DNA from: Gemmatimonadota bacterium
GTDB taxonomy: Bacteria > Gemmatimonadota > Gemmatimonadetes > Palauibacterales > Palauibacteraceae
NCBI GenBank assembly: GCA_032251515.1
Contig: JAVVDU010000002.1
Coordinates: forward strand, 17,936 to 81,935
Direction: 5' to 3'
Length of the DNA stretch: 64,000 bases
Both the position numbers and the translations under genes were made by a program. The notes beneath the pieces were generated by a model, which had not been told where the DNA came from, did not search any database, and saw only the letters and a program-made list of their open reading frames with translations. Of the stretch, positions 1 to 64,000 are shown piece after piece (positions within the stretch are counted from its first letter, which is position 1; the number at the start of each line of letters is the position of its first letter).

Positions 1-840
1 GCCTGCGTGATTCGGGTCGAGAACCCGGAGCTGGCCTTCTGCCGCCTGGTTCCCCTGTTCGTCCGGGTGGCTGAGCCGGCTCCGGGCATCCACCCGGACG
101 CGGTCGTCTCTCCGGAGGCCCGCCTGGGCGCGGACGTCAGGATCGGCCCGGGGGCGGTCGTCGGGGACGGGGCCCGCATCGGCCGGAACACCTGGATCGA
201 GGCGCACGCGGTCGTCGGCGAAGGGGTGCGGATCGAAGAGGATTGCCGGCTCGGTCCGGGCTGCACGATCGCAGGACGCTCGGTGCTGGGTCGCCGCGTC
301 CACGTCCAGGCGGGCGCCCGGGTCGGCTGCGACGGATTCGGGTACGTGCGCACGGACGAGGGGCCCCGGAAGTTCCCGCAGGTGGGCCGCTGCCGGCTGG
401 GCGACGACGTGGAGATCGGGGCGAACAGCACGATCGACCGTGGCTCGCTGGGCGACACGGTCGTGGGTGCGGGGACGAAGATCGACAACCTCGTCCACAT
501 CGGGCACAACTGCCGGCTGGGCGAGGGCTGCCTGATCGCGGGCCAGGTCGGCATCGCCGGCAGCACGGTTCTCGGAGCCGGCGTCCGGGTGGCGGGCCAG
601 GTCGGCATCGCCGGCCACCTCGAGATCGGCGCCGGGGCCTCGATCGGGGCGAAGTCGGGCGTGATGTCGGACATACCGGCGGGCGAGACCTGGTCGGGGT
701 ATCCGGCCCGGCCGCACCGGACTTGGCTGCGTGCGACGGCGGGCTTCTTCCGGCTCCCCGAGCTGGCCCGTCGCGTCGAACGCCTGGAGCGGGATGGATC
801 GGCGCCGAGCGCCGGCCGGAAGGAGGGGAATGGTGAGTGA
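1..840 (+). CDS. lpxD: UDP-3-O-acylglucosamine N-acyltransferase LpxD (5' truncated by window edge)
   Basis: Frame is open from base 1. Left-handed beta-helix hexapeptide repeats (VGDGARIG.., IGANSTID..) with LpxD-type C-terminus. Followed by lpxC/fabZ and lpxA. Confidence 0.85.
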
Positions 841-2146
841 GAACGGAGCGGCGGCCGCGCCCGCGGCCCGGCAGAGAACGGTCGCCGACGCGTTCGTCCT
901 CGAGGGCCGGGGCCTGCACGGCGGAGAGGAAGCGCGCTGCGAGGTCCGGCCGGCCCCCCCCGGCACGGGCATCCTGTTCCGGCGGGTGGACCTCGAGGGG
1001 ACCCCGACCCTGCGGGCGGACGTCGAGCTGGTGTCCGGCGTGGAGTGGGAGACCGTTCTCCGTGTCGACGGAGCGGCCGTGCGGACGGCCGAACACCTCC
1101 TGGCGGCGCTCGCGGTGCACGCGGTGGACAACGCCGAGATCCGGCTCGCGGGCGCCGAGCCGCCGGCCCTGGACGGCAGCGCCGCCCCGTGGTGCGAGGC
1201 GGTGGGACGAGTCGGCACCGAGGAACAAGAGGGGGAGGCCCGCACGATCGAGGTCCGCGAGCCGCTGCGGATCGAGGAGGGAAGGAGCCGCTACACGATC
1301 ACGCCGTACGACGGGTACCGGGTCACGGCGGAGATCGACTTCGAGCACCCGTCGATCGGCCGCCAGTTCGCGTCGGCGCAGATCGCTCCGGGCTCCTTCT
1401 GCCGGGACGTGGCCCCGGCGCGCACGTTCGGTCTCGAGAGCTGGGCGGAGGGACTGCGCGCCCGCGGCCTCGCGCTGGGCGCCGATGCGCAGAACACGGT
1501 GGTCCTGTCCGAGGCGGGCCTGCAACCGGGCACGGAGCTGCGCTTCCCCGACGAGTTCGTGCGCCACAAGATCCTCGACGTGGTGGGAGACCTCGTCCTC
1601 GCCGGCGCCCGCCTGCGCGCCCACGTGGTCGCGGAGCGGCCGGGCCACCGGGGAAACGTGCAGGTGGCCCGCCGGCTGCGGCGCCTCCTGTTCCGCCCGG
1701 CGGACGGCGGGTTCGTGCTCGACGCGGAGGGGCTCCTCGCCTTTCTGCCGCACCGCTACCCGTTCCTCCTCGTGGACCGGGTGCTCGAGTTCGAGGGCGG
1801 ACGCCGGATCCTCGGGCTGAAGAACGTCACGCTGAACGAACCGTTCTTCGTGGGGCACTTCCCGGCGCACCCGGTGATGCCCGGCGTGCTGATCGTGGAG
1901 GGGATGGCGCAGACGGGCGGACTCCTGCTGATGCACGACATCGACGACCCGTCCGCGCGGGTCGTCTACTTCATGTCGATGACCGACGTGAAGTTCCGGC
2001 GGCCGGTGCGCCCCGGCGACCAGCTGCTGTACGATGTCGATCTGGTCCAGCTGCGAGGGCGCACCTGCCGCCTGCGGGGAGTCGCCACGGTGGCCGGCCG
2101 GGTGGTGGCGGAGGCGACCATGACCGCGCAGGTGATGGACCGCTGA
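830..2146 (+). CDS. lpxC/fabZ: bifunctional UDP-3-O-acyl-GlcNAc deacetylase / 3-hydroxyacyl-ACP dehydratase (LpxC-FabZ fusion)
   Basis: ATG at 830 is preceded by AAGGAGGGG and overlaps the lpxD stop. N-terminal LpxC region ([24 protein letters not shown]) and C-terminal FabZ hotdog ([32 protein letters not shown]). Confidence 0.9.
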
Positions 2147-2148
2147 CC

Positions 2149-2955
2149 GTGTCCGAAGAGCCCGCGGCCGGCGGCCCGCACCCGGGCATTCATCCCACGG
2201 CGATCGTGGATCCCGGCGCGTGGGTAGCGCCGTCGGCCACCGTCGGGCCGGGCAGCGTCATCGGCCCGGCGGTCCAGATCGGGGCCGGGACGCGGGTCGG
2301 GTCCCACGTGCTGATCCAGAGGGACACGCGGGTGGGCGAGGACTGTCGGATCTCGCACGGTGCGGCGCTGGGTACCGACCCGCAGGACCTGAAGTACGAG
2401 GGGGAGCCGACCCGCCTCGAGATCGGCTCGCGCACCGTGATCCGGGAGTTCTGCACCTTGAACCGCGGAACCGCCGCGACGGGCGTCACCCGGGTGGGGG
2501 CGGACGTCGTGCTGATGGCTTCCGTGCACGTGGCGCACGACTGCCGGATCGGCGACCACGTCATCGTGGCCAACGCGGCGCAGCTCGGCGGCCACGTCGA
2601 GATCGGCGACTGGGCGGTTCTCGGAGGGCTGGCAGGGGTGCACCAGTTCTGCCGGGTCGGCGCGCACGCCCTGGTGGGCGGCTGTTCGCGGGTCACGCAG
2701 GACATCCCTCCTTTCCTCATGGCCGTCGGCAACCCGTGCGCGCTGCACGGCGTGAACGTGGTCGGGCTGCGCCGGCGGGGGTTCACGGACGACACGGTCA
2801 CGGAGATCCGTCGCGCCCATCGCACGATATTCCGCAGCCGGGAGCTCCACCTCGGCCGTGCCATGGACCGCCTGGAGGCGGAGGGGCCGCCCGGCCCGGA
2901 GGTCGCGCGCCTGCTCGCCTTCATCCGCGCGAGCCGGCGCGGCGTGATCACGTGA
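2149..2955 (+). CDS. lpxA: UDP-N-acetylglucosamine O-acyltransferase LpxA
   Basis: GTG start 3 nt after the lpxC/fabZ stop. Hexapeptide beta-helix with LpxA C-terminal helical domain (GLRRRGF..IRRAHRTIFRS). The 268-aa tail was counted back from the ORF 1045..2955 stop. Confidence 0.85.
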   Translation: MSEEPAAGGPHPGIHPTAIVDPGAWVAPSATVGPGSVIGPAVQIGAGTRVGSHVLIQRDTRVGEDCRISHGAALGTDPQDLKYEGEPTRLEIGSRTVIREFCTLNRGTAATGVTRVGADVVLMASVHVAHDCRIGDHVIVANAAQLGGHVEIGDWAVLGGLAGVHQFCRVGAHALVGGCSRVTQDIPPFLMAVGNPCALHGVNVVGLRRRGFTDDTVTEIRRAHRTIFRSRELHLGRAMDRLEAEGPPGPEVARLLAFIRASRRGVIT

Positions 2956-3938
2956 GCGCCGTGCGGTTCGCGGTCCTGGGCACGGGCCGGCTGGGCTCCG
3001 TGCACGCGCGGCTGCTGGGGACGATCGACGGGGTGCGCCTGGTCGGCGTCCACGACGCCTCGCCGGCCCGGGCGGCCGCCGTCGCGGAGGCGTGCGGGAC
3101 GGTCGCGTTCGCGGACCCGGCCCGGCTGCTGCGCGAGGCGGATGCGGTCGTGGTGGCGGTTTCGACGTCGGCGCACCACGCCGTGGCCGCCGCGGCGATC
3201 TCCGCGGGCCGTCACGTGCTCGTGGAGAAGCCTCTGGCGCCCTCGCTGGAGGAGGCGGACGACCTGGTGGAGCGGGCGGCGGCCCGCGGCGTGCTCCTGT
3301 GCGTAGGGCACGTGGAGCGCTTCAACCCGGCGATCCGTGCCTGCCGGCCGCACCTCGCCGACCCGCGGTTCGTGACCTGCCAGCGCCTCGCGCCGTTCCA
3401 GCAGCGGGGGACCGACGTGCCGGTGATGCTCGACCTGATGATCCACGACATCGATCTGGTGCTGGACCTGGTCGACAGCGCCGTGGAATCAGTCCAGGCG
3501 ATCGGAGTGCCCGTGTTCACCGACACCATCGACCTGGCCAACGCCCGGATCACGTTCCGCAACGGCGCGGTGGCCGACATCAGCGCCAGCCGCGCCTCGG
3601 CCGACCGGACCCGCCACTTGCGGCTGTTCCAGCCGACCGGCTACTTCAGCCTGGACCTGGCGGCGGGCCGCGGCGTGTACCTGCGTCGCCGCCCGGGAGA
3701 GGGACCAGCCGGGACGATCGTTCCCCCCGCCGGACTGGCCGATCTCGTGGAGACCATTCCGCTCGCGGGGCCGCCGGGCGAGCCCCTCCGCCTGGAACTG
3801 GAGGCGTTCCGGGACGCGATCCTCGGGCGGCCGGGCGGCACCGCGACGGCCGGGGAGGGCCGGGCCGCCCTCGAAGTGGCGCTGCGAATTCAACGGGACA
3901 TCGAGCGGGGGAGCCATGTCGCTGCGGGACATCCGTGA
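2952..3938 (+). CDS. Gfo/Idh/MocA-family NAD(P)-dependent oxidoreductase embedded in the lpx operon (GnnA-like candidate)
   Basis: GTG start overlaps the lpxA TGA (GTGA). Rossmann N-terminus (FAVLGTGRLGSVHARLL), an EKP motif (LVEKPLA) and a Gfo/Idh/MocA C-terminal domain. 328 aa. Confidence 0.7.
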   Translation: MSAVRFAVLGTGRLGSVHARLLGTIDGVRLVGVHDASPARAAAVAEACGTVAFADPARLLREADAVVVAVSTSAHHAVAAAAISAGRHVLVEKPLAPSLEEADDLVERAAARGVLLCVGHVERFNPAIRACRPHLADPRFVTCQRLAPFQQRGTDVPVMLDLMIHDIDLVLDLVDSAVESVQAIGVPVFTDTIDLANARITFRNGAVADISASRASADRTRHLRLFQPTGYFSLDLAAGRGVYLRRRPGEGPAGTIVPPAGLADLVETIPLAGPPGEPLRLELEAFRDAILGRPGGTATAGEGRAALEVALRIQRDIERGSHVAAGHP

Positions 3939-4050
3939 AGAGCGTAAGAAGCTGGGATTCGGACCGAAGCGGGGCCTCCGGACGGGGACGCTGATCCTGC
4001 TGCTGCTGCTCGTCCTGCTCCTCATCGCCTACCTCGACCGTGCCGGCTGA
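3916..4050 (+). CDS. possible 44-aa single-pass membrane peptide (MSLRDIREERKKLGFGPKRGLRTGTLILLLLLVLLLIAYLDRAG)
   Basis: ATG-initiated sORF filling the oxidoreductase-lpxB junction, overlapping both. Charged N-terminus plus a Leu-rich TM helix. Not in the supplied ORF track because it is under 60 aa. Confidence 0.25.
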   Translation: MSLRDIREERKKLGFGPKRGLRTGTLILLLLLVLLLIAYLDRAG

Positions 4051-5161
4051 ACCGGAGATCTTCCTTCTCGCCGGGGAGCCTTCGGGAGACCGCGCCGGCG
4101 CGGAACTGGCGCGCGCCCTGCGGCGGCGGATCCCGGGGGCGCGCCTGGCCGGCCTGGGCGGCGACGGGATGCGGGCCGCGGGCGTCGAGCTCCTCGAGCA
4201 CGTCGACCGCCTGGCCATCCTCGGGTTCGCCGAGGTCGTGCGGCACCTGCCCCGCCTGGCGCGCCTGCGACGCCGCGTGGAGCGGAGGATCCTGGAGCGC
4301 CGCCCCGCCCTGGTCGTGGCCATCGACTATCCGGGCTTCAACCTTCCCGTGGCCGAGACGGTGCGCCGCCGCGGCATCCCGGTGCTGTGGTACGTGGTAC
4401 CGCAGGTCTGGGCGTGGCGCGAAGGACGCGCGGCCCGGCTCGGGCGCGCGGCGGACGCGGTGTGCGCCGTCCTGCCGTTCGAACCGGATTTCCTCGCCCG
4501 GCACGGGGTGGCCGCGACGTTCGTCGGGCACCCGGTCCTGGACTCCCCTCCGGTCGAGGCGCGACCGCCGCTCGAGGAGGCGGACCGAGCGCCCCGGCTG
4601 GGGCTGTTCCCGGGGTCACGGGCCCAGGAGGTACGCCGCATGCTGCCGCGGTTTCTCGCGGCCGCCGCGGAACTGCAGCGGGAGCGGCCGGACCTCACGG
4701 TGCACGTCGCCCGGGCGCCCGGCCTGCCCCCGCGGCTCTACGCCCGGTGTCCGCCCGGGACGCTGGCCCCGCCGGCGGAGGTGATCGCCGGTTCCGACGC
4801 CGCCATCGCGAAATCGGGCACCGTGACCCTCGAACTGGCGGCGGCCGGCGTGGCGATGACCGTGGGGTACCGGCTCCACCCGCTTTCCTTCGCGCTGGCC
4901 CGGCGCCTCGTGCGAGTACCGCACGTCTCCCTGGTGAACCTCGTCGCCGGCCGTGCCCTCGTGCCCGAGCGGATCCAGGGGGACCTGACTCCGGGGACTC
5001 TGGCGGCGGACGTGCGGCCGCTTCTCGTCGCGGGTTCCGAGCGGCGCCGGGCGATGCGGGAGGGCCTGGCGGACGTCACCCGGCGTCTCGGAGGGGCCGG
5101 TGCCGCGGACCGGGTGGCCGCGATCGCGGTGACGCTGATCGGGAGCGGGTCGGGTCGATGA
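4040..5161 (+). CDS. lpxB: lipid-A-disaccharide synthase LpxB
   Basis: GT19 family features: N-terminal FLLAGEPSGD, and the PGSRxxE motif. Confidence 0.85.
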   Translation: MPAEPEIFLLAGEPSGDRAGAELARALRRRIPGARLAGLGGDGMRAAGVELLEHVDRLAILGFAEVVRHLPRLARLRRRVERRILERRPALVVAIDYPGFNLPVAETVRRRGIPVLWYVVPQVWAWREGRAARLGRAADAVCAVLPFEPDFLARHGVAATFVGHPVLDSPPVEARPPLEEADRAPRLGLFPGSRAQEVRRMLPRFLAAAAELQRERPDLTVHVARAPGLPPRLYARCPPGTLAPPAEVIAGSDAAIAKSGTVTLELAAAGVAMTVGYRLHPLSFALARRLVRVPHVSLVNLVAGRALVPERIQGDLTPGTLAADVRPLLVAGSERRRAMREGLADVTRRLGGAGAADRVAAIAVTLIGSGSGR

Positions 5162-5805
5162 GCGGGACGGACGCGGTCCTGGCCGCCGGCCTGCGGGCGC
5201 TGGGGCGCAGCTGGCGCTACTTCGACGTCGCGGAGGACGGGCGAGTGTCGCCGGCCCGCTTCCACACCGGTGGCGCCCTGCACGTGTTCTGGCACCGGGA
5301 TGCACTCGCGCTCCTGCTGCGGCACCGGGAGGAAGGAGTGGGCGTGATGGTGAGCCGCAGCGCCGACGGAGACGTGGCCGCGGCGGTCGCCGCCCGCCTC
5401 GGCTACCGGCCCTTCCGGGGCTCCTCCTCCCGCGACGGCCAGGCCGCCATGCGCGGCATGATCGAGGCGGGCGCGAAGGGCATCCCGCTCGGCCTGGCGG
5501 TGGACGGGCCGCGCGGGCCGGCGCGCATCTGTAAGGGGGGAGCGGTACGGATCGCGGCGGCGAGCGGCATCCCCGTGGTGCCTCTCGCCGCCGCGGCTCG
5601 CCGCGCGGTCACCTTGCGCAGCTGGGACCGCTTCCAGGTGCCCCTGCCCGGAGCGCGCGTCTACGTGGCGCAGGGACGGCCGTTGCCGGTGCCGGCGGGG
5701 CCGGACCTGGACTTCGAGGCGTGGCAGAGCCGGATCGCGGCGGCGCTCGATGCGGGAGCCGTCCGGGCCCGCCGCGCGGCGGAGCGCGAGGGAGGCAGGG
5801 CATGA
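5158..5805 (+). CDS. DUF374 / lysophospholipid-acyltransferase-like protein
   Basis: ATGA overlaps with both lpxB (upstream) and lpxK (downstream). DUF374 is typically found next to kdtA/lpxK in lipid A clusters. Confidence 0.55.
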   Translation: MSGTDAVLAAGLRALGRSWRYFDVAEDGRVSPARFHTGGALHVFWHRDALALLLRHREEGVGVMVSRSADGDVAAAVAARLGYRPFRGSSSRDGQAAMRGMIEAGAKGIPLGLAVDGPRGPARICKGGAVRIAAASGIPVVPLAAAARRAVTLRSWDRFQVPLPGARVYVAQGRPLPVPAGPDLDFEAWQSRIAAALDAGAVRARRAAEREGGRA

Positions 5806-6893
5806 GCCGGCCCCCGGAGAGACGGCACCGGGGGAGTGGGGGAGCGCCGCCGCGCGATCGGCTGGAGGGGCGCATCCGGACGGCGTGGCGCCGTGGGCCG
5901 GGACCCGGACTCCGCCTCGCGGCGCTGGCGTACGGTGCCGGGCACGATGTGCGCGATCTGCTGCACGAGGCGGGCGTCACGGCGATGCGACGGGCCGCGG
6001 TCCCGGTGATCTCGGTCGGCGGTCTGACGGCCGGAGGGAGCGGCAAGACACCGGTGGCCGCCCTGCTCGCCGCGGACCTGCGGCGGGCCGGCTGGTCGCC
6101 CGCCGTCGTGACGGCCGGGGACGCCGATGAAGCGGCGCTCGTCGGGGCGATGGCCCCGGGCATCCGGGTCGCGGCGGGTCGGGATCGGGTCGCGGCGATC
6201 GGGCGCGCCGTCGCCGGGGGGGCCAACGCCGTGGTGCTCGATTCCGGCTTCCAGCACCGGCGCCTGGCCCGTGACCTGGATGTCGTCTGCCTCGACCCGG
6301 AGGCGTGGGCGGGACCTGGGCCGTACCGGCTTCCCGCCGGCCCCTTCCGCGAGCGGCCGGGCGCCCTGGCGCGGGCCGGCGCGGTCGTCCTGGTCGTGCG
6401 GCCCGGGGCGCCGGAGACGGGCGTGGAGGCCGCCGCGGCCGCCGCCGCCCGGCACGCTCCGCGGCGGCCCCGGGCGGTGCTTCGCCTGGATCCGGCGGGA
6501 CTGCGCCCCGCGAACGATCGGGCCGCGGGCCGTGCCCCGGGTCCGGGTGTCGCGGCGGCGGCGGGCGTGATGTGGCCGGAGGCGTTCTTCCGGACGCTGC
6601 GGCGGACGGGCGTGTCGCCGGCACGCACGCTCCGGTTCCGGGACCACGAGTCGTTCGAGGGGCGGGCCCTGGCGCGCGTCCGGGAGGCGGCGGCCCGTGC
6701 GGGACTCGTGTGTACCCGGAAGGATGCCGTGAAGCTCGGGCCGCTCCTCGCGTCCGACGTGCCGGTGTGGTATCTCGATGAGGTCCCGCGCTGGGGGCGG
6801 GGAGGGGAAGCGATCCGGCGCGCCGTGCGTCATGCCGTCGGGCTCGCGTCCCTGGGGCGGGTCGATGGGACCATCCGGGGAGAGGAATCATGA
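5802..6893 (+). CDS. lpxK: tetraacyldisaccharide 4'-kinase LpxK
   Basis: P-loop VISVGGLTAGGSGKTP. LpxK length and position after lpxB. Start is M28 of ORF 5721..6893. Confidence 0.8.
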   Translation: MSRPPERRHRGSGGAPPRDRLEGRIRTAWRRGPGPGLRLAALAYGAGHDVRDLLHEAGVTAMRRAAVPVISVGGLTAGGSGKTPVAALLAADLRRAGWSPAVVTAGDADEAALVGAMAPGIRVAAGRDRVAAIGRAVAGGANAVVLDSGFQHRRLARDLDVVCLDPEAWAGPGPYRLPAGPFRERPGALARAGAVVLVVRPGAPETGVEAAAAAAARHAPRRPRAVLRLDPAGLRPANDRAAGRAPGPGVAAAAGVMWPEAFFRTLRRTGVSPARTLRFRDHESFEGRALARVREAAARAGLVCTRKDAVKLGPLLASDVPVWYLDEVPRWGRGGEAIRRAVRHAVGLASLGRVDGTIRGEES

Positions 6894-8473
6894 GCGCTGT
6901 CCCGACGGTGCACGCAGACGTGCTCGTGGTGGGGAGCGGAATCGCGGGTCTCAGCTTCGCGCTCAAGGCGGCGGAGCGGCTCGACGTGCTCGTCGCGACC
7001 AAGAAGGCGCGTGTCGAGTCGAGCACGAACTACGCCCAGGGGGGGGTGGCCGCCGTGTTCGGGTCCGACGACTCGTTCGCCCTGCACGTGGCGGACACGC
7101 TCGTCGCGGGCGCGGGACTGTGTCACCAGCGCGCGGTGGAGGAGCTCGTCGGCGAAGGTCCCGCCCGGGTCCGTGAGCTCGTCGAGTGGGGCGTGCGGTT
7201 CACTCGCGAGCGGGGCGAAGTCGCTCTGGGCCGGGAGGCCGGACACAGTCGGCGCCGGATCCTGCACGCCGCGGACCTCACCGGCCGCGAGATCGAACGG
7301 GCCCTGGTGACGGCGGTGGCCGAGCATCCGCGGATCCGGGTGCTGGAGGACCACTTCGCGTGGTCGCTCACCACGGGCCGGGACCCGGTCTCGTCGCGCA
7401 CGCGCTGCGACGGGGCGCTGGTGCTGGACGTCCGCGCGGCGAACTGGCTGCGGGTGCAGGCACGCGCCGTCCTCCTGGCCACCGGCGGATGCGGACGGCT
7501 CTACCGTCACACCACGAACCCGGACATCGCGACGGGAGACGGGATCGCGCTGGGCTACCTCGCGGGAGCCGCGGTGGCCAACCTCGAGTTCGTCCAGTTC
7601 CATCCCACCGCCCTGTACCCGGCGGCCGACCGGGCGCGACTGATCTCCGAGGCCGTCCGGGGAGAGGGGGCGGAGTTGAAGACCGTCGCGGGCCGGCCGT
7701 TCATGGAGCGGTATCATCCCGCGGGTTCCCTGGCGCCGCGCGACGTCGTGGCTCGTGCCATCGACGCCGAGATGAAGGCCGGCGGCGCGGACCACGTGCT
7801 TCTCGACCTCGGCGCCGTGCCGGCGGACCGGGTGACGGAGCGCTTCCCGCACATCGTCGCCACGTGTGCCGACCAGGGCATCTCCCTGCCCGGGGATCCG
7901 ATTCCGGTCGTTCCCGCCGCCCACTACCAGTGCGGAGGGCTTCTCACGGACTGGGACGGCCGTACGTCGCTGGCGGGCCTGTACGCGGCAGGGGAGACGG
8001 CCTGCACAGGCGTGCACGGGGCCAACCGGCTCGCATCGAACTCGCTCCTCGAGGCGGTCGTGTTCGCGCACCGGGCGGTACGAAGGGTGTTCCGGGAGCT
8101 TCGCCACGTGCCATCGGTCCTGCCCTCGCCCGCTCCCACGGCGCCCGCGCTCGCGGCCGCGGGAGAGCCACCGGCGGGCGTGGAGTCGCGGATCCGCGAC
8201 CTCATGTGGGAGAACGCGGGCATCGTGCGCTCGCGGGAGCGACTCGAGGCGGCCGGCGAGGCGCTGGACGCCCTCGCCGGGGTCCGCATCGGACGCGACG
8301 GCAGCGGCGACGGGGCGATGCGTGCCCGGGAGGTCGAGTTCATGCGGGGCGTGGCTTCCCTGATCGTCCGCTGTGCCGAGCGGCGGCGGGAAAGCCGCGG
8401 TCTCCACTACACGGAGACGTGGCCGGCGCGCGACAACGAGCGCTTCCTGCGCGACACGGTCCTCGCGCGGTGA
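6890..8473 (+). CDS. nadB: L-aspartate oxidase NadB
   Basis: FAD-binding N-terminus DVLVVGSGIAGL. Fumarate reductase/succinate dehydrogenase flavoprotein-like, with NadB-specific length (527 aa). Confidence 0.85.
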   Translation: MSAVPTVHADVLVVGSGIAGLSFALKAAERLDVLVATKKARVESSTNYAQGGVAAVFGSDDSFALHVADTLVAGAGLCHQRAVEELVGEGPARVRELVEWGVRFTRERGEVALGREAGHSRRRILHAADLTGREIERALVTAVAEHPRIRVLEDHFAWSLTTGRDPVSSRTRCDGALVLDVRAANWLRVQARAVLLATGGCGRLYRHTTNPDIATGDGIALGYLAGAAVANLEFVQFHPTALYPAADRARLISEAVRGEGAELKTVAGRPFMERYHPAGSLAPRDVVARAIDAEMKAGGADHVLLDLGAVPADRVTERFPHIVATCADQGISLPGDPIPVVPAAHYQCGGLLTDWDGRTSLAGLYAAGETACTGVHGANRLASNSLLEAVVFAHRAVRRVFRELRHVPSVLPSPAPTAPALAAAGEPPAGVESRIRDLMWENAGIVRSRERLEAAGEALDALAGVRIGRDGSGDGAMRAREVEFMRGVASLIVRCAERRRESRGLHYTETWPARDNERFLRDTVLAR

Positions 8474-8513
8474 GGCCGCTCGCCGGCCGGGTCCTGCAGC
8501 CGGAGACGAGCCC

Positions 8514-8990
8514 GTGCGGGTCCTGATCCTGGCCGTCGGCGCGCCCCGGAACCGGGCGCTGGCTGCGGCGATTCGCGAGTACGAGACGCGGGCCGGACGC
8601 TACTTTTCCCTGGAGGCGATCGAGGTCCCGGCCGCCCGTACCGGACGTGCGGCGCCGCCGGAACTGGTGCGACGGAAGGAAGCCGAGGACCTGCGACAGC
8701 GACTGCCGGCCGACCTGCGGAGCATCGCGCTGACCCGTGAAGGACGCCCGTTCACGTCGCGGGACCTCGCCGGGCGGCTGTCCGATCTCGCCACGTACGG
8801 GGGCGCCGGGATCGCGTTCCTGATCGGGGGGGCGCACGGTTTGGATGCCGCGCTCCGCGAGGCCTGCGAGAGGCGCCTGTCCCTCTCGGCCCTGACGCTG
8901 CCGCACGACCTGGCCCGGCTGGTCCTGGCGGAGCAACTCTACCGCGCCGGCACGATCCTCCGGGGCGAACCGTATCACAAGGGACGATGA
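8514..8990 (+). CDS. rlmH: 23S rRNA (pseudouridine1915-N3)-methyltransferase RlmH
   Basis: SPOUT family, 158 aa. Conserved LIGGAHGL and C-terminal LPHDLARLVLAEQLYRA. Confidence 0.75.
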   Translation: MRVLILAVGAPRNRALAAAIREYETRAGRYFSLEAIEVPAARTGRAAPPELVRRKEAEDLRQRLPADLRSIALTREGRPFTSRDLAGRLSDLATYGGAGIAFLIGGAHGLDAALREACERRLSLSALTLPHDLARLVLAEQLYRAGTILRGEPYHKGR

Positions 8991-9751
8991 GACGATCGAG
9001 CGAGGGAGGGGAGGTCTCCCGGGAGTGGTTCCGGGACTGGTTCGGCGAGGAGTACCTCGCCCTGTATCCGCACCGGAACGCGCGCGAGGCCACCCGGGCC
9101 GTGCGCCTGTTCCTGGAGGCCGTGCCGCCCCCCGAGGGCGGCACCGTCCTCGACGTCGGCTGCGGGGCGGGCCGGCACCTGCGGGAGCTCCTGGCCTGCG
9201 GCGTGCCCGCGGTGGGCCTCGACCTGTCGCGCGTCTTGCTCGGCCGGGCCCGCCAGCGCTGTCCCCGCGCCCGTCTCGTGCGGGGTGACATGCGCTTCCT
9301 GCCGTTCCGCGACGGCGCGTTCTCCGGGCTCACGAGCTTCTTCACGTCGTTCGGCTATTTCGCTTCGCGGGAGGAGGATGCACGCGTGGTCACGGAGATG
9401 CGGCGCGTACTGCAGCGCGGCGGTCCGTTCCTGCTCGACTTCCTGAACGCCGACCGCGTACGGCAGGACCTCGTGGCGCGCGACGAGAGGCGGGTCGGCA
9501 CGACGCGCGTCACGCAGACGCGCGAGATCCAGGGTGACACGGTGGTCAAGACGATCCGCCTGAGCGACGAAGACGGCGCCGGGGAGGGGGAGCGCACCTT
9601 TCACGAGCGGGTGCGGCTGTACCCGCCCGCGGACCTGGAGGCGCTCCTCGCGGCGCACGGCATGCGGACCGAGGACCGCTTCGGCTCCTACGGGGGGGAG
9701 CCGTTCGACGGCCGGTCACACCGGCTGATCCTGGCGGGACGGGCGGCATGA
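8987..9751 (+). CDS. class I SAM-dependent methyltransferase
   Basis: SAM motif I VLDVGCGAGRH and post-I acidic residue. Methyltransf_11-like. Confidence 0.6.
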   Translation: MRRSSEGGEVSREWFRDWFGEEYLALYPHRNAREATRAVRLFLEAVPPPEGGTVLDVGCGAGRHLRELLACGVPAVGLDLSRVLLGRARQRCPRARLVRGDMRFLPFRDGAFSGLTSFFTSFGYFASREEDARVVTEMRRVLQRGGPFLLDFLNADRVRQDLVARDERRVGTTRVTQTREIQGDTVVKTIRLSDEDGAGEGERTFHERVRLYPPADLEALLAAHGMRTEDRFGSYGGEPFDGRSHRLILAGRAA

Positions 9752-11316
9752 GCGGCGACGCGAGCCCCAGGTTCGTGCGGCGCCGCCTGGCAGCGCCGGA
9801 GTCGCTGGCGGGCGATTTCGTCGCGGACCGGAAGGACGCCCGCGCCCTCCTCGCCACGGCGGGCCCGACCGGCCCGGGAGGGCCGCGCGCCGGGCGACTC
9901 GGCGCGGCCGCGTTCACGACGACCTCGGCGGGCACGGCGGATGCCCTGCCGGAGATCGTGGCGGACGGCCGGGGCGTGCTCGTCACGACCGGCCAGCAGC
10001 CCGGCCTGTTCGCGGGGCCCCTGTACGTGCTCTACAAGGCGCTCACGGCGGTGGCGGAGGCGCGACGGTGGAGCGCCGAGACGGGCGGCCCGGCGCTCGC
10101 CTGCTTCTGGGTGGCCGGGGACGATCACGACTGGGAGGAGGTGGCCGCTGCCCGGCTCGTCGACCGCGAGGGGCAGGTCCGGACGTTCACCCTCGAGCCC
10201 CCACCGGAGCGCGCGGGCCGGCCCGTAGGGCCATCGCCGCTCCCGCCGGAGGTGGACGAAGCGGCCGCATCCTTCGCCGCGGCGGCGGGCGCCAGCGAGT
10301 TCTCGGAGGCGGTGTTCGCGCCGCTCCGCGCGGCCTATCGGGCCGGCACCTCGTTCACCGGGGCGTTCGAGCGCGTGCTCGCCGAGCTGCTCGCGGGAGT
10401 CGACATCGCGATCCTGGACGGCGGTTCCTCGGAGGTGCACGGCGCCGCCGCTCCCCTGTTGCGGCGGGCGCTGGAACGGGCGGCAGACTGCGACGCGGCG
10501 TTCCGGGCCGGCACGGAAGCGGTGCGGCGCGCCGGCTACGAGCCCCGGCTCCGTCCCCCCGACGGCGGGACGCACGTGTTCTGGGACGGCCCGGCGGGGC
10601 GCGTCCACCTGGTCCGGACGCCGGACGGGATCTCCGCGGGTCCGGACGGAGATCCTCTTCCGGTCGCGGCCTGGGTCGAGCGACTCGAGCAGGACCCCGG
10701 ACGGTTCAGCGCCGGGGCGGCTCTGCGGCCCGTCCTCGAGTCCTGGCTCCTGCCCGTCGGCGCCACGGTCCTCGGACCGGGAGAGATCGCGTACTGGGCC
10801 CAGCTGCCGCAGCTGTTCGCTGTCCTCGAGGTACCGCTGCCGGCGATCGTCCCGCGGGCCTCGTGGACCGTCGTGGAACGAAAGGTGGACCGCTGGCTGG
10901 ACCGGGTGGAAGCGTCGCCCGAGGAACTCGCGGCGGGTACGGACGGAATCGAGGCGCGGATCGTCGCCTCCCATCGGCCCGAGCGGCTCGAGGCGGCGAT
11001 CCGGGAGGCGCGCTCCTGCGTGGGGCGGAGCTTCACCGAGGTGGAGGCGGCGGCCCAGGACGAGCTCCCTGGCATCCGCTCGGCGATCGGCAAGGCACGC
11101 AAGCACGGCTTCGATGCGATCGGCGAGCTGGAGGCGACGATGGACGCCAGGGTCCGCGAGATCATGGACGTGCGGATCGACCAGGCCCGGCGGGCCGCGG
11201 CGCACCTGTACCCGGGCGGTCGTCCGCAGGAGCGGATCGCGAGCCCGTTCGGCTATCTCGCCCTGTACGGGCCGGCGTTCCTCGCGGCGCTCCGCCGGGC
11301 CCACGGACTGGAATGA
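9748..11316 (+). CDS. bshC: bacillithiol biosynthesis cysteine-adding enzyme BshC
   Basis: Blocks shared with B. subtilis YllA/BshC, recalled from memory: TGQQPGLFAGPLY, FWVAGDDHDWEE, GPGEIAYWAQL...PR. Confidence 0.8.
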   Translation: MSGDASPRFVRRRLAAPESLAGDFVADRKDARALLATAGPTGPGGPRAGRLGAAAFTTTSAGTADALPEIVADGRGVLVTTGQQPGLFAGPLYVLYKALTAVAEARRWSAETGGPALACFWVAGDDHDWEEVAAARLVDREGQVRTFTLEPPPERAGRPVGPSPLPPEVDEAAASFAAAAGASEFSEAVFAPLRAAYRAGTSFTGAFERVLAELLAGVDIAILDGGSSEVHGAAAPLLRRALERAADCDAAFRAGTEAVRRAGYEPRLRPPDGGTHVFWDGPAGRVHLVRTPDGISAGPDGDPLPVAAWVERLEQDPGRFSAGAALRPVLESWLLPVGATVLGPGEIAYWAQLPQLFAVLEVPLPAIVPRASWTVVERKVDRWLDRVEASPEELAAGTDGIEARIVASHRPERLEAAIREARSCVGRSFTEVEAAAQDELPGIRSAIGKARKHGFDAIGELEATMDARVREIMDVRIDQARRAAAHLYPGGRPQERIASPFGYLALYGPAFLAALRRAHGLE

Positions 11317-11395
11317 GGCGCGGGACCGGAGGGGCGGCCGGAAGTCTGCCGCGGCCGTTGCTGGTCTCCGTACCCTTCCGTAGTTTCGCGGCGGT

Positions 11396-11752
11396 GTGCG
11401 CGCCGGCGCCACGGAGCAGGACGGCGCGCCGTCCCGAAGGCCATGCGGGGGCTTCTTGATCTGGGCGTTTCTGATCCTCCTCGTCCTGCTGATCCCGATT
11501 CTGGCGATCGTCATCGACTCGCAGGTCGGGCAGGCGCTCGCGAACCGGATCTCGCGCGGCCTTCCGCCGGATGCCGAGCGCTTCGCGGCACGCCTCGAGG
11601 AGCTGGAGGCGGACGTCCATTACCTCACGGAATCCCTCGAGAGCCTGCGGGACGAGACGCGGTTCGTCCGCGCCCTGATGGAGGGACCGGAGGGCGGGTC
11701 CGATGGATCCGCGGGAGACGCGGCGGGGGAGCCGGGTGACCGCGGCCCCTGA
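11396..11752 (+). CDS. hypothetical small membrane-anchored protein (start uncertain, possibly TTG near 11456)
   Basis: One strongly hydrophobic helix (FLIWAFLILLVLLIPILAIVI) followed by a helical tail. No family recognised. Confidence 0.25.
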   Translation: MRAGATEQDGAPSRRPCGGFLIWAFLILLVLLIPILAIVIDSQVGQALANRISRGLPPDAERFAARLEELEADVHYLTESLESLRDETRFVRALMEGPEGGSDGSAGDAAGEPGDRGP

Positions 11753-11803
11753 CGGCGGGGCAGCCCGGGTCCGGAGGCGCCGCGCGCGGAGCCGGCGCGC
11801 TTC

Positions 11804-13366
11804 GTGATGGGACGCGGCGCCCGTCCGGCCGGCTCGGTCGGGGCCGGGATCCTCCTGAGCCGCGTGACGGGCGTGGCCCGGGACGTGGCGCTCGCGGCCT
11901 TCCTGGGGACCGGCCGGCCCGCCGACGCCTACTGGGCGGCCCTCAAGATCCCGAACATCGTCCGGAACCTCCTGGGCGAAGGGACGCTGTCGGCCTCCTT
12001 CGTGCCCGTGTACGCATCCAGCCTCGCGGCGCGCGAGGCTGGATCGGAGGAGCCGGCCCGCCTGGCGCGCTCGGTGCTCGGCGGGGTGCTGCTGGCCGCC
12101 GGCCTGCTGGCGGGTCTCGGGGTCCTGCTGGCGCCGTGGATCACCGGGGTCCTGCTCGCCGGGGCGGACGAGGCGACCCGAGTTCTCGCGACCTCGCTGG
12201 TACGGATCCTGTTCCCGATGGCCGGGATCCTGGTGGTCGGGGCCTGGTTCCTCGGCGTCCTCAACACGCACGATCGCTTCTTCCTCCCGTTCGCCGCCCC
12301 GGCGCTCTGGAATCTGGCCCAGGTGACGGGCCTGTTCGTCGCGGCGCACCTGGGGGCCGAGCGGATCGCCGTGGCCCTCGCGTGGTCGGCGCTCGGCGGA
12401 GCGCTGCTGCAGGTCGGAGTGCAGGCTCCCGTCGCCTTCCGCCTCTCCGGAGTGCGCCGTCCCGGCTTCGAGTGGTCGCTGGAGCCCGTGCGGCGCGTGG
12501 CCCGGAACAGCCTGCCGGTCATCTCCAGCCAGGGGATCCTGCAGGTCTCCTCGCTCGTGGACGTGGCGCTGGCGGCGCTCGCGGGGCCGGGAGCGCTGGC
12601 GGCGCTGGGGTACTCCCAGCGGCTCGCGTACCTCCCGATCAGCCTGTTCGGCATCTCGATCGCGGCGGCGGCGCTTCCGGCGATGTCGCGCGAGGCGAGG
12701 CGCGAGGCGCTCGCCGAACGACTCCGTCTCGCGTGGTTCCAGATCCTGTTCTTCGTGCTGCCGTCCGCCGTCGCGCTGCTCCTGTTCGGCGATCTCCTGG
12801 TGTCGGTCGTCTACGAGCGGGGCGAGTTCGGACGTGAGAGCACGGCGCTCGTGACCCTGCTGCTCGCTGCGTACGGACTGGGGCTCGCGGCGGCGAGCTC
12901 GGTGAAGCTGTTCGCGAGCGGCTTCCACGCCATGCAGGACACGGCGAGCCCCCTGCGGGCCGCGGGGATCGCCGTCGCCGTCGCGGTGACCGTGGGGGCG
13001 GCGCTGACCCTGCTCCTGCGCGCGTCGGGCTTCGGCGCCTTCGCCGCCGTCGGCATCGTGCTCGGAGGGGCGCTGGGGTCGTGGGTGAACCTGCTGCTGC
13101 TCTGGGCGGGCCTCCGGCGGCGCCTGGGTCCCTTCCTCGGACGGGACGCCCTGCGCGCCGTCCTGCGACTCGCCGTGGCGGTGCTCGTGGCCACCGCCGC
13201 CGGATGGGCGGCCCGCACGCTGGTCGAACCCGTGCTCCCGGACCGGAGCCTCGTGCATCGGGGACTGCTCACGACCGTCGTCCTGTCGGCCTTCGGGCTC
13301 GTCTACCTGGCCATCGCCCGTCGCCCGCCCCGGCCTGCGGCTCCGTCGCACGATGCCGCCGGCTGA
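11804..13366 (+). CDS. murJ: lipid II flippase MurJ (MviN)
   Basis: MOP superfamily. N-terminal GAGILLSRVTGVARDVALAAFLGTG and about 14 predicted TM helices. Confidence 0.85.
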   Translation: MMGRGARPAGSVGAGILLSRVTGVARDVALAAFLGTGRPADAYWAALKIPNIVRNLLGEGTLSASFVPVYASSLAAREAGSEEPARLARSVLGGVLLAAGLLAGLGVLLAPWITGVLLAGADEATRVLATSLVRILFPMAGILVVGAWFLGVLNTHDRFFLPFAAPALWNLAQVTGLFVAAHLGAERIAVALAWSALGGALLQVGVQAPVAFRLSGVRRPGFEWSLEPVRRVARNSLPVISSQGILQVSSLVDVALAALAGPGALAALGYSQRLAYLPISLFGISIAAAALPAMSREARREALAERLRLAWFQILFFVLPSAVALLLFGDLLVSVVYERGEFGRESTALVTLLLAAYGLGLAAASSVKLFASGFHAMQDTASPLRAAGIAVAVAVTVGAALTLLLRASGFGAFAAVGIVLGGALGSWVNLLLLWAGLRRRLGPFLGRDALRAVLRLAVAVLVATAAGWAARTLVEPVLPDRSLVHRGLLTTVVLSAFGLVYLAIARRPPRPAAPSHDAAG

Positions 13367-15200
13367 GGGCCTGCGGGCCCGGGTCCGCGCGCTTCCCCGG
13401 CGGCCGGGCGTGTACCTGTTCCGGGACGCGGCCGGCGATGTCCTGTACGTCGGCAAGGCGAAGTCCCTCCGGGAGCGCGTATCATCGTACGTCCGCCGGG
13501 ACGCGGCCGGGTCCCTGCGGACCGCACGCCTCGTGGAGCGGATCGCCGGGCTCGAGACGATCGTCACGGCTACCGAGGAAGAGGCGCTCCTGCTCGAGGC
13601 GAACCTCGTCCGGGAGCACGCGCCGCGCTTCAACGTGCGCCTGCGGGACGACAAGACGTTCCCGTACGTGAAGGTCACGGTGGACGAACCGTACCCCCGC
13701 GTTCTCGTGACCCGGCGCCTGCTCCCGGACGGCGCACGGTACTTCGGTCCGTTCACCGACGTGGGCGCGATGCGCAAGGCCCTGCGCTTCCTGCAGCGAC
13801 GATTCACGATCCGGACCTGCAGCTGGGACCTCCCGCGGCGGGCGCCCGACCGCCCCTGCCTGGACTTCCACATCGACCGCTGCCGGGCTCCGTGCGTGGG
13901 CCGCCAGGACGAGGCGAGCTACCGGGCGGCGATCGACGAGGTGCTGGCCGTGTTGGGGGGCCACACGGAGGACCTGAGACGCGCCGTGGAGGCGGAGATG
14001 TCCGCCGCGGCCGCGCGGCTCGATTTCGAGCTGGCGGCGGAGCTCCGCGACGTGCTCGCCGGGCTCGCATCGTTCACGGAGCGCCGGACGGCCGTGGACG
14101 TCCGCGGGGGAGACCGCGACGTGCTCGGGCTGCACCGGGAGGGTGGCACGGCCTGCGCCGTTCTGCTGCGGGTGCGCGGGGGCAGGCTCCTCGGGCGGGA
14201 CGTGCTGTTCCTGGAGTACTCTCCGGAGAGCGACGCGGACATCGACGAGGCCGGGCTCGTGGAGGCGGCCGTCAAGGGGTTCGTGCTGCGGGGCGAGATG
14301 CCGCCGGCCGAGCTCCTCGTCCCGGCGGAGTTTCCCGACTTGCCGCTCCTGCGGGACGTTCTCGCCGCGAGCCGGGGAGGAGCCGTCCGGATTCTCGCCC
14401 CGCGTCGCGGCCAGAAGCGGCGGCTGCTCGAGCTCGCCGCCCGGAACGCGGCGCACGCGTTCCGCTCCGGGGTCACCGAGCCGGCCGATCCCGCCAGTCG
14501 GGAGGCGTCGCGGCGACTGGCCCTCGCCCTCGGTCTGGCGGCTCCGCCCCGGGATCTCCTGTGTTTCGACATTTCCACGCTCGGCGGTGCGGAGACGGTC
14601 GGATCCGCCGTGTGGCTGCGCGACGGCCGGCCACGGCGCTCGGAATACCGCCGGTTCCGGGTCCGCGCCGCCGAGCCCGGACGACCCGACGACCCGGCGG
14701 CGATGCAGGAAGTGGTCGGGCGCTATTTCCAGCGCCGCGTGCGCGAGGACGCCTTGCTTCCCGACCTGGTGCTGGTCGACGGCGGACGGGGGCAGCTCGG
14801 CGCCGCGCGGCAGGCCATGGAAGGCGCCGGCGTGTCCGACCTGCCCGTGGCGGCGCTCGCCAAGCGGCACGAGGAGGTGCTGCTGCCGGGACGCGACGAG
14901 CCCGTCGTGCTGGAGCGGCGGGATCCCGCGCTGCACTGGCTGCAGCGGGTGCGCGACGAGGCCCACCGCTTCGCCGTGGGATACAACCGGACCCTGCGCC
15001 GCAAGCGAACCCTCGCGTCGGCGCTGTCGGAGGTGCCGGGGGTGGGCCCGGCTCGCGAACTGGCCCTGCTCCACCGGTTCGGCAGTCCGGCTGGCGTGGC
15101 ACGGGCGACGGAGGCCGACGTGGCAGCCGTCGAGGGAATCGGCCCCGTGCTGGCGCGCCGGATCCTCACCTTGCTGCGGGGGATGCCCGGCACGGACTGA
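13353..15200 (+). CDS. uvrC: excinuclease ABC subunit C UvrC
   Basis: GIY-YIG N-terminus (PGVYLFRDAAGDVLYVGKAKSLRERV), UvrBC-interaction region, RNase H-like and HhH C-terminus. Confidence 0.9.
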   Translation: MPPAEGLRARVRALPRRPGVYLFRDAAGDVLYVGKAKSLRERVSSYVRRDAAGSLRTARLVERIAGLETIVTATEEEALLLEANLVREHAPRFNVRLRDDKTFPYVKVTVDEPYPRVLVTRRLLPDGARYFGPFTDVGAMRKALRFLQRRFTIRTCSWDLPRRAPDRPCLDFHIDRCRAPCVGRQDEASYRAAIDEVLAVLGGHTEDLRRAVEAEMSAAAARLDFELAAELRDVLAGLASFTERRTAVDVRGGDRDVLGLHREGGTACAVLLRVRGGRLLGRDVLFLEYSPESDADIDEAGLVEAAVKGFVLRGEMPPAELLVPAEFPDLPLLRDVLAASRGGAVRILAPRRGQKRRLLELAARNAAHAFRSGVTEPADPASREASRRLALALGLAAPPRDLLCFDISTLGGAETVGSAVWLRDGRPRRSEYRRFRVRAAEPGRPDDPAAMQEVVGRYFQRRVREDALLPDLVLVDGGRGQLGAARQAMEGAGVSDLPVAALAKRHEEVLLPGRDEPVVLERRDPALHWLQRVRDEAHRFAVGYNRTLRRKRTLASALSEVPGVGPARELALLHRFGSPAGVARATEADVAAVEGIGPVLARRILTLLRGMPGTD

Positions 15201-15419
15201 ACACCCGCAGGGACCCGTCCGGTCTCCTCCGCGCATCCGCCCCCCGGCCTCCCGGCCCACGGGGGATACCGCGGGAAACACGCGCCTCCCGGGAGAGTAT
15301 CCAGAAGGGGTTGCGGCGTCCCCGTCCCACGTGGCAGGATGCGCCGCGAGCCGGGGCCCGACCCGCGCGGGTTCGCGGCCCTTTCGCAGCGTGGTTGACT
15401 CGAACGGGAATTCTGTTAC

Positions 15420-16781
15420 ATGAACAGACGATCGGTGAGCCTGGCGGGCGTGATGACCGCCCTGACCCTCCTGCTGCTGGCGTGGCCGGCGGCGCCGGCC
15501 CTCGCGCAGGACGACTGCGTGGAGGGCGGCAACCAGTGGACACGGGGCGCCGAGATCGAGCTGAGCTGGTCGCAGCGCAGGGATGACCCGCAGACGAAGC
15601 AGGAGCGGTACACCAAGGCCCTGGAGGCCCTGGAGCCGTCCTTCGCGAAGCAGCCCGTCGATCCGCGGACCTTCCTGCTGGCCGCCCAGGCGCATCTCGG
15701 CCTGCGCAACTTCGCACAGGCGGACTCGATGCTGACGGCCCTGGTCGAGGCCGTACCGGCCTGCAAGGAACAGGCGGACGAGATGCGGTTCAACGCCTGG
15801 GTCCCGTTCTACAACCGGGGCGTGGAGATGCTGAACGCGGGCGACGAGGCCGCGGCGCTCGAGGCCTTCGAGGACGCGAACTCGATCTACCGAGACGCCC
15901 GTTCCCTGAACAACGCGGCCTCCATCCACCAGAGTCGCGGCGACACGGCGAAGGCGATCGCCATGTACACCGAGGCGCTGGCCGCCGGCGGGGCGGAGGA
16001 AGCCAACGTCCGGGCCGCCACGATCAACCTCGCCGAACTGATGCGCGCGTCCGGTCAGGTCGAGGAGGCCCTGCAGATCTACGAGAGCTACGCGGCGGAC
16101 CACCCGGACGACGTGCTCGGCAAGCTCAACTACGCGATCGCCCTGGTGGATGCGGACCAGGACTCGGCGGCGCAGGAGATCTTCGGCGAACTGCTGGGCC
16201 GGGACGACCTCAGCTTCACGCAGTGGTCGCAGGTGGGGATCGGCCTGTACCGGGCCCGGAACTTCACACGCGCCGCGCAGGCGTTCCAGAAGGCGCACGA
16301 CCAGCAGCCGCTGAACAAGGAGACGCTCGAGAACCTCGCGAACTCCCATTACCAGGCCGAGAACTACGCGGAACTGCTGCCGCTCGCCGACACACTCGTG
16401 TCGCTGTATCCCTACGAGCGGGTCAACTACAACCTGCTGGCCAACGCCCGCACGGAGCAGAAGGACGAGGCGGGGGCCCTGGCGATCCTCGAGGCCCGCG
16501 AAGAGCTCGCGTTCGAGTTCCTGCGTGCCCAGCTCGGCCAGGTCGGCGAGAGCGTCTACTCCCTCGACGGCCAGATCATGAATCGCTCGGGCGCGGAGGG
16601 AAGCGAAGTGGAGATTCCGGTCATCTTCCTGGGGGAAGGGCACACCCCGGTCCTCGAGGAGATGCTGGTGCTGACGCTTCCGGCCCAGGGCGACGTGGCG
16701 GGCTTCCAGCTGCAGGTGGAGAGCGACACGCCGATCCTCGGGTTCCGGTACGAGAAGGCCGCGCCCGGAGGCGGGGCCTGA
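15420..16781 (+). CDS. secreted tetratricopeptide-repeat protein
   Basis: Signal peptide (MNRRSVSLAGVMTALTLLLLAWPAAPALAQDD) and multiple TPR-like helical repeats. Confidence 0.55.
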   Translation: MNRRSVSLAGVMTALTLLLLAWPAAPALAQDDCVEGGNQWTRGAEIELSWSQRRDDPQTKQERYTKALEALEPSFAKQPVDPRTFLLAAQAHLGLRNFAQADSMLTALVEAVPACKEQADEMRFNAWVPFYNRGVEMLNAGDEAAALEAFEDANSIYRDARSLNNAASIHQSRGDTAKAIAMYTEALAAGGAEEANVRAATINLAELMRASGQVEEALQIYESYAADHPDDVLGKLNYAIALVDADQDSAAQEIFGELLGRDDLSFTQWSQVGIGLYRARNFTRAAQAFQKAHDQQPLNKETLENLANSHYQAENYAELLPLADTLVSLYPYERVNYNLLANARTEQKDEAGALAILEAREELAFEFLRAQLGQVGESVYSLDGQIMNRSGAEGSEVEIPVIFLGEGHTPVLEEMLVLTLPAQGDVAGFQLQVESDTPILGFRYEKAAPGGGA

Positions 16782-16804
16782 CCCACCGACTGCCGACCGG
16801 CGGG

Positions 16805-16829
16805 GCGGACGGCGACGATCCCCGTCCGC
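16805..16829 (+). terminator. hairpin GCGGACGG-N9-CCGTCCGC after the TPR gene
   Basis: 8-bp perfect stem 24 nt downstream of the 15420..16781 stop. No U-tract, as is common in high-GC genomes. Confidence 0.25.
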
Positions 16830-16893
16830 TCCGCCGCCGCGCGGGTCCCGGGCCCGGAGCGGCCCCTCCCGTGCCCGCGGAGTTTCCGTTCCC

Positions 16894-18177
16894 GTGATCC
16901 GTATCCTGCGCGTCCGCCCCGGGTCGATCGCCGACGAGCTCGGTCTCTCGCCGGGAGCCCTCGTCCTGCGCATCAACGACTCCGAGGTCCGGGACGGACT
17001 GGATCTGCGCTTCCTCGAGGCGGACGCCGAGCTGGTCGTCCTGGTGCGCCGGGCCGGCGGCGAGGAGGTCCTGTTCGACATCGAGAAGGACCCGGACGAG
17101 TCCCTGGGGATCGTGCCGGAGCCGGACAAGGTCCGCCGCTGCACCAACGCGTGTCCCTTCTGCTTCGTGAAGGGGAACCCCCGCGCGGAGAAACTCCGGG
17201 CGGGCCTGTACATCAAGGACGACGACTACCGGCTCTCGTTCCAGTTCGGCCACTACGTCACGCTGACCAACCTCCGCGACGAAGACTGGGAGCGCATCTT
17301 CGCGCAGCGGCTGTCGCCGCTCTACGTCTCGGTGCACGCGACGGACCCGGAGGCGCGACTCGCGATGCTCGTGAACCCGCGCGCGGCGCGGATCGGCGAG
17401 CACCTCGACCGCCTGGGGGAGGGCGGGATCCGCGTGCACGCGCAGGTCGTGCTGTGTCCCGGGCTCAACGACGGGACCGTGCTGGAGCGCACGATCGATG
17501 ACCTGTACGCGCGGGGCGAGGCGATCCTGTCGCTGTCCGTCGTTCCGGTCGGTCTCACGAGCTACAATCGCGACCGGGGCGTTCGCCAGCTGACCCCGGA
17601 GGAATGCCACCGCGCCCTGGACCGGATCGAGGCGGTGCGCCGCCGGGCGAAGCGGGAGCGGGGCCACGGGTGGTGCTATGCGGCGGACGAGCTGTTCCTG
17701 CAGGCCGGACTCGAGGTGCCGGGGCGCGCCTATTTCGACGAGGGAGAGCTGACCGCGAACGGGGTCGGCGCGATCTCCGAGCTCCTGGACCTGGCACGCC
17801 GGGACCTGCCGGACCTGCCCCGGTTGCCGGACCGGCGGATCGTTCTGGTCACGGGCACCTCCATGGGGCCGCACCTCGCGCGCCTGGCCGACGAGATCGC
17901 CGACGTGACGGGAGCACGACTCGACGTGGCGGCGACGGAGAACGGGCTGTACGGACCCCTGGTCACGACCGCCGGCCTGTTGAGCGGGGCGGACCACGCC
18001 GCGGCGCTGCGACGCCACCCGGAGTTCGAGCTCGGCCTGTTCTCGCGTGCCGCGCTGAACGATGATGAGGCGTTCCTCGATGATGTGACCCTCGCCGGCC
18101 TGCGGGCGGGCTTTCCGGGCAGGGAGATATGGCCAGCGGAACACGTGACGGACGCCCTCCGGGCCCTGTCGGCGTAG
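16894..18177 (+). CDS. PDZ-domain / radical-SAM-like DUF512 protein
   Basis: N-terminal PDZ-like segment. CxxxCxxC (CTNACPFC) motif. DUF512 family proteins are commonly encoded upstream of der. Confidence 0.6.
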   Translation: MIRILRVRPGSIADELGLSPGALVLRINDSEVRDGLDLRFLEADAELVVLVRRAGGEEVLFDIEKDPDESLGIVPEPDKVRRCTNACPFCFVKGNPRAEKLRAGLYIKDDDYRLSFQFGHYVTLTNLRDEDWERIFAQRLSPLYVSVHATDPEARLAMLVNPRAARIGEHLDRLGEGGIRVHAQVVLCPGLNDGTVLERTIDDLYARGEAILSLSVVPVGLTSYNRDRGVRQLTPEECHRALDRIEAVRRRAKRERGHGWCYAADELFLQAGLEVPGRAYFDEGELTANGVGAISELLDLARRDLPDLPRLPDRRIVLVTGTSMGPHLARLADEIADVTGARLDVAATENGLYGPLVTTAGLLSGADHAAALRRHPEFELGLFSRAALNDDEAFLDDVTLAGLRAGFPGREIWPAEHVTDALRALSA

Positions 18178-19499
18178 CCGTCGTCGCGATCGTCGGCCGG
18201 CCGAACGTGGGGAAGTCGACCCTGTTCAACCGGATCGTGGGCCGCCGCATCGCCATCGTGGCCGAGCGCGAAGGGGTGACCCGCGACCGCCAGTTCGCCG
18301 AGGCGGACTGGCACGGGCGCTCGTTCCTCCTCGCCGACACGGGAGGCATCCTCGACGTACCGGAGCGACCGCTCGACCGTGCGGTCCGGGAGCAGGTCCT
18401 GACGGCGATCGAGGCGGCCGACGCGGTCCTGTTCGTGGTGGACGGCCGCACCGGGGTGCACCCGGTCGACGAGCACGTGGCCGACCTGCTGCGCCGTGCG
18501 GACCGGCCGGTGGTGCTGGCCGTGAACAAGCTGGACGAGCCGGCCACGGCGACCGGGCAGCACGACTTCCACCGGCTCGGACTCGGGGAGCCCGTCCCGG
18601 TCTCGGCGCTGAGCGGGAAGGGCAGCGGCGACCTGCTCGACCGGGTCGTCGCCCGTCTGCCGCCGGCCGCCGGGCCGGGCACCGCCCGGGAGGGGCTCCG
18701 GCTGGCGGTCATCGGTAAGCCGAACGTCGGCAAATCGAGCTTCGTGAACCGGCTGCTCGGCCAGGATCGGGTGCTCGTGCACGACGAGGCGGGCACGACC
18801 CGCGACGCGATCGACACGTGGCTCGAGATCGAGGGCGAACCGGTCTGCCTGATCGACACGGCCGGCCTGCGGCGGCGGGCGCGGGTGGATGACGAGGTGG
18901 AGTTCTACAGCCGGCTGCGCGCGGCCGCCGCGATCGAGCGGGCGGATGTCTGTCTGCTCCTCGCGGACGCGCGGGCGGGACTCACGAACCAGGACTTCCG
19001 GATCGGCGAGGAGGCCTGGGAGGCCGGCTGCGGTCTGGTGCTCGTGGTGAACAAGTGGGACCTGATCGCGGACCGGGGTCCCGACGTGGTGGCCGACTTC
19101 GAGCGCCGACTGCAGGAGCGTGCCGCCTTTCTCCGGTTCGTGCCCATGCTGACGGCCTCGGCGCTCAGCGGCCAGCGCGTGCGTAAGGCGGTCGACATCG
19201 CCCGCGAGGTGGCGGCGACGCGCGGCCGCCGGATCCCCACGGCCGAGGTGAACCGCGTGCTCGGCGAGCTGACCCGCCGACGGCAGCCGCCGCAGGGGGG
19301 ACGGGGTGACGTCAAGCTCTTCTACGGGAGCCAGGTGGCGGCGGCCCCACCGCGCTTCGTGCTGTGGTCCAACCGGCCCGCCGACGTGAAGTCGAACTAC
19401 CTGCGGTACCTCTCCAACGGCTTCCGGGCCGCGTGGGGGTTCGAGGGGAGCCCGCTCCGCATCGCCGTCCGGAAGCGCCCCGAGGGGAGGCAGCGATGA
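18129..19499 (+). CDS. der: ribosome-associated GTPase Der (EngA), tandem GTP-binding domains
   Basis: Two G domains (GRPNVGKSTLFN, GKPNVGKSSFVN) plus a KH-like C-terminus. The only in-frame start is the ATG at 18129, which overlaps the upstream gene by 49 nt. Confidence 0.9.
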   Translation: MASGTRDGRPPGPVGVAVVAIVGRPNVGKSTLFNRIVGRRIAIVAEREGVTRDRQFAEADWHGRSFLLADTGGILDVPERPLDRAVREQVLTAIEAADAVLFVVDGRTGVHPVDEHVADLLRRADRPVVLAVNKLDEPATATGQHDFHRLGLGEPVPVSALSGKGSGDLLDRVVARLPPAAGPGTAREGLRLAVIGKPNVGKSSFVNRLLGQDRVLVHDEAGTTRDAIDTWLEIEGEPVCLIDTAGLRRRARVDDEVEFYSRLRAAAAIERADVCLLLADARAGLTNQDFRIGEEAWEAGCGLVLVVNKWDLIADRGPDVVADFERRLQERAAFLRFVPMLTASALSGQRVRKAVDIAREVAATRGRRIPTAEVNRVLGELTRRRQPPQGGRGDVKLFYGSQVAAAPPRFVLWSNRPADVKSNYLRYLSNGFRAAWGFEGSPLRIAVRKRPEGRQR

Positions 19500-20155
19500 G
19501 CGTCGTGATGTGGGCGGCGGCCGCCTATCTGGCCGGGTCCGTTCCGGCGGCCTGGATCGCCGGCCGGGTCGCGGGCATCGATCTGCGCAGCCGGGGAAGC
19601 GGAAACCTGGGCGCCACGAACACCTGGCGAGTGCTCGGCCCGCGGGCCGCGATTCCCGTCGTTCTGTTCGATGTGCTCAAGGGTTACCTGCCCGCCGCGT
19701 ATTTTCCGCTCCTCGACGGGCGGGCGGGGCCCTCGCTGACGCTCCTGTACGGCGGGCTCGCCATCGCGGGTCACGTGTGGCCCGTGTGGCTGGGCTTCCG
19801 GGGCGGCAAGGGAGTCGCGACGGGTGCGGGCGTGCTGGTGGCCCTCGCGCCCCTCGCCGCTCTCGTGGCGCTCCTGACCTGGATCGGGATCGTGTCGCTC
19901 ACCCGCACGGTTTCGTTGGCGTCGCTGGTCGCGGCCGCCTGCGTCCCCGTCGTCGCCCGGGTGACGGATGCGGGGGCCGAAGCCGTCGGGTTCGGAGTGG
20001 CGGCGGCCCTGTTCGTCTTCTGGACGCACCGGGCGAACCTCGGCCGGCTGCGGCGCGGCACGGAGCTCAGGTTCGGCGGTCGCGACGCGCGGGCGGCGGC
20101 CGCCGAACCGGAAGGAAGCGAGTCGACGGAGGGAGAGAAGGGGAGGGGACCGTGA
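19496..20155 (+). CDS. plsY: glycerol-3-phosphate acyltransferase PlsY
   Basis: ATGA overlap with der. PlsY motifs GSGNLGATN and HVWPVWLGFRGGKGVAT. Confidence 0.85.
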   Translation: MSVVMWAAAAYLAGSVPAAWIAGRVAGIDLRSRGSGNLGATNTWRVLGPRAAIPVVLFDVLKGYLPAAYFPLLDGRAGPSLTLLYGGLAIAGHVWPVWLGFRGGKGVATGAGVLVALAPLAALVALLTWIGIVSLTRTVSLASLVAAACVPVVARVTDAGAEAVGFGVAAALFVFWTHRANLGRLRRGTELRFGGRDARAAAAEPEGSESTEGEKGRGP

Positions 20156-21165
20156 GCCGCACCCCGATCGCCGTCATCGGAGGAGGGAGCTGGGGCACGG
20201 CGCTGGCCGACTGCCTGGCCCGCAACGGGCATGCCGTACGCCTGTGGGTCCACGAGCCGGAGGTGGCGCAGGCCATCGCCGCGGACCGCCGGAACGAGGC
20301 CTACCTCCCCGGCGTCGAGCTGCATGCCGGCCTCCGGCCTGCACACGATATGGAAGTCGCGCTGGAGGGCTGTAACGTAGTGATTTCCGTGAGTCCATCT
20401 CATGTCGTGCGAGAGGTGATGACGCGGGCGGCGCCGACGATTCCGGCGGGGGCGCTCGTCGTGAGCGCCTCGAAGGGCCTCGAGATCGAGTCGGGGCTGC
20501 GGATGAGCGAGGTCCTCGCCCAGGTCCTCGGCCGGGAGCGCGCAGCGGGGTGCGTGGTGCTGTCCGGTCCGAGCTTCGCGGCCGAGCTCGCGCGGCGCCT
20601 GCCCACCGCGGTCGCCCTGGCGTCCGGGTCGCTTCCGAACGCCGAGCGGGTGCAGGCGCTGTTCCAGAACGAGCACTTCCGGTTGTACACGCAGGGTGAC
20701 GTGATCGGGACGGAGCTGGGCGGCAGCCTGAAGAACGTCGTCGCGCTGGCGGCGGGGATCAGCGACGGGCTCGGCCTGGGGGCCAATGCGCGGGCGGCCC
20801 TCCTGACCCGCAGCCTCGCCGAGCTCGGCCGGCTGACCGAGCGCTGCGGGGGCGACCCGGCCACCCTGTCGGGACTCGCCGGAGTCGGAGACCTGGTCCT
20901 CACGTGCACGGGCGACCTGAGCCGGAACCGGCGCGTGGGCCTCGCGATCGGCGAGGGACGGTCCCTGGCGGAGATCCTCGCCGGCATGCGGTCGGTGGCG
21001 GAAGGAGTGCGCACCACCCGGGCCGTCATGGAGCTCGCCGGGAAGCACGGGGTGGAAATGCCCATCGCCGCCGCCGTATACTCCATCCTGTACGAAGATG
21101 TCGCCCCCCGTGAGGCCCTCGCGGCACTGATGGCACGGGAGCCGAAGCCCGAACGCTGGAGCTGA
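20152..21165 (+). CDS. gpsA: NAD(P)H-dependent glycerol-3-phosphate dehydrogenase GpsA
   Basis: GTGA overlap with plsY. Signature IAVIGGGSWGTALA and GpsA C-terminal domain. der-gpsA synteny as in Firmicutes. Confidence 0.9.
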   Translation: MSRTPIAVIGGGSWGTALADCLARNGHAVRLWVHEPEVAQAIAADRRNEAYLPGVELHAGLRPAHDMEVALEGCNVVISVSPSHVVREVMTRAAPTIPAGALVVSASKGLEIESGLRMSEVLAQVLGRERAAGCVVLSGPSFAAELARRLPTAVALASGSLPNAERVQALFQNEHFRLYTQGDVIGTELGGSLKNVVALAAGISDGLGLGANARAALLTRSLAELGRLTERCGGDPATLSGLAGVGDLVLTCTGDLSRNRRVGLAIGEGRSLAEILAGMRSVAEGVRTTRAVMELAGKHGVEMPIAAAVYSILYEDVAPREALAALMAREPKPERWS

Positions 21166-21170
21166 CCGCC

Positions 21171-21521
21171 GTGGATGACCGGATCGCCGAAAAGGAGTAC
21201 TACTCGATCGGCGAGGTCTGCGAGCTCACCGGCCTGAAGGCGCACGTCCTGCGCTACTGGGAGACCCAGTTTCCGGCGCTGCGGCCGACCAAGAACCGGG
21301 CCGGAAACCGTGTGTACCGGCGGCGGGAGATCAAGCTCGTGCACCTGCTGCGGCACCTCCTGTACGGCGAGAAGTACACCATCGAAGGGGCCCGGCTGAA
21401 GCTCGAGCAGCTCCGCCGGGGCGGCCGGCTGTCGCGGGCCGCCCGCGTCGCCTGGGAGACGGACGCGGTGCGGGAGCTGCGACGGGAGGCGGATGCCCTC
21501 GTGGAGCTTCTCGACACGTGA
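21171..21521 (+). CDS. MerR-family transcriptional regulator
   Basis: HTH YSIGEVCELTGLKAHVLRYWE, followed by a coiled-coil. Confidence 0.6.
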   Translation: MDDRIAEKEYYSIGEVCELTGLKAHVLRYWETQFPALRPTKNRAGNRVYRRREIKLVHLLRHLLYGEKYTIEGARLKLEQLRRGGRLSRAARVAWETDAVRELRREADALVELLDT

Positions 21522-22297
21522 GCGGCACCCGCTCCCTCCCCCGAACGCCGCGCATTCTCTGCACGAACGACGACGGCATTCACGCCCGCGGGCTCGCGGT
21601 GCTCGTCGAGGCCGCCCGGTCCCTCGGCGAGGTGACCGTCGTGGCGCCCGACCGGGAGCAGAGCGCCACCAGCCATTCCCTCACCGTGCACCGCCCCCTG
21701 CGGGTCACCACGCTCGACGGGACGCGGCACGTCATCGACGGAACGCCCACCGACTGCGTCCTGATCGCCGTGAACCAGTTGCTGGAGGAGCGCCCGGACT
21801 TCGTCCTCTCGGGGGTGAATCACGGTCCGAACATGGGCGAAGATGTCCTGTACTCCGGGACGGTCGCGGCCGCCATGGAGGCGACGATCCTCGGGATTCC
21901 GTCGATCGCCGTCTCGTTCGCCAGCCGCGACGTCGCGCGACTGGCCGAGGGGGCGGAGGCCCTGGCCGGCATCCTGCGCCCGCTGCTCGGGCGCGGCGAG
22001 TTCCCCCGGGAGACCTTCTTCAACATCAACCTGCCCGACATCGCGCCGGCCGAGATCCAGGGCGTGCGCGTCACGACGCTCGGGCGCCGGGTGTACTCCG
22101 ATTCGCTGACCCGGCGGGAGGACCCGGCCGGGCGGGAGTACTTCTGGATCGGGGGAGGCGTCTCCAGCTGGCACGGCAGGGATGACTCGGACTTCCGGGC
22201 CGTGCGCGCCGGGTTCGCCTCGCTCACGCCGTTGCGGCTCGACCTCACGAACTACGGGCTGATGCACGAGGTGCGCACGTGGATCCAGGCGCCGTAG
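21518..22297 (+). CDS. surE: 5'/3'-nucleotidase SurE
   Basis: ILCTNDDGIHARGL N-terminus. Classic surE-pcm pairing. Confidence 0.85.
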   Translation: MSGTRSLPRTPRILCTNDDGIHARGLAVLVEAARSLGEVTVVAPDREQSATSHSLTVHRPLRVTTLDGTRHVIDGTPTDCVLIAVNQLLEERPDFVLSGVNHGPNMGEDVLYSGTVAAAMEATILGIPSIAVSFASRDVARLAEGAEALAGILRPLLGRGEFPRETFFNINLPDIAPAEIQGVRVTTLGRRVYSDSLTRREDPAGREYFWIGGGVSSWHGRDDSDFRAVRAGFASLTPLRLDLTNYGLMHEVRTWIQAP

Positions 22298-22932
22298 CCG
22301 GCGCGTATCGCCACTCGCGGCGCCGTCTGGTCGAGGCGCTCGCCGCGGGCGGCATCGAGGACCTCGCGGTGCTGCACGCCTTTCACGCGGTGCCGCGCCA
22401 CCTGTTCGTGCCCGAGGCGGTGCGGCACCGCGCCTACGAGGACGCGGCGCTTCCGCTGGGCCACGGACAGACGATCTCGCGTCCCGCCGTGCATGCCGCG
22501 TTCCTGCAGCTCGCCGGGCTGCAGGGCCACGAGCGCGTGCTGGAGATCGGGACGGGGTCGGGCTTCCAGACGGCCCTCCTGGCCACCCTGGCGCGCGAAG
22601 TGTGCACGGTCGAGGTCGTCCCCGCGCTCGCGGACGAGGCCCGGCGGGCCGTCACGGCCCTCGGGTTCGAGAACGTGAGCTTCCTCACCGGAGACGGGAG
22701 CGCGGGCTGGCCGGCCAGGGCCCCGTTCGACGTGATCCTGGTGGGCGCGGCGGCCCCCGAGGTGCCGGCGGCGTTGCAGGAGCAACTCGCGGTGGGCGGC
22801 CGGCTCCTCATCCCGGTCGGAGACACGCGGCGGCAGGTGCTCCTGCAGGTGGACCGGACAGGGGATGGCTGGTCCACGCGGGAGGTGGAGCCGGCGCGGT
22901 TCGTCCCCCTGGTGGGAGAGGGGGGCTGGTGA
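22279..22932 (+). CDS. pcm: protein-L-isoaspartate O-methyltransferase Pcm
   Basis: VLEIGTGSGFQTALLA SAM motif. PCMT fold. Confidence 0.85.
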   Translation: MDPGAVAGAYRHSRRRLVEALAAGGIEDLAVLHAFHAVPRHLFVPEAVRHRAYEDAALPLGHGQTISRPAVHAAFLQLAGLQGHERVLEIGTGSGFQTALLATLAREVCTVEVVPALADEARRAVTALGFENVSFLTGDGSAGWPARAPFDVILVGAAAPEVPAALQEQLAVGGRLLIPVGDTRRQVLLQVDRTGDGWSTREVEPARFVPLVGEGGW

Positions 22933-23549
22933 CGGAACCGGCCACCCCCCCGGCGAAGCGGGACAACGTGTTGCGGCGTCTCTATCACTGGGTGCTCGGC
23001 TGGGCGGACCGGCCCGGGGGCACCGCGGCCCTGTTCGGCATCGCGTTCGCCGAGGCATCCTTCTTCCCGATCCCGCCCGACGTCCTGCTGATTCCGCTCG
23101 CGCTGGGCCGCGTGCGACGGTCGCTGTGGTTCGCGCTCGTCTGCACCTTGGGATCGGTGTTCGGAGCCATGGCCGGTTACGCGATCGGCGCCTTCCTGTT
23201 CGCCTCCGTCGGCCGACCACTGCTCGAGTTGTACGACGGCATGGACCAGTTCGCGCACCTGGGTCGCCTGTTCGACGAGAACCTCCTGCTGACCCTCGGT
23301 ACGGCGGGGTTCACGCCGATCCCGTTCAAGGTGTTCACGATCGCCTCGGGGGCGTTCGCCGTCTCCTTTCCCGCCTTCGTGGCCATCTCCGCGCTGAGCA
23401 GGGGAGCACGCTTCTTTTTCGTGGCGGGGCTGATCCGCGCCTTCGGGGAGCCGATCCGGGGCTTCATCGAGCGGTACTTCAACATCCTCTCGGTGGCCTT
23501 CGTGGCACTGCTGGTTCTCGGATTCCTGGCCGTCTCCATCCTGTTCTGA
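22929..23549 (+). CDS. YqaA/DedA-family (SNARE-associated) membrane protein
   Basis: GTGA overlap with pcm. Conserved FFPIPPDVLLIPLAL segment. 206 aa with several TM helices. Confidence 0.6.
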   Translation: MTEPATPPAKRDNVLRRLYHWVLGWADRPGGTAALFGIAFAEASFFPIPPDVLLIPLALGRVRRSLWFALVCTLGSVFGAMAGYAIGAFLFASVGRPLLELYDGMDQFAHLGRLFDENLLLTLGTAGFTPIPFKVFTIASGAFAVSFPAFVAISALSRGARFFFVAGLIRAFGEPIRGFIERYFNILSVAFVALLVLGFLAVSILF

Positions 23550-23624
23550 GCTCCGCCGGGAACGACGCCCGGCCGTCCGCCGGGCGCGACGGCCGGGCGC
23601 GAATCGGCCCCGGGGCGGCCCTCT

Positions 23625-23640
23625 TGGCACGAGAGCGGCT
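23625..23640 (+). promoter_or_regulatory. candidate sigma-54 (-24/-12) promoter TGGCACG-AGAG-CGGCT upstream of the 23751 gene
   Basis: GG-N10-GC spacing matches TGGCACG-N4-TTGCW, except that TT is replaced by CG in the -12 box. About 110 nt upstream of the ATG. rpoN is present in the window. Confidence 0.25.
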
Positions 23641-23750
23641 CCGCCCGTAGGTTGACGGGCCGCGTCCGGGGGCGCATTCCCGCCGGCGCCCATGTGACCT
23701 GTTCGTAATTCATTGTCAAAAAGTCATTTACGCCGAAAGGTGCAAGCGGC

Positions 23751-24584
23751 ATGGCAAGGCAGATCGCGAAGGAATCCCGTTCCGGACCACCGCCGCCCGA
23801 GGACCGCGTCACCGAGACGATGGTCACGGCGGCCGTATGGGCGGAGCGACATCGCCGCACCCTCGTTCTGGCGGTGGTGGCCGCGGTCGCCCTGGGCCTG
23901 GCCGGCTGGGCGTGGCTCGACTACCGGGGCAAGCTGGTGGAGCGTGCTGCCACGCGCCTGGACGAGATCCGTCTCGAGGCCGCCTCCGGAGCGCCTCCAT
24001 CGGAGGTGAAGGCGGCGCTCGCCACCTACGTGGAGCAGTTCGGCGACACGTCGTTCGGTAACGAGGGACGGATGTACCTGGCCCGGCTCCAGATGGAGGA
24101 GCGGGACTACGCGGCGGCGATCCGGACCCTCGAACCGGCGGCCGAGCTGCGGGAGAAGACTCCGGTCGCGTTCCGCGCCGCCGAGTCGATCGCCGCCGCG
24201 GAGGAGATGCGCGGCAACCCCGAGGAGGCGATCCGCTGGCTGCAGCGCCTGGCGGACGCGGCGCTGTTCGCCGACCAGGCCCGGCGGGCGGAGGCGGAGA
24301 TCGCCCGGATCGCCGCGCAGGCGGGCGACCTGGAGCGGGCCCGGGCGACGTACGCCCGGCTCGTCGCCGAAACGGCCGCGGAGGACCAGGCCGCCGGCGC
24401 GGAGCTGGCCGAGTGGCGGGTGCGGCTCGGGGAGGTCGAGGCGGCGCTGCGCACCGACGCCGAGATCCCGGCGCCGCCCGTCGCGGCCCCGGCGGCGGCG
24501 ACGCAGACGGAAGGGGCTCCGGGGAGCGAGGCGCCTGGTGCGGACGCGCCCGTGGAGGAAGGCAGCGAGGCTAACGGCGCATAA
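23751..24584 (+). CDS. YfgM-like membrane-anchored TPR/helical-repeat protein
   Basis: Cytoplasmic N-terminus, one TM helix (TLVLAVVAAVALGLAGWAWL), an Ala/Glu-rich helical periplasmic domain and an acidic low-complexity tail. Confidence 0.4.
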   Translation: MARQIAKESRSGPPPPEDRVTETMVTAAVWAERHRRTLVLAVVAAVALGLAGWAWLDYRGKLVERAATRLDEIRLEAASGAPPSEVKAALATYVEQFGDTSFGNEGRMYLARLQMEERDYAAAIRTLEPAAELREKTPVAFRAAESIAAAEEMRGNPEEAIRWLQRLADAALFADQARRAEAEIARIAAQAGDLERARATYARLVAETAAEDQAAGAELAEWRVRLGEVEAALRTDAEIPAPPVAAPAAATQTEGAPGSEAPGADAPVEEGSEANGA

Positions 24585-24601
24585 GGTATATTATGTAAAC
24601 T
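24574..24601. other. dif: dif chromosome-dimer resolution site (XerC/XerD target): ACGGCGCATAA-GGTATA-TTATGTAAACT
   Basis: 21/28 identity to E. coli dif. Fits the cross-phylum consensus ATAAnrTAyATTATGThAAnT. Located in the convergent gap where coding strand switches. Overlaps the stop codon of the 23751..24584 gene. Confidence 0.6.
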
Positions 24602-24658
24602 AGCGCTCCGGTCTCTCCGCCCGCGTTCCTGTTCCGGGCGCGGCCGTCTCTTCCCCGC

Positions 24659-25426
24659 TCACAGCCGCCCGAAGATCGACGCGAGGCGCAGGGCCCACAC
24701 CCGCCACACGGCCTCCCGCACGATCGCCCCCGACATCTTGCTCTGGCCGTCCGTGCGGTCGCTGAACACGATCGGGACCTCGTGCAGGCGGAACCCCTTC
24801 TTCCAGGCCCGGAAGTCCATCTCGATCTGGAACGCGTAGCCGGTGCTCCCCACGCGCTCCAGGGGGATCGCCTCCAGCACCTCGCGCCGGAAGCACTTGA
24901 AGCCGCTCGTGGCGTCCGACAGGGGCATCCCGGTGATCCAGCGCGCGTACCGGTTGGCGAACCAGGACAGGAGGAGCCGGCCCATCGGCCAGTTGATCAC
25001 GTTCACGCCGCGCACGTAGCGGGACCCGATGACCAGGTCCGCCTCCTCGCGGGCCGCCCGCAGGAGCTCGGGCAGGTAACGCGGGTCGTGCGAGAAGTCC
25101 GCGTCCATCTCGCACAGGAAAGCGTAGCCCCGCTCGAGGCCCCATGCGAACCCGGCGAGGTAGGCCGAGCCGAGTCCCTGTTTCCCGGCGCGATGCAGGA
25201 CGTGCACCCGGGGCGACTCGGTCGCGAGCTGATCCGCGATCCGCCCCGTGCCGTCCGGCGACGCGTCGTCCACCACGAGGACGTCGATGCGGGAATCGGC
25301 CGCGAGGATCCGCGGCAGGATGCCCGGCAGGTTCTCGGCCTCGTCGTACGTCGGGAGGACGACGAGCGTCCTCTCGCGGCCCGTCCGGCCTTCACCCTCG
25401 CGCCTGTCGCTGCCGTGCTCGCTCAT
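24659..25426 (-). CDS. Dpm1-like GT2 polyprenyl-phosphate mannose (or hexose) synthase, soluble type
   Basis: LVVLPTYDEAENL, VLVVDDASPDGT, DADFSHDP and SRY..GV...W (Dpm1/Ppm1 catalytic domain). No C-terminal TM. Start at 25426 verified by residue count. Confidence 0.75.
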   Translation of the reverse strand: MSEHGSDRREGEGRTGRERTLVVLPTYDEAENLPGILPRILAADSRIDVLVVDDASPDGTGRIADQLATESPRVHVLHRAGKQGLGSAYLAGFAWGLERGYAFLCEMDADFSHDPRYLPELLRAAREEADLVIGSRYVRGVNVINWPMGRLLLSWFANRYARWITGMPLSDATSGFKCFRREVLEAIPLERVGSTGYAFQIEMDFRAWKKGFRLHEVPIVFSDRTDGQSKMSGAIVREAVWRVWALRLASIFGRL

Positions 25427-26469
25427 TTCCTCTCGTCTGCCGTCTCCGAGGGGCCGCGCCCTCCGCCTGTGTCGGGTGGGCCGCCGTCGATCCGCCGCGA
25501 CGTCTCCGCCCTCCCGCCGGCCCGCGGGAGCCAGGCGACCCCGAGGGCGCCGAGCTCCGCCGCGGTCGACCACAGCCGGGCGACCGCGGCGAACGCCGCC
25601 GCCGGAGCGAGGGAAACGGGGCCCGTCGCCACGAGGAGGCCTGCCAGAGCCCCTTCCCTCACCACCAGGCCGCCGGGCGCGAACAGTGCCAGGTAACCGG
25701 CCAGGTAGGCTGCGGCGAACAGGCCGGCGAACCTCCACGGGCCGGGGTCCGCGGGCCCGCCCACCCCGCGCCACAGGAGCCACAGTCCCACGCCCTGCAG
25801 GAGCCAGGCGGCCACCAGGGCCGCGCCGCCGGACCACAGGGCCCGGGGCCCGGATCGCGCCAGCGCGGCCGTCTCCCCTTCCCCGAAGCGGCGTGCCAGC
25901 AGACGGGCCAGCCGCACGGCCGGTGCAGGCCGCAGGAGAAGACCGAGCCCTGCCACGACGAGCGCCGCCGCCCCCACCCGCATCCAGGCGCCGCCCGGCG
26001 TGCCCCCGAGGGACGCCAGGGCGACGGCCGCCCCCGTGCCCAGCACGAGGACCTGGAAGAGCGCTGCCGCGGCGAGGGCGGCCGCGCCCGCGCCCCGGCG
26101 CTCGCGCATGTAGGCGGCGAGGCCGGCGAGCTGCCACACCTTGCCGGGAACGTAGCGGCCCAGGTTCGTGGTCATCCACACCCGGATGCCCTCTGCCGTG
26201 CCGCAGCTGCCTCCCAGACGCCGGAAGATACCGACCCACACCCGTCCCATCACGAACAGGGAGAGGATTCCGGGGCCCAGCGAGGCGAGGGCCCAGCCCG
26301 GGCGCAGGCGCCATCCCGCTGCGGCGAGGTCGGCCCGCAGCCGGCCGAGCTCGCCGCCCTGCCGCGCCCACAGCGCGCCGAGAAACGCCAGCGACAGGAC
26401 CACGAACGCCCACCCCCCGAGACGCAGGCGGCGGGACGCGCGCCGGGGCTCAGCCGGCGTCCCGGACAC
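25423..26469 (-). CDS. flippase-like polytopic membrane protein (UPF0104 / lysyl-PG-synthase-TM-like domain)
   Basis: Start is a GTG at 26469 (V19 of ORF 25423..26523). About 8 TM helices. ATGA-coupled to the Dpm1-like gene. Family call is from general similarity. Confidence 0.4.
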   Translation of the reverse strand: MSGTPAEPRRASRRLRLGGWAFVVLSLAFLGALWARQGGELGRLRADLAAAGWRLRPGWALASLGPGILSLFVMGRVWVGIFRRLGGSCGTAEGIRVWMTTNLGRYVPGKVWQLAGLAAYMRERRGAGAAALAAAALFQVLVLGTGAAVALASLGGTPGGAWMRVGAAALVVAGLGLLLRPAPAVRLARLLARRFGEGETAALARSGPRALWSGGAALVAAWLLQGVGLWLLWRGVGGPADPGPWRFAGLFAAAYLAGYLALFAPGGLVVREGALAGLLVATGPVSLAPAAAFAAVARLWSTAAELGALGVAWLPRAGGRAETSRRIDGGPPDTGGGRGPSETADERK

Positions 26470-28765
26470 GGCCTGGTCCGAGAACGCGCCAGCGGCGCAC
26501 CGCCGGGACGAGCAGCACGGCAAGGGCGGCGGCCAGGCCGAGTCCCGTGAGCGTGAAGCCGAGCCGGAATTCGTCGGGAGCGTAGCGGAACCGGACCACG
26601 TGCCGGCCCTCCGGCACCACGACGGCCCGGAAGGCGACGTTGGCCCGCAGCACCTCGAGCTCCTCGCCGCCCTCCAGCTCGGCCCGCCACGCCGGGTGCC
26701 AGATCTCGCTCACGAACAGGAGGCCGCCCGTCTCGGCCTCCACCTCCAGGTCCACCGCGTCCGGCTCCCAGCGGACCACCCGCGCCGCGCCACGCCCGGC
26801 CGGCGGCGCGCGATCCGTCTCCACAACCACCGCGTCGGCCGGCCGCTCGGCCCGCAGGACGGCCTGCAGGGCGGCCGCCGTGTCCCGCGTCGCCCGCACC
26901 GCGGCGGGAAACCAGGCGTGCGGCCCGTCTCCGGCCACCTCGTGCAGCACGCCGCGCGGGCCGGCGGAGACGGGCTCGAGCAGCGGCGACTCCACCGGCC
27001 CGTCGGTAACGACGAAGCGCAGGTCGAACAGGGGCCACAGACCCGGGTCGCCGAGATTCCGGTACGACAACCCGCCGGTGAGCCGCTCCGTCCACTCGAG
27101 CCGGAAGTTCTGGCTGCCGGTGACGGACGGCACGCGGGCACCCATCAGCTCGTTGGGGCCGAACGTGCGCCGGCCGGGGACCGGGAACACGCGCTCCCCG
27201 GGGGCCAGCTCCGCGCGCATGCGGTCGATCGACTCCGCCGCCGGGAAGGCCTCCTCCGGGGTCAGCGTGGCCAGGTAGCGCCGGTCCACGCGCCACAGGT
27301 CCGCCACGAGGAGCGCGAGGACGGCGAGCAGCGCCGCCGGCTCCGGCCAGCGGCCGCTCGCCACCCCGCGGGCCGCCGCCCCCACCAGGCCGAGCCCGGC
27401 GAGCAGGAGGAGGCCGTTGAGCCGCAGCGCCCCGGTGGCCGCCTCGCCGGGAGCGCCCGCCCCGGCCGGCACGAGGGCCGTCCCGGCCCAGCGCATCATG
27501 CCGGCGGGCGCCAGGGCCGCCGCCAGGCCGAGCAGGAGCAGCGGCGCGGCGGCCACGAGGAGACCCACCCACGGCAGGCCCCCCTGCGTCGCGCGCGCCG
27601 CCCGGATGCGCTCCCAGCCGAAGGCGGCCAGGAGAGCGACGAACAGGGCCACCGGGCCGAGCATCATCGAGGGGGCCCGGAACCGCGAGATGAAGGGGAT
27701 GAGGTGGAAGGCGAGGCGGTGCACCGGGGTCGCGGCCCCCAGCGCGAACAGCAGGCCGAGCGCCGCCAGGGCCCCGAGGGCCGCCACTCGACCGTCGCGG
27801 CGGGCCCGCGTCAGGCCGACCAGGGCGAGCGCGACCGGCACCGCGCCCAGGTACTCCGTGTGGAGCTTGAACGGGTTCGCCCCGCGGTACGTCTCCAGCG
27901 ACCCGAGGAGGTCCGGGAGCACCAGCGCCGTCAGCTCGCCCGGCGGCAGCGCCCAAGACGCGGCGAAGCCGTACCCGGCCTCGCCGGTGCCGCCGCGCAC
28001 GGCGATCTCGAGAATCCGCCACGTCGGCACGAGCTGCGCCGCTCCCACCAGCGCCGCCAGCACGAACGCCCCGGCCACCGCGCCCCCGGCGTGTACGGCG
28101 CGGGACCTGCCCTCCTCCCGGGCCAGCATGGCGATCCGGACCAGCGCGTAGAACAGGAGCAGCAGCGACGAGAAGTACATCAGCTGCACGTGGGGCGTGA
28201 AGATCTGCAGCGCCACGACGAGGCCGAAGCCCGCGAACCAGGCGACCCGGCCCGACGCCAGCCCTTTCTCGAGACAGGCGAAGGCGAGCGGCGTCAGCAC
28301 CATCACGAACATGCGGCCGTCGTGGCCGCCGTACAGGGTGGAGACGACGAAGCCGGTCAGCAGGAACGAGATGCCGGCGACCGCGGCGGCGCTGCGCCCC
28401 AGCCCGAGGGCACGCGCGGCGAACCAGGCGAACACGCCCGACAGGAACGTGTGCAGGACGAACGTCCACCCGATGGCGCGGTGCAGCGGCAGGACCAGGT
28501 ACAACAGGCTCGTGGGATAGAAGACCGGGCCCGGCAGGATGGCCAGGTACGGCAGTCCCCCGTACACGAACGGGTTCCAGAGCGGAAAGCCCCGGCCCGC
28601 CTTCAGCTCCTCGACGGCGAAGGCGCGCAGGTGGTACGCCTGGTCCAGCATGTCCGTGCCGAACAGCATGCGATCCGGCCGCAGGACGAACTCCGCGTAG
28701 AACCCCAGCGTGAGGACCGCGCAGGCCGCCGCGAACAGGGCCCCGGCCGGCGGGCGCCGGGTCAC
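26450..28765 (-). CDS. YfhO-family GT-C-type membrane glycosyltransferase (772 aa)
   Basis: GTG start at residue 217 of the 987-aa ORF. Upstream of that the ORF is the antisense of the methyltransferase gene. N-terminal 10-13 TM helices with a large C-terminal periplasmic domain. YfhO-like length and topology. Confidence 0.55.
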   Translation of the reverse strand: MTRRPPAGALFAAACAVLTLGFYAEFVLRPDRMLFGTDMLDQAYHLRAFAVEELKAGRGFPLWNPFVYGGLPYLAILPGPVFYPTSLLYLVLPLHRAIGWTFVLHTFLSGVFAWFAARALGLGRSAAAVAGISFLLTGFVVSTLYGGHDGRMFVMVLTPLAFACLEKGLASGRVAWFAGFGLVVALQIFTPHVQLMYFSSLLLLFYALVRIAMLAREEGRSRAVHAGGAVAGAFVLAALVGAAQLVPTWRILEIAVRGGTGEAGYGFAASWALPPGELTALVLPDLLGSLETYRGANPFKLHTEYLGAVPVALALVGLTRARRDGRVAALGALAALGLLFALGAATPVHRLAFHLIPFISRFRAPSMMLGPVALFVALLAAFGWERIRAARATQGGLPWVGLLVAAAPLLLLGLAAALAPAGMMRWAGTALVPAGAGAPGEAATGALRLNGLLLLAGLGLVGAAARGVASGRWPEPAALLAVLALLVADLWRVDRRYLATLTPEEAFPAAESIDRMRAELAPGERVFPVPGRRTFGPNELMGARVPSVTGSQNFRLEWTERLTGGLSYRNLGDPGLWPLFDLRFVVTDGPVESPLLEPVSAGPRGVLHEVAGDGPHAWFPAAVRATRDTAAALQAVLRAERPADAVVVETDRAPPAGRGAARVVRWEPDAVDLEVEAETGGLLFVSEIWHPAWRAELEGGEELEVLRANVAFRAVVVPEGRHVVRFRYAPDEFRLGFTLTGLGLAAALAVLLVPAVRRWRVLGPGRVRDAG

Positions 28766-29514
28766 GCGGCGCTCTCCGGCTTCCGGACGACGAAGAACCA
28801 CTGGGGCGAAAGCGCCCGCAGCACGAGGCGCCGCGGAACGCCGGGCAGTCGCCGGAAGAGGCGCCAGGCACGCACGAGGGCCGGGCCACGCAGCCGTCCG
28901 AGCAGGTCGTCGATCGCCGCCTCCGTGATGTCGTCCACCTCGAATCCCGCCGCCTCCATCCGCTCGCGCAGCGCCCGGTAGCCGAGGAACCGGATCCCCT
29001 CGTAGCGGCGGCCACGCCCGGAGAGCCGAAGGTACAGGGTGGCGGCGGGGGCCGGAAGCCAGCTCAGGAACGGCAGCCGGTAGTGGGGCTCGAGCACCGC
29101 GAAGCGGCTGCCGGCCGAGACGTAGGCCCGGCCGCCGCGCCGGAGGACGCGGAACGTCTCGCGTAACAGCCCCGCCACGTCCGGCACGTGCTCGTACAGG
29201 TGGTTGAGCAGCGCGAAGTCGACCGTGCCGTCCCGCAGGGGAAGGCGCAGCACGTCGGCTCCCACCATCCGCGACCGGTCGACCACGAACGACAGGTCGA
29301 TCTCGAAGCCGAGCACGGGGTGCCCGGCCCGTCGCTCGAGGGCGGCGCGGATGAGCCCCGTGCCCGCCCCGAGATCCGCCGCGACGGCGGCCTCCCGGAG
29401 CCACGGCGCGCACAGGTGCCAGATCACCTCTGCCTTGCGTTCGCGGCTGCGAAGGTACGCCTCGGAAGAGACGAGAGCGCCGTAGCGGTCCGCGCCGGCG
29501 TGCTCACGCCCCAC
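28762..29514 (-). CDS. class I SAM-dependent methyltransferase
   Basis: Motif I DLGAGTG. Methyltransf_11/23-like. GTGA overlap with the yfhO-like start. Confidence 0.65.
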   Translation of the reverse strand: MGREHAGADRYGALVSSEAYLRSRERKAEVIWHLCAPWLREAAVAADLGAGTGLIRAALERRAGHPVLGFEIDLSFVVDRSRMVGADVLRLPLRDGTVDFALLNHLYEHVPDVAGLLRETFRVLRRGGRAYVSAGSRFAVLEPHYRLPFLSWLPAPAATLYLRLSGRGRRYEGIRFLGYRALRERMEAAGFEVDDITEAAIDDLLGRLRGPALVRAWRLFRRLPGVPRRLVLRALSPQWFFVVRKPESAA

Positions 29515-30718
29515 GGCGGCGCTCCAGGGCCGTACGGTAGGCCTCCTCCGTCCGGTCCAGCACCGCCCGCCAGCCGAACCGTTCCCGGGCGCGCACGCGG
29601 CCCCGCCGCGCCATGTCCCGCGCCGCGGCCGGGTCCGCCGCGATGCGCTGGAGGGCTTCCGCCAGCGCTCCCGGGTCGCCGGGCGGCACGAGCAGCCCGG
29701 TATGGCCCGGCTCGACGATGTCCGGAATCCCGCCGACGGCGCTCGCTACCACCGGGCGCTCGTAGCGCAGGGCCTCGAGGAGCACCACGCCCAGCCCCTC
29801 GGTGTCGCCCTTCGCATCGACCACGGCGGGCAGCACGAACACGTCGGCCCGGGCGTACTCCTCCTCGAGCCTCCGACGCGACACGAAGCCCGGCATCCGG
29901 ACCCGCCCGGCGAGGCCCAGGGACTCGATCTCCCGGCGGATCGACCGTTCCCGCTCCCCTGCCCCGATCACCGTGAGCTCGGCGCCCGACGCGGCCGGCA
30001 GGCGCGCCACCGCCCGCAGGAGGATCTCCACTCCCTTCCGTTCCACGAGGCGTCCCACGAACAGGATGCGCAGGCGGTCCGGGTCCGCCCCGGCGGCCCG
30101 CGCGACGGGAGCGCCGTCGTCCTCGATCGCGCTGCCGTAGGGAACGACGGACACGGGCCCCGGGGCGAGCGCCTGCACGGCCGCCGCCGTGGAGCGGGAG
30201 ATCGCCGTCACCGCGTCCGCCGTGCGGACCGTCCAGCGCAGGAACGGCAGGAGGGCGGGCAGCCGGTGCCGCACCCAGTTCAGCTCCACGCTGTAGAAGC
30301 TGCACACGACGCCGGCCTTGCCCCCGGACCCGTGCCGCGCGGCAGCCCCGAACAGGGCGTGCGGCATCGGCCAGTGCACGTGCACCACGTCGAGCCCCCG
30401 GCGCCCCAGCCGGTGCGCCGCGTCGGCGCCGGCAGCGAGGTAAGCCGGCAGCAGGAACCCCTGCAGCGGCCGGCGGCGCAGGCGGTCCGGCACGGTCTCG
30501 TCGTGCGTGAGCGTCTCCAGGGCGGCGGGCGCGTAGCGGAAGCGGTGCACGGGGAGAGCGCCCGCGGCGCCCGGCTCCGGTCCGCCGCGGTAGGAAGGCG
30601 CCAGGACGACCGCGTCGTGGCCGGCATCCCGCTGCCGGCGCACCAGCTCGACCAGCCACGGGGTGATCGGATCCCGTTCGTGCCGGGGCCACGCCGTGAC
30701 GACGTGCAGGACGCGCAT
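29504..30718 (-). CDS. GT4-family glycosyltransferase (GT-B fold)
   Basis: C-terminal GT4 signature ...ADVFVLPA..EG.G.V.LEA...RPVVAS..GG..D.V. Confidence 0.8.
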   Translation of the reverse strand: MRVLHVVTAWPRHERDPITPWLVELVRRQRDAGHDAVVLAPSYRGGPEPGAAGALPVHRFRYAPAALETLTHDETVPDRLRRRPLQGFLLPAYLAAGADAAHRLGRRGLDVVHVHWPMPHALFGAAARHGSGGKAGVVCSFYSVELNWVRHRLPALLPFLRWTVRTADAVTAISRSTAAAVQALAPGPVSVVPYGSAIEDDGAPVARAAGADPDRLRILFVGRLVERKGVEILLRAVARLPAASGAELTVIGAGERERSIRREIESLGLAGRVRMPGFVSRRRLEEEYARADVFVLPAVVDAKGDTEGLGVVLLEALRYERPVVASAVGGIPDIVEPGHTGLLVPPGDPGALAEALQRIAADPAAARDMARRGRVRARERFGWRAVLDRTEEAYRTALERRRGA

Positions 30719-30743
30719 GACGGAAGGCTGCGGCCGCGCCGCG

Positions 30744-31721
30744 TCAGCGGGGACCGGACGGGTTCCGGGCCGCCCTCACCTCGCCGCGCAGCTGCTCGAC
30801 TTCGGCACGGAGCCCGGCCACCAGCTCGCCCACGAGCCCCGCCACGAACAGCAGCGCGCCCAGGAGGACGAGCAGCAGGACGAGCGTGAGCAGCGGGCGG
30901 AAACCGGTGTCGCGCACGAACCGGAGCCACAGCGCCGCGAGGCCCACTACCCCGCCCGCGGCGAACAGGACGAGTCCCGTCGTGCCGAAGAACATCAGGG
31001 GCTTGCGCGCGAACACGAGCTGGAACCACACGGCGAGCAGATCGAGGGTACCGACGAGGATCCGGCCGCCGCCCCGGTACTTGGAGGTGCCGTGGCGCCG
31101 GGGGTGCAGGGCGATGTCGATCTCCCCGACCCTCCAACCCCGCACGTGTGCCAGGACGACGAGGTAGCGATGCCAGTCCTCCCGGAGCTGCAGGTCGTCC
31201 AGCACCTCGCGACGCAAAGCCTTCATCGCGTTCATGTCGTGCACCGGGACGCCGAACAGCCGGCGGGCCAGCCCGTTGTAGATCCCCGACACGAGACGCT
31301 TCTCGTAGCGGCCCACCTTGCGGCCGGTCACCACGTCCAGACCGCCTCCGGACTCCAGGGCATCCAGGAAGCGGGGGATCTCCTCGGGGGAATGCTGCAG
31401 GTCGGCGTCGAACACGACGAGGACGGGAGCCTCCGTGGCGGCGGCCCCGGTGACGATCGCCGACGTCTTGCCGCGGTTCCGCCGGTGGCGGAGCAGGCGC
31501 ACCCGGTCCAGCCCCGCCTCGGCCGCCGCGGCGCGCGCCGCGGCGAGCGTGTCGTCCGTCGAGCCGTCGTCGACGAGCACGACCTCTCCCGCGAGTCCGT
31601 GGCGGCCGAACGTGGCGGCCAGCTCGCGGAACAGGTCCGGCATGTTCGCGGCCTCGTCGAGGGCCGGCACGAGGACGGCGAAGCGCGGCGGCGGAGGAGC
31701 CACGCCCCGTTCCGGGCTCAT
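30744..31721 (-). CDS. GtrB/ArnC/CsbB-type GT2 polyprenyl-phosphate glycosyltransferase with C-terminal double TM
   Basis: GT2 DxD (VVFDADLQHSPEE) and VLVPALDEAANM. Two C-terminal TM helices. ATGA overlap with the rpoN stop. Confidence 0.75.
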   Translation of the reverse strand: MSPERGVAPPPPRFAVLVPALDEAANMPDLFRELAATFGRHGLAGEVVLVDDGSTDDTLAAARAAAAEAGLDRVRLLRHRRNRGKTSAIVTGAAATEAPVLVVFDADLQHSPEEIPRFLDALESGGGLDVVTGRKVGRYEKRLVSGIYNGLARRLFGVPVHDMNAMKALRREVLDDLQLREDWHRYLVVLAHVRGWRVGEIDIALHPRRHGTSKYRGGGRILVGTLDLLAVWFQLVFARKPLMFFGTTGLVLFAAGGVVGLAALWLRFVRDTGFRPLLTLVLLLVLLGALLFVAGLVGELVAGLRAEVEQLRGEVRAARNPSGPR

Positions 31722-33157
31722 ACGCGCTTGCGCATCCGGGCGGCGAGGATCCCGAGCTGATCGCGGTACTTCGCGACCGTCCGGCGGGCGATCTGCACTC
31801 CCTCGCCCTTCAGGATGTCCACGATGGCCTGGTCGGTGAGCGGCTTCTTCTCGTCCTCCTCGGCGACGAGCTTCTGGATGCGGGCCCGGATCCCCCGGGC
31901 CGACACGTCCTCCCCGAAGTCGGTCGACAGGCCGCTGGAGAAGAAGAACTTCAGGGGGAGCACGCCGCGGGGCGTCTGCACGTACTTCTCGTTCGTGACG
32001 CGCGACACGGTCGACTCGTGCATGTCGATGTGCTCGGCCACCTCGCGCAGGGTCAGCGGCCGCAGGTGCTCGACGCCCTTCTCGAAGAACTCCCGCTGCC
32101 GGTCGACGATGAAGTGCATCACCTTGAGCATCGTCTGCCGCCGCTGCTCGATCGCCTGGATCATCCACTGCGCCGAGCTGAGCTTCTTCGCGATGAACGC
32201 CTTGTTGTCGCCCTGGTACTTGTTCTTGTCCGCCGCGACCTCGCGGTAGGCCCGCGACAGCTTGAGGCGCGGCAGGGACGAGTCGTTGTGGTACACGTAG
32301 TACTCCCCGTCCACCTTCTCGACCGTCAGGTCAGGGGTGACGTAGTTGTCGCTCGCGTCCGCGTGCCGCAGCCCGGGCTTGGGGTCGAGGCGGGCGATCT
32401 CGTCGGCGGCCGCCTGGACCTCCCGCGCCGGGATCCCGTGCTCCTTCGAGAGCTCGCTCCAGCGGTGAGAGACGAGCTGCTCGAAGTGATCCCGGACGAT
32501 ACGGAACGAGAGCGTCTCCTCCTCGCCGCGGTCGCGCAGCTGGATGAGCAGCGTCTCGCGCAGGTCCCGCGCGCCCACGCCGGTCGGCGAAAACCCCTGG
32601 ATGACCGTCAGAATCGCCTCCGCCTCCTCCACCGTGAACGGCTCCAGATCCTCGCGCATCTCCGGCTCGGCCGAGGCGAGCCAGTCGTTCGCGGCGACGA
32701 CCACGTCCTCCAGCGGGCAGGTGAGGAATCCCTCGCGGTCGATGTTGCCGATGATCTCCTCGCCGAGAAACCGCTCGCGTGGCTCGAGGCGGGTGAGGTT
32801 CAGCTGCTCGCGGAGGTGGTCCCACAGGTCGGGCGGCGCGGCGGGCGTGGGCAGGAAGTCCTGGCGCTCCTCGAAGTCGCCCCGGCGTCCGCCGGCCTCG
32901 AAGCCGTTGAGGAGGATCTCCTCCCAGTCCATCTCGTCCTCTGCCTGCGGCTCCTCTTCCTTGGTCTCCTCCTCCTCTTCCTCGACCGGCTCGGCCAGCT
33001 CGAGGAAGGGGTTCGCCATCATCTCCTGCTTGAGGTGCTGCTGCAGGTCGAGGAGCGGCATGTAGAGAAGGTCCATCGCCTGGTAGAGGCGTGGATTGAT
33101 CTTGAGTTCCTGCCGCATTCCGAGGCTCTGGCTGAGCCCTCTGCGCATGTTGGCCAT
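31718..33157 (-). CDS. rpoN: RNA polymerase sigma-54 factor RpoN
   Basis: N-terminal activator-interacting region I (LSQSLGMRQELKINPRLYQAMDLL), acidic region II, and the RpoN box ARRTVAKYR at the C-terminus. Confidence 0.9.
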   Translation of the reverse strand: MANMRRGLSQSLGMRQELKINPRLYQAMDLLYMPLLDLQQHLKQEMMANPFLELAEPVEEEEEETKEEEPQAEDEMDWEEILLNGFEAGGRRGDFEERQDFLPTPAAPPDLWDHLREQLNLTRLEPRERFLGEEIIGNIDREGFLTCPLEDVVVAANDWLASAEPEMREDLEPFTVEEAEAILTVIQGFSPTGVGARDLRETLLIQLRDRGEEETLSFRIVRDHFEQLVSHRWSELSKEHGIPAREVQAAADEIARLDPKPGLRHADASDNYVTPDLTVEKVDGEYYVYHNDSSLPRLKLSRAYREVAADKNKYQGDNKAFIAKKLSSAQWMIQAIEQRRQTMLKVMHFIVDRQREFFEKGVEHLRPLTLREVAEHIDMHESTVSRVTNEKYVQTPRGVLPLKFFFSSGLSTDFGEDVSARGIRARIQKLVAEEDEKKPLTDQAIVDILKGEGVQIARRTVAKYRDQLGILAARMRKRV

Positions 33158-33227
33158 CGGCCCCCGTGATCCGTTCCGTGTCCCGGTCTGGAGCGTCGTC
33201 TCTCCCCCGAACCGCGCTCGCTCCCTG

Positions 33228-33233
33228 ATAATA
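33228..33233 (-). promoter_or_regulatory. TATTAT -10-like hexamer (minus strand) upstream of rpoN
   Basis: AT-rich hexamer within the 111-bp lptB-rpoN intergenic region. No convincing -35. Confidence 0.15.
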
Positions 33234-33241
33234 GGAGAGTC

Positions 33242-33261
33242 GGGGCGCTACGGCACGCCCC
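33242..33261 (-). terminator. GC-rich hairpin (GGGGCG-N8-CGCCCC) immediately downstream of lptB
   Basis: 6-bp perfect stem with an 8-nt loop, 8 nt after the lptB stop. Followed on the transcript by a pyrimidine/U-containing stretch. Confidence 0.3.
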
Positions 33262-33268
33262 TTGCACT

Positions 33269-33994
33269 TCAGAGCTGAAAATCGAGTCCGAGATACATCT
33301 TCCGGGCCTCCGGATCCTCGACGAGCCGCTGTGCGGGCCCCTCGATGTGGATCCGCCCGTTGAACAGGAGGTAGGCCCGGTCGGTGATCGACAGCGTCTC
33401 GCGGACGTTGTGGTCGGTGATCAGCACCCCGAGCCCGCGCTCCCGCAGCTCCGCCACGATGCGCTGGATGTCGTCCACGGCGATCGGGTCCACGCCCGCG
33501 AACGGCTCGTCCAGGAGCATGAACTTCGGTCGGGTGACGAGCGCGCGGGTGATCTCCAGGCGCCGCCGCTCTCCTCCCGACAGGCTGTCGGCCACGTTGT
33601 CGCGCAGGTGGCCGATGGACAGCTCGTCCAGGAGCTCGTCGAGCCGCCGCTCGCGCTCCTTCCGCGTCAGGTCGAGCGTCTCGAGGATGGCCAGCACGTT
33701 CTCGGCTACCGTGAGCCGCCGGAACACGGACGGCTCCTGCGACAGGTAGCCGATCCCCGCGCGGGCGCGCTTGTACATCGGCACCTTCGTCAGGTCTGTC
33801 GCATCCAGGAGCACCCGTCCCGCATTGGCCTTGAGCAGGCCCACGATCATGTAGAAGGTGGTCGTCTTCCCTGCCCCGTTGGGGCCCAGCAGGCCGACGA
33901 TCTCGCCCTGGCGGACCTCGAGGCTCACGCCGTCCACCACGCGGCGGCGCCCGAACTCCCGCACCAGGTTCTCCGCCCGCAGCACGCTGCTCAT
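33269..33994 (-). CDS. lptB: LPS export ABC transporter ATP-binding protein LptB
   Basis: Walker [11 protein letters not shown], signature [11 protein letters not shown], Walker [11 protein letters not shown]. 241 aa. Immediately upstream of rpoN. Confidence 0.9.
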
Positions 33995-35342
33995 GGGATC
34001 CCTCCCCCGTCGCCGGGCTCCAGGAACACGCCGATCGCGTCGCTGCCCCGCGAATGAGCGGGCTGCCCGTCCTCGAACGCGATCTCGATGCGCGATCCCA
34101 GCATGTAGTTCTTCGACGGAGTCGTCGCGGTGGCCGTGTCTCGCACCGCCGCCGTGAACGACCGGGCCCGGCCGATCGCGACCAGCCGGTCGATCCAGAC
34201 CTCGCCGGCGGTTCCCTCGGCGGTTCCCTCCGCCTCGGGATCCTCGGGTGCCTGCGTGGGCGCGGCCGGGCGGAACGCGGCCCGTACCGTGTCGCCCGCC
34301 ACCCAGTTCGCTCCCGGCCTCGTGTCGAGGACCGGCTCGGCGAGCGGGGCGTCCGGGGCTGCCGCCGCGGAGTCGACTTCCGCCGCCGCGGCGCGTCCCA
34401 CCGCGGTCAGGGAGTCCGCGCGTCCGTCGACGAACCCGAACACGATGGAATCCCCGGCGAGCACGAACTGCTCGGATGACGCCAGGGAGCGGCCGCGGCC
34501 GAACGCCCACAGGGTCTCCACGACGTCTCCGGCGACCACGGCGCGAATCTGCTCGGAATGCATCCGGTGCCCCTCGCCCGTCGCGCGGGCATCGCCGAAC
34601 GAGTGGATCGTGCGCAACTCTCCCACCTCGAACCCGGCCCGGATGCTGTCGCCCTCGAGCTCGAACGCCGGCCCGGTCACGACGGGACGCCCGTACAGGA
34701 CGGCCAGTGCGACCGCCTCCGAGAAGCGGGCGCTGTCGGCCACCGCGCGGATGTCCCCGCGGACCATCACGACATCGCCGCGCGCGAAGGCCTCGGTTTC
34801 GCCCAGGAACTCCGAGACGTCGGCGTCGATCACGGCCGTCGAGATCGCTCCGCTCTCGCCCCGGCCGGAGGGGAGGGTCATTCGCGGCCGTCCCGTGGCG
34901 ACGGTTCGCGATCCCGCGAACGGCGTCCGGAAGAAGCGCGCCGCGGGGCCCTCGAGGGTGGCCCCGGTGGCCAGGCGCACCAGTCGCACCGACCCTTCCG
35001 CCAGGACCTGGTCGGTTCGCCCGAAGAAGGTGAGCCGGTCGGAGTTCAGGGTCCGCGTGGTGTCGCGGTAGCGCACGGAGCCGATCATCACGGCGCGCTC
35101 CAGCGCGGGCCGCCACACGGCGCTGTCTCCGGTCATCACCGCGTCCCCGCAGGTGACCGTCACGGGGCCCGACAGGTAGGCCGTCAGCGTCCCGGAGCCG
35201 TCCGGATCGGGGCGTTCCACGCGCGGGCCCGCACGCACGATGTCGGGCGCGCAGCGCTGCACGCCCTGCGCCCGCAGCCCGCCCCCCGTCGGCACGGCCG
35301 CCGCGAGCGTCAGCGCGGCCGCCGCGACCCTGGCGAGTCGGC

Positions 35343-35346
<4 letters not shown>
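33991..35346 (-). CDS. lptA: long LptA/OstA-N-like periplasmic protein (451 aa, probably tandem OstA-N folds)
   Basis: Signal peptide [19 protein letters not shown]. Repeated beta-jellyroll-like segments. Position between the lptC-like gene and lptB. ATGA overlap with lptB. Confidence 0.55.
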
Positions 35347-37639
<2,293 letters not shown>

Positions 37640-38404
37640 TCAGTTCGGGTCGCGGGCCGCGAGCAGGCGCTCGGCCCTCTCCAGGTCTTCCGGCACATCC
37701 ACGGCCGCCTCGCAGGGACCCGCTACGGCGACGAATACCCCGATGCCCGCCTCCAGGGCCCGCAACTGCTCCAGGCGCTCGAGGCGCTCGAGTCGGGACG
37801 GGGGCAGCGAGACGAAGCGCTCCAGGGCCGGGCGGGTGAAGGCGTACACGCCCACGTGTCGCAACCAGGCACCCGGACCGGCGCCGGCCGAGGCCGCGTC
37901 GAGCCCGTCCTCCGACCACGGGACCGGGGCGCGGCTGAAGTAGAGGGCGCGGCCGTCCGCGGCCCGGACCACCTTCACGTGCGACGGCGAACGCCATTCC
38001 CGCTCCGCCGCGAACGGCGTGGCGAGCGTCGCCACCCCGGTCCGTCCCGCACGCACCGGGGCCAGCACGGCCTCGAGGTGGGCGGGGCTCAGGAACGGCT
38101 CGTCGGCCTGCAGGTTCAGGATCACGTCGAATCCCGCGGCCTCCGGCCGTCGTGCCGCCTCGGCGACCCGGTCGGTACCGGACGGATGCTCCGGGCTCGT
38201 CATCACGACCGTCCCCCCCAGGTCCCGGACCCGCATCGCGATCTCCGGGTCGTCGGTGGCCACCCAGATCTCGTCGATGCCGGAGGCCCGCCGCGCCGCG
38301 CGCCACGTCCACTCGATGAGGGGGCGGCCGGCCAGGGGCTGGAGGGGCTTCCGGGGGAGGCGGCGGCTCCCGATCCTCGCGGGAAGCACGCAGAGGACGG
38401 TCAT
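37640..38404 (-). CDS. kdsB: 3-deoxy-manno-octulosonate cytidylyltransferase KdsB
   Basis: N-terminal PARIGSRRLPRKPL. CMP-Kdo synthetase fold. 254 aa. Confidence 0.85.
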   Translation of the reverse strand: MTVLCVLPARIGSRRLPRKPLQPLAGRPLIEWTWRAARRASGIDEIWVATDDPEIAMRVRDLGGTVVMTSPEHPSGTDRVAEAARRPEAAGFDVILNLQADEPFLSPAHLEAVLAPVRAGRTGVATLATPFAAEREWRSPSHVKVVRAADGRALYFSRAPVPWSEDGLDAASAGAGPGAWLRHVGVYAFTRPALERFVSLPPSRLERLERLEQLRALEAGIGVFVAVAGPCEAAVDVPEDLERAERLLAARDPN

Positions 38405-38448
38405 CGGTCGCGCGCATACGGGGCCGGCCGGATTCCGTTCACGCCCCG

Positions 38449-38479
38449 CAAGGTAGGGCGGCGGCGAAGACGCTGTCAA
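38449..38479 (-). promoter_or_regulatory. candidate sigma-70-like promoter TTGACA-N18-TACCTT upstream of kdsB
   Basis: Perfect -35 hexamer on the minus strand. Weak -10. About 45 nt upstream of the kdsB start. Confidence 0.2.
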
Positions 38480-38481
38480 AG

Positions 38482-38515
38482 GGGAGCCGGAGGGCGCCAA
38501 CCGCCGCCGGCTCCC
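38482..38515 (-). terminator. hairpin GGGAGCCGG-N16-CCGGCTCCC downstream of the 38521 gene
   Basis: 9-bp perfect inverted repeat beginning 6 nt after the stop codon of the 38521..40065 gene. Confidence 0.25.
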
Positions 38516-38520
38516 ACCGC

Positions 38521-40065
38521 TCACAGGTCCCCCGGAAAGCGCAGGACCAGGTACACCTCGGGATCCAGGTCGGACCTGTCGGGATCGGCGGCCACGCCCA
38601 GCTCGAGGCCGGACCAGCGGACGCCGGCCGACAGGTTCGCCTCGAAGTCCGCGGCGCGCCCTTCCTCCCAGGCGGCGCCCGTCGCGGCACGTGCGACCAG
38701 TTGCGGCGGGCCGATGACGGCCACCCGGAGCGCCTCGATGGGAACGAGGTAGGCGGCCTGCACGAACACGGCGCGCGGGCCGGCCAGCGACAGGCGGGCG
38801 AAGGTGGGCAGAGTGGCCTGTCCCCCGAACGCCGTCCAGCGCTGGCGCGGCAGCGTTCCGGACAGGTCGCCCCGCGCCAGGCCGAACAGCTCCACGCGGT
38901 GTGCCGCGAGCCCCGGGAACGACCAGTCCACGCGCGCCTCTCCGAACAGGAAGCTGAAGTCGCCGCCCACGCTGGAGTCGGCCCACTCCGCCCGCACCAG
39001 CGCGCCGAGCCGGTGACTCACGCCGCGCCGGCGCAGGGCCAGCGAGCCGATGAGGCTGATCGTCTCCCCGTCGTCCACGGCGGGGTTCGGCGGGCCGTCG
39101 GCGTCGCCGAACAGCACGAACGGGTCCTCCCGGGCCGTCAGGCTGCGGGCCTTCTCGTACTGCACCTCGAGCAGCGGGCGCCACTCCCTGTCCTCCGGGG
39201 CGCCGCCCCGCACGACGAAACGGTCGGCCTGGTAGTAGTTGCGGTAATCGTCCCCGGCGAAGAAGAACGACAGCGAGTTCGAGGCCCCCTTCCGGACCCA
39301 GCTCTCGTTCGTGCGCGTGGCCCGTTCGGCCAGGATGCCCAGCTCGAGTCCCGCCGAGGGGTGCCAGTCCTGACGCACCGTGGCCTCCACCTCGTCGGGC
39401 GCGGTGAGGAAGCGGATCTCGAAGTCGAGCGAAGGCCGGCCGGGCCACTCCACCCCCTGCAGGCGCGCCCCCCAGCGAAGCGTCCACTCGTCCACCCGCT
39501 GGTAGCCGGGAAACCCGAACCCGTGGAGCCCGTGCAGGACGATCGGGCGTCCCGCGTCGTCGGCCGGCAGGATGGACCAGCCGCGCTCGTTCCGGCGCAC
39601 GACGTAGAGATCGTTCGGCCGGTAGGCGACGTCCCCGGCGACTTCGGCCAGGCCGGACGCATAGAATCCCCCTCCGAGCACGACGACGTTCCCCTCCACG
39701 CGCGAACCCGGCCGCAGGAACAGGTCCCCGTCCACGACGAACACGTCCCCCCGCACCGTTCCCGCGATCCGCGCCGCCGCGCCGAGCACCAGGAGTCCGG
39801 ACTCCACCCGCTCTCCGGACGCCAGCACCGTGTCGGCCGTCCAGAGCGCGTAGCCCGGCCGGTCCAGGAACCGGTCCAGCCGCTTCTCCTCCTCGTGGTC
39901 CCCGCGCGCCGAGAAGCGGACTTCCTGCGCGGAAAGTCCCCCGGCGCTCAGCAGGACCGCCGCCAGGGCGCCGAGGACGCGGACGCGCCGCAGGGCGCCT
40001 CCCGCCCGGCGCGCGCGCCGGCTCCGGCCGTCGGTCGAGGTCCACGGCCACCGCAGGAGCGTCAC
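38521..40065 (-). CDS. hypothetical secreted protein: bactofilin-like beta-helical N-domain plus beta-rich C-domain
   Basis: Signal-like N-terminus (VRVLGALAAVLLSAGGLSAQE). Gly/Val periodic repeats (GTVRGDVFVVDGDLFL..GNVVVLGGGF). The C-terminal 330 aa have alternating aromatic/hydrophobic residues. Confidence 0.4.
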   Translation of the reverse strand: MTLLRWPWTSTDGRSRRARRAGGALRRVRVLGALAAVLLSAGGLSAQEVRFSARGDHEEEKRLDRFLDRPGYALWTADTVLASGERVESGLLVLGAAARIAGTVRGDVFVVDGDLFLRPGSRVEGNVVVLGGGFYASGLAEVAGDVAYRPNDLYVVRRNERGWSILPADDAGRPIVLHGLHGFGFPGYQRVDEWTLRWGARLQGVEWPGRPSLDFEIRFLTAPDEVEATVRQDWHPSAGLELGILAERATRTNESWVRKGASNSLSFFFAGDDYRNYYQADRFVVRGGAPEDREWRPLLEVQYEKARSLTAREDPFVLFGDADGPPNPAVDDGETISLIGSLALRRRGVSHRLGALVRAEWADSSVGGDFSFLFGEARVDWSFPGLAAHRVELFGLARGDLSGTLPRQRWTAFGGQATLPTFARLSLAGPRAVFVQAAYLVPIEALRVAVIGPPQLVARAATGAAWEEGRAADFEANLSAGVRWSGLELGVAADPDRSDLDPEVYLVLRFPGDL

Positions 40066-40598
40066 GCGCCCCCCTCCTTCCAGGTCTCCCGGCAGATGAC
40101 CTCCTCCACGGGACGCCGGGCCGGCAGCGGATCGAAGCCGTCGGGGTACCCGATGGCCAGGAGCGAGATCACCGGTACGTCCGGCGGCGCTCCGATCACG
40201 TCACGCACCGTCGGCTCCCGGTACCCACGCAGCCACACGGCCTGCAGCCCCAGGTCGGCGGCCGCCAGGGCCATCGCCTGGGTGGCGGCCGCGAGATCGA
40301 CCGGGTGCGCCGGCCGTCCACTGCCGCTCACCCGGGAATGGATGCGTGCACACCCCACCACGAGCACCGGCGCCGTGCGGGCCCGCTCCTCGTGGAAGGC
40401 CGCCGCGGCGAGGCGTCGTCGGGCCAGCGCGTCGCGGACCACGACGAAGCGCCATGGCTGGTCCTCGCTGGCCGACGGTGCGTAACGGCCGCAGTCCAGC
40501 ACCCGCTCCAGCAGCTCCGCGGGCACGGACCGGTCGGAGAACCGCCGGACCCGCTGCCGGTTGCGCGCCAGTCCGTACACTCGGGAGAGATGGCTCAC
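40062..40598 (-). CDS. nitroreductase-family protein
   Basis: NADH-oxidase/nitroreductase fold motifs (RRF..VP...L..VL..GRYAPSASEDQPWRFVVV). Confidence 0.65.
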   Translation of the reverse strand: MSHLSRVYGLARNRQRVRRFSDRSVPAELLERVLDCGRYAPSASEDQPWRFVVVRDALARRRLAAAAFHEERARTAPVLVVGCARIHSRVSGSGRPAHPVDLAAATQAMALAAADLGLQAVWLRGYREPTVRDVIGAPPDVPVISLLAIGYPDGFDPLPARRPVEEVICRETWKEGGA

Positions 40599-40604
40599 GC
40601 GGCC

Positions 40605-41654
40605 TCATGCCCTCGGATGATACCTCCGGTGTTCTTCCTGCAGGTACGTCCGGTCCACGTGGGTGTAGATCTGCGTGGTCGAGATGTCCGCGTGTCCCAG
40701 CATGTCCTGAACGGCCACCAGGTCCGCCCCCCCCTCCAGCAGGTGTGTGGCGAAGCTGTGCCGGAAGGTGTGCGGCGTCACCCGCACCCGGAACTCCACC
40801 CCCCGGAGCGCCGCCAGCGCCCGGCCCCGCTCCACAGCCGCCCGGACGATCTTCCAGGCGCCCGTCCGGCTCAGCGCCCCGCCCCGTTGGTTCAGAAACA
40901 GGGCCGGCGCGGGCGACCCCCGTCCGGCGAGGTCGATGCGCCGCTCGGGAAGGTACCGTTCCAGCGCCCGGGCCGCACCACCGCCGAAGGGCACGATCCG
41001 GGCCTTGCCGCCCTTGCCCCGCACGCTCAGGAGCCCCTCGTCCCGCGCCACGTCGCGGAGCTGCAGGCCGGTGAGCTCGGAGATGCGAAGTCCCGCCCCG
41101 TACAGCACCTCCAGCATCGCGGCATCACGCGCCGCGGCCGCCCGGTCCTTCGTCCGGAGGCGAGCGGCATCGGCGGTCCGCTGCGCGCGTTCGGCCGCCG
41201 CATCCAGGATGCACTCGACCTGCGCCACGGTCATGACGCCGGGCAGAGGGCGTCCGGGACGCGGTGCCTCCAGGCGTTCCGAGGGATCCTCCTGCAGGTG
41301 TCCCTCGCCGACGAGGAAGCGGAAGTAGGCCCGGCAGGCCGACCGGGCCCGGGCCGCCGTGCGGGCCCCGAGCCCTCGCTCCGCCAGGGAGTGCATCCAG
41401 TCGCGGAGCAGCGCGTAGTCGAATCCCGAGGGGCCCGGCAGGCCCCGGGCGAGCGCGAAGTCGACGAGGTTCCGGCAGTCGCGCTCGTAGGCTTCGATCG
41501 TGTTGGAGGCGAGGCGCCGCTCGAAGCGCAGGTAGTCCCGGAACGGTCCGAGGAGAAAGGCGACAGCCTCGTCCTCGCCCGGCCGGCTTCCCGCCCCGGC
41601 GCCGGCTCCCCGGCCCGGGGTCACTCGTCCTCGTCCGCGTCGCGACTGCGCCAC
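40605..41654 (-). CDS. xerD: tyrosine site-specific recombinase XerC/XerD
   Basis: N-terminal SAM-like domain (NTIEAYERDCRNL). Catalytic R..HxxR..Y (VTPHTFRHSFATHLL...IYTH). GTG start with a Gly/Arg-rich N-terminal extension. Confidence 0.8.
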   Translation of the reverse strand: MAQSRRGRGRVTPGRGAGAGAGSRPGEDEAVAFLLGPFRDYLRFERRLASNTIEAYERDCRNLVDFALARGLPGPSGFDYALLRDWMHSLAERGLGARTAARARSACRAYFRFLVGEGHLQEDPSERLEAPRPGRPLPGVMTVAQVECILDAAAERAQRTADAARLRTKDRAAAARDAAMLEVLYGAGLRISELTGLQLRDVARDEGLLSVRGKGGKARIVPFGGGAARALERYLPERRIDLAGRGSPAPALFLNQRGGALSRTGAWKIVRAAVERGRALAALRGVEFRVRVTPHTFRHSFATHLLEGGADLVAVQDMLGHADISTTQIYTHVDRTYLQEEHRRYHPRA

Positions 41655-42247
41655 CAGAGGAGTCCCAGCAGCAGCGCGACGCCGAGGCCGATGAGGCCGG
41701 CCGTCGTGTTCAGCGCACGCAGGGCGGTGGCGACGACGTCGAGGTTCCGCGAGAAGAACACGCCCAGGGCGACCAGCGCGGCGTACCAGACGCCCGTGGC
41801 GACGGCCAGGGGAACCGAGGTGCGGAAGAACCCGAGCCGGCTCACGCCGGCGAATGCCGGGACGAGGACCCGGAACACGGGGAAGAAGCGGCTGACGAGA
41901 ATCGTGATCGTCCCGTACTCGCGGTAGAACTCCTCCATCCGCCGCAGCTGCGCCGGGCGAAGCAGCCAGCGTCCCCAGCGGGTGGCGAAGATGCCGGACC
42001 CGTAGCGCCGCGCCGCGAGGTACACGGCGAGGGCCAGCAGGAGGTTGCTCAGCCAGGCGATCGCGAACACGAGGCGTACGTCCAGCAGTCCCCGGTCAGC
42101 GAGGACCGCGCCGGCCACCACGACCACGTCGGAGGGCACCGGTGGAAAGAGGTTCTCGACCGCGGCGCCGGCTCCCACGAGGAGGTAGACCGTCTCCACG
42201 GGAATCCGGGACACGAGGTCGAGCAGCGCCTCGAGTTGCTCCCGCAC
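41621..42247 (-). CDS. DedA-family membrane protein
   Basis: DedA signature F.P..P...V......G, followed by SRFFPVFRVLVPAFAGVS. Confidence 0.6.
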   Translation of the reverse strand: MREQLEALLDLVSRIPVETVYLLVGAGAAVENLFPPVPSDVVVVAGAVLADRGLLDVRLVFAIAWLSNLLLALAVYLAARRYGSGIFATRWGRWLLRPAQLRRMEEFYREYGTITILVSRFFPVFRVLVPAFAGVSRLGFFRTSVPLAVATGVWYAALVALGVFFSRNLDVVATALRALNTTAGLIGLGVALLLGLLWWRSRDADEDE

Positions 42248-42253
42248 GACGAC

Positions 42254-42769
42254 TCAACCCCCGCCGCGAATGCTCGCGTGGAGCGCGTCGATGTCCCCGA
42301 TCCGGTCCAGGAGGGCGACCGCCAGAACGGCGAGGCCCTCCCCCGTCCCGATCCAGCCCATGCCCTCGTTGGACTTGCCCTTGATCGACACGGCCTCGGG
42401 GCTCACGCGCAGCGGCGCGGCGAGGCGCCGCGCCATGGCGTCGGCGTGCGGCGCGATCCGCGGGCGCTCGGTCACCACCGTGATGTCCACGTTGACGACC
42501 TGGTAGTTCCGTTCCTCCACCCACCGCATGGCCCGCACGAGAAGGTCGAGGGAATCGGCGTCGGCCCACGCGGGGTCCGTGTCCGGAAACCGCTGCCCGA
42601 TGCTCCCGAGGCCCGCGGCGCCCAGCAGGGCATCGATCACCGCGTGAGCGATCGCGTCGCCGTCGGAATGTCCGGCGAGGCCGGGAGCGTCGGGGAGATG
42701 GACGCCGGCGAGGACGAGGGGGCGCGTCGCGTCGAACCGGTGCGAGTCGAAGCCGAGACCTACCCGCAC
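42254..42769 (-). CDS. ispF: 2-C-methyl-D-erythritol 2,4-cyclodiphosphate synthase IspF
   Basis: GLGFDSHRF and HSDGD motifs. 171 aa. Confidence 0.9.
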   Translation of the reverse strand: MRVGLGFDSHRFDATRPLVLAGVHLPDAPGLAGHSDGDAIAHAVIDALLGAAGLGSIGQRFPDTDPAWADADSLDLLVRAMRWVEERNYQVVNVDITVVTERPRIAPHADAMARRLAAPLRVSPEAVSIKGKSNEGMGWIGTGEGLAVLAVALLDRIGDIDALHASIRGGG

Positions 42770-42853
42770 GGCGCCCCCGGAAGGTGGGCGCTCAGGCGTC
42801 GGCCGGGGCGCCGAGGCTCCGTGGGAGTGCGCACTCTGGAAGCGCTCCCCTTC

Positions 42854-44116
42854 TCAGGCCTCGTCCCAGCGCCGCACGACGAGGCAGACGTTGTGGCCGC
42901 CGAACCCGAAGGAATTCGAGATCGCCGCACGCACGGGCCGCTCGCGGGCGCCCTCGACCACGTAGTCGAGATCGCACGCCGGATCCGGCGTCGTGTAGTT
43001 GATGGTCGGCGGAACGCGCCCGCGCGCGCACACGAGCGCGGAGATCACGGCCTCCACCGCCCCGGCGGCTCCGAGCGTGTGGCCGGTCATCGACTTGGTG
43101 GAGCCCACCATGAGCTCCCGGGCCCGGTCGCCGAACACGGCCTTGATCGCCGCCGTCTCCGTCGCGTCGTTGGCCGGAGTGGACGTCCCGTGTGCGTTCA
43201 CGTAGTCCACGTCGACCGGATCCAGGGCGGCATCCCGCAGGGCGGCCCGGATGGCGATCTGCGCGCCCGCACCTTCGGGCGCGGGCGCCGTCATGTGGTG
43301 CGCATCCGCGCTCTGGCCGAAGCCCGCGAGCTCGGCGAGGATCGGCGCGCCGCGGGCTCGTGCGTGCGCCAGGGATTCGAGCACCAGCATGCCGGCGCCT
43401 TCCCCCAGCACGAACCCGTCCCGGGTCGCGTCGAACGGGCGCGATGCGGTGGACGGAGTGTCGTTGCGCTGCGAGAGAGCCTTCATGGAGGCGAAGCCGG
43501 CCATGCAGAGCGGCGTGACGGTCGCCTCCGACCCCCCCGCGATCATCACGTCGGCCTCTCCGACCCGGATCGCCCGGGTGGCGGCCCCGATGGCATGCGC
43601 GCTCGAGGCGCAGGCCGACACCGTCGCGTAGTTCGGTCCTCGGGCCCCGTAGCGCATCGAGATCATGCCGGCGGCCATGTCACCGATGAACATGGGAATG
43701 AAGAACGGCGAGACGCGGCCCGGCCCCTTCTCGAGCAGGCGGGCGTGCTGGTCCTCCAGGGTCGCGAGCCCCCCGATCCCGGTTCCCACGATCACGCCCA
43801 CCCGCTCCGCCGGCGTGGTCGCCATCACGGCTTCGAGGTCCGCCTGCTCCACCGCCTGCACCGTCGACGCCATGGCGAGCTGCAGGAAGCGGTCGGCCCG
43901 GCGCGCCTCTTTCCGGTCCATCCAGCGCTCGGGATCGAAGTCCTTGACCTCGCAGGCGAACCGGACAGCCTGGTCCGAGGCGTCGAACAGGGTGATCGGC
44001 GCGGCGCCGCTGTGCCCGGCGAGGAGGGACTCCCAAGTGTCCTCCACGTCCAAGCCCAGCGGCGTCACGAGACCCATGCCCGTGACGACGACGCGCGTGC
44101 GTCCGGCCGGATCCAT
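42854..44116 (-). CDS. fabF: 3-oxoacyl-ACP synthase II FabF
   Basis: Active-site ATVSACASS. KAS II C-terminus GHNVCLV. Confidence 0.9.
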   Translation of the reverse strand: MDPAGRTRVVVTGMGLVTPLGLDVEDTWESLLAGHSGAAPITLFDASDQAVRFACEVKDFDPERWMDRKEARRADRFLQLAMASTVQAVEQADLEAVMATTPAERVGVIVGTGIGGLATLEDQHARLLEKGPGRVSPFFIPMFIGDMAAGMISMRYGARGPNYATVSACASSAHAIGAATRAIRVGEADVMIAGGSEATVTPLCMAGFASMKALSQRNDTPSTASRPFDATRDGFVLGEGAGMLVLESLAHARARGAPILAELAGFGQSADAHHMTAPAPEGAGAQIAIRAALRDAALDPVDVDYVNAHGTSTPANDATETAAIKAVFGDRARELMVGSTKSMTGHTLGAAGAVEAVISALVCARGRVPPTINYTTPDPACDLDYVVEGARERPVRAAISNSFGFGGHNVCLVVRRWDEA

Positions 44117-44141
44117 GTCGAAAGCCCTCCCCGCCGGGGCG

Positions 44142-44378
44142 TCAGCCCTGCTTCTGCTCCAGGTAGCGGATCGCGTCGCCCACCGACTGCATCTTCTCAG
44201 CGTCCTCGTCGGGGATCTCGATCGAGAAGGCTTCCTCGAACGCCATCACCAGCTCGACGGTGTCCAGCGAGTCGGCACCCAGGTCCTCGACGAACGAGGC
44301 GTCGTCCGTGACCTTCTCCAGCTCCACGCCGAGCTCGTTCGCGATGATCTCCTTGACCTTCGCCGCCGTATCGGACAT
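44142..44378 (-). CDS. acpP: acyl carrier protein AcpP
   Basis: DLGADSLD phosphopantetheine site. 78 aa. Confidence 0.9.
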
Positions 44379-44458
44379 GTCCGTGTCCCCTCTTCCGAAT
44401 GATGGAATGCCGGCGCCGCCGCCGCGTCGCCGGAAGAATTCGGGCCCGTGGGCCCGGG

Positions 44459-45199
44459 TCAGCCGTGCATCACCATCCCGCCGTCCACCACGATCACCTG
44501 CCCGGTCATGTACGCGGCCGCCGGGCCGGCGAGAAACCTCACGACCCCGGCGACGTCCCCGGGGCGCCCGAAGCGTCCGAGTGGAATCCTCTCCCGCATG
44601 CGCTCGCGGACGTCGTCGCCCAGGGACGCCGTCATGTCCGTCTCGACGAACCCGGGCGCCACCACGTTGACGAGCACGCCGCGCGACGCCAGCTCCTGGG
44701 CCACGGACTTCGAGAGGCCGACGAGGCCGGCCTTCGATGCCGCATAGTTGGACTGGCCCGCGTTCCCCGTCAAGCCTACGACGCTGGCGACGTTCACGAT
44801 CCGGCCCGAGCGCCGCTTCATCATGCCGCGGGCCACCGCCCGCATCATCTGGAAGGCGCCGCGGAGGTTGGTCGCGAGCACCTCGTCCCAGTCCTCGTCC
44901 CGCAGCCGCAGCAGGATGTTGTCCCGCGTCACGCCGGCGTTGTTCACCAGGATGTCGACGGGCCCGAGCCGCTCCTCGACCCGCGCCACGAGGTCCGTAC
45001 AGGCCTCCGGGGCCGAGACGTCGCAGGCGAACCCGGCCGCTCCCCCGTCGAGACCACCGGCCGCCCGTTCCGCGCGGCTCGCGTCCCGCGCCACGCAGGC
45101 GACCCTGGCGCCGGCTTCCGCGAGCGCCTCGGCCACGGCGAGGCCGATGCCCCGCGACGCCCCGGTCACGATCGCCACCTTTCCGGCGAGCTCAGACAT
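44459..45199 (-). CDS. fabG: 3-oxoacyl-ACP reductase FabG
   Basis: SDR family [17 protein letters not shown] catalytic motif. Confidence 0.9.
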
Positions 45200-46130
45200 C
45201 CAGTGCCTCCTCCAGGACCGCGATCTCCTCGACGTCGCCCGCGGCGTGCGCGGGCAGCGACCTGTCCATCCGCCGCAGCAGACCCGCCAGGACCCGACCG
45301 GGACCGAGCTCCAGCCAGGCGCCCGGAGATTCGTCCCGCATCGCCGCGACCGACTCCACCCAGCGCACGGGCGACGTCAGCTGCCGCACGAGCTGCTCGC
45401 GAATCTCGCGCCCGGTGCGGACCGGACGCGCCGATGCGTTGGCGACGACCGGAAACGCCGGATCGACGACCTCGACGTCGGCCAGGGCCGCCTGGAGGCC
45501 CTCCCGCGCCCTGGCCATGAGGGGCGAATGGAACGCCCCGCTGACGTTGAGGCGTACGGCGCGCCTCGCGCCGGCCGCGAGCGCCTCCTCGCGTGCGGCC
45601 TCGACGGCCGCCACGTCCCCGCTCACCACCACCTGGTCCGGCGCGTTGAAGTTGGCCGGGACGACGACGCCCGCCGGTCCGGACGCCGCCTCGCACACGG
45701 CCGTCACCTCCGCGACGGACAGACCGAGCAGCGCGGCCATCGTCCCCGGCCGCTCCTCGCCGGCGCGGGCCATCAGCTCGCCACGCCGCCGCACCAGGCG
45801 CAGCGCATCCTCGAACCGGAGCGCGCCGGCGGCGAGACAGGCGGAGAACTCGCCGAGCGAGTGTCCGGCCCCCACCACCACCGCGTCCCGGATACCGTCT
45901 GGGAGGCTCGTCCAGGTGGCCCACGAATGGAGCAGGATCGCCGGCTGCGCGTTCTCGGTGCGGGTGAGCGTCTCCTCGGGACCCTCGAAACAGAACCGGG
46001 AGAGTGGAACGCCCAGGATCTCGTCCGCGCGCGCGTAGAGCTCGCGCACGGCCGCATCCGCGTCGGCCAGGTCGCGTCCCATGCCCACGGCCTGGGACCC
46101 CTGGCCGGGCATCATCAGGGCGATGCGCAT
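45192..46130 (-). CDS. fabD: malonyl-CoA:ACP transacylase FabD
   Basis: GQGSQ and GHSLGE motifs. Confidence 0.9.
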   Translation of the reverse strand: MRIALMMPGQGSQAVGMGRDLADADAAVRELYARADEILGVPLSRFCFEGPEETLTRTENAQPAILLHSWATWTSLPDGIRDAVVVGAGHSLGEFSACLAAGALRFEDALRLVRRRGELMARAGEERPGTMAALLGLSVAEVTAVCEAASGPAGVVVPANFNAPDQVVVSGDVAAVEAAREEALAAGARRAVRLNVSGAFHSPLMARAREGLQAALADVEVVDPAFPVVANASARPVRTGREIREQLVRQLTSPVRWVESVAAMRDESPGAWLELGPGRVLAGLLRRMDRSLPAHAAGDVEEIAVLEEALDV

Positions 46131-46200
46131 CGGGGGATCTCTCCTTCCCGCGTCGAGCCGGGCAGATCGGGAGACGTGGCTCCCGTCGTACCCGGCCCGC

Positions 46201-46383
46201 TCAGAAGGACTCGACCCGGACGACTTCCCGGTCGCCGTAGTGCCCGCAGTTCGGGCACACCCTGTGCGGACGGCGCGGGTCTCCGCACCGCGGGCAGGCC
46301 TGGTGCGCCACGGCCGGCGCCGCGTGGTGTCCGCGGCGCTTCCGCTTGCGCTGTTTCGAGGTCCGTCTCTTGGGTACCGCCAT
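46201..46383 (-). CDS. rpmF: 50S ribosomal protein L32 RpmF
   Basis: MAVPKRRTSK N-terminus. Cys4 zinc ribbon. 60 aa. Confidence 0.85.
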   Translation of the reverse strand: MAVPKRRTSKQRKRKRRGHHAAPAVAHQACPRCGDPRRPHRVCPNCGHYGDREVVRVESF

Positions 46384-46400
46384 GTGTTCCTTCCCCGGTT

Positions 46401-46979
46401 CTATCCTGCTTCGTCAGCTTCCGTCCCGTCGTCTCCACCGGCCACGGGACTCGAGGTCCCGGCCTCCCGTCGCAGCGCGTCCCACCGCGGATCCGGCTCG
46501 TCCGCCACGCACCCGCAGTCCCGCTCGTTCCGGTCCGTCCCGCAGCGCGGACAGAGGCCGCGGCACTCAGGCCGGCACAGCGGATACGTCGGCAGCGCCA
46601 GCAGGATCTCCTCCCGCAGGGCCGGCGCCAGATCGACCTCGTCGGCCTCCGGGTCGAGGGCGTACAGCGCCTCCTCCTCGTCGGCCACCGAGATGTCGGG
46701 ATCGAACCGGAGCTCGAGCTCCAGCGCGAACTCCCTTTCGACATCCGCCAGGCACCGGCGGCACCGCAGCACCGCCGTCGCCTCGACGCCCACCTGCACC
46801 GCGACGCCGTCCCCGCCCGCCGGCGCCGCCCGCAGGGCGATCGCCACGGGATCCGCCAGGCGCGGGGCATCGGCCGCATCGCCCTCCGGGACGAGACCGG
46901 ACACGCGACCCGACCACTCCACGCCGCCCCGCGCGATCCGCTCGCGCGACAGCAGCCCCGGTGGAAAGCCTTGATTCAT
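46401..46979 (-). CDS. yceD: YceD/DUF177 protein (23S rRNA accumulation protein)
   Basis: Immediately upstream of rpmF. CxxC...CxxC C-terminus. Confidence 0.7.
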   Translation of the reverse strand: MNQGFPPGLLSRERIARGGVEWSGRVSGLVPEGDAADAPRLADPVAIALRAAPAGGDGVAVQVGVEATAVLRCRRCLADVEREFALELELRFDPDISVADEEEALYALDPEADEVDLAPALREEILLALPTYPLCRPECRGLCPRCGTDRNERDCGCVADEPDPRWDALRREAGTSSPVAGGDDGTEADEAG

Positions 46980-47020
46980 AGCCTTATCTGCGGCTTCTGT
47001 CAATCGGGTCGGCGCCGCGC

Positions 47021-47440
47021 TCAGATCCGGTCCGTGCCCGCGAAGAAGAAGGCCGCCTCGCTCGCCGCGTTCTCGGGCGAGTCGGAGGCATGGATCGCGT
47101 TCCGCTCCTTGCTCTCCGCATACAGTGCCCGGATCGTACCCGGCTCCGCCTCGGCCGGATCGGTCGCTCCGATGACCGCGCGCAGGCGCGTCACCGCATC
47201 CTCGCGCCGCAGCAGCACGGGCATGCACGCTCCCGACGTCATGAACTCGACCAGCGAGCCGAAGAACGGCCGCTCGCGGTGCACCGCGTAGAAGGCCTCC
47301 GCCTCATCCCGCCGCAGGCGGATCACCCGCGCCGCCCGGATGCGGAACCCCTCCTCCTCGAGCCGCGCCAGTATCCGTCCCGCCTTGCCGCTGCCGAACG
47401 CATCCGGCTTGATGATCGCCAGGGTCTCGGTCGTCGCCAT
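47021..47440 (-). CDS. ndk: nucleoside diphosphate kinase Ndk
   Basis: TLAIIKPDA and NAIHASD (active His) motifs. Confidence 0.9.
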   Translation of the reverse strand: MATTETLAIIKPDAFGSGKAGRILARLEEEGFRIRAARVIRLRRDEAEAFYAVHRERPFFGSLVEFMTSGACMPVLLRREDAVTRLRAVIGATDPAEAEPGTIRALYAESKERNAIHASDSPENAASEAAFFFAGTDRI

Positions 47441-47455
47441 CCGTGCTTCCTTTCC

Positions 47456-48325
47456 TCAGAGCCGGTCCCGCACGAGGCGCACGAAGTCGGCCGGCAGCTC
47501 CGCCACCGCGATGCCGCACTCGCGGAATGCCTTCATCTTCTCGTCCGCCGTACCCTCGGAGCCGGAGATGATCGCCCCCGCGTGCCCCATGCGCCGGCCC
47601 GGCGGCGCCGTCCGCCCGGCGATGAACCCCACGACCGGCTTCGTCATCCGGTCTCGCACGAACTCGGCCGCCGTCTGCTCGTCCGTGCCGCCGATCTCGC
47701 CGATCATGCACACGGCTCGCGTATCCGGATCCTCCTCGAACGCCGCCAGGCAATCGACGAAGTCCGTCCCGATCAGCGGGTCGCCGCCGATCCCGACGCA
47801 CGTCGTCTGGCCGATGCCCGCCCGGGTCAGCTGGAACACCACTTCGTAGGTCAGGGTGCCCGAGCGGCTGACCACCCCCACCGGCCCCGGCGTCACGATC
47901 TGGCCCGGCAGGATGCCCACCTTGCAGGCGCCCGGCGTGATGAGCCCGGGACAGTTCGGCCCGATGAGCCGGCTTCCCGTCTCCTCGACCCGGGGAAGGA
48001 CGCGCATCATGTCCTTCACCGGGACGCCCTCCGTGATGCACACGATCAAGCCGATACCGGCGTCGGCCGCCTCGAGGATCGCGTCGGCCGCGAAGGCGGC
48101 CGGCACGTAGATGACGCTCGTGTTCGCACCGCACTCGGTGACGGCCTGCTCGACCGTGTCGAACACCGGTACGGCGTCATCGAACGTCTGCCCGCCCTTC
48201 CCGGGGGTCACGCCCGCCACGACCCGCGTGCCGTACTCCATCATCTGGCGGGCGTGGAAGGAGCCGTCGCGCCCGGTGATCCCCTGCACGACGAGTCGCG
48301 TGGAACCGTCTATGAAGATGCTCAT
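47456..48325 (-). CDS. sucD: succinyl-CoA synthetase alpha subunit SucD
   Basis: SRSGTLTYE and active-site GHAGAII. Confidence 0.9.
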
Positions 48326-48369
48326 GCCCGTATCGTCTCCCTTGCTGGCCCGGCGGCGCGCGTGCCCGC

Positions 48370-49506
48370 TCAGGCGGACGCCGCGAGCTCCACCGCCCGC
48401 TTCACCACTTCGTCCATGTCGGTCATCGCCGCGAACCCGTGTTCCTGCAGGATCTCCACGGCCTCCTCTTCGTTCGTCCCGGTCAGCCGGATCGCGATGG
48501 GCACGGCGATGTCGATGCGGCCCGTCGCCTCCACGATGCCCCGCGCCACGTCATCGCAGCGCGTGATCCCGCCGAAGATGTTGAACAGGATCGCCTTCAC
48601 GCTCGGGTCGGCCGTGATGATCTCGAGCGCCGTCACGACCTTGTCCGGGTTCGATGATCCCCCGATGTCGAGGAAGTTGGCCGGCTCGCCCCCGTAGTGC
48701 TTCACCATGTCCATGGTCGCCATCGCCAGGCCCGCCCCGTTCACGCAGCACCCCACGCGGCCGTCCAGCTTGATGTAGCTGAGGCCCGCGTCGCGCGCCG
48801 TGGTCTCGGCCTGCGGCTCCGCCGACGTGTCGCGCATCGCGGCGATGTCGGGATTCCGGAACAGGCCGTTGTCGTCGATGTTCATCTTCGCGTCGATCGC
48901 CAGGACCTTGCCTTCCGGCGTCGTGATCAGAGGGTTGATCTCCGCGAGCGTGGCGTCCGAGTCCTGGTACGCCTCGTACAGCTGGCCGAGGATGCGGGCC
49001 GCCTGGCGGACCAGCTTGACGTCATCGTACAGGGCCCACGCCAGCGACATGGCCTGGTGCGGCAGCAGCCCGTAGCGCGGGTCGATCCGCAGCTTCCGGA
49101 TCGCGTCCGGCCGCGTCGCCGCGACCTCCTCGATGTCGACGCCCCCCTCCGACGACACCATGAACACGGAGCTCCCCGAGGCGCGGTCCATCACGATTCC
49201 CGCGTACGCCTCGCTCGCGATGTCCTCGGCCGGGGTGACGAGCACCTTGCGCACCGGCAGGCCCTTGATCGTGAGCCCGAGGATCGCCTCCGCCTTCACC
49301 CGCGCGTCGGCCGCGTCGTCGGCGAGCTTCACGCCGCCCGCCTTGCCCCGTCCGCCCGCGTGCACCTGCGCCTTGACCACCACGCGCCCCCCGAGCTCGC
49401 GGGCGATCGCTTCGGCCTCGTCCGGCGTGTTCGCGACCTTGCCCGGCGGCACGGGGATGCCGTGCGCGCGCAGGATCTCCTTCGCCTGGTATTCGTGAAT
49501 GTTCAT
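48370..49506 (-). CDS. sucC: succinyl-CoA synthetase beta subunit SucC
   Basis: [13 protein letters not shown]-terminus. ATP-grasp fold. Start M71 of the longer ORF, which is preceded by non-coding-looking sequence. Confidence 0.9.
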
Positions 49507-49546
49507 CGTCGCCTTCGTCGCCTGTCGCGTTTCCTTCCCGAGCCCC

Positions 49547-50500
49547 TCAGGGTCCGGGTACGATCTCCGTACCGGCCGCGCCCCGCAGGGCGTCCGGCCC
49601 TGCGTCCAGCGCCGCGATGATCGCCCGCTCGCCGCCGTCCTCCACGAAGTGCAGCGCGGCCTCCACCTTGGGCCGCATGCTTCCCGCCCCGAGCTCGGAA
49701 CCCGCGAGCAGGGCACGGGCCTCGCCGGCCGTCAGCCGCGCGAGCCGCCGGGCCGCGTCGGTCCCCCATCCCCGGTACACCCCGTCCACGTCGGTGAGGA
49801 TGAGCAACGTGCCGGCGTCGATCTCCCGGCCGAGCAGGGCCGCCGCGCGGTCCTTGTCGACCACCGCGTCGATCCCCTCCAGGCCCAGCTCCGGGTCGCG
49901 GTACACCGGGATGCCTCCCCCGCCGGCCGCGATCACGATGTCGCCGCGGGCCACCAGCTCGCGCACCATGTCCGCTTCGACGATCCCGGTCGGGATGGGG
50001 CTCGGGACCCGGCGCCGGAGATTCCCGCGCGGGTCCATCTCGATCCGCACCCCGGCGGCGCGCAGAGCCTCGGCGGCTCCGGGGTCCACTCCGCGCCCGA
50101 TGAACTTGGTCGGTTCGTGGAGCGACGGATCGTCCGGGTCGGCGCACGCCTGCGTGATGAGCGTCACCACGCGGCGCGGGCTGCCGGCCCGCGTCAGCGC
50201 GTTCTGCAGCGACTGCTGGATCATGTAGCCGATCCAACCGGCCGTGGCCGCGACGAGCACGCCGAGCGGCAGCTGCTCCACCGCGTCCCGGGCCGTCTCG
50301 TTGCGGAGCAGCTCGTCCCCGACCTGCGGCCCGTTGCCGTGCACGACGGCGATCTGCCAGTCGTCGCACGCCAGCGCGACGATCGAGGCGAGGCTCTCGC
50401 GCGTGTGCCGGAACTGGTTCGTGACGGAAGCGGACTCGCCCGATGGGGACAGGGCGTTCCCCCCGATCGCCACGACCACGGACTTCCGCATGGGGCTCAC
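49547..50500 (-). CDS. arcC: carbamate kinase ArcC
   Basis: Amino-acid kinase fold. VVVAIGGNAL..., GGGIPV, DKD. Confidence 0.8.
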   Translation of the reverse strand: MSPMRKSVVVAIGGNALSPSGESASVTNQFRHTRESLASIVALACDDWQIAVVHGNGPQVGDELLRNETARDAVEQLPLGVLVAATAGWIGYMIQQSLQNALTRAGSPRRVVTLITQACADPDDPSLHEPTKFIGRGVDPGAAEALRAAGVRIEMDPRGNLRRRVPSPIPTGIVEADMVRELVARGDIVIAAGGGGIPVYRDPELGLEGIDAVVDKDRAAALLGREIDAGTLLILTDVDGVYRGWGTDAARRLARLTAGEARALLAGSELGAGSMRPKVEAALHFVEDGGERAIIAALDAGPDALRGAAGTEIVPGP

Positions 50501-50507
50501 GCGGACC

Positions 50508-51905
50508 TCACGCGGGAAGGTCCGGCAGGCGCACCCCTTCGTCCGCCAGCCACCCGGCCACCTCGGCGTGGATCCGCCGCAGCGCCTCCGTCGAGTCGGC
50601 TTCGAAGCGGCAGACCACGACCGGCTGCGTGTTGCTGGCCCGGATCAGCGCCCAGCCGTCGTCGAACAGCACCCGGGCCCCGTCGATGTCGATGACCTCG
50701 TATCTCGCGCCGAAGTGCTCCACGGCGCGGCGCACGACGCCGAACTTCCGCTCCTCCGGGCAGTCGACGCGGAGCTCCGGCGTCGAGGGATACGCCGGGA
50801 TCTCCGCCGCGAGCTCGGAGAGCGGGCGGCCGGCGCGCGCCACGAGCTCCGCCAAGCGGGCCGCATCGTAGATCGCGTCATCCACGCCGAACCATCTGTC
50901 CGCCAAGCAGATGTGGCCACTCATCTCACCTGCTACGGGAGATCCGCCGGCCCGCATCCGTTCCTTGATCAGGGAGTGACCCGTCTTCCACATCACCGGT
51001 ACCCCTCCGGCGCGCTCGATCATCTCCGGCAGGGCCTTGGAGCACTTCACGTCGAACACGACCTCCGCCCCCGGGTGCGAAACCAGGATGTCGAGCGCGT
51101 AGAGAAGCAGCAGGTGGTCGCCCCGCACGATGCGGCCGGTCTCGTCCACCGCCCCGATGCGGTCGGCATCGCCGTCGAGGCCGATGCCGAGCGCCGCGCC
51201 TTCCCGACGCACCGCGGCGATCAGGTCCACGAGGTTCGCGTCCACCGTGGGGTCCGGGTGATGGTTGGGAAACGTCCCATCGGAGTCGCAGTACAGCGGG
51301 ACGACCTCGATTCCGGCCTCCTCGAGCGCCCGCACGGCGATCACGCTTCCCGTCCCGTTCCCGCAGTCGAGAACGACCTTGAGCGGTCCGGGCATGGCGA
51401 TGGCATCCCGCACGGCCGCCACGTAGCGGTCCAGGATCTCCACCCGTTCCGTGGCGCCGGAGCCCTCGGTCCACTCCTCGGCCTCGATGTCTCGCCGGAG
51501 GTCCTGGATGGCCTCGCCGTACAGCGGCGCGCCGGCGACGGTCATCTTGATCCCGTTGTACTCGGGCGGGTTGTGCGAGCCGGTGATCTGGATGCCGCCC
51601 TGCGCCCCGAGCTCGCGCGTGGCGAAGTACAGGACGGGCGTCGGCACGGTGTCGAGGAGGCGCACGTCGACGCCGGAGGCATTCAGTCCGGCGCACAGCG
51701 CCGCCGCCAGCTCCGGCGAGCTGGGCCGGTTGTCGTGCCCGACGGCCACGACGGGCGTCGCGGCATCTCCGCGCGAGTGGAGTCGTGTGGCGTACGCCCG
51801 GCCCACGGCGCGGGCGATGTCCGCCGAGAGGTCGTCGCCCACGATGCCGCGGATGTCGTATTCCCGGAAGATCGTCCTGGACAGTCTCATCTCAACCTCG
51901 TACAC
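50508..51905 (-). CDS. phosphomannomutase/phosphoglucomutase (alpha-D-phosphohexomutase)
   Basis: FREYDIRG, active-site TGSHNPPEYNG, metal loop GLDGDADR. Start may be M1 or M6. Confidence 0.8.
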   Translation of the reverse strand: MYEVEMRLSRTIFREYDIRGIVGDDLSADIARAVGRAYATRLHSRGDAATPVVAVGHDNRPSSPELAAALCAGLNASGVDVRLLDTVPTPVLYFATRELGAQGGIQITGSHNPPEYNGIKMTVAGAPLYGEAIQDLRRDIEAEEWTEGSGATERVEILDRYVAAVRDAIAMPGPLKVVLDCGNGTGSVIAVRALEEAGIEVVPLYCDSDGTFPNHHPDPTVDANLVDLIAAVRREGAALGIGLDGDADRIGAVDETGRIVRGDHLLLLYALDILVSHPGAEVVFDVKCSKALPEMIERAGGVPVMWKTGHSLIKERMRAGGSPVAGEMSGHICLADRWFGVDDAIYDAARLAELVARAGRPLSELAAEIPAYPSTPELRVDCPEERKFGVVRRAVEHFGARYEVIDIDGARVLFDDGWALIRASNTQPVVVCRFEADSTEALRRIHAEVAGWLADEGVRLPDLPA

Positions 51906-52019
51906 GGGGCCGCGGCGAACCTCCCCGCCGCCCGGCCCGCACGCGCGGGACGAGGCGGCATGGAGCGACGCGGCGGTGCGGTTCCGGTGCCTCTGCGTCT
52001 CCCGTGGGCGCCGTGCGGT

Positions 52020-53615
52020 TCAGGTGCGGCCCGGCGTGGTGCGGGCGGGGGCGGGTTCCCGGTCCGGCGTGTCCGTCTCGAGCCGCACCGGGTCCGGAGC
52101 GGCGCCGGGCGCGCGCGCGGCCGCCGCACGCGGGGCCATGCCGGCGCCCGCCTCGGCGGCCACCCGGATGCCGTGGCCGGGAAACAGCCCGATGACGAGG
52201 ATCGCGGCCACGGAGAAGACGGCGGCAAAGCGGAAGGCCGGTCCCGGGCGCGCCGGAAGCGGGGCATCGGCCGGCGCCTCCTCGAAGTACATCTTCCAGA
52301 CCACCCGGAGATAGTAGTAGTACGAAATCAGGCTCGTCAGCACGAGCGTTACGGCCAGGGCCGCCTGGTCGCCCTCCAGCGCGGCCTGCAGCAGATACAG
52401 CTTCCCGATGAACCCGCCGGTCGGGGGGAAGCCGGCCAGGGAGAGCAGGAAGACCACGAGGGCGAGCCCGAGGAAGGGACGCCGCCAGCCGAGCCCCCGG
52501 AAGTCCGCGAGTCGTCCCCGGGCGTCCCCCTTCCCCGCCACGACGTACAGGATGGAAAAGGAGCCGACCGTCATGATCGCGTACACCGCGAGGTAGAACA
52601 GGGTCGCCGACCGGCCGGCCGCTCCGCCCGCCGCGATCCCGACGAGCAGGTAGCCGGCGTGCGCGATCGAGGAGTAGGCCAGCATCCGCTTCACGTCGTC
52701 CTGGGCCAGCGCGACGAGGTTCGGCACGATCATGGTCAGCATCGCCAGCCACCACACGATGCCCTGCCACAACGGCGCCGCCGCCGCGAGCTCGACCACG
52801 ACGATCCGCAGGATCACCGCGAAGCCCGCCGCCTTGACGCCCGCGGCCATGAACGCGGTCACGGGCGTGGGGGCCCCCTCGTAGGCGTCGGGCGTCCACA
52901 TGTGGAACGGGACGGCCGACACCTTGAAGCCGAGCCCCACCAGCAGCAGCGCCACGCCCGCGTAGAGCAGGAAGTTCCGCTCCGCCGTCCCCCGGGCGAT
53001 CTCCGTGGTCACCAGGCTGAGGTTCGTGCTGCCCACGGCCCCGAAGATCAGGGCGATTCCGTAGAGCAGGAAGCCGCTGGCGAACGCGCCGACCAGGAAG
53101 TACTTGAGCGCCGCCTCGGCGGAGCGCCGCTGCCGGCGGTCGAGGCCCGTGAGCGCGTACACGCTCAGCGACATCAGCTCGACGGCCACGAACACGATCA
53201 CCAGGTCGCGTGTGCCCGCGAGGACCATCATGCCGACGGCGGCCATGAGGACGAGGAAGTGGAATTCCCCGATCCGCAGGTCCTCCCGCTCCAGCCAGTC
53301 GAAGGAGTACAGGAGCGCCAGCGCCGTGACACCGAGCACGATGAAGTTCAGGACGATGCGGAAGCCGTCCACCGCGATCATCGAGCTCGTTCCCTCCACC
53401 GTGACGGTGGCCAGCCAGCCGTTCGCCGCCGCCGCGAGGGCGATTCCCCCCAGGGCGATGCCGTCGAGCAGGCGCGAGGCGGGGCCTCCCCGGCTGCCCC
53501 GGCGGAACACGTCCAGCAGGAGGACGAGGATTCCGGTCACCGACACCACCACCTCGGGCAGGAGCGCCCAGAGGAAGTGCAGCTGCGAGCCGAAGTCCAG
53601 GGTCAGGTCGGTCAC
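52020..53615 (-). CDS. nuoN: NADH-quinone oxidoreductase subunit N
   Basis: Polytopic antiporter-like subunit, last gene of the nuo operon. Confidence 0.85.
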   Translation of the reverse strand: MTDLTLDFGSQLHFLWALLPEVVVSVTGILVLLLDVFRRGSRGGPASRLLDGIALGGIALAAAANGWLATVTVEGTSSMIAVDGFRIVLNFIVLGVTALALLYSFDWLEREDLRIGEFHFLVLMAAVGMMVLAGTRDLVIVFVAVELMSLSVYALTGLDRRQRRSAEAALKYFLVGAFASGFLLYGIALIFGAVGSTNLSLVTTEIARGTAERNFLLYAGVALLLVGLGFKVSAVPFHMWTPDAYEGAPTPVTAFMAAGVKAAGFAVILRIVVVELAAAAPLWQGIVWWLAMLTMIVPNLVALAQDDVKRMLAYSSIAHAGYLLVGIAAGGAAGRSATLFYLAVYAIMTVGSFSILYVVAGKGDARGRLADFRGLGWRRPFLGLALVVFLLSLAGFPPTGGFIGKLYLLQAALEGDQAALAVTLVLTSLISYYYYLRVVWKMYFEEAPADAPLPARPGPAFRFAAVFSVAAILVIGLFPGHGIRVAAEAGAGMAPRAAAARAPGAAPDPVRLETDTPDREPAPARTTPGRT

Positions 53616-53619
53616 GTCG

Positions 53620-55188
<1,569 letters not shown>

Positions 55189-55201
55189 GGCTCGCTTCCG
55201 C

Positions 55202-57223
<2,022 letters not shown>

Positions 57224-57227
57224 GGGG

Positions 57228-57533
57228 TCACCACCTCAGGAGGTTGAAGCGATCCACGTCCACCAGCTCGTAGTGGCGGAAGATCGCGATGATGATCGCC
57301 AGCCCCACGGCCGCCTCGGCGGCCGCCACGGCCATCACGAAGAACACGAGGACCTGCGCCTCGAAGCCGAGGGAGCGCGAGAAGACGACCAGCGTGAGGT
57401 TCACGGCGTTCAGCATGAGCTCGACGCACATGAACAGGATGATGGCGTTCCGCCGCACCAGAACGCCCGCCGCTCCCACGGCGAACAGGAATGCGCTGAG
57501 GACCAGCGCGCCCAGCTCGATGTCCAGCGTCAT
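57228..57533 (-). CDS. nuoK: NADH-quinone oxidoreductase subunit K
   Basis: 101 aa, 3 TM. Confidence 0.85.
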
Positions 57534-57548
57534 GATCGGTGCCTCGCC

Positions 57549-58076
57549 TCAGGGAGCCCGGCGGCGCGCCAGGGCGATCGCCCCGACGATGGCCACCAGG
57601 AGCAGCAGGGACGTGAGTTCGAACGGAACCAGGTAGCTGGAGAACAGCGGATCGGCCACCGCGGCGACCGCGCCCCGCGCTTCCTGGACCGCGGTCACCA
57701 TCAGCCGGCCGGAGTCGCCGGCCAGACTGGCGGTCTCGCCCTGCAGAACGAGCGCCCCGACGCCCGCGAACAGCGCCGCGCCGACCACGAGCGCCAGCAG
57801 CTTCGCCGCGTGCCCCCGCACGTCGATCTCCTCCCGGTGCCCCAGGTTCAGGAGCATGATCACGAACAGGAAGAGCACGAGGATCGCGCCCGCGTAGACG
57901 ATCACCTGCACGGCCGCCAGGAAGTGCGCGTCCAGCAGCACGAACGTCCCCGACAGCGCGAAGAAGGCCAGCACCAGGTACATCAGGCTGGCCACCGGAT
58001 TCCGGCTCGCGATCATCATCACGCCGCCCACGGCGGCCATGACGGCGAAGAGCAGGAAGAAGAAAGTCTCCATCAT
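57549..58076 (-). CDS. nuoJ: NADH-quinone oxidoreductase subunit J
   Basis: 175-aa tail of ORF 57549..58433 starting at MMETFFFLLF. Overlaps nuoI by 4 nt. Confidence 0.8.
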   Translation of the reverse strand: MMETFFFLLFAVMAAVGGVMMIASRNPVASLMYLVLAFFALSGTFVLLDAHFLAAVQVIVYAGAILVLFLFVIMLLNLGHREEIDVRGHAAKLLALVVGAALFAGVGALVLQGETASLAGDSGRLMVTAVQEARGAVAAVADPLFSSYLVPFELTSLLLLVAIVGAIALARRRAP

Positions 58077-58570
58077 TCCGAGGCGGGGTCGGAGGGATCC
58101 CAGAGCGCCGTCACGGGATGGTCCAGCGCGGTGAGTCGCTCGAGGTCGTAGACCCAGCGCTCCCGGCTGTACTCGGCGTTCTCGTAGTGGGCTCCCAGGT
58201 GAATGGCCTCCACGGGACAGACTTCCTGGCAGAAGCCGCAGAAGATGCAACGGAACTCGTCGATCTCGTACACGGCGGCGTAGCGCTCGCCGTTCTCGTC
58301 CTCCGCCGGCACGAGCTTGATGCAGTTCACCGGGCAGACCGTCGGGCAGAGACCGCAACCCACGCACTTCGCGCGCCCGTCCTCGTGCGTGGCCATCCGG
58401 TGCGTGCCCCGCATGCGCGGCGACAGCTCCCACTTCTCGTCGGGATACTGCTGTGTCACCTTCCGGGGGTTCAGGAGATGCTTCAGGGTGATCCCCATCC
58501 CCTTGGATACGGCGCGCACGTAGGAGGCCTGTTCCTCCGGCCGCCGCACGACCTTCACGCTTCCCGCCAT
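58073..58570 (-). CDS. nuoI: NADH-quinone oxidoreductase subunit I
   Basis: Two 4Fe-4S ferredoxin motifs (CVGCGLCPTVCP, CIFCGFCQEVCP). Confidence 0.9.
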   Translation of the reverse strand: MAGSVKVVRRPEEQASYVRAVSKGMGITLKHLLNPRKVTQQYPDEKWELSPRMRGTHRMATHEDGRAKCVGCGLCPTVCPVNCIKLVPAEDENGERYAAVYEIDEFRCIFCGFCQEVCPVEAIHLGAHYENAEYSRERWVYDLERLTALDHPVTALWDPSDPASE

Positions 58571-58571
58571 G

Positions 58572-59855
58572 TCACTCCGCCTCGCTTCCGGCCGCCGGAG
58601 GGGGTGCCATCCGCCCTCCGGTCGCCGCCGGATGTCTGGTCCGTGCCGTCGCGCCGCGCACCAGCGCGCCGCGGTCCATCCCCCACACCAGCAGGCCGAC
58701 GGCCGCCACGTTCAGCGCGGTCAGGATCGCCGTGTACCGCAGCCCGACCGGCACCCCGGCCGTGTCGAGGGCGTACACGGCCACGCCGGTGCCCATGATG
58801 TAGACCATGAGGATCGGCAGGAACACCTTCCAGCCGAGGTCCATGAGCTGGTCGTAACGGAACCGCGGGATCGTCCAGCGCACCCACATGAAGAACAGCA
58901 CGAGCAGCAGGGTCTTCAGCGTGAACGACCCGAGCGTCAGCAAGGTGATCCACCACGCGGGGTTCCCGAGAACCGTCCCGTCCGCGAGCACCCGGATGTC
59001 GTCCCCCCGCCAGAAGGGGATGTCCCAGCCGCCGAGGAAGAACACCGTGATCAGGGACGAGACCGTGATCAGGTGGGCGTACTCCCCGAGGAAGAACATC
59101 CCGAACTTCATGGCCGAGTACTCGGTGTGATACCCGCCCACCAGCTCCCCCTCGGCCTCCGGGAGGTCGAACGGGATCCGGTTGGTCTCGGCCAGCCCCG
59201 ACACGACGAAGATCAGGGCCGACAGCATCAGCGGCAGCGCGAACCACGCCCCGTAGGAGCCGCTGCCCGGACCGAAGTTCTGCTGCGCCGCCACGATCTC
59301 CGGCAGCGCCACGTCGCCCGTCAGCATCAGCACCGGAACGAGGCTCATCGCCAGCCCGATCTCGTAGCTGATCATCTGCGCCGAGCCGCGCAGCCCTCCG
59401 AGGAAGGAGTACTTCGAGTTCGACGACCAGCCGGCCATGACGACGCCGTACACCCCCAGGGAGCCGATCGCCAGCACGTAGAGGAACCCGATCGGCACGT
59501 CGGCCACGATCATCTCCACGAGCCCCCAGGGCGTCGGGAGCGGGGCCGCGAACGGGATCACGCCGAACAGCACCGTGGCGGGAACCAGCGCCAGCACCGG
59601 CGCGAGGAAGAAGAAGAACCGGTGCGCCCCGGCGGGCGTCAGCTCCTCCTTGAGGATGAACTTCAGCCCGTCCGCCGCCACCTGCAGCAGGCCGAGCGGG
59701 CCCACCCGGTTCGGTCCGCTCCGGTCCTGGATGAAGCCGGCGATCTTTCGCTCGAAGTACGTCGACAGGGCGACGAACACGAGCAGGAGCACGAAGAACG
59801 TGACCACCTTGATCGCTGCCGCCGCGACGAACGCGCCTCCGCTGATCGGGTCCAT
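58572..59855 (-). CDS. nuoH: NADH-quinone oxidoreductase subunit H (with about 70-aa C-terminal extension)
   Basis: ND1 family motifs (ERKIAGFIQDRSGPNRVGPLGLLQ). Confidence 0.85.
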   Translation of the reverse strand: MDPISGGAFVAAAAIKVVTFFVLLLVFVALSTYFERKIAGFIQDRSGPNRVGPLGLLQVAADGLKFILKEELTPAGAHRFFFFLAPVLALVPATVLFGVIPFAAPLPTPWGLVEMIVADVPIGFLYVLAIGSLGVYGVVMAGWSSNSKYSFLGGLRGSAQMISYEIGLAMSLVPVLMLTGDVALPEIVAAQQNFGPGSGSYGAWFALPLMLSALIFVVSGLAETNRIPFDLPEAEGELVGGYHTEYSAMKFGMFFLGEYAHLITVSSLITVFFLGGWDIPFWRGDDIRVLADGTVLGNPAWWITLLTLGSFTLKTLLLVLFFMWVRWTIPRFRYDQLMDLGWKVFLPILMVYIMGTGVAVYALDTAGVPVGLRYTAILTALNVAAVGLLVWGMDRGALVRGATARTRHPAATGGRMAPPPAAGSEAE

Positions 59856-59865
59856 TCCTCTCTCC

Positions 59866-61440
59866 CTACTCCGCCGTCGCGGCCGCCGCGGCGGCCGCTC
59901 CCTTGAGGCCGAGGCCGTTCCAGTCGAGTCCGGCGAAGGCCGGGTGGTCCGCGGCGAGCGCCGCGAAGGCGGCCGGGGCGTCGCGCACCGCCGCGCCGTC
60001 CTCGCCGAGCAGCTCCACGAGCCGGGCGAGGACCAGCCAGGCCGGCCGCGCGACGCCGGGCGGCTGCAGCGCCTGGCGGAACCGCTGCACGCGGCCCTCG
60101 TGGCTCACGAACGTCCCGTCCGTCTCCGGATAACCGGCGACCGGCAGGATCACGTCCGCGTTCCCCGCGGCCTCCGACAGGTGCGTGCCCGCGTACAGGA
60201 AGAACCCGGCCCGCTTTCCGAAGTCGGCCGGCGCCCCTTCGAGGCGGTCGCCCAGAACGACCAGCGCCCCGTCCGCCGGCGCCTCGGGTAGCGCGTCCGT
60301 CTCCGTGAAGCCCAGCATCCGGGCCCCTTCCCCGTTGGGCGCCCGCTCGGCCCGCAGGGCGAGCGACGGGAAGCCCGGCAGGGCGCGTTCCTCGCCGCGC
60401 GCGACGCGGAACCCGCCCCCGGTGATCTCGAGCCGGCCCAGGAGCCGACGCAGGAAGTACAGCGACTCGTTCTCTACGAAGGCGGAGGCGAGGGCGACCC
60501 CGCCGCGGACGTTTCCGAGCGCCGCGGCGACGTGCGCGAGCGCATCGCCCCAGTGCACGGGTGCGAGCTCTCCATCCCGCCGCACGAGAGGAAGGTCGAT
60601 CCGGCGGCCCCGATTCCACATCACGAGGTCGCGGCGGCCCTCGTCGCACATCCACCACCCATTTACCGCGCCGTTGTGGCGGGGCTTCACGCGGACGACC
60701 TGGTTCTCCTTCACGTCGACGTCGATGTTGCAGCCGTTCGCGCAGCCGCCGCAGATCCCGGGCGCGCTGTCGAAGTCCCACGCCCTCGCCTTGAACAGGA
60801 AGTCCTCGTGCACGAGGGCTCCGACCGGGCACACGTCGACGATGTTGCCGCGGAACAGGTTGTCGAGATCGCGGCCGGGGAACGTGTCGATGTACGCCTT
60901 GTGCCCCCGCTGGGCGACGATCAGGGCGTCGTCCTGTGCCACGTCCCGCATGAACCGCACGCAGCGCGTGCACAGGATGCAGCGGTCCGCGAAGTACAGG
61001 ATGTCGTCGGCGATCCGGTCCCGGCCGAGCACCAGCTTCGCCTCCTCGAACCGACTCTTCAGCTGGCCCGTCTCGTAGGCGTAGTCCTGGAGCATGCACT
61101 GCCCGGCGGCATCGCAGATCGGGCAGTCGAGCGGGTGGTGGAGCAGCAGGAACTCGATGACCGAGCGCCTCGCCTCCCGGGCCTGCTCCGTCTGCGTCCG
61201 GACCTCCATGCCGTCCAGCGCCCCGAGGACGCAGGAGGGCTGCAGCTTCGGCTGGCCCTCCACCTCGACGAGGCACATGCGGCACTGGGCCGGCCGGCTC
61301 GGAATCCCGGGGTGATAGCAGTAGTGGGGCACGACGACGCCCGCCCGCTCGGCGGCCTGGAGCACGGTCGTGCCCGCGGGCACCGTGACCTCCACGCCGT
61401 CAATCGTCAGGCGGACCGTCCCGTTGGCGGGTGCGTTCAT
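59866..61440 (-). CDS. nuoG: NADH-quinone oxidoreductase subunit G, short form (524 aa)
   Basis: N-terminal 2Fe-2S (CYHPGIPSRPAQCRMC), His-ligated 4Fe-4S (HHPLDCPICDAAGQC) and 4Fe-4S (CILCTRCVRF) motifs. Truncated molybdopterin-like domain. Confidence 0.8.
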   Translation of the reverse strand: MNAPANGTVRLTIDGVEVTVPAGTTVLQAAERAGVVVPHYCYHPGIPSRPAQCRMCLVEVEGQPKLQPSCVLGALDGMEVRTQTEQAREARRSVIEFLLLHHPLDCPICDAAGQCMLQDYAYETGQLKSRFEEAKLVLGRDRIADDILYFADRCILCTRCVRFMRDVAQDDALIVAQRGHKAYIDTFPGRDLDNLFRGNIVDVCPVGALVHEDFLFKARAWDFDSAPGICGGCANGCNIDVDVKENQVVRVKPRHNGAVNGWWMCDEGRRDLVMWNRGRRIDLPLVRRDGELAPVHWGDALAHVAAALGNVRGGVALASAFVENESLYFLRRLLGRLEITGGGFRVARGEERALPGFPSLALRAERAPNGEGARMLGFTETDALPEAPADGALVVLGDRLEGAPADFGKRAGFFLYAGTHLSEAAGNADVILPVAGYPETDGTFVSHEGRVQRFRQALQPPGVARPAWLVLARLVELLGEDGAAVRDAPAAFAALAADHPAFAGLDWNGLGLKGAAAAAAATAE

Positions 61441-61474
61441 CCGAGTCTCGCGCCTCGCAGGGCTCGCAGGTGGC

Positions 61475-62746
61475 TCATCGCCGGATCAGGGCTTCGTATT
61501 CCGGCCGGAACTTGTCCAGGGACGACCGGAGCGGGAAGACGACGCTGTCGGCGAGGACGCAGATCGTGCGTCCGGTGAGCTGTTCACAGAGATCGTAGAG
61601 CGTGTCGAGGTCCGACATCCGTCCCTCGCCACGTTCGATGCGCTTCAGGATGCGCGCGGCCCAGTACGTTCCCTCCCGGCACTGGACGCACTGGCCGCAC
61701 GACTCGTGCGCGTAGAAGTCGGCGATCCGCCGCATCGCCCGCACGATGTTCGTGCTGTCGTCCATGACGATCGGGGACGCCGTGCCGAGCGAGCTGCCGC
61801 CTTCCTGCAGTCCCTCGTAGGTGGTCGGGATGTCGAGTTCGTCCGCCGTGAGCATGGCGGTGGACGAGCCCCCGGGGATGACGGCCTTGAGCTTCCGGCC
61901 GCCCGGAATGCCGCCGCACACGTCGTAGATCACGTCCTTGAGCGGCACGCCGAGCGGCAGCTCGTAGTTTCCCGGGCGCTCGAGATGGCCCGAGCAGCAC
62001 CAGAGCTTCGTGCCCGGGCTCTTCTCGGTTCCCCATTGCCGGTACCAGTCCGCCCCGTTCACGAGGATCATGGGCACGGCGGCCAGGGTCTCGACGTTGT
62101 TCACGGTGGTGGGCCGGCCGAACACGCCCGACTGGGCCGGAAACGGAGGCTTCACGCGGGGCTCGGCGCGCCCTCCGACCAGCGAGCTCATCAGGCCCGT
62201 CTCCTCGCCGGCGATGTAGGCGCCGGCTCCGATGTGGACCGTGAGGTCGCAGTCCCAGCCGCTCCCGAGGATGTTCCGGCCGAGGTATCCGTTCCCGTAG
62301 GCCTCGACCACCGCGTCGTTCAGGATCCGCGTGAACGGGAAGTACTCCCCGCGCACGTAGATGTAGACGTGCTCGGCACGGATCGCGCGGGCCGCGATGA
62401 GGCATCCCTCGATCAGCAGGTGCGGCACCCAGCGAAGGATCTCCCGGTCCTTGAACGCCCCCGGCTCGGATTCGTCCGCGTTGCAGCACAGGTACTGCGG
62501 ACCATCCGGCTCCTGGGGCATGAAGCTCCACTTCAGGCCGGTCGGGAACCCCGCGCCGCCCCGGCCGCGCAGCCCCGAGTCCTTGACGACCGCCGTGATC
62601 TCCCCCGGGTCCATCTCCACGGCCTTCCGGAGGCCCTCGTAGCCACCGAGACCCGTCCAGGTCTCGAGGCGGCGGGCCTCGGGATCTCCGAAGTGGCGGG
62701 AGAGGATCGTCCCGACCTCGAGGTCGTGGCTGTGCGGATATCCCAT
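61475..62746 (-). CDS. nuoF: NADH-quinone oxidoreductase subunit F
   Basis: GRGGAGFPTG NADH/FMN site and 4Fe-4S motif ESCGQCVQCREG. Confidence 0.9.
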   Translation of the reverse strand: MGYPHSHDLEVGTILSRHFGDPEARRLETWTGLGGYEGLRKAVEMDPGEITAVVKDSGLRGRGGAGFPTGLKWSFMPQEPDGPQYLCCNADESEPGAFKDREILRWVPHLLIEGCLIAARAIRAEHVYIYVRGEYFPFTRILNDAVVEAYGNGYLGRNILGSGWDCDLTVHIGAGAYIAGEETGLMSSLVGGRAEPRVKPPFPAQSGVFGRPTTVNNVETLAAVPMILVNGADWYRQWGTEKSPGTKLWCCSGHLERPGNYELPLGVPLKDVIYDVCGGIPGGRKLKAVIPGGSSTAMLTADELDIPTTYEGLQEGGSSLGTASPIVMDDSTNIVRAMRRIADFYAHESCGQCVQCREGTYWAARILKRIERGEGRMSDLDTLYDLCEQLTGRTICVLADSVVFPLRSSLDKFRPEYEALIRR

Positions 62747-63352
62747 CTATGCCTCGGTTTCGCCCTGGTCGAGCTCGGCCAGCACCTCCGGCACGGTCTC
62801 CGGGGTGACGTTCTCGAAGTACCGGTCGTTCGCCTGCACGACCGTCGCGAAGCCGCAGGCGCCGAGGCACTCGGCCTCGATCACGGTCCACTTCCCGTCC
62901 TCCGAGACTTCCCCCGCGCGGGTGCCCGTCCGCTCGAGGAACGCCTCGAACACCTCATCCGCGCCGTGCAGGTGGCACGAGATGCAGGTGCAGACCTGGA
63001 TCCAGTGCCGCCCCACCGGCCGCTTCGCGTACATCGTGTAGAAGGTCGCCACGGAGCGCACGTAGGCCGGGGTGAGCTCGAGGGCCTCCGCGATCTCCTC
63101 CATCGCCGCGTCCGAAACGACGCCGTTGCGCTCCTGCGCGTAGGCGAGCATGGGGAGCAGGGCCGCCTTCTTCTCCGGGTAGCGGCTCACGGCGGACGCG
63201 AGGCGCTCCCGCCCTTCCTCGTCCGCGAACAGCCGCTCGACCGGGCGCCGCTCGGCCAGCTGGAACGGCTGCGCCGGCACCACGGCGGGATGGATCTTCT
63301 TCACTGGGCTCTTCTTCCCTCCCCCGGGAGGTCCCTCCGCCCCTCCGCTCAT
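62747..63352 (-). CDS. nuoE: NADH-quinone oxidoreductase subunit E
   Basis: Thioredoxin-like 2Fe-2S subunit (CTCISCHLHG...CLGACG). Confidence 0.85.
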   Translation of the reverse strand: MSGGAEGPPGGGKKSPVKKIHPAVVPAQPFQLAERRPVERLFADEEGRERLASAVSRYPEKKAALLPMLAYAQERNGVVSDAAMEEIAEALELTPAYVRSVATFYTMYAKRPVGRHWIQVCTCISCHLHGADEVFEAFLERTGTRAGEVSEDGKWTVIEAECLGACGFATVVQANDRYFENVTPETVPEVLAELDQGETEA

Positions 63353-64000
63353 CGGTCGATCTCTCCGAGCACGATGTCGAGGCTCGCGTTCACGGCGATC
63401 ACGTCCGACACGAGCCCCCCCTCCACGAGATACGGCAGCGCCGAGAGGTTCACGAACGACGGGGCGCGGAACCGGCAGCGTACCGGCTTCGACCCGCCAT
63501 CGGACACGATCCCGATTCCCAGCTCGCCCTTGGACGCCTCGACCGAGTACCAGACCTCTCCGGCGGGCACCTGCAGCCCCTCCATGACGAGCTTGAAGTG
63601 CGCGATCATCGCGTCGATCGAAGACATCGCCTCGCTCTTGGGGGGCAGGATCACGGTCGGGTCCGGCACGTTGATCGGTCCGCCCGGCACGTCGGCCAGG
63701 GCCTGCAGGAGAATGCGCACGCTCTGTCGCATCTCCTCCAGGCGGACCAGGTACCGGTCGAACACGTCTCCCCTCGTGCCCACGGGCACGTCGAAGTCGT
63801 ACTGCTCGTAGCCCAGGTAGGGGCGCGCCTTGCGCACGTCGTAGGCGACGCCGCTGGCCCGCAGGTTCGGCCCGGTGAGGCCGAAGCTCAGCGCCGTCGC
63901 GGCGTCGATCACGCCGATGTCGATCGTGCGCGCCTGCCAGATGGCGTTGTTGGTGAGCAGGCGTTCGCTCTCGTCGATGGTGGCGGGAAGACCCTCGACG
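63349..64000 (-). CDS. nuoD: NADH-quinone oxidoreductase subunit D (C-terminal part; N-terminus beyond window)
   Basis: Reading frame is open to the window edge. 49-kDa subunit C-terminal sequence (...SKGELGIGIVSDGGSKPVRCRFRAPSFVNLSAL...). Confidence 0.85.
   Translation of the reverse strand, partial: VEGLPATIDESERLLTNNAIWQARTIDIGVIDAATALSFGLTGPNLRASGVAYDVRKARPYLGYEQYDFDVPVGTRGDVFDRYLVRLEEMRQSVRILLQALADVPGGPINVPDPTVILPPKSEAMSSIDAMIAHFKLVMEGLQVPAGEVWYSVEASKGELGIGIVSDGGSKPVRCRFRAPSFVNLSALPYLVEGGLVSDVIAVNASLDIVLGEIDR

Follow-up and report, generated by a model that had tools for sequence, protein, structure and literature searches.

The window analysed here, a stretch of 64,000 nucleotides (64 kb), contains a short element at which a gene encoding a TPR_21-domain protein and a gene encoding a family-2 glycosyltransferase (GT2) converge (Table 1). 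An initial annotation of the window placed a 28-mer resembling the dif site of Escherichia coli at positions 24574-24601 and took it to mark a replication terminus. The 28-mer is indeed present on the + strand, where it is read as ACGGCGCATAAGGTATATTATGTAAACT, that is, ACGGCGCATAA-GGTATA-TTATGTAAACT, and the geometry that had been described for it also holds: the TPR gene overlaps the site by 11 nt and a gap of 74 bp separates the TPR gene from the GT2 gene. The left arm ends in TAA, the triplet at which translation of the upstream TPR gene stops.

Table 1. Principal features of the locus, given in coordinates of the 64-kb window.
Feature	Coordinates	Strand	Basis or remarks
Putative left replichore end	1..24573	+	GC skew +0.054, T-A skew +0.069; G>C, T>A
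TPR_21-domain gene, last of the putative left replichore	23751..24584	+	Pfam TPR_21
Left (XerC-type) arm, ACGGCGCATAA	24574..24584	+	Arm assigned by homology to E. coli dif
Central (strand-exchange) region, GGTATA, 6 bp	24585..24590	+	
Right (XerD-type) arm, TTATGTAAACT	24591..24601	+	
Putative right replichore end	24602..64000	-	GC skew -0.052, T-A skew -0.073; C>G, A>T
Family-2 glycosyltransferase (GT2) gene, first of the putative right replichore	24659..26413	-	Pfam Glycos_transf_2
XerD-like tyrosine recombinase, 349 aa	40605..41654	-	NCBIfam, Pfam, structure match

To the left of the 28-mer lie genes for lipid A synthesis, NadB, RlmH, BshC, MurJ, UvrC, Der and GpsA, and to its right are genes for glycosyltransferases, RpoN, LptA/B-like proteins, PyrG, IspF, FabF/G/D, Ndk and SucCD, together with the complex I operon. 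The putative terminus region is composed of core housekeeping genes, with no prophages or accessory genes. Related loci, described below, place the window in the Gemmatimonadota, and the sigma-54 gene that it carries argues against an origin in the Actinobacteria.

Several further features of the window deserve a brief description. At 731-2146, a single open reading frame (ORF) of 471 aa encodes an LpxC-FabZ fusion, in which LpxC is joined to a FabA/FabZ-like dehydratase domain. The GpsA (glycerol-3-phosphate dehydrogenase) ORF, at 19510-21165, has an N-terminal extension of approximately 215 aa with no Pfam match, which is probably real since it aligns in several relatives (L033, L042, L050 and L068). 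Just after a DedA-like ORF, at 23552-23599, there are tandem GC-rich direct repeats of 24 nt (TCCGCCGGGAACGACGCCCGGCCG / TCCGCCGGGCGCGACGGCCGGGCG), each of which contains a short inverted repeat; these repeats may form a terminator-like structure. An AT-rich patch at 23692-23739 (ATGTGACCTGTTCGTAATTCATTGTCAAAAAGTCATTTACGCCGAAAG) lies 12 bp upstream of the start of the TPR gene and is probably the promoter or leader of that gene; a scan of the patch with the sigma-70 consensus found no promoter there.

The 28-mer has the architecture of a dif site, with two 11-bp arms on either side of a 6-bp centre (11+6+11) and an inner dyad of the form CATAA-N6-TTATG. Over their full length the arms are dyad-symmetric at just 6/11 positions. 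The assignment of one arm of the E. coli dif site to XerC and of the other to XerD is established knowledge, and the arms of the present site are named after their counterparts in it. The earlier description of the site as one of two AT-rich patches in the window is borne out, in that 28-nt windows with a GC fraction of 0.36 or less are confined to 23692-23739 and 24571-24609. Neither a search with the arm pattern nor a scan for matches to the E. coli dif site gave a second copy of the element in the 64 kb, where the next-best dif-like position matches just 13/22 arm positions, and no meaningful repeats involving the 28-mer were found.

For comparison with known sites, the E. coli and Bacillus dif reference sequences were verified in Table S1 of Kono et al. 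2011 (PMC3025954). The 28-mer is identical to E. coli dif (GGTGCGCATAATGTATATTATGTTAAAT) at 22/28 positions, one more than the 21/28 previously counted. The mismatches, at positions 1-3, 12, 24 and 27, had been said to fall mainly in the outer part of the XerC arm, yet this is true for half of them (1-3), the others lying in the centre (12) and in the XerD arm (24 and 27). Broken down by element, the left arm ACGGCGCATAA is identical to the E. coli XerC arm GGTGCGCATAA at 8/11 positions, the centre GGTATA to the E. coli TGTATA at 5/6 and the right arm TTATGTAAACT to its E. coli counterpart at 9/11; the shared positions include GCGCATAA of the XerC arm and TTATGT of the XerD arm. The two systems are alike, too, in the location of the site at a GC-skew switch and in the presence of a XerD-like recombinase gene in the genome. 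What sets them apart are three bases at the outer end of the left arm, one in the centre and two in the right arm, the phylum of the host, and the surroundings of the site, which in the window are 64 kb of co-oriented housekeeping genes. The Bacillus dif sequence, ACTTCCTAGAATATATATTATGTAAACT, matches the 28-mer at 21/28 positions and its right arm at 11/11; the left arm of the window site, by contrast, is of the proteobacterial type (GCGCATAA), where the dif site of Bacillus subtilis, which is served by RipX and CodV, has CCTAGAA.

A closer point of reference, in terms of phylogeny, comes from the work of Kono, Arakawa and Tomita 2011 (BMC Genomics 12:19, PMC3025954), who predicted dif sites in 641 organisms, with the Gemmatimonadetes represented by the single genome then available. 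The site predicted for that genome, Gemmatimonas aurantiaca T-27, is AATGCGTATAATACATGTTATGTAAACT at 1,930,284 bp, and the shift point of the GC skew is 0.011 percentage points away (Kono et al. 2011, Table S1, PMC3025954). The window site, from the same phylum, agrees with it at 21/28 positions, at 19/22 arm positions and at all 11 positions of the right arm. The two differ in the centre, GGTATA in the window and TACATG in G. aurantiaca, and in three bases of the left arm. A variant of the G. aurantiaca type, AGTGCGTATAATACATGTTATGTAAACC, was seen downstream of GT2 homologues in two metagenome loci (L126 and L152).

Chance agreement was assessed by shuffling the window. The arm pattern, with up to three mismatches allowed, has one match in the window and none in 100 dinucleotide-preserving shuffles. 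Across 20 shuffles of the window, the highest agreement with E. coli dif in any one shuffle was 15-18/28, a range that also takes in the second-best position of the real window (18/28, at 58788). The likeness of the 28-mer to experimentally validated dif sites exceeds chance.

The 28-mer coincides with a switch in nucleotide skew and in gene orientation. The cumulative G-C curve of the 64-kb window has its maximum, which at the scale of the window is a local extremum, within the 28-mer at 24595, and a division of the window into two segments of differing skew is best placed at 24601. The convergence of coding orientation reported in the initial annotation is equally clear, with all Pfam-supported genes on the + strand to the left of the site and all on the - strand to the right; approximately 55 genes in the 64 kb have such support and every one of them runs the way that replication is inferred to proceed. 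A gene call based on GC3 gave the same division for its confident genes. Converging genes, together with a skew that passes from positive to negative, are characteristic of a terminus and not of an origin; since the skew and the coding strand change at one and the same position, the contributions of replication and of transcription to the skew are inseparable here. The same bias bears on oligomer counts: of the occurrences of GGGNAGGG, a polarity motif of the E. coli type, 19 are directed at the site and 4 face away from it, a count confounded by coding-strand bias, and the most skewed 7- and 8-mers of the window (CCTGTTCG, TCCTGCTG and others) are codon-derived and inseparable from the co-orientation of the genes.

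Four ORFs on the opposite strand, at 1-1245 (-), 2190-3446 (-), 5661-6833 (-) and 44748-47291 (+), passed a loose GC3 filter and were rejected as genes. Those at 2190-3446 and 5661-6833 have no Pfam match, and co-oriented alternatives at the same loci did give Pfam matches; those at 1-1245 and 44748-47291 were rejected because they overlap Pfam-supported, co-oriented genes. The matches obtained for the co-oriented alternatives were LpxK, GFO/IDH/MocA oxidoreductase, DedA-like, GT2 and LptB-like ABC ATPase.

Relatives of the site were sought by a single scan of 185,579 species-representative genomes (596 Gb) with the arm pattern GGCGCATAA-N6-TTATGTAAACT. For 20 fixed bases in 596 Gb, simple arithmetic gives an expectation of approximately one chance match. 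The scan gave 76 loci from as many different assemblies, with a single site at each; the exact 28-mer of the window was not among them, and look-ups with the exact TPR, Xer, PCMT, IspF and Ndk proteins gave no record. Forty-nine of these loci are labelled Gemmatimonadota and include complete chromosomes of Ca. Palauibacter, and most of the remainder belong to the Fibrobacterota, Bacteroidota, Ignavibacteria-like groups and Burkholderiales. The position of the site in the chromosome was located for five complete relatives, at approximately 932,108 in NZ_OZ244907.1, 2,875,325 in NZ_OZ253465.1, 715,591 in OY762926.1, 3,406,807 in NZ_OZ244149.1 and 1,548,423 in NZ_OZ250143.1.

When the loci are turned such that the left arm precedes the right, GC-supported ORFs run toward the site on both sides, and the skew of the left flank exceeds that of the right flank at 27/33 Gemmatimonadota loci (p = 3e-4) and at 15/17 other loci. 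Among the bases left free by the search pattern, the Gemmatimonadota sites favour A at position 1 (47/49), T at position 14 (45/49), A at position 15 (46/49) and A at position 17 (39/49), and the window carries the majority base at all four. The consensus for the phylum reads A-[TC]-GGCGCATAA-NNTANA-TTATGTAAACT, together with variants of the form ACGTATAA...TTATGTTAAGT.

The neighbourhood of the site is conserved along with it. In approximately 40 Gemmatimonadota loci the order of genes seen at 19510-30718 of the window is kept, with GpsA, an ORF, PCMT and TPR on the left and GT2, a YfhO-like protein, a methyltransferase and GT4 on the right, TPR and GT2 pointing toward the site. The TPR homologues, of 28-42% identity, stand immediately to the left of the site and point toward it in approximately 40 related loci, and in many relatives the GT2 homologue ends 24-140 bp from the site. 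Wherever homologues of the flanking genes are retained (approximately 40 loci), the orientation of the site and its neighbours are the same as in the window. In Ca. Palauibacter the conserved order is retained to the left of dif and ends precisely there, the right side being different. Two contigs bear labels from other phyla: L029, from a metagenome-assembled genome (MAG) labelled Akkermansiaceae, has the Gemmatimonadota dif neighbourhood with approximately 70% nucleotide identity to the window, and L071, from a MAG labelled Acidobacteriota, has a TPR homologue of approximately 33% identity adjoining the site; mis-binning is the probable explanation for both.

So close an association with two genes raises the question of whether the element belongs to those genes, as an operator or a bidirectional terminator for TPR and GT2 that is conserved with the gene pair. 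The site does stand between the TPR and GT2 genes throughout the approximately 40 Gemmatimonadota species, and it overlaps the TPR stop codon. However, searches around the 28-mer gave no terminator-like sites or hairpins, no promoter-like sites and no Rfam matches, and a terminator, promoter or RNA element was rejected on these grounds. The same arms, moreover, are found at GC-skew switches in genomes of the Fibrobacterota, Bacteroidota, Ignavibacteria-like groups and Burkholderiales that lack the TPR and GT2 genes, Ca. Palauibacter keeps the site next to a different right-hand neighbour, and the sequence of the 28-mer is that of a textbook dif. We consider a gene-linked cis-element to be scarcely credible as an explanation.

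Some loci show additional DNA next to the site. Between the conserved neighbour gene and dif there are 1-2.8 kb of extra DNA in L007, L053 (Ca. Palauibacter), L039, L097, L110, L111 and L142; L007, L039 and L053 contain no further dif-like site, and the sole match in the extra DNA of the Palauibacter locus L053 is to DUF2299. In a Gammaproteobacteria MAG (L037), an ORF at 6411-6965 encodes a tyrosine recombinase homologue with 30% identity to the Xer protein of the window, approximately 2 kb from a dif-like site; this may be the integrase of an element inserted at dif. Ten contigs from the IMG/VR viral collection (L077-L086) carry GCGCATAA-N6-TTATGTAAACT, and their sites are consistent with elements that use the Xer recombination of their hosts.

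The viral contigs with dif-like sites of the same arms and the extra DNA beside the site in some relatives would fit a role as attL/attR or attB, the attachment site of a prophage or of an integrated Xer-exploiting element (IMEX), in place of a site at which the host resolves its own dimers. Such an element would be bracketed by two sites with mobile genes between them, yet the window has no second dif-like site and none of the 76 loci has one at 18/25 or above. Both flanks consist instead of housekeeping genes, conserved in order across approximately 40 species and free of phage or integrase genes, and none of the ten viral contigs resembles the window. The IMEX or prophage attachment site was rejected as a candidate, and we judge it very improbable.

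As the arms are fixed by the search pattern, and so are invariant by construction among the loci that it returns, relatives were also retrieved without the use of the dif sequence. A search with the last 240 residues of GT2 collected 80 metagenome loci. Among those with at least 66% identity and at least 1.4 kb of downstream sequence, 13/16 have RYATAA-N6-TTATGT beyond the end of the gene and oriented as expected; of the other three, two have variants that differ by one base, TTACGT (L104) and TTCTGT (L143). Distant GT2 homologues, mostly of low GC, have such a site in 1/25. Across these loci (328 kb), 22 of the 23 matches to the core pattern are at the expected place and on the expected strand. 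The left arm occurs here as GGCGCATAA, ACGTATAA and GTGCGTATAA and the right arm as TTATGTAAACT, TTATGTTAAGT and TTATGTTAACT; the outer bases of the arms vary, as they do in dif arms, and ATAA-N6-TTATGT is fixed. A dif-type site is conserved at the equivalent position in related genomes.

The recombinase that would act at this site may be encoded in the window itself. A XerC/D-type tyrosine recombinase gene had been noted 16 kb from the 28-mer, and we find this gene to be real. Its product scores 299.4 bits against the NCBIfam model PRK00283 'tyrosine recombinase' (cut-off 279), and 298.3 and 274.9 bits against the XerD and XerC equivalog models, both values being below the respective cut-offs of 329.6 and 335.15. 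In Pfam it matches Phage_integrase and a SAM-like N-terminal domain. Among solved structures the closest is E. coli XerD (1A0P, E = 1e-48), in an alignment that includes the RHxxATHLL and LGHxxxxTTQIYTH boxes, and scores for XerS (96 bits) and for XerH (5JJV, E = 1e-16) are weaker. Judged by its sequence, the protein, which may be orthologous to either XerC or XerD, is the probable catalytic partner of the site. Within the 64-kb window there is no second Xer-family gene and no FtsK gene.

A dif site may also be served by a homotetramer of a single recombinase, after the fashion of XerH/difH, XerS/difSL or the archaeal XerA, with no XerC/XerD pair. Such an arrangement would agree with the one Xer-family gene found in the 64 kb and the 76 related 8-kb loci that were searched, and with a Xer protein whose scores are too low for either equivalog model, XerC or XerD. 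A second xer gene, however, would normally lie elsewhere on the chromosome. Furthermore, the two arms are clearly unlike, each of them resembling the counterpart arm of a two-recombinase dif, and the protein is far nearer to XerD than to XerS, XerH or XerA. G. aurantiaca, for its part, was treated as a genome harbouring XerCD by Kono et al. 2011 (PMC3025954). On balance, a single-recombinase system seems unlikely for this genome.

The reading that we favour, with a high degree of confidence, is that a high-GC (approximately 72%) Gemmatimonadota bacterium has its chromosomal dif site in this 28-mer, at the terminus of replication. It draws on the similarity to known sites and the results of the shuffles, on the joint switch of skew and gene orientation, on the synteny of the relatives, on the presence of a XerD-like gene and on the prediction made for G. 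aurantiaca by Kono et al. (PMC3025954). The proposal of the initial annotation is thus upheld by the architecture of the site and its likeness to dif, by the skew maximum of the window, by the convergence of the genes and by the related loci.

By homology to the systems of E. coli and B. subtilis, a chromosome dimer would arise when sister chromosomes undergo homologous recombination, and two Xer tyrosine recombinases would bind the two 11-bp arms of the site, a XerC-type protein on ACGGCGCATAA and a XerD-type protein on TTATGTAAACT. Two sites would then come together in a synapse at the septum, and an exchange of strands across the 6-bp GGTATA, probably activated by the FtsK translocase, would resolve the dimer into monomers. 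The second recombinase, the dependence on FtsK and the recombination itself are elements of the scheme that we infer from these model systems.

A dif site at the replication terminus is a textbook element, and the finding leaves the understanding of chromosome dimer resolution unchanged. Both this type of element and its presence in the Gemmatimonadota are already known (Kono et al. 2011, PMC3025954). What the present analysis adds is the location of the replication terminus and of the replichore boundary in this genome, which is of use for assembly checks, for replichore-aware analyses and for coverage-based estimates of growth rate, and the extension of a dif prediction from a single Gemmatimonadota genome to dozens of uncultured species.

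The only aspect of the locus that is unusual, and mildly so, is the fixed neighbourhood and orientation of the terminus, along with a surrounding 64 kb made up entirely of co-oriented housekeeping genes. The block in question consists of der, gpsA, a merR-like gene, an unnamed ORF, pcm, a dedA-like gene and TPR on one side of dif, and of GT2, a yfhO-like gene, a methyltransferase gene and GT4 on the other. All of its genes follow the direction of replication in the window, and mostly they do so in the relatives; their order and the orientation of the site are kept in approximately 40 species-level genomes, including Gemmatimonadales, with Ca. Palauibacter retaining the left side only. We suggest, tentatively and as a possibility that has somewhat less than even odds in our view, that the terminus of the Gemmatimonadota is an evolutionarily fixed landmark in which dif is enclosed by a set of housekeeping genes that run in the direction of replication. 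If this is so, it would stand in contrast to the plastic terminus regions of model bacteria, which are poor in essential genes, and dif would provide a reliable anchor for orienting the fragmented metagenome-assembled genomes of the Gemmatimonadota.

Follow-up and report, generated by a model that had tools for sequence, protein, structure and literature searches.

Downstream of rpoN in this Gemmatimonadota genome, we identify six minus-strand genes that probably encode a lipid-carrier machinery, in which a polyprenyl-phosphate sugar would be made inside the cell, flipped, and transferred by a GT-C enzyme outside the cytoplasmic membrane. The proposed machinery is a variation on a familiar design. 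The genes span 24659-31721 of the window (the whole 64-kb stretch analyzed here) in the order ArnC/GtrB-like GT2 (g1), GT4 (g2), SAM methyltransferase (g3), YfhO-like GT-C (g4), UPF0104/PplT flippase-like protein (g5), and Dpm1-like GT2 (g6). A first-pass annotation had proposed both this gene set and the general logic of cytoplasmic synthesis, flipping, and GT-C transfer. The coordinates are exact, the reading frames are backed by the codon-position GC pattern, the Pfam HMM searches it called for confirm the family assignments of all six genes, and the logic holds in light of these families and the predicted fold of g4. Our analysis covers folds, families, membrane topology, gene packing, synteny across the phylum, and the occurrence of a GT4/YfhO/PplT/GT2 block in other phyla, from which we infer enzymatic activities, sugar identities, the lipid that g5 flips, and co-transcription. 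A search of the literature found no published description of the cluster.

A tightly packed unit from rpoN to g6

The cluster is joined to rpoN (31718..33157; sigma-54, 479 aa; Pfam Sigma54_AID, Sigma54_CBD, and Sigma54_DBD) by an ATGA overlap (31718-31721), in which the final rpoN codon, GTA, and the TGA stop create the ATG of g1. This stop-start overlap (ATGA or GTGA) is kept in 54/54 loci (50 scored by script and 4 by eye), and GTA accounts for 9 of the 405 valine codons in these genes (2.2%). Further downstream, g1 and g2 are separated by 25 nt (30719-30743), g2 and g3 overlap by 11 nt (29504-29514), g3 and g4 share a GTGA (28762-28765), and g5 and g6 share an ATGA (25423-25426), such that every junction described previously is borne out by the coordinates. 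Depending on the start codon of g5, the g4/g5 junction, which was missing from that description, is either an overlap of 20 nt (GTG 26469) or a gap of 46 nt (GTG 26403). From rpoN onward through the cluster, no terminator-like sites were found, which together with the start-stop overlaps at rpoN/g1, g3/g4, and g5/g6 fits a single transcript from rpoN. As the G+C content of the cluster (0.74-0.78) is similar to that of the remainder of the window and the convergent block downstream is also syntenic in relatives, the cluster belongs to the core genome rather than to an island.

Upstream of rpoN, also on the minus strand, kdsB (37640-38404), pyrG (35903-37621), lptC (35343-35909), an lptA-like gene (33991-35346, 451 aa), and lptB (33269-33994) are present as first annotated. 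Their assignment draws on ORFs, translations, and orthologues in relatives, and Pfam searches over this block (33269..38404) return CTP_transf_3 (E 7e-50), LptD_N (22.8 bits), a weak LptC match, and ABC_tran (E 1e-38). The proposal that the cluster forms one transcription unit continuous with the lpt operon needs correction: the packing from rpoN to g6 is tight and operon-like, but lptB and rpoN are separated by a 111-nt spacer. This spacer contains a sigma-54-type -24/-12 motif, GGCACGCCCCTTGC (33252..33265), on the plus strand and thus opposite to the genes, followed by an A/T-rich -10-like box. It is the single exact occurrence of GGCAC-N5-TTGC in the window. Among 41 orthologous spacers, the exact motif is found in 18 (0.07 expected) and a version with at most one mismatch in 21 (0.62 expected), located 93-146 nt 5' of the rpoN start. 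This conservation suggests control separate from the lpt genes. Because the spacer holds both the motif and the -10-like box, we consider the tightly coupled unit to run from rpoN to g6, and this unit may be controlled on its own.

When compared to the enterobacterial lptCAB-rpoN-hpf-ptsN-rapZ-npr operon, the common feature is the placement of rpoN straight after lptC-lptA-lptB, with many envelope genes around it. The difference is that glycosylation enzymes rather than hpf, ptsN, rapZ, and npr come after rpoN, and that the first of these (g1) is translationally coupled to it.

Predicted cytoplasmic-face enzymes

The cluster contains two GT-A enzymes. The first, g1 (30744..31721, 325 aa; Pfam Glycos_transf_2, E 4.5e-24), is an ArnC/GtrB-like GT2 polyprenyl-phosphate glycosyltransferase whose entire sequence, TM region included, can be aligned with solved ArnC (E 2e-25); DPMS (E 4e-17) and GtrB (E 7.5e-10) are matched full length as well. 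It has two to three hydrophobic helices at the C-terminus (TM segments within residues 220-298), and its best NCBIfam match is ArnC, at 97 bits far under the cut-off of 529 bits. The second, g6 (24659..25426, 255 aa; Glycos_transf_2, E 1.6e-29), is a soluble Dpm1-like GT2 in which no TM helix was found and whose nearest solved relative is the Pyrococcus dolichol-phosphate-mannose synthase (E 7.6e-33). With 58-83% identity across the phylum and a position next to g5 in 63/69 loci, g6 is a probable polyprenyl-phosphate hexose synthase, the hexose perhaps being mannose. Each enzyme would load a nucleotide-sugar unit onto polyprenyl (undecaprenyl) phosphate at the cytoplasmic face, g1 as a membrane-anchored loader and g6 as a soluble one, probably tethered to the membrane by g5.

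The remaining two enzymes may build or tailor, in the cytoplasm, a glycan or glycolipid that is decorated later. The GT4 (GT-B) glycosyltransferase g2 (29504..30718, 404 aa; Glycos_transf_1, E 1.5e-40; Glyco_transf_4, E 1.7e-16) is cytoplasmic, with no TM helix found. Its nearest solved relatives are Tll1590, PimB' (E 5e-23), and BshA, and it reaches no NCBIfam equivalog. The class I SAM-dependent methyltransferase g3 (28762..29514, 250 aa; Methyltransf_11, E 8.5e-15; Methyltransf_23, E 4.9e-13) lies immediately 5' of g4 in 43/63 loci and is otherwise missing, relocated, or replaced by an Epimerase_2 gene; judged by this distribution, it is an accessory, variable member of the cluster. The methylated sugar considered in the first-pass annotation is conjectural. 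The resulting exchange of methyltransferase and UDP-GlcNAc 2-epimerase beside the GT4 is typical for surface-glycan loci.

Membrane proteins and the proposed pathway

The large membrane protein g4 (26450..28765, 771 aa), which the first-pass annotation had called YfhO/GT-C, is a GT-C glycosyltransferase by its predicted fold. The AF2 model (pLDDT 86.5, pTM 0.88) shows 11 or more TM helices together with a beta-rich domain on the periplasmic side and a TM helix at the C-terminus. A Foldseek search against the PDB returns AftD as the top match along with ArnT, STT3/PglB/AglB, Emb, AftA, and PMT (E down to 3.5e-9). The Pfam YfhO match (32.1 bits versus a cut-off of 28.5) is confined to the C-terminal 75 residues. 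The first outer loop carries conserved acidic residues. The acidic residue after TM1, D38, is conserved as D or E throughout the 24 relatives compared, and D149, E166, E277, D285, H349, and R363 are invariant. The protein is 100% identical to NCBI RRA92_00995.

Adjoining g4 in 67/69 loci, g5 (25423..26469, 348 aa; start at GTG 26469 or, alternatively, 26403) is a UPF0104/PplT protein of the MprF flippase-domain family (PF03706) with seven to eight TM helices. Its LPG_synthase_TM match (E 2.7e-10, 40.6 bits versus a cut-off of 33.4) covers profile positions 22-295 of 302, and 30 of 33 g5 orthologues match the same model (best E 1.1e-25). The precedents for UPF0104 include both glycerolipid flipping and partnership with Dpm1-like enzymes (PMC5898192), while direct evidence for translocation is limited to glycerolipids (PMC12713373; bioRxiv 10.1101/2022.03.11.483950). 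We infer that g5 is most likely the mover of the lipid-linked sugar to the periplasmic face, where g4 would pass it on to an extracytoplasmic acceptor.

Systems of this kind are known to be built from a flippase and neighbouring GT-A and GT-C genes (PMC8035078), and all top structural matches of the g4 model use polyprenyl-phosphate-linked donors, which argues for this pathway. A further argument comes by analogy from archaea, where a conserved neighbourhood combines UPF0104, a PMT/STT3-like GT-C, and an AglD-like GT2 (PMC5898192), and where AglD, the producer of Dol-P-mannose, is itself a fusion of GT2 and UPF0104 (PMC5898192; PMC3871713); the g4-g5-g6 trio parallels this arrangement. Counting against the pathway are the presence of two GT-A enzymes versus one GT-C in the window, the lack of a GtrA- or Wzx-type flippase in the cluster, the glycerolipid-only direct evidence for UPF0104, and the confinement of the YfhO match to the C-terminus of g4. 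The Bac_transf or WecA-like initiating enzymes near related gene blocks in other phyla would suit a route through Und-PP-linked oligosaccharide as well.

Conservation and possible acceptors

Among related genomes with sufficient flank, 47/52 share the order lptC-lptA-lptB-rpoN-GT2-…-GT4-…-YfhO-PplT-GT2, which is retained even in lineages whose GT-C protein is just 32% identical. Seen in dozens of relatives, the arrangement is not due to chance. All relatives identified are uncultured MAGs, and the window, too, derives from a Gemmatimonadota MAG. In most Gemmatimonadota relatives, a second GT-C gene, PMT_2-like, adjoins g1, and fusions of PMT_2 and YfhO-like proteins also exist. This gene is absent from the 64-kb window, and from this comparison the six-gene set is evidently a reduced version that has lost it; the missing g1 partner explains why two sugar-charging GT-A enzymes accompany one GT-C. 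In Longimicrobiales-type loci, the last gene of the cluster encodes a PlsC-type acyltransferase.

A block of GT4, YfhO-like protein, PplT, and small Dpm1-like GT2 is also found in Zixibacteria, Eisenbacteria, and unassigned lineages (g4 identity 28-29%), such that the GT4 gene is retained among the membrane enzymes in four phylum-level lineages. There, the block is found outside the lpt-rpoN context, and its neighbours are phosphoglycosyl transferases, sugar-nucleotide genes, or mreCD-pbp2-rodA. In an Eisenbacteria relative, aminotransferase and formyltransferase genes lie near the block. The suggestion that the acceptor is LPS or lipid A agrees with the lpt synteny, but that synteny is seen within one phylum and the block has these other neighbours elsewhere. 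We regard LPS core or lipid A as one candidate acceptor, less likely than not; a different glycolipid or lipoglycan of the envelope is about as plausible, and so are proteins of the envelope.

Comparison with known systems

The CsbB/GtcA/YfhO multi-component transmembrane glycosylation systems, which modify lipoteichoic and wall teichoic acids in Bacillus, Staphylococcus, and Listeria (PMC8035078, PMC5836110), similarly charge undecaprenyl phosphate with a GT2, use a multi-TM YfhO-family GT-C with a large outer domain and C-terminal TM helix, and cluster the GT-A and GT-C genes. The host here, however, is a diderm without teichoic acids, g4 matches Pfam YfhO only C-terminally, the candidate flippase is UPF0104/PplT rather than the GtrA-type GtcA, and the cluster has two GT-A genes, a GT4, and a methyltransferase, fused to rpoN. 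The proteobacterial ArnC/ArnE-ArnF/ArnT (lipid A aminoarabinose) and GtrA/GtrB/GtrC (O-antigen glucosylation) systems share the logic of GT-A, flip, and GT-C in a diderm, the GT-C working on an acceptor that in those systems is, and here may be, LPS-related. Furthermore, g1 aligns full length with both ArnC and GtrB, the best structural matches of g4 include ArnT, and the PMT_2-like gene of relatives is in ArnT's Pfam family. Unlike these systems, the cluster lacks ArnE/F or GtrA, its ArnT-family partner and ArnA/B/D sugar-nucleotide genes are missing from the window, and g1 falls far short of the ArnC equivalog (97 versus 529 bits).

Mycobacterial and corynebacterial PIM/LM/LAM synthesis likewise involves cytoplasmic GT4 enzymes (PimA/PimB', with PimB' the second-best solved relative of g2), a soluble Dpm1-like polyprenyl-P-mannose synthase without its own TM anchor (Ppm1), and outer GT-C enzymes (PimE, MptA, AftD, Emb), among them the top structural match of g4. 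The differences are the absence of equivalog-level orthology and PI-synthesis genes, and the different phylum and envelope; to our knowledge, no UPF0104 protein acts in that pathway. In the archaeal AglD/AglR/AglS Dol-P-mannose branch of N-glycosylation (PMC5898192, PMC3871713), the corresponding trio is Dpm1-like GT2, UPF0104, and GT-C, as in g6-g5-g4, and UPF0104 is again the predicted flippase (PMC5898192). By contrast, our trio is bacterial, is encoded by three separate genes rather than a fusion, and has a YfhO-type GT-C, whereas in Haloferax the acceptor is the S-layer N-glycan and the Wzx-like AglR is experimentally implicated in flipping. Finally, gpgSDF (P. aeruginosa GlcN-phosphatidylglycerol), hexSDF (C. 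difficile), and MprF resemble the cluster in pairing a cytoplasmic glycosyltransferase (gpgS being a GT4) with a predicted flippase of the UPF0104/YbhN type (PMC12713373; bioRxiv 10.1101/2022.03.11.483950). Those operons have a deacetylase but no GT-C or polyprenyl-phosphate GT2, whereas the genes to which g5 is coupled encode a Dpm1-like GT2 and a GT-C.

Alternative readings

A lipoglycan or glycolipid pathway of PIM/LM or gpgSDF type would reassign g5 to flipping a glycolipid rather than a polyprenyl-phosphate sugar: g2 would glycosylate a glycerophospholipid or diacylglycerol in the cytoplasm, g3 may modify it, and g4 would extend it outside with the sugars charged by g1 and g6. Mycobacterial PIM/LM synthesis uses the same set of GT4, Dpm1-like Ppm1, and GT-C enzymes. 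PimB' and PimA are among the nearest solved relatives of g2, which also weakly matches the NCBIfam GlcNAc-PG synthase, but g2 is equally close to BshA, EpsE, and glycogen-synthase-like GT4 enzymes and below every equivalog cut-off. The pairings in gpgSDF and hexSDF, the role of UPF0104/PplT as the phospholipid-moving MprF flippase domain (PMC12713373; bioRxiv 10.1101/2022.03.11.483950), and the terminal PlsC-type acyltransferase of Longimicrobiales-type loci are all in line with this idea. We nevertheless consider it unlikely, given that g5 is translationally coupled to g6 and placed between g4 and g6 rather than beside g2, that archaeal precedent ties UPF0104 to Dpm1-like enzymes (PMC5898192), and that the cluster has no inositol or PI-synthesis gene. 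It is more doubtful still that g4 is a protein O-glycosyltransferase decorating periplasmic or outer-membrane proteins, as PMT enzymes do, rather than LPS or lipid. The streptococcal YfhO-family GT-C PgtC2 cooperates with GtrB to add glucose to Ser/Thr-rich stretches of membrane proteins (PMC12041528), PMT and STT3/PglB are among the g4 matches, and the partner GT-C of relatives is a PMT_2 member. However, the lipid- or polysaccharide-modifying AftD, ArnT, and Emb match g4 as well or better, none of the cluster genes codes for a candidate acceptor protein, and it is not obvious what the GT4 and methyltransferase would contribute to single-sugar protein glycosylation.

The donor could also be an oligosaccharide built on undecaprenyl pyrophosphate, flipped by g5 and used by g4 as a ligase, oligosaccharyltransferase, or polymerase. 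PglB, STT3, and AglB are GT-C enzymes acting on such donors, and the block directly adjoins, at four loci in other phyla, Bac_transf or Glycos_transf_4 (WecA/MraY-like) initiators and more GT2 genes. This is improbable here, as neither the Gemmatimonadota cluster nor the part of the window that is annotated yielded an initiating phosphoglycosyl transferase, polyprenyl-monophosphate sugars are the products of the g1 and g6 families, and GT-A/GT-C adjacency is a hallmark of monosaccharide-donor systems (PMC8035078). Least probable is that the genes are not one functional unit, with g2 and g3 serving (N-methyl-)bacillithiol synthesis as a divergent BshA and a thiol N-methyltransferase that just happen to neighbour membrane glycosylation genes. 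A bshC gene is present in the window (9538-11316), a methyltransferase does come after g2, solved BshA structures are among the best g2 matches, and g2 matches the BshA model almost full length (E 5.7e-30), yet at 104.5 bits versus a cut-off of 273.7 and with a higher score for EpsE. Moreover, the methyltransferase is dispensable or exchanged for an epimerase, whereas the GT4 stays within the membrane-enzyme block across the four phylum-level lineages, and overlaps of 11 and 4 nt join g2-g3-g4.

The rpoN-linked block and its conservation in Gemmatimonadota

On the minus strand of the window, kdsB (37640-38404), pyrG (35903-37621), lptC (35343-35909), a gene encoding an LptA-like protein (33991-35346), lptB (33269-33994) and rpoN (31718-33157) are followed by six genes, referred to here as g1 to g6; the last of them ends at 24659 and faces a convergent TPR_21 gene. 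In enterobacteria, rpoN is followed downstream by ptsN; here, the enterobacterial-type hpf-ptsN-rapZ-npr arrangement is absent downstream of rpoN, and the six glycosylation-related genes occupy its place. The LptA-like protein, whose weak LptD_N/LptA match covers residues 76-236 only, is 451 aa long (457-601 aa in relatives), while E. coli LptA is much shorter at ~185 aa. With a G+C content of ~72% in the window, the true frames could be picked out by codon-position G+C, and the cluster itself is unremarkable in G+C.

The junctions described in the first-pass annotation are correct on the sequence: rpoN and g1 share an ATGA overlap, g1 and g2 are separated by 25 nt, g2 and g3 overlap by 11 nt, g3 and g4 share a GTGA overlap, and g5 and g6 again share an ATGA overlap. 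The g4/g5 junction (26450-26469), which that annotation did not describe, depends on the start of g5, which is ambiguous: GTG 26469 makes it a 20-nt overlap, and GTG 26403 would leave a 46-nt gap after g4. The corresponding junction in relatives such as L001 (one of the related loci compared) is a 4-nt overlap. A scan of 23500-39000 for consensus terminators and sigma-70 promoters, which is uninformative for this phylum, returned zero sites.

We mapped the window proteins onto related loci and read gene order from gene tables with Pfam marks. A homology search recovered a protein 100% identical to g4, the hypothetical protein RRA92_00995 of a Gemmatimonadota MAG, and scanning a single genome for each species yielded 519 relatives, the best 80 loci all being from Gemmatimonadota MAGs. 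The relatives compared were MAGs throughout. As the first-pass annotation had proposed checking, the gene order recurs across these relatives as lptC-lptA-lptB-rpoN-g1-[X]-g2-[g3]-g4-g5-g6, where X denotes a gene missing from the window. The rpoN gene lies directly 5' of g1 in 47 of the 52 loci with at least 7 kb of upstream sequence, the cluster standing without it in five loci. Within the cluster, g5 adjoins g4 in 67/69 loci, g6 adjoins g5 in 63/69, and g2 is upstream of g4 in 62/63, while g3 immediately precedes g4 in 43/63. The arrangement is kept even in deeply diverged lineages whose GT-C protein is only ~32% identical to g4, including those represented by a 4.7-Mb Gemmatimonadota chromosome, a 5.4-Mb genome and a MAG of the Longimicrobiales. 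The convergent block downstream (TPR_21, PCMT, SurE, MerR, GpsA, Der and radical-SAM/DUF512) is likewise syntenic in relatives. The cluster is thus part of the core genome.

The junction between rpoN and g1 is also conserved. An overlap of the rpoN stop with the start of g1, as ATGA or GTGA, is present in each of the 54 loci that carry both genes (50 scored by script, 4 checked by eye). In the window, this overlap arises because rpoN ends in GTA, a codon that accounts for only 9 of 405 valine codons across twelve genes and occurs in rpoN at this final position alone.

The position of g3 is the more variable part of the block. Several lineages carry an Epimerase_2 (UDP-GlcNAc 2-epimerase) gene beside the GT4 gene in place of the methyltransferase gene of the window (L091 7760-8914, L092 7584-8864, L093 7720-8886, L087 5951-7075 and L090 8821-10008). 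A PlsC-type acyltransferase gene is found at the cluster end in L092 and L093, and genes for a HAD phosphatase and a PfkB kinase take that place in L091. This variation of tailoring genes resembles that of surface-glycan loci.

Assignment of the six proteins

Pfam searches upheld the six family assignments of the first-pass annotation, with g1 and g6 as GT2 enzymes, g2 as a GT4 enzyme, g3 as a class I methyltransferase and g5 as a member of LPG_synthase_TM (UPF0104); for g4, the assignment to YfhO (PF09586) stands in part. The g4 protein scores 32.1 bits against a gathering threshold of 28.5, but the match is confined to its C-terminal 75 residues, with residues 666-740 aligning to profile positions 761-835 of 835 rather than to the full profile. 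The PF09586 match is precomputed for nearly all g4 proteins of the relatives. None of g1 to g6 reaches an NCBIfam equivalog score, and g4 is without any NCBIfam match.

A profile of the g4 family found no match among PDB sequences. The g4 protein was modelled with AlphaFold2 using 24 family members (pLDDT 86.5, pTM 0.88). The best structural matches of this model in the PDB are all GT-C enzymes, namely AftD, ArnT, STT3/PglB/AglB, EmbA/B, AftA and PMT. The large protein is thus predicted to adopt a multi-spanning GT-C fold and is encoded together with GT-A enzymes, in agreement with its first description as a YfhO/GT-C protein. Residue D38, just past TM1, is D or E in 24/24 family members, and D149, E166, E277, D285, H349 and R363 are invariant in the family.

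The two GT2 proteins, g1 and g6, have the features of polyprenyl-phosphate-type membrane-associated GT-A enzymes. The g1 protein consists of a GT2 domain followed by C-terminal hydrophobic TM helices. Its alignment to the solved structure of ArnC spans the whole protein (E 2e-25), and it has weaker matches to dolichol-phosphate-mannose synthase (DPMS) and GtrB. Its score against the NCBIfam equivalog for ArnC, the Und-P Ara4FN transferase, is 97.1 bits versus a cut-off of 529, and g1 is therefore a homologue rather than an orthologue of ArnC. The g6 protein, which lacks a TM helix, has its closest match in the DPMS of Pyrococcus furiosus (E 7.6e-33 over residues 20-246). GDP-mannose is a candidate donor for g6; the DAD motif is common to the whole superfamily.

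For g2, a generic soluble GT4 protein, the nearest solved structures are a sucrose-phosphate-synthase-like protein, PimB' and BshA. Because a BshC homologue is present in the window (9538-11316, plus strand), we considered g2-g3 as bacillithiol genes. This assignment was rejected because g2 falls short of the BshA cut-off (TIGR03999; 104.5 versus 273.7 bits) and because its place inside a block of membrane enzymes is conserved across phyla.

The g5 protein matches PF03706 with 40.6 bits (threshold 33.4) over profile positions 22-295 of 302, and the same match is found in 30/33 of its orthologues. We estimate 7-8 TM helices, with 7 hydrophobic segments detected. A family profile gave no sequence match among PDB chains, and a single-sequence AlphaFold2 model was poor (pLDDT 51).

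A second GT-C family and the wider distribution of the block

In 54 Gemmatimonadota loci (for example, L003 6435-8039, L001 6293-8005 and L091 6160-7758), a second multi-TM protein of 530-570 aa, X, is encoded either beside g1, between g1 and g2, or, in Palauibacter, between g2 and g4. Of 28 X sequences, 21 match PMT_2, the Pfam family of ArnT. An hhalign comparison of the X and g4 families detected no relationship, and the X-family profile matched no PDB sequence. Most loci therefore have two GT-A/GT-C pairs, one formed by g1 and X and the other by g6 and g4 with the UPF0104/PplT protein g5 between them, plus a GT4 enzyme and a variable tailoring gene. No match to X was found across the whole 64-kb window, and the closest clade to the window is also without it. 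This clade has lost X, which leaves g1 without a neighbouring GT-C partner in the window. Natural fusions of 1209-1289 aa that join an N-terminal PMT_2 GT-C to a C-terminal YfhO-like GT-C (proteins P0172, P0180, P0210, P0239 and P0269) are evidence of the Rosetta-stone type for joint action of the two GT-C families.

A profile of the g4 family matches 71,501 cluster representatives at a threshold of E <= 1e-3, of which 10,761 reach E <= 1e-30. We read the neighbourhoods of five distant members, which are 28-29% identical to g4 over the full length and for which we use the phylum names given by NCBI for those proteins. Four of the five lie in the same kind of block, and the fifth is a stand-alone gene. 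In two unassigned lineages, the orders are GT4-?-YfhO-PplT-GT2-Bac_transf and PMT_2/TPR-GT2-PMT_2-GT4-epimerase-PplT-YfhO-GT2-GT2/Bac_transf. A Zixibacteria genome carries GT2-GT4-PplT-YfhO-GT2-GT2-WecA-like, followed by accA, a ptsN-like gene and mreCD-pbp2-rodA, and an Eisenbacteria MAG has the same components with additional epimerase, aminotransferase and formyltransferase genes. The core block is shared with at least two neighbouring candidate phyla. Genes with a PTS_EIIA_2 (PtsN-like) domain occur within a few genes of the YfhO-like gene in L089 (16080-16532, Zixibacteria) and L088 (2776-3234, unassigned), which is probably a coincidence.

A sigma-54-type motif upstream of rpoN

The first-pass annotation took the cluster to be continuous with the lpt operon. 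Here our reading differs, as the coupled unit runs from rpoN to g6 rather than over the whole lpt-rpoN-g6 stretch: the lptC/lptA and lptA/lptB junctions are 4-nt overlaps, and lptB and rpoN are separated by a 111-nt spacer (33158-33268). On the plus strand of this spacer, opposite to the genes, is a sigma-54-type -24/-12 core motif, GGCACGCCCCTTGC (33252-33265), the sole exact GGCAC-N5-TTGC in the window. The exact motif is present in 18 of 41 orthologous lptB-rpoN spacers of at least 60 nt (0.07 expected), and in 21 of 41 when up to one mismatch is allowed (0.62 expected). Across all fetched loci, 24 of the 28 exact matches fall within this spacer. A looser window-wide search with up to two mismatches gave 27 matches versus 42 expected and was thus not enriched, leaving the exact-core analysis as the informative one. 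The spacer is missing from those lineages whose lptB and rpoN genes abut or overlap.

The motif lies at a roughly fixed 93-146 nt upstream of the rpoN start, while its distance to the lptB stop is variable. Among orthologous spacers, the N5 stretch varies and the GG and GC blocks are constant, a behaviour that matches sigma-54 promoters. Approximately 18-20 nt downstream of the motif, the gene strand carries an A/T-rich (TAT-rich) -10-like box, and six loci have a copy of the motif on the sense strand as well. It is plausible that the motif is a putative site at which sigma-54 holoenzyme would occlude the rpoN promoter, leading to negative autoregulation of the kind reported for Rhizobium leguminosarum rpoN in work cited in PMC3538637. 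Alternatively, the motif could be an antisense promoter. An RNA stem-loop in the spacer was set aside, as folding was no better than that of shuffled sequences (z = 0.30) and the hairpin register was unconserved by eye.

Possible function and competing explanations

In Firmicutes and Proteobacteria, the decoration of envelope polymers by GT-A plus GT-C systems is well understood. The cluster would work like the CsbB/GtcA/YfhO, ArnC/ArnT, GtrABC and AglD/AglS systems, and it shares its enzyme classes with mycobacterial PIM/LM synthesis. None of these systems is orthologous to the cluster, because the equivalog scores fail, the YfhO profile match is partial, and GtrA and Wzx flippases are absent from the cluster. 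There is no mechanistic surprise in the cluster, and our literature search for it in Gemmatimonadota found no describing paper; as far as we could find, this version is uncharacterised in any organism.

In the known design, a sugar that a GT-A enzyme has loaded onto undecaprenyl phosphate is moved by a flippase and then transferred outside by a GT-C enzyme (PMC8035078). The g1, g6 and g4 proteins fit this scheme. Neither the cluster nor the annotated part of the window yielded a GtrA- or Wzx-type flippase, MurJ (11753-13366) being the only MOP-family protein there, and the flippase position of the three-component system is taken by the UPF0104/PplT protein g5. A conserved archaeal neighbourhood places an AglD-like GT2 with a UPF0104 protein and a PMT/STT3-like enzyme (PMC5898192), and AglD itself is a GT2-UPF0104 fusion that produces Dol-P-mannose for AglS (PMC5898192, PMC3871713). 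This neighbourhood and the fusion support, by analogy, a role for g5 as the membrane partner of g6 and the flippase of its product. The main competing explanation is that g5 might instead flip a glycolipid made by g2 in a PIM/LM-like lipoglycan pathway. UPF0104 is the phospholipid flippase domain of MprF and, in the gpgSDF and hexSDF glycolipid operons, occurs together with cytoplasmic glycosyltransferases, which argues for this possibility, whereas the archaeal pairing of UPF0104 with a GT2 argues for g6 as the partner of g5. The cluster offers a concrete, testable role for UPF0104/PplT beyond MprF.

Two further rivals concern what is transferred and to what. The cluster may carry out protein O-glycosylation, as suggested by comparison with PgtC2 of the YfhO family, or it may use an Und-PP-linked oligosaccharide, which is suggested by the initiating transferases that adjoin the block in other phyla. 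An LPS-related acceptor is a candidate on the grounds of its lpt and kds neighbours, a synteny limited to one phylum; like co-transcription, the enzyme activities and the sugars, the acceptor is inferred. If the product does decorate LPS or the outer membrane, the cluster would add to knowledge of the Gemmatimonadota cell surface.

Returning to the scheme in which g5 flips the g6 product, a more far-reaching version can be formulated, although we consider it unlikely as a whole. A three-component system widespread in bacteria would consist of the YfhO-like GT-C, UPF0104/PplT and the Dpm1-like GT2, with PplT as the long-sought polyprenyl-phosphate-sugar flippase; the product of the system in Gemmatimonadota would be a phylum-specific envelope glycoconjugate. 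Translational coupling, together with a sigma-54 site that autoregulates the rpoN-glycosylation operon, would link the synthesis of this glycoconjugate stoichiometrically to sigma-54. What is notable in the gene order itself is that the cluster is fixed behind rpoN phylum-wide, in the core genome of a mostly uncultured phylum. The arrangement links sigma-54 physically to an envelope glycosylation pathway, and a sigma-54-type site a short way 5' of rpoN is conserved as well.

Other features of the window

The window is an envelope-biogenesis neighbourhood. A single reading frame (665-2146, plus strand) holds both LpxC and a FabA/FabZ-like domain, and genes for a hexapeptide acyltransferase (LpxA/LpxD-like) and LpxB are found near it (1-840 and 3995-5161, both on the plus strand). 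In the 551-aa ORF at 19510-21165 (plus strand), the GpsA domains are confined to residues 220-537, while relatives have separate PlsY (G3P_acyltransf) and GpsA genes at this position; the ORF may therefore represent two genes or a fusion. Finally, coding-like codon bias in sequences without a Pfam family is observed at 2190-3488, 5661-6887 and 38521-40065 on the minus strand and at 22865-23650 on the plus strand. Among these, the ORF at 38521-40065, next to kdsB on its upstream side, encodes a 514-aa protein whose N-terminus is signal-like.

Follow-up and report, generated by a model that had tools for sequence, protein, structure and literature searches.

A conserved Gemmatimonadota gene block that probably encodes a multi-component periplasmic glycosylation system with a YfhO-like GT-C protein

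An operon of six genes located directly downstream of rpoN in a Gemmatimonadota MAG probably encodes a multi-component undecaprenyl-phosphate-sugar-dependent periplasmic glycosylation system. It was studied in a contig stretch of 64,000 nt (hereinafter, the window). Gene content, folds, conserved residues, operon structure, and synteny were obtained in the analysis, with genuine open reading frames told apart from spurious ones by GC3, the window having a GC content of 73%. All genes lie on the minus strand, in the order rpoN, GT2a, GT4, SAM-methyltransferase, YfhO-like GT-C, UPF0104 flippase-like protein, GT2b (Table 1), and this order recurs in approximately 80 Gemmatimonadota species-level loci, hence the arrangement is not due to chance. 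Most relatives have seven genes in this operon. The first-pass annotation, restricted to 26450–31721, had described a two-enzyme module of a GT2 and a YfhO-family GT-C. This pair is indeed present there, co-operonic and on the minus strand, and is recognized by Pfam and PDB matches, but the description was too narrow, as a second GT2, a UPF0104 protein, a GT4, and a methyltransferase also belong to the operon. The GT4 and methyltransferase genes lie inside the flagged interval and had been omitted, and the operon runs on downstream of it, to 24659.

Table 1. Genes of the studied operon and its surroundings in the window.
Feature	Position	Strand	Assignment and basis
GT2a, 325 aa	30744..31721	-	membrane-anchored polyprenyl-phosphate GT, ArnC/GtrB/CsbB type
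GT4, 404 aa	29504..30718	-	cytoplasmic retaining glycosyltransferase, Pfam Glycos_transf_1
Class I SAM-dependent methyltransferase, 250 aa	28762..29514	-	Pfam Methyltransf_11, Methyltransf_23
YfhO-like GT-C, 771 aa	26450..28765	-	Pfam PF09586, GT-C fold model
Stand-alone MprF-type flippase domain (LPG_synthase_TM = UPF0104, PplT/YbhN family), 348 aa	25423..26469	-	PF03706
GT2b, 255 aa	24659..25426	-	soluble DPM1/DPMS-like polyprenyl-phosphate hexose synthase; Glycos_transf_2, Pyrococcus DPMS
rpoN (sigma-54)	31718..33157	-	NCBIfam TIGR02395 7e-128
lptB	33269-33994	-	NCBIfam 1.9e-109
LptA-like gene, 451 aa	33991-35346	-	Pfam LptD_N 1e-4
lptC	35343-35978	-	NCBIfam LptC 4e-9
pyrG	35903-37639	-	co-directional with LPS genes kdsB, lptC, LptA-like, lptB
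kdsB	37640-38479	-	NCBIfam 2.9e-77
lpxD, lpxC-fabZ, lpxA, lpxB, lpxK	1-6893		diderm context
DedA/VTT-domain protein	22929..23549	+	Pfam VTT_dom 8.6e-9

Intergenic gaps within the operon do not exceed 25 nt, and start and stop codons overlap (ATGA or GTGA) at four of the six junctions; for example, the ATG of GT2a overlaps the rpoN stop codon (ATGA), the GTG start of the YfhO-like gene overlaps the upstream stop codon (GTGA), and the ATG of GT2b overlaps the stop codon of the flippase-like gene (ATGA). The 4-nt overlap between rpoN and the next GT2 gene is repeated in gene calls of three related loci (L001, L003, L005), and rpoN and GT2a appear to be translationally coupled. Across all 12 genes of the array, kdsB through GT2b, gaps reach 111 nt at most. 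No promoters or terminators were callable in a scan of the GC-rich operon DNA, and therefore co-transcription was judged by gene spacing: given this spacing and the order conserved in approximately 80 loci, the GT-A and GT-C genes may share one transcription unit. The diderm context proposed in the first-pass annotation is confirmed by the lpx genes near the window start and by kdsB, lptC, the LptA-like gene, and lptB, which together span 33269–38479. Two genes past the operon, on the opposite strand, we observe a DedA/VTT gene whose position is kept in most related loci; judging by context only, its product possibly recycles undecaprenyl phosphate.

The YfhO-like protein is 100% identical to the NCBI MAG protein RRA92_00995. 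The open reading frame had been identified correctly in the first-pass annotation, while its length is 771 aa (GTG start), one codon shorter than the 772 aa given there. The YfhO assignment is upheld by the Pfam profile PF09586, whose gathering score is passed with 32.1 vs. 28.5 bits, although the direct match is limited to the last 75 residues (profile positions 761–835 of 835); the first 500 aa, when compared to Pfam alone, matched no model at E ≤ 10. Relatives of the protein score 24–52 bits against the same profile, and PF09586 is precomputed in 119 of 120 homologs among the matches listed. P0268, a homolog that matches profile positions 52–594, aligns with the window protein end to end (26% identity, E = 1e-61). 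The Gemmatimonadota proteins have already been named YfhO or DUF6541 by NCBI.

According to hydropathy and the AF2 model, approximately 13 TM helices of the YfhO-like protein end by residue 492, residues 495–735 form a beta-rich soluble domain of approximately 240 aa, and the last TM helix occupies 736–760. The soluble domain, situated between the last two TM helices, is predicted to be periplasmic, as the first-pass annotation had anticipated, its side being assigned by GT-C homology and the positive-inside rule. Residue 39, located in the first outer loop within the motif MLFG-x-D/E-M, is acidic (D or E) throughout an alignment of 28 sequences, and D150, D286, and E305 are invariant in the same alignment; D/E39 appears to correspond to the acidic residue, or modified DXD motif, that GT-C enzymes are expected to conserve in this loop. 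The predicted GT-C membrane fold rests on a confident model. Its best structural match is mycobacterial AftD, and AftD, STT3, and PMT are nearer than ArnT, which is also found among the matches, while a sequence search of PDB chains with the YfhO-like profile yielded no match. As these structural neighbors (AftD, STT3, PMT) are GT-C transferases, identity of the protein as an O-antigen ligase or polymerase was rejected.

The YfhO family as a whole is very large, with its profile matching 71,461 cluster representatives, and for some homologs, OMP or lipid A acyltransferase genes are found on the same low-GC contig. Characterised members have teichoic acid or a Ser/Thr-rich protein region as their acceptor. 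PF09586 is reported to be largely conserved in Bacteroidota, where YfhO is predicted to be the O-oligosaccharyltransferase of general protein glycosylation (preprint, bioRxiv 10.64898/2026.07.27.740950). Hence, the first-pass view of YfhO as a Gram-positive speciality is outdated, and there is nothing unusual in a diderm carrying YfhO.

Both GT2 proteins of the operon match Pfam Glycos_transf_2 (GT2a, 4.5e-24; GT2b, 1.4e-29). GT2a has hydrophobic segments near the C terminus (248–298) and matches ArnC (1e-27), PgfS, and AglJ in NCBIfam. Among solved structures, ArnC is nearest to it (2e-25 over residues 9–307), and GtrB sll0501 is also matched in PDB (7.5e-10). GT2b has no TM segment and is similar to Pyrococcus DPMS (PDB, 7.5e-33) in the catalytic domain only; its orthologs are 58–81% identical across the phylum.

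We observe clear differences in the neighborhoods of the two GT2 genes. GT2a is located within 200 bp of rpoN in all 52 loci, the YfhO-like gene adjoins the flippase-like gene in 74 out of 75 loci, and the latter adjoins GT2b in 65 out of 71. Thus, the constant partners of the YfhO-like gene are the flippase-like gene and GT2b, and not GT2a, which the first-pass annotation had paired with it. A second, PMT_2-like GT-C (GTCx) occurs alongside GT2a in 39 of the 49 complete loci, and GT2a is retained in all ten complete loci that have no second GT-C. The window operon has no GTCx, and with two GT2s and a single GT-C it leaves one donor with no assigned transferase in view. Natural fusions are observed as well: in P0495 the flippase domain is joined to a GT2 sharing 61% identity with GT2b and only 32% with GT2a, while PMT_2 and YfhO-like domains are fused in P0169, P0180, P0208, and P0264. 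The YfhO-like protein and GTCx were rejected as close paralogs, since hhalign of their profiles was not significant. GTCx aligns with the N-terminal PMT_2 domain of the P0264 fusion with only 57% probability (E = 1e-4), its Pfam hints (PMT_2, Glyco_transf_22) are sub-threshold, and its profile matched no PDB chain by sequence.

The set of YfhO-like, UPF0104, GT2, GT4, and methyltransferase genes is also found around distant homologs on low-GC contigs, which, judging solely by their GC content (35–50%), would come from outside Gemmatimonadota. The same set is present downstream of rpoN on a contig with named close relatives from Gemmatimonadales.

The flippase-like protein passes the PF03706 threshold (40.4 bits vs. 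GA 33.4), and the NCBI labels for it are “lysylphosphatidylglycerol synthase domain-containing” or “flippase-like”. Its AF2 model has pLDDT 84.3, and the top three PDB fold matches are MprF, with probabilities of 0.82–0.99 and weak E-values (~0.1); nothing was found among PDB chains by sequence. The 348 aa comprise the PF03706 domain only. The C-terminal aminoacyl-PG synthase domain of MprF (DUF2156) is absent, and an MprF-type aminoacyl-lipid system was rejected for this reason. The protein is assigned to the stand-alone PplT/YbhN type and is neither of GtrA nor of Wzx type. It may act as a flippase, as a membrane partner of GT2b, or as both; to our knowledge, no UPF0104 protein has been demonstrated to flip a polyprenyl-phosphate sugar, the tested cases being phospholipids.

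From these data we infer a lipid carrier, sugars, GT2-to-GT-C pairing, a flipping step, and an acceptor. At the cytoplasmic face, membrane-anchored GT2a and soluble GT2b would each charge undecaprenyl phosphate with a sugar from a nucleotide sugar. The MprF-type flippase-domain protein would dock GT2b on the membrane and/or carry the lipid-linked sugar to the periplasmic leaflet. There, the YfhO-like GT-C would move the sugar onto an envelope acceptor via the conserved acidic residue of its first periplasmic loop, with the beta-rich periplasmic domain probably helping to grip the acceptor. In most relatives, the PMT_2-like second GT-C would likewise handle the other lipid-linked sugar. GT4 and the methyltransferase might be responsible for cytoplasmic building or tailoring of the acceptor or its sugars.

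Among the candidate acceptors, LPS (core or lipid A) is tentatively placed first, since the operon is coupled to rpoN right after kdsB-pyrG-lptC-lptA-lptB, and the order lptB, rpoN, cluster recurs in the Gemmatimonadota loci examined. The lptB-rpoN linkage is ancient, and the slot downstream of it may be merely a well-expressed housekeeping position. It is possible, albeit less likely than not, that the operon is the Gemmatimonadota periplasmic LPS decorator, in which the YfhO-type GT-C, joined by the PMT_2-type one in most lineages, adds sugars to lipid A or core, UPF0104 performs the flipping, and the whole unit is co-transcribed with lptCAB-rpoN as a housekeeping function. If so, the YfhO family would gain LPS as an acceptor class, and UPF0104 would gain polyprenyl-phosphate sugars as a substrate class. 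A literature search on YfhO with lipopolysaccharide, Gemmatimonadetes glycolipids or LPS, DUF6541, and LPG_synthase_TM with glycosyltransferase found nothing relevant.

A different, unlikely scheme is a lipoglycan or glycolipid assembly line resembling that of mycobacterial PIM/LM, in which GT4 glycosylates a membrane lipid (possibly methylated) at the cytoplasmic face, UPF0104 flips the glycolipid, and the GT-Cs extend it in the periplasm with the GT2a and GT2b sugars. GT4 (Pfam Glycos_transf_1, 1.5e-40, and Glyco_transf_4; no TM segment) has PimB', BshA, and PimA among its PDB relatives and weakly matches GlcNAc-PG synthase (NCBIfam), but these matches are generic. It is conserved within the cluster of Gemmatimonadota relatives and stays with the cluster on the distant contigs. 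The methyltransferase (Pfam Methyltransf_11, 8.5e-15, and Methyltransf_23) is, by its domain matches, a putative tailoring enzyme; it is absent or relocated in some relatives, and one Gemmatimonadales contig has acetyltransferases (Acetyltransf_6, Hexapep) between the GT4 and GT-C genes and no methyltransferase. The assembly line would agree with the resemblance of GT2b to DPMS/Ppm1, with AftD as the top structural match of the GT-C, and with the established or proposed role of UPF0104 proteins as lipid flippases (e.g., the GpgF and MprF proposals). However, the flippase-like gene stands beside GT2b and the GT-C, apart from GT4, and is fused to a GT2b-type domain in P0495, which fits handling of the donor better than handling of the acceptor, and no report of such a Gemmatimonadota lipoglycan was found in the literature searched.

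Protein O-glycosylation, with the YfhO-like GT-C glycosylating Ser/Thr residues of proteins in the periplasm or membrane, is improbable. A role in this process has been ascribed to YfhO-family enzymes of streptococci (PgtC2; PgfM1 and PgfM2 of the Pgf system) and is predicted for Bacteroidota YfhO in the preprint cited above. Still, no acceptor protein, sequon, or Ser/Thr-rich neighbor has been identified, the operon contains no Und-PP-oligosaccharide machinery (neither phosphoglycosyltransferase nor Wzx), the theme of the neighborhood is LPS rather than secretion, and similarity of the GT-C fold does not discriminate between acceptors.

A self-sufficient pair of GT2a and the YfhO-like protein, placing the undecaprenyl-phosphate sugar made by GT2a on a lipid A phosphate in the ArnC/ArnT fashion, is very improbable. 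Both genes are co-operonic beside lpt and kds genes, ArnC is the best solved relative of GT2a, ArnT appears among the structural matches of the GT-C, the YfhO-like protein is the sole GT-C of the operon in this lineage, and GT2a persists in the loci with no second GT-C; the constant partners of the YfhO-like gene, as described above, are others.

Equally poor are the chances of side-chain decoration of a capsule, EPS, O-antigen-like polymer, or peptidoglycan, comparable to Gtr-type O-antigen glucosylation or Gram-positive rhamnan decoration: triads of GT2, flippase, and GT-C classically act in this way, glycan binding is conceivable for the beta-rich periplasmic domain and has been suggested for AftD and S. 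aureus YfhO (PMC8035078), a Wzx-type flippase and several GT4s share a polysaccharide cluster with the distant homolog L089, and a Kiritimatiellota EPS cluster has yfhO, GT2, and gtrA, but polymerase, export, and chain-length genes are absent in and near the operon (window and syntenic loci), and strain-variable surface polysaccharides do not usually show such strict phylum-wide conservation or a housekeeping location.

These observations overturn nothing, and earlier work or annotation already covers the enzyme classes, the three-component logic, and the occurrence of YfhO homologs in diderms. If the proposed glycosylation model holds, it would assign a role to a gene block conserved across a widespread, little-studied soil and marine phylum, and would place a stand-alone MprF-type flippase domain in the same pathway as a YfhO-type transferase. 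This bears on the function of the very large and mostly uncharacterised YfhO-like family in diderms, as well as on what many stand-alone UPF0104 proteins translocate, and the UPF0104-GT2 and PMT_2/YfhO-like fusions provide concrete, testable partnerships.

Both three-component and multi-component transmembrane glycosylation systems have been described (PMC8035078). The operon shares with the CsbB-GtcA-YfhO system for teichoic acid glycosylation in B. subtilis, S. aureus, and Listeria a GT-A of the C55-P-sugar type and a YfhO-family GT-C in one operon, as well as the architecture of this GT-C, with 13 TM helices, a big outer loop before the last helix, and a PF09586 score above the gathering threshold; B. 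subtilis YfhO has 13 TM helices with the large extracytoplasmic loop between the last two (PMC5836110). In contrast to these systems, the host is an LPS-producing diderm, teichoic acid genes are absent from view, the flippase candidate is UPF0104 of MprF type and not of the GtrA family, a soluble GT2, GT4, and methyltransferase are added, coupling to rpoN and lptB is observed, and only the C-terminal 75 residues directly match the YfhO profile.

With ArnC-ArnE/F-ArnT the operon shares the LPS-related neighborhood and the logic of a GT2 loading polyprenyl phosphate, flipping, and transfer by a periplasmic GT-C, so that the likeness noted in the first-pass annotation holds for the architecture. 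It does not extend to the proteins: GT2a, with ArnC as its closest solved relative, scores 97.1 bits on the NCBIfam ArnC equivalog, far below the cut-off of 529, and the YfhO-like GT-C has no match to the PMT_2 and PMT Pfam models of ArnT/GT83 and resembles AftD, STT3, and PMT more closely in structure. Moreover, the operon and the neighboring genes scanned contain none of arnA, arnB, arnD, and arnE/F, i.e., neither Ara4N synthesis genes nor an ArnE/F-type flippase. A genuine Arn system was rejected on these grounds, that is, family scores below cut-offs and no Ara4N genes. The Rgt, Lgm, and Flm systems are related decorations of lipid A or core.

The mycobacterial and corynebacterial Ppm1-dependent pathways (PimA/PimB' GT4s; PimE, Mpt, and AftD GT-Cs) differ in phylum and envelope; the operon proteins do not belong to these families at the sequence level, and PI or arabinan genes are absent. 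Bacteroidota YfhO has in common with the YfhO-like protein the conservation of PF09586 across an FCB-group diderm phylum and approximately 12–13 TM helices, whereas its context is sahH or mtnN-luxS and its donor is Und-PP-oligosaccharide, the genes for which are absent from the studied operon.

Operons of GT4 and UPF0104 make GlcN-PG in P. aeruginosa (PMC12713373; bioRxiv 2022.03.11.483950). A cytoplasmic GT4 co-operonic with a UPF0104 protein is common to this GpgSDF system and the studied operon, and MprF is the best fold match of the UPF0104 protein, but here neither a deacetylase nor an aminoacyl-PG synthase domain is present, and UPF0104 is tied to GT2 and GT-C rather than to GT4. A similar association is known in archaea, where UPF0104 (arCOG00899), a PMT/STT3-like GT-C (arCOG00563), and an AglD-like GT2 (arCOG00897) are neighbors; AglD itself is a GT2-UPF0104 fusion, UPF0104 is a predicted flippase, and the system is tied to S-layer N-glycosylation (Makarova et al., 2015, PMC5898192). 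Both systems are predictions; the domain order in P0495 is reversed relative to AglD (UPF0104 followed by GT2), and the GT-C here is YfhO-like, but in both the three protein types are co-encoded and GT2-UPF0104 fusions are observed.

The window is GC-rich (68–78%), and mechanical ORF lists are therefore crowded with spurious frames; genuine genes were told from these by third-position GC. From 38479 to 24659 the minus strand carries an array of twelve co-directional genes, in the order kdsB, pyrG, lptC, a long LptA-like gene, lptB, rpoN, GT2a, GT4, SAM-methyltransferase (MT), a large membrane protein, LPG_synthase_TM (UPF0104) and GT2b (see the table). The lptB–rpoN gap (111 nt) is the widest in this array, gaps in the glycosylation block do not exceed 25 nt, and 4-nt start/stop overlaps are observed at four junctions: rpoN/GT2a (ATGA), MT/GT-C (GTGA), LPG_synthase_TM/GT2b (ATGA) and lptA-like/lptB. 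Both genes that the first-pass annotation had combined into a CsbB/GtrB plus YfhO module exist at the coordinates it gave, the larger product comprising 771 rather than 772 aa, as its true start is a GTG that overlaps with the preceding stop. For this protein and for the LPG_synthase_TM protein, NCBI has entries with 100% identity from a Gemmatimonadota MAG. The spacer that separates GT2b from the convergent TPR_21 gene includes a markedly AT-rich stretch (TAGTTTACATAATATACCTTATG) in a genome of 73% GC; this stretch may be a shared terminator or other signal, although a simple scan for terminators did not pick it up. Two further genes are unconnected to the glycosylation operon, one encoding a 435-aa protein with a faint bactofilin hint and otherwise without a family match, the other a radical SAM protein resembling TIGR03279 (1.6e-93, below the cut-off).

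Genes and other features of the window, with positions and strands
Feature	Position	Strand	Remark
lpxD, lpxC-fabZ fusion, lpxA, lpxB, lpxK	1-6893	+	
lpxC-fabZ	794-2146	+	single gene, 450 aa
Gfo/Idh/MocA oxidoreductase	2952-3938	+	between lpxA and lpxB
DUF374 protein	5158-5805	+	between lpxB and lpxK
Radical SAM protein	16894-18177	+	TIGR03279-like
DedA/VTT-family gene	22929-23549	+	
Spacer with AT-rich stretch	24585-24658		74 nt
GT2b	24659-25426	-	255-aa GT2
LPG_synthase_TM protein	25423-26469	-	348 aa
YfhO-like membrane protein	26450-28765	-	771 aa
SAM-methyltransferase	28762-29514	-	250 aa
GT4	29504-30718	-	404 aa
GT2a	30744-31721	-	325-aa GT2
LptA-like gene	33991-35346	-	between lptC and lptB, 451 aa
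435-aa protein	38521-39828	-	
DedA/VTT-family gene	41621-42247	-	

The sole Pfam match of the 771-aa protein is the YfhO model, passing the gathering score (32.1 vs 28.5 bits), with the alignment confined to the last 75 residues (profile positions 761–835 of 835). The same C-terminal restriction is seen in five relatives; the N-terminal 500 residues alone match no Pfam model at E<=10, and a sequence search of PDB chains with the protein gave no match. The AlphaFold model, built from an input of 28 homologs, is confident (pLDDT 86.9, pTM 0.89), and its predicted fold is unambiguously GT-C: Foldseek retrieves AftD (2e-9) and ArnT (4e-7), then STT3, PglB, AglB, Emb and AftA, with no YfhO structure among the matches. 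By hydropathy and the model, approximately 13 TM helices are followed by a 240-aa beta-rich soluble domain (495–735) and a last TM helix, which is the layout reported for B. subtilis YfhO (PMC5836110). Position 39 in the first outer loop is D or E throughout the aligned sequences (MLFG-x-D/E-M), while D150 (GHDGRMF), D286 (LPD) and E305 (HTEY) are invariant. One homolog, P0268, can be aligned with the 771-aa protein over the entire length (26% identity, E 1e-61), shares with it the motifs RM-x-FGTD and GH-x-GRM, and matches YfhO profile positions 52–594, so that, judged by sequence, it would link the membrane core to canonical YfhO. The 771-aa protein is therefore placed in the YfhO clan as a divergent representative: it formally qualifies, and its architecture and this one intermediate, rather than a direct full-length profile match, support the assignment. 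Relatives are named “YfhO family protein” or “DUF6541 family protein” at NCBI.

The nearest solved relative of GT2a is ArnC (2e-25, full length), followed by DPMS (4e-17) and Synechocystis GtrB (7.5e-10), and GT2a is predicted to be a membrane-anchored polyprenyl-phosphate glycosyltransferase. The proposed likeness of the operon to ArnC plus ArnT holds for the architecture and goes no further, as GT2a scores 97 bits against an ArnC family cut-off of 529. GT2b is soluble, without a TM segment, and its match to Pyrococcus dolichol-phosphate mannose synthase (7.5e-33) lies in the catalytic domain of the latter. GT4, with PimB', BshA and PimA among its relatives, is a putative generic cytoplasmic retaining transferase. 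The LPG_synthase_TM protein exceeds the Pfam threshold (40.4 vs 33.4 bits), MprF provides the top three PDB fold matches (probability 0.82–0.99, E ~0.1) of its AlphaFold model (pLDDT 84.3), and the aminoacyl-PG synthase domain is absent from it.

Relatives of the YfhO-like protein are encoded in at least 573 species-level genomes of a GTDB-based collection, and all 80 fetched loci with a taxon named in the title belong to Gemmatimonadota. Mapping of the window proteins onto the fetched loci by tblastn reveals a near-invariant order, lptB, rpoN, GT2a, (GTCx), GT4, (MT), YfhO-like, LPG_synthase_TM, GT2b, where genes in brackets may be missing. The gap between rpoN and GT2a is below 200 bp in 52/52 loci, and gaps below 400 bp separate the YfhO-like gene from LPG_synthase_TM in 74/75 loci and the latter from GT2b in 65/71. 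GTCx, a multi-pass membrane protein of 500–570 aa without a family assignment, for which PMT_2 and GT22 hints stay below threshold and PDB chains gave no match by sequence, is present in 39 of the 49 complete clusters, mostly right after GT2a (e.g., L003 4293–6002, L005 4435–6036). It was found neither in the clade of the window nor within the 64-kb window, and is probably a second GT-C, lost or relocated in this lineage. The methyltransferase is displaced or missing in some lineages, and one contig, with Gemmatimonadales as the nearest named relatives, has the order rpoN, GT2, GT4, Acetyltransf_6, Hexapep, a 460-aa protein, LPG_synthase_TM, YfhO-like, GT2. Thus, it is the tailoring enzymes that vary, with the transferases and the flippase-like protein being retained.

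The YfhO-like family is very large: among representatives of clusters formed at 50% identity, 71,461 match a profile of the Gemmatimonadota proteins at E<=1e-3, and 10,780 do so at E<=1e-30. Contigs of distant full-length homologs have 35–50% GC and neighbours from the same gene set: MT, LPG_synthase_TM and YfhO-like in L086; GT4, an unassigned gene, YfhO-like, LPG_synthase_TM, GT2 and Bac_transf, with an OMP beta-barrel gene close by, in L088; and a Wzx/GT4/MT polysaccharide-type cluster with a lipid A acyltransferase nearby in L089. Moreover, two kinds of natural fusions are observed. P0495 (607 aa, from a 66-kb metagenome contig) consists of LPG_synthase_TM and, after it, a GT2 with 61% identity to GT2b and only 32% to GT2a; being a single sequence, it may reflect an assembly frameshift across the ATGA overlap. 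In P0169, P0180, P0208 and P0264 (1209–1289 aa; e.g., the gene at L087 7554–11423) an N-terminal PMT_2-type GT-C and a full YfhO-like GT-C form one polypeptide. When GTCx was compared by hhalign with the N-terminal half of P0264, the alignment was weak (probability 57%, E 1e-4).

The lpx genes indicate that the organism is an LPS-making diderm. LPS is tentatively the leading candidate acceptor, a reading drawn from the gene neighbourhood, since the block, in translational coupling with rpoN, lies directly downstream of kdsB-pyrG-lptC-lptA-lptB and the lptB–rpoN–cluster order is kept in the examined loci. The data are also compatible with a glycolipid or lipoglycan initiated by GT4, for which GpgSDF (PMC12713373) and PIM/LM are precedents; with a protein acceptor modified by O-glycosylation, as for streptococcal PgtC2, the Pgf system and the YfhO prediction in Bacteroidota; and with another envelope polysaccharide.

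The oxidoreductase between lpxA and lpxB matches the UDP-GlcNAc 3-dehydrogenase NCBIfam model (6.7e-49, below the cut-off), and such a GnnA-like enzyme would suggest lipid A based partly on 2,3-diamino-2,3-dideoxyglucose. The lpxC-fabZ fusion (NCBIfam PRK13188, 1.3e-130) is typical of Bacteroidota and relatives, which would be consistent with placing Gemmatimonadota in the FCB group. The DUF374 protein shows a weak resemblance to acyltransferases and probably belongs among the neighbouring lipid A/Kdo pathway genes. The LptA-like protein has a weak LptD_N/LptA Pfam match at residues 76–236 only, and typical LptA is far shorter.

The first-pass interpretation is partly supported. A Gram-positive teichoic acid module had been considered unexpected in a diderm, a framing that no longer holds: PF09586 was noted in Bacteroidetes as early as 2018, is reported to be conserved for the most part in Bacteroidota and predicted to be essential there (bioRxiv 10.64898/2026.07.27.740950) and occurs in a Kiritimatiellota EPS cluster, and structure-based clustering has yielded a large YfhO-like family (PMC10584680). 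Our literature search found no account of this operon and none tying YfhO-type enzymes to LPS. The phylum-wide configuration of a YfhO-like GT-C, stand-alone UPF0104, soluble DPMS-like GT2, ArnC-like GT2, GT4 and a tailoring enzyme at lptB–rpoN appears undescribed; its component parts are known, and it represents a putative envelope pathway that is well conserved, can be tested and comes with two kinds of informative natural fusion, in a phylum that has received little study.

We propose a stepwise mechanism based on the textbook component set, its soluble-GT-A variant and the prediction of an archaeal trio. What the analysis itself demonstrates is gene content, folds, conserved residues, spacing, synteny and fusions. 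In this inferred scheme, including the carrier lipid, sugar identities, GT2-to-GT-C pairing, flipping step and acceptor, GT2b, with GT2a in parallel, would load sugars onto undecaprenyl phosphate; the UPF0104 protein would anchor GT2b and/or flip its product; the YfhO-like GT-C would transfer the sugar to a periplasmic acceptor; GTCx, where present, would act equivalently with the second donor; and GT4 and the methyltransferase would act on the cytoplasmic side. Of the two DedA/VTT-family genes, the minus-strand one resembles undecaprenyl-phosphate transporter UptA (1.1e-20, below the cut-off), and the plus-strand one keeps its position two genes from the operon in most related loci; either protein could recycle the lipid carrier freed by the GT-C.

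Three-component and multi-component transmembrane glycosylation systems consist of a GT-C, a flippase and a polyprenyl-phosphate sugar synthase, and in one variant a soluble GT-A depends on a separate membrane protein (PMC8035078). The adjacent YfhO-like, LPG_synthase_TM and GT2b genes match this composition, and the soluble variant fits, as GT2b has no TM segment and its gene overlaps that of the flippase-like protein, the two appearing fused in one lineage. Makarova et al. predicted an archaeal trio of UPF0104, a PMT/STT3-like GT-C and an AglD-like GT2, proposing UPF0104 as the flippase (PMC5898192), and the same three protein types are found together in the operon of the window.
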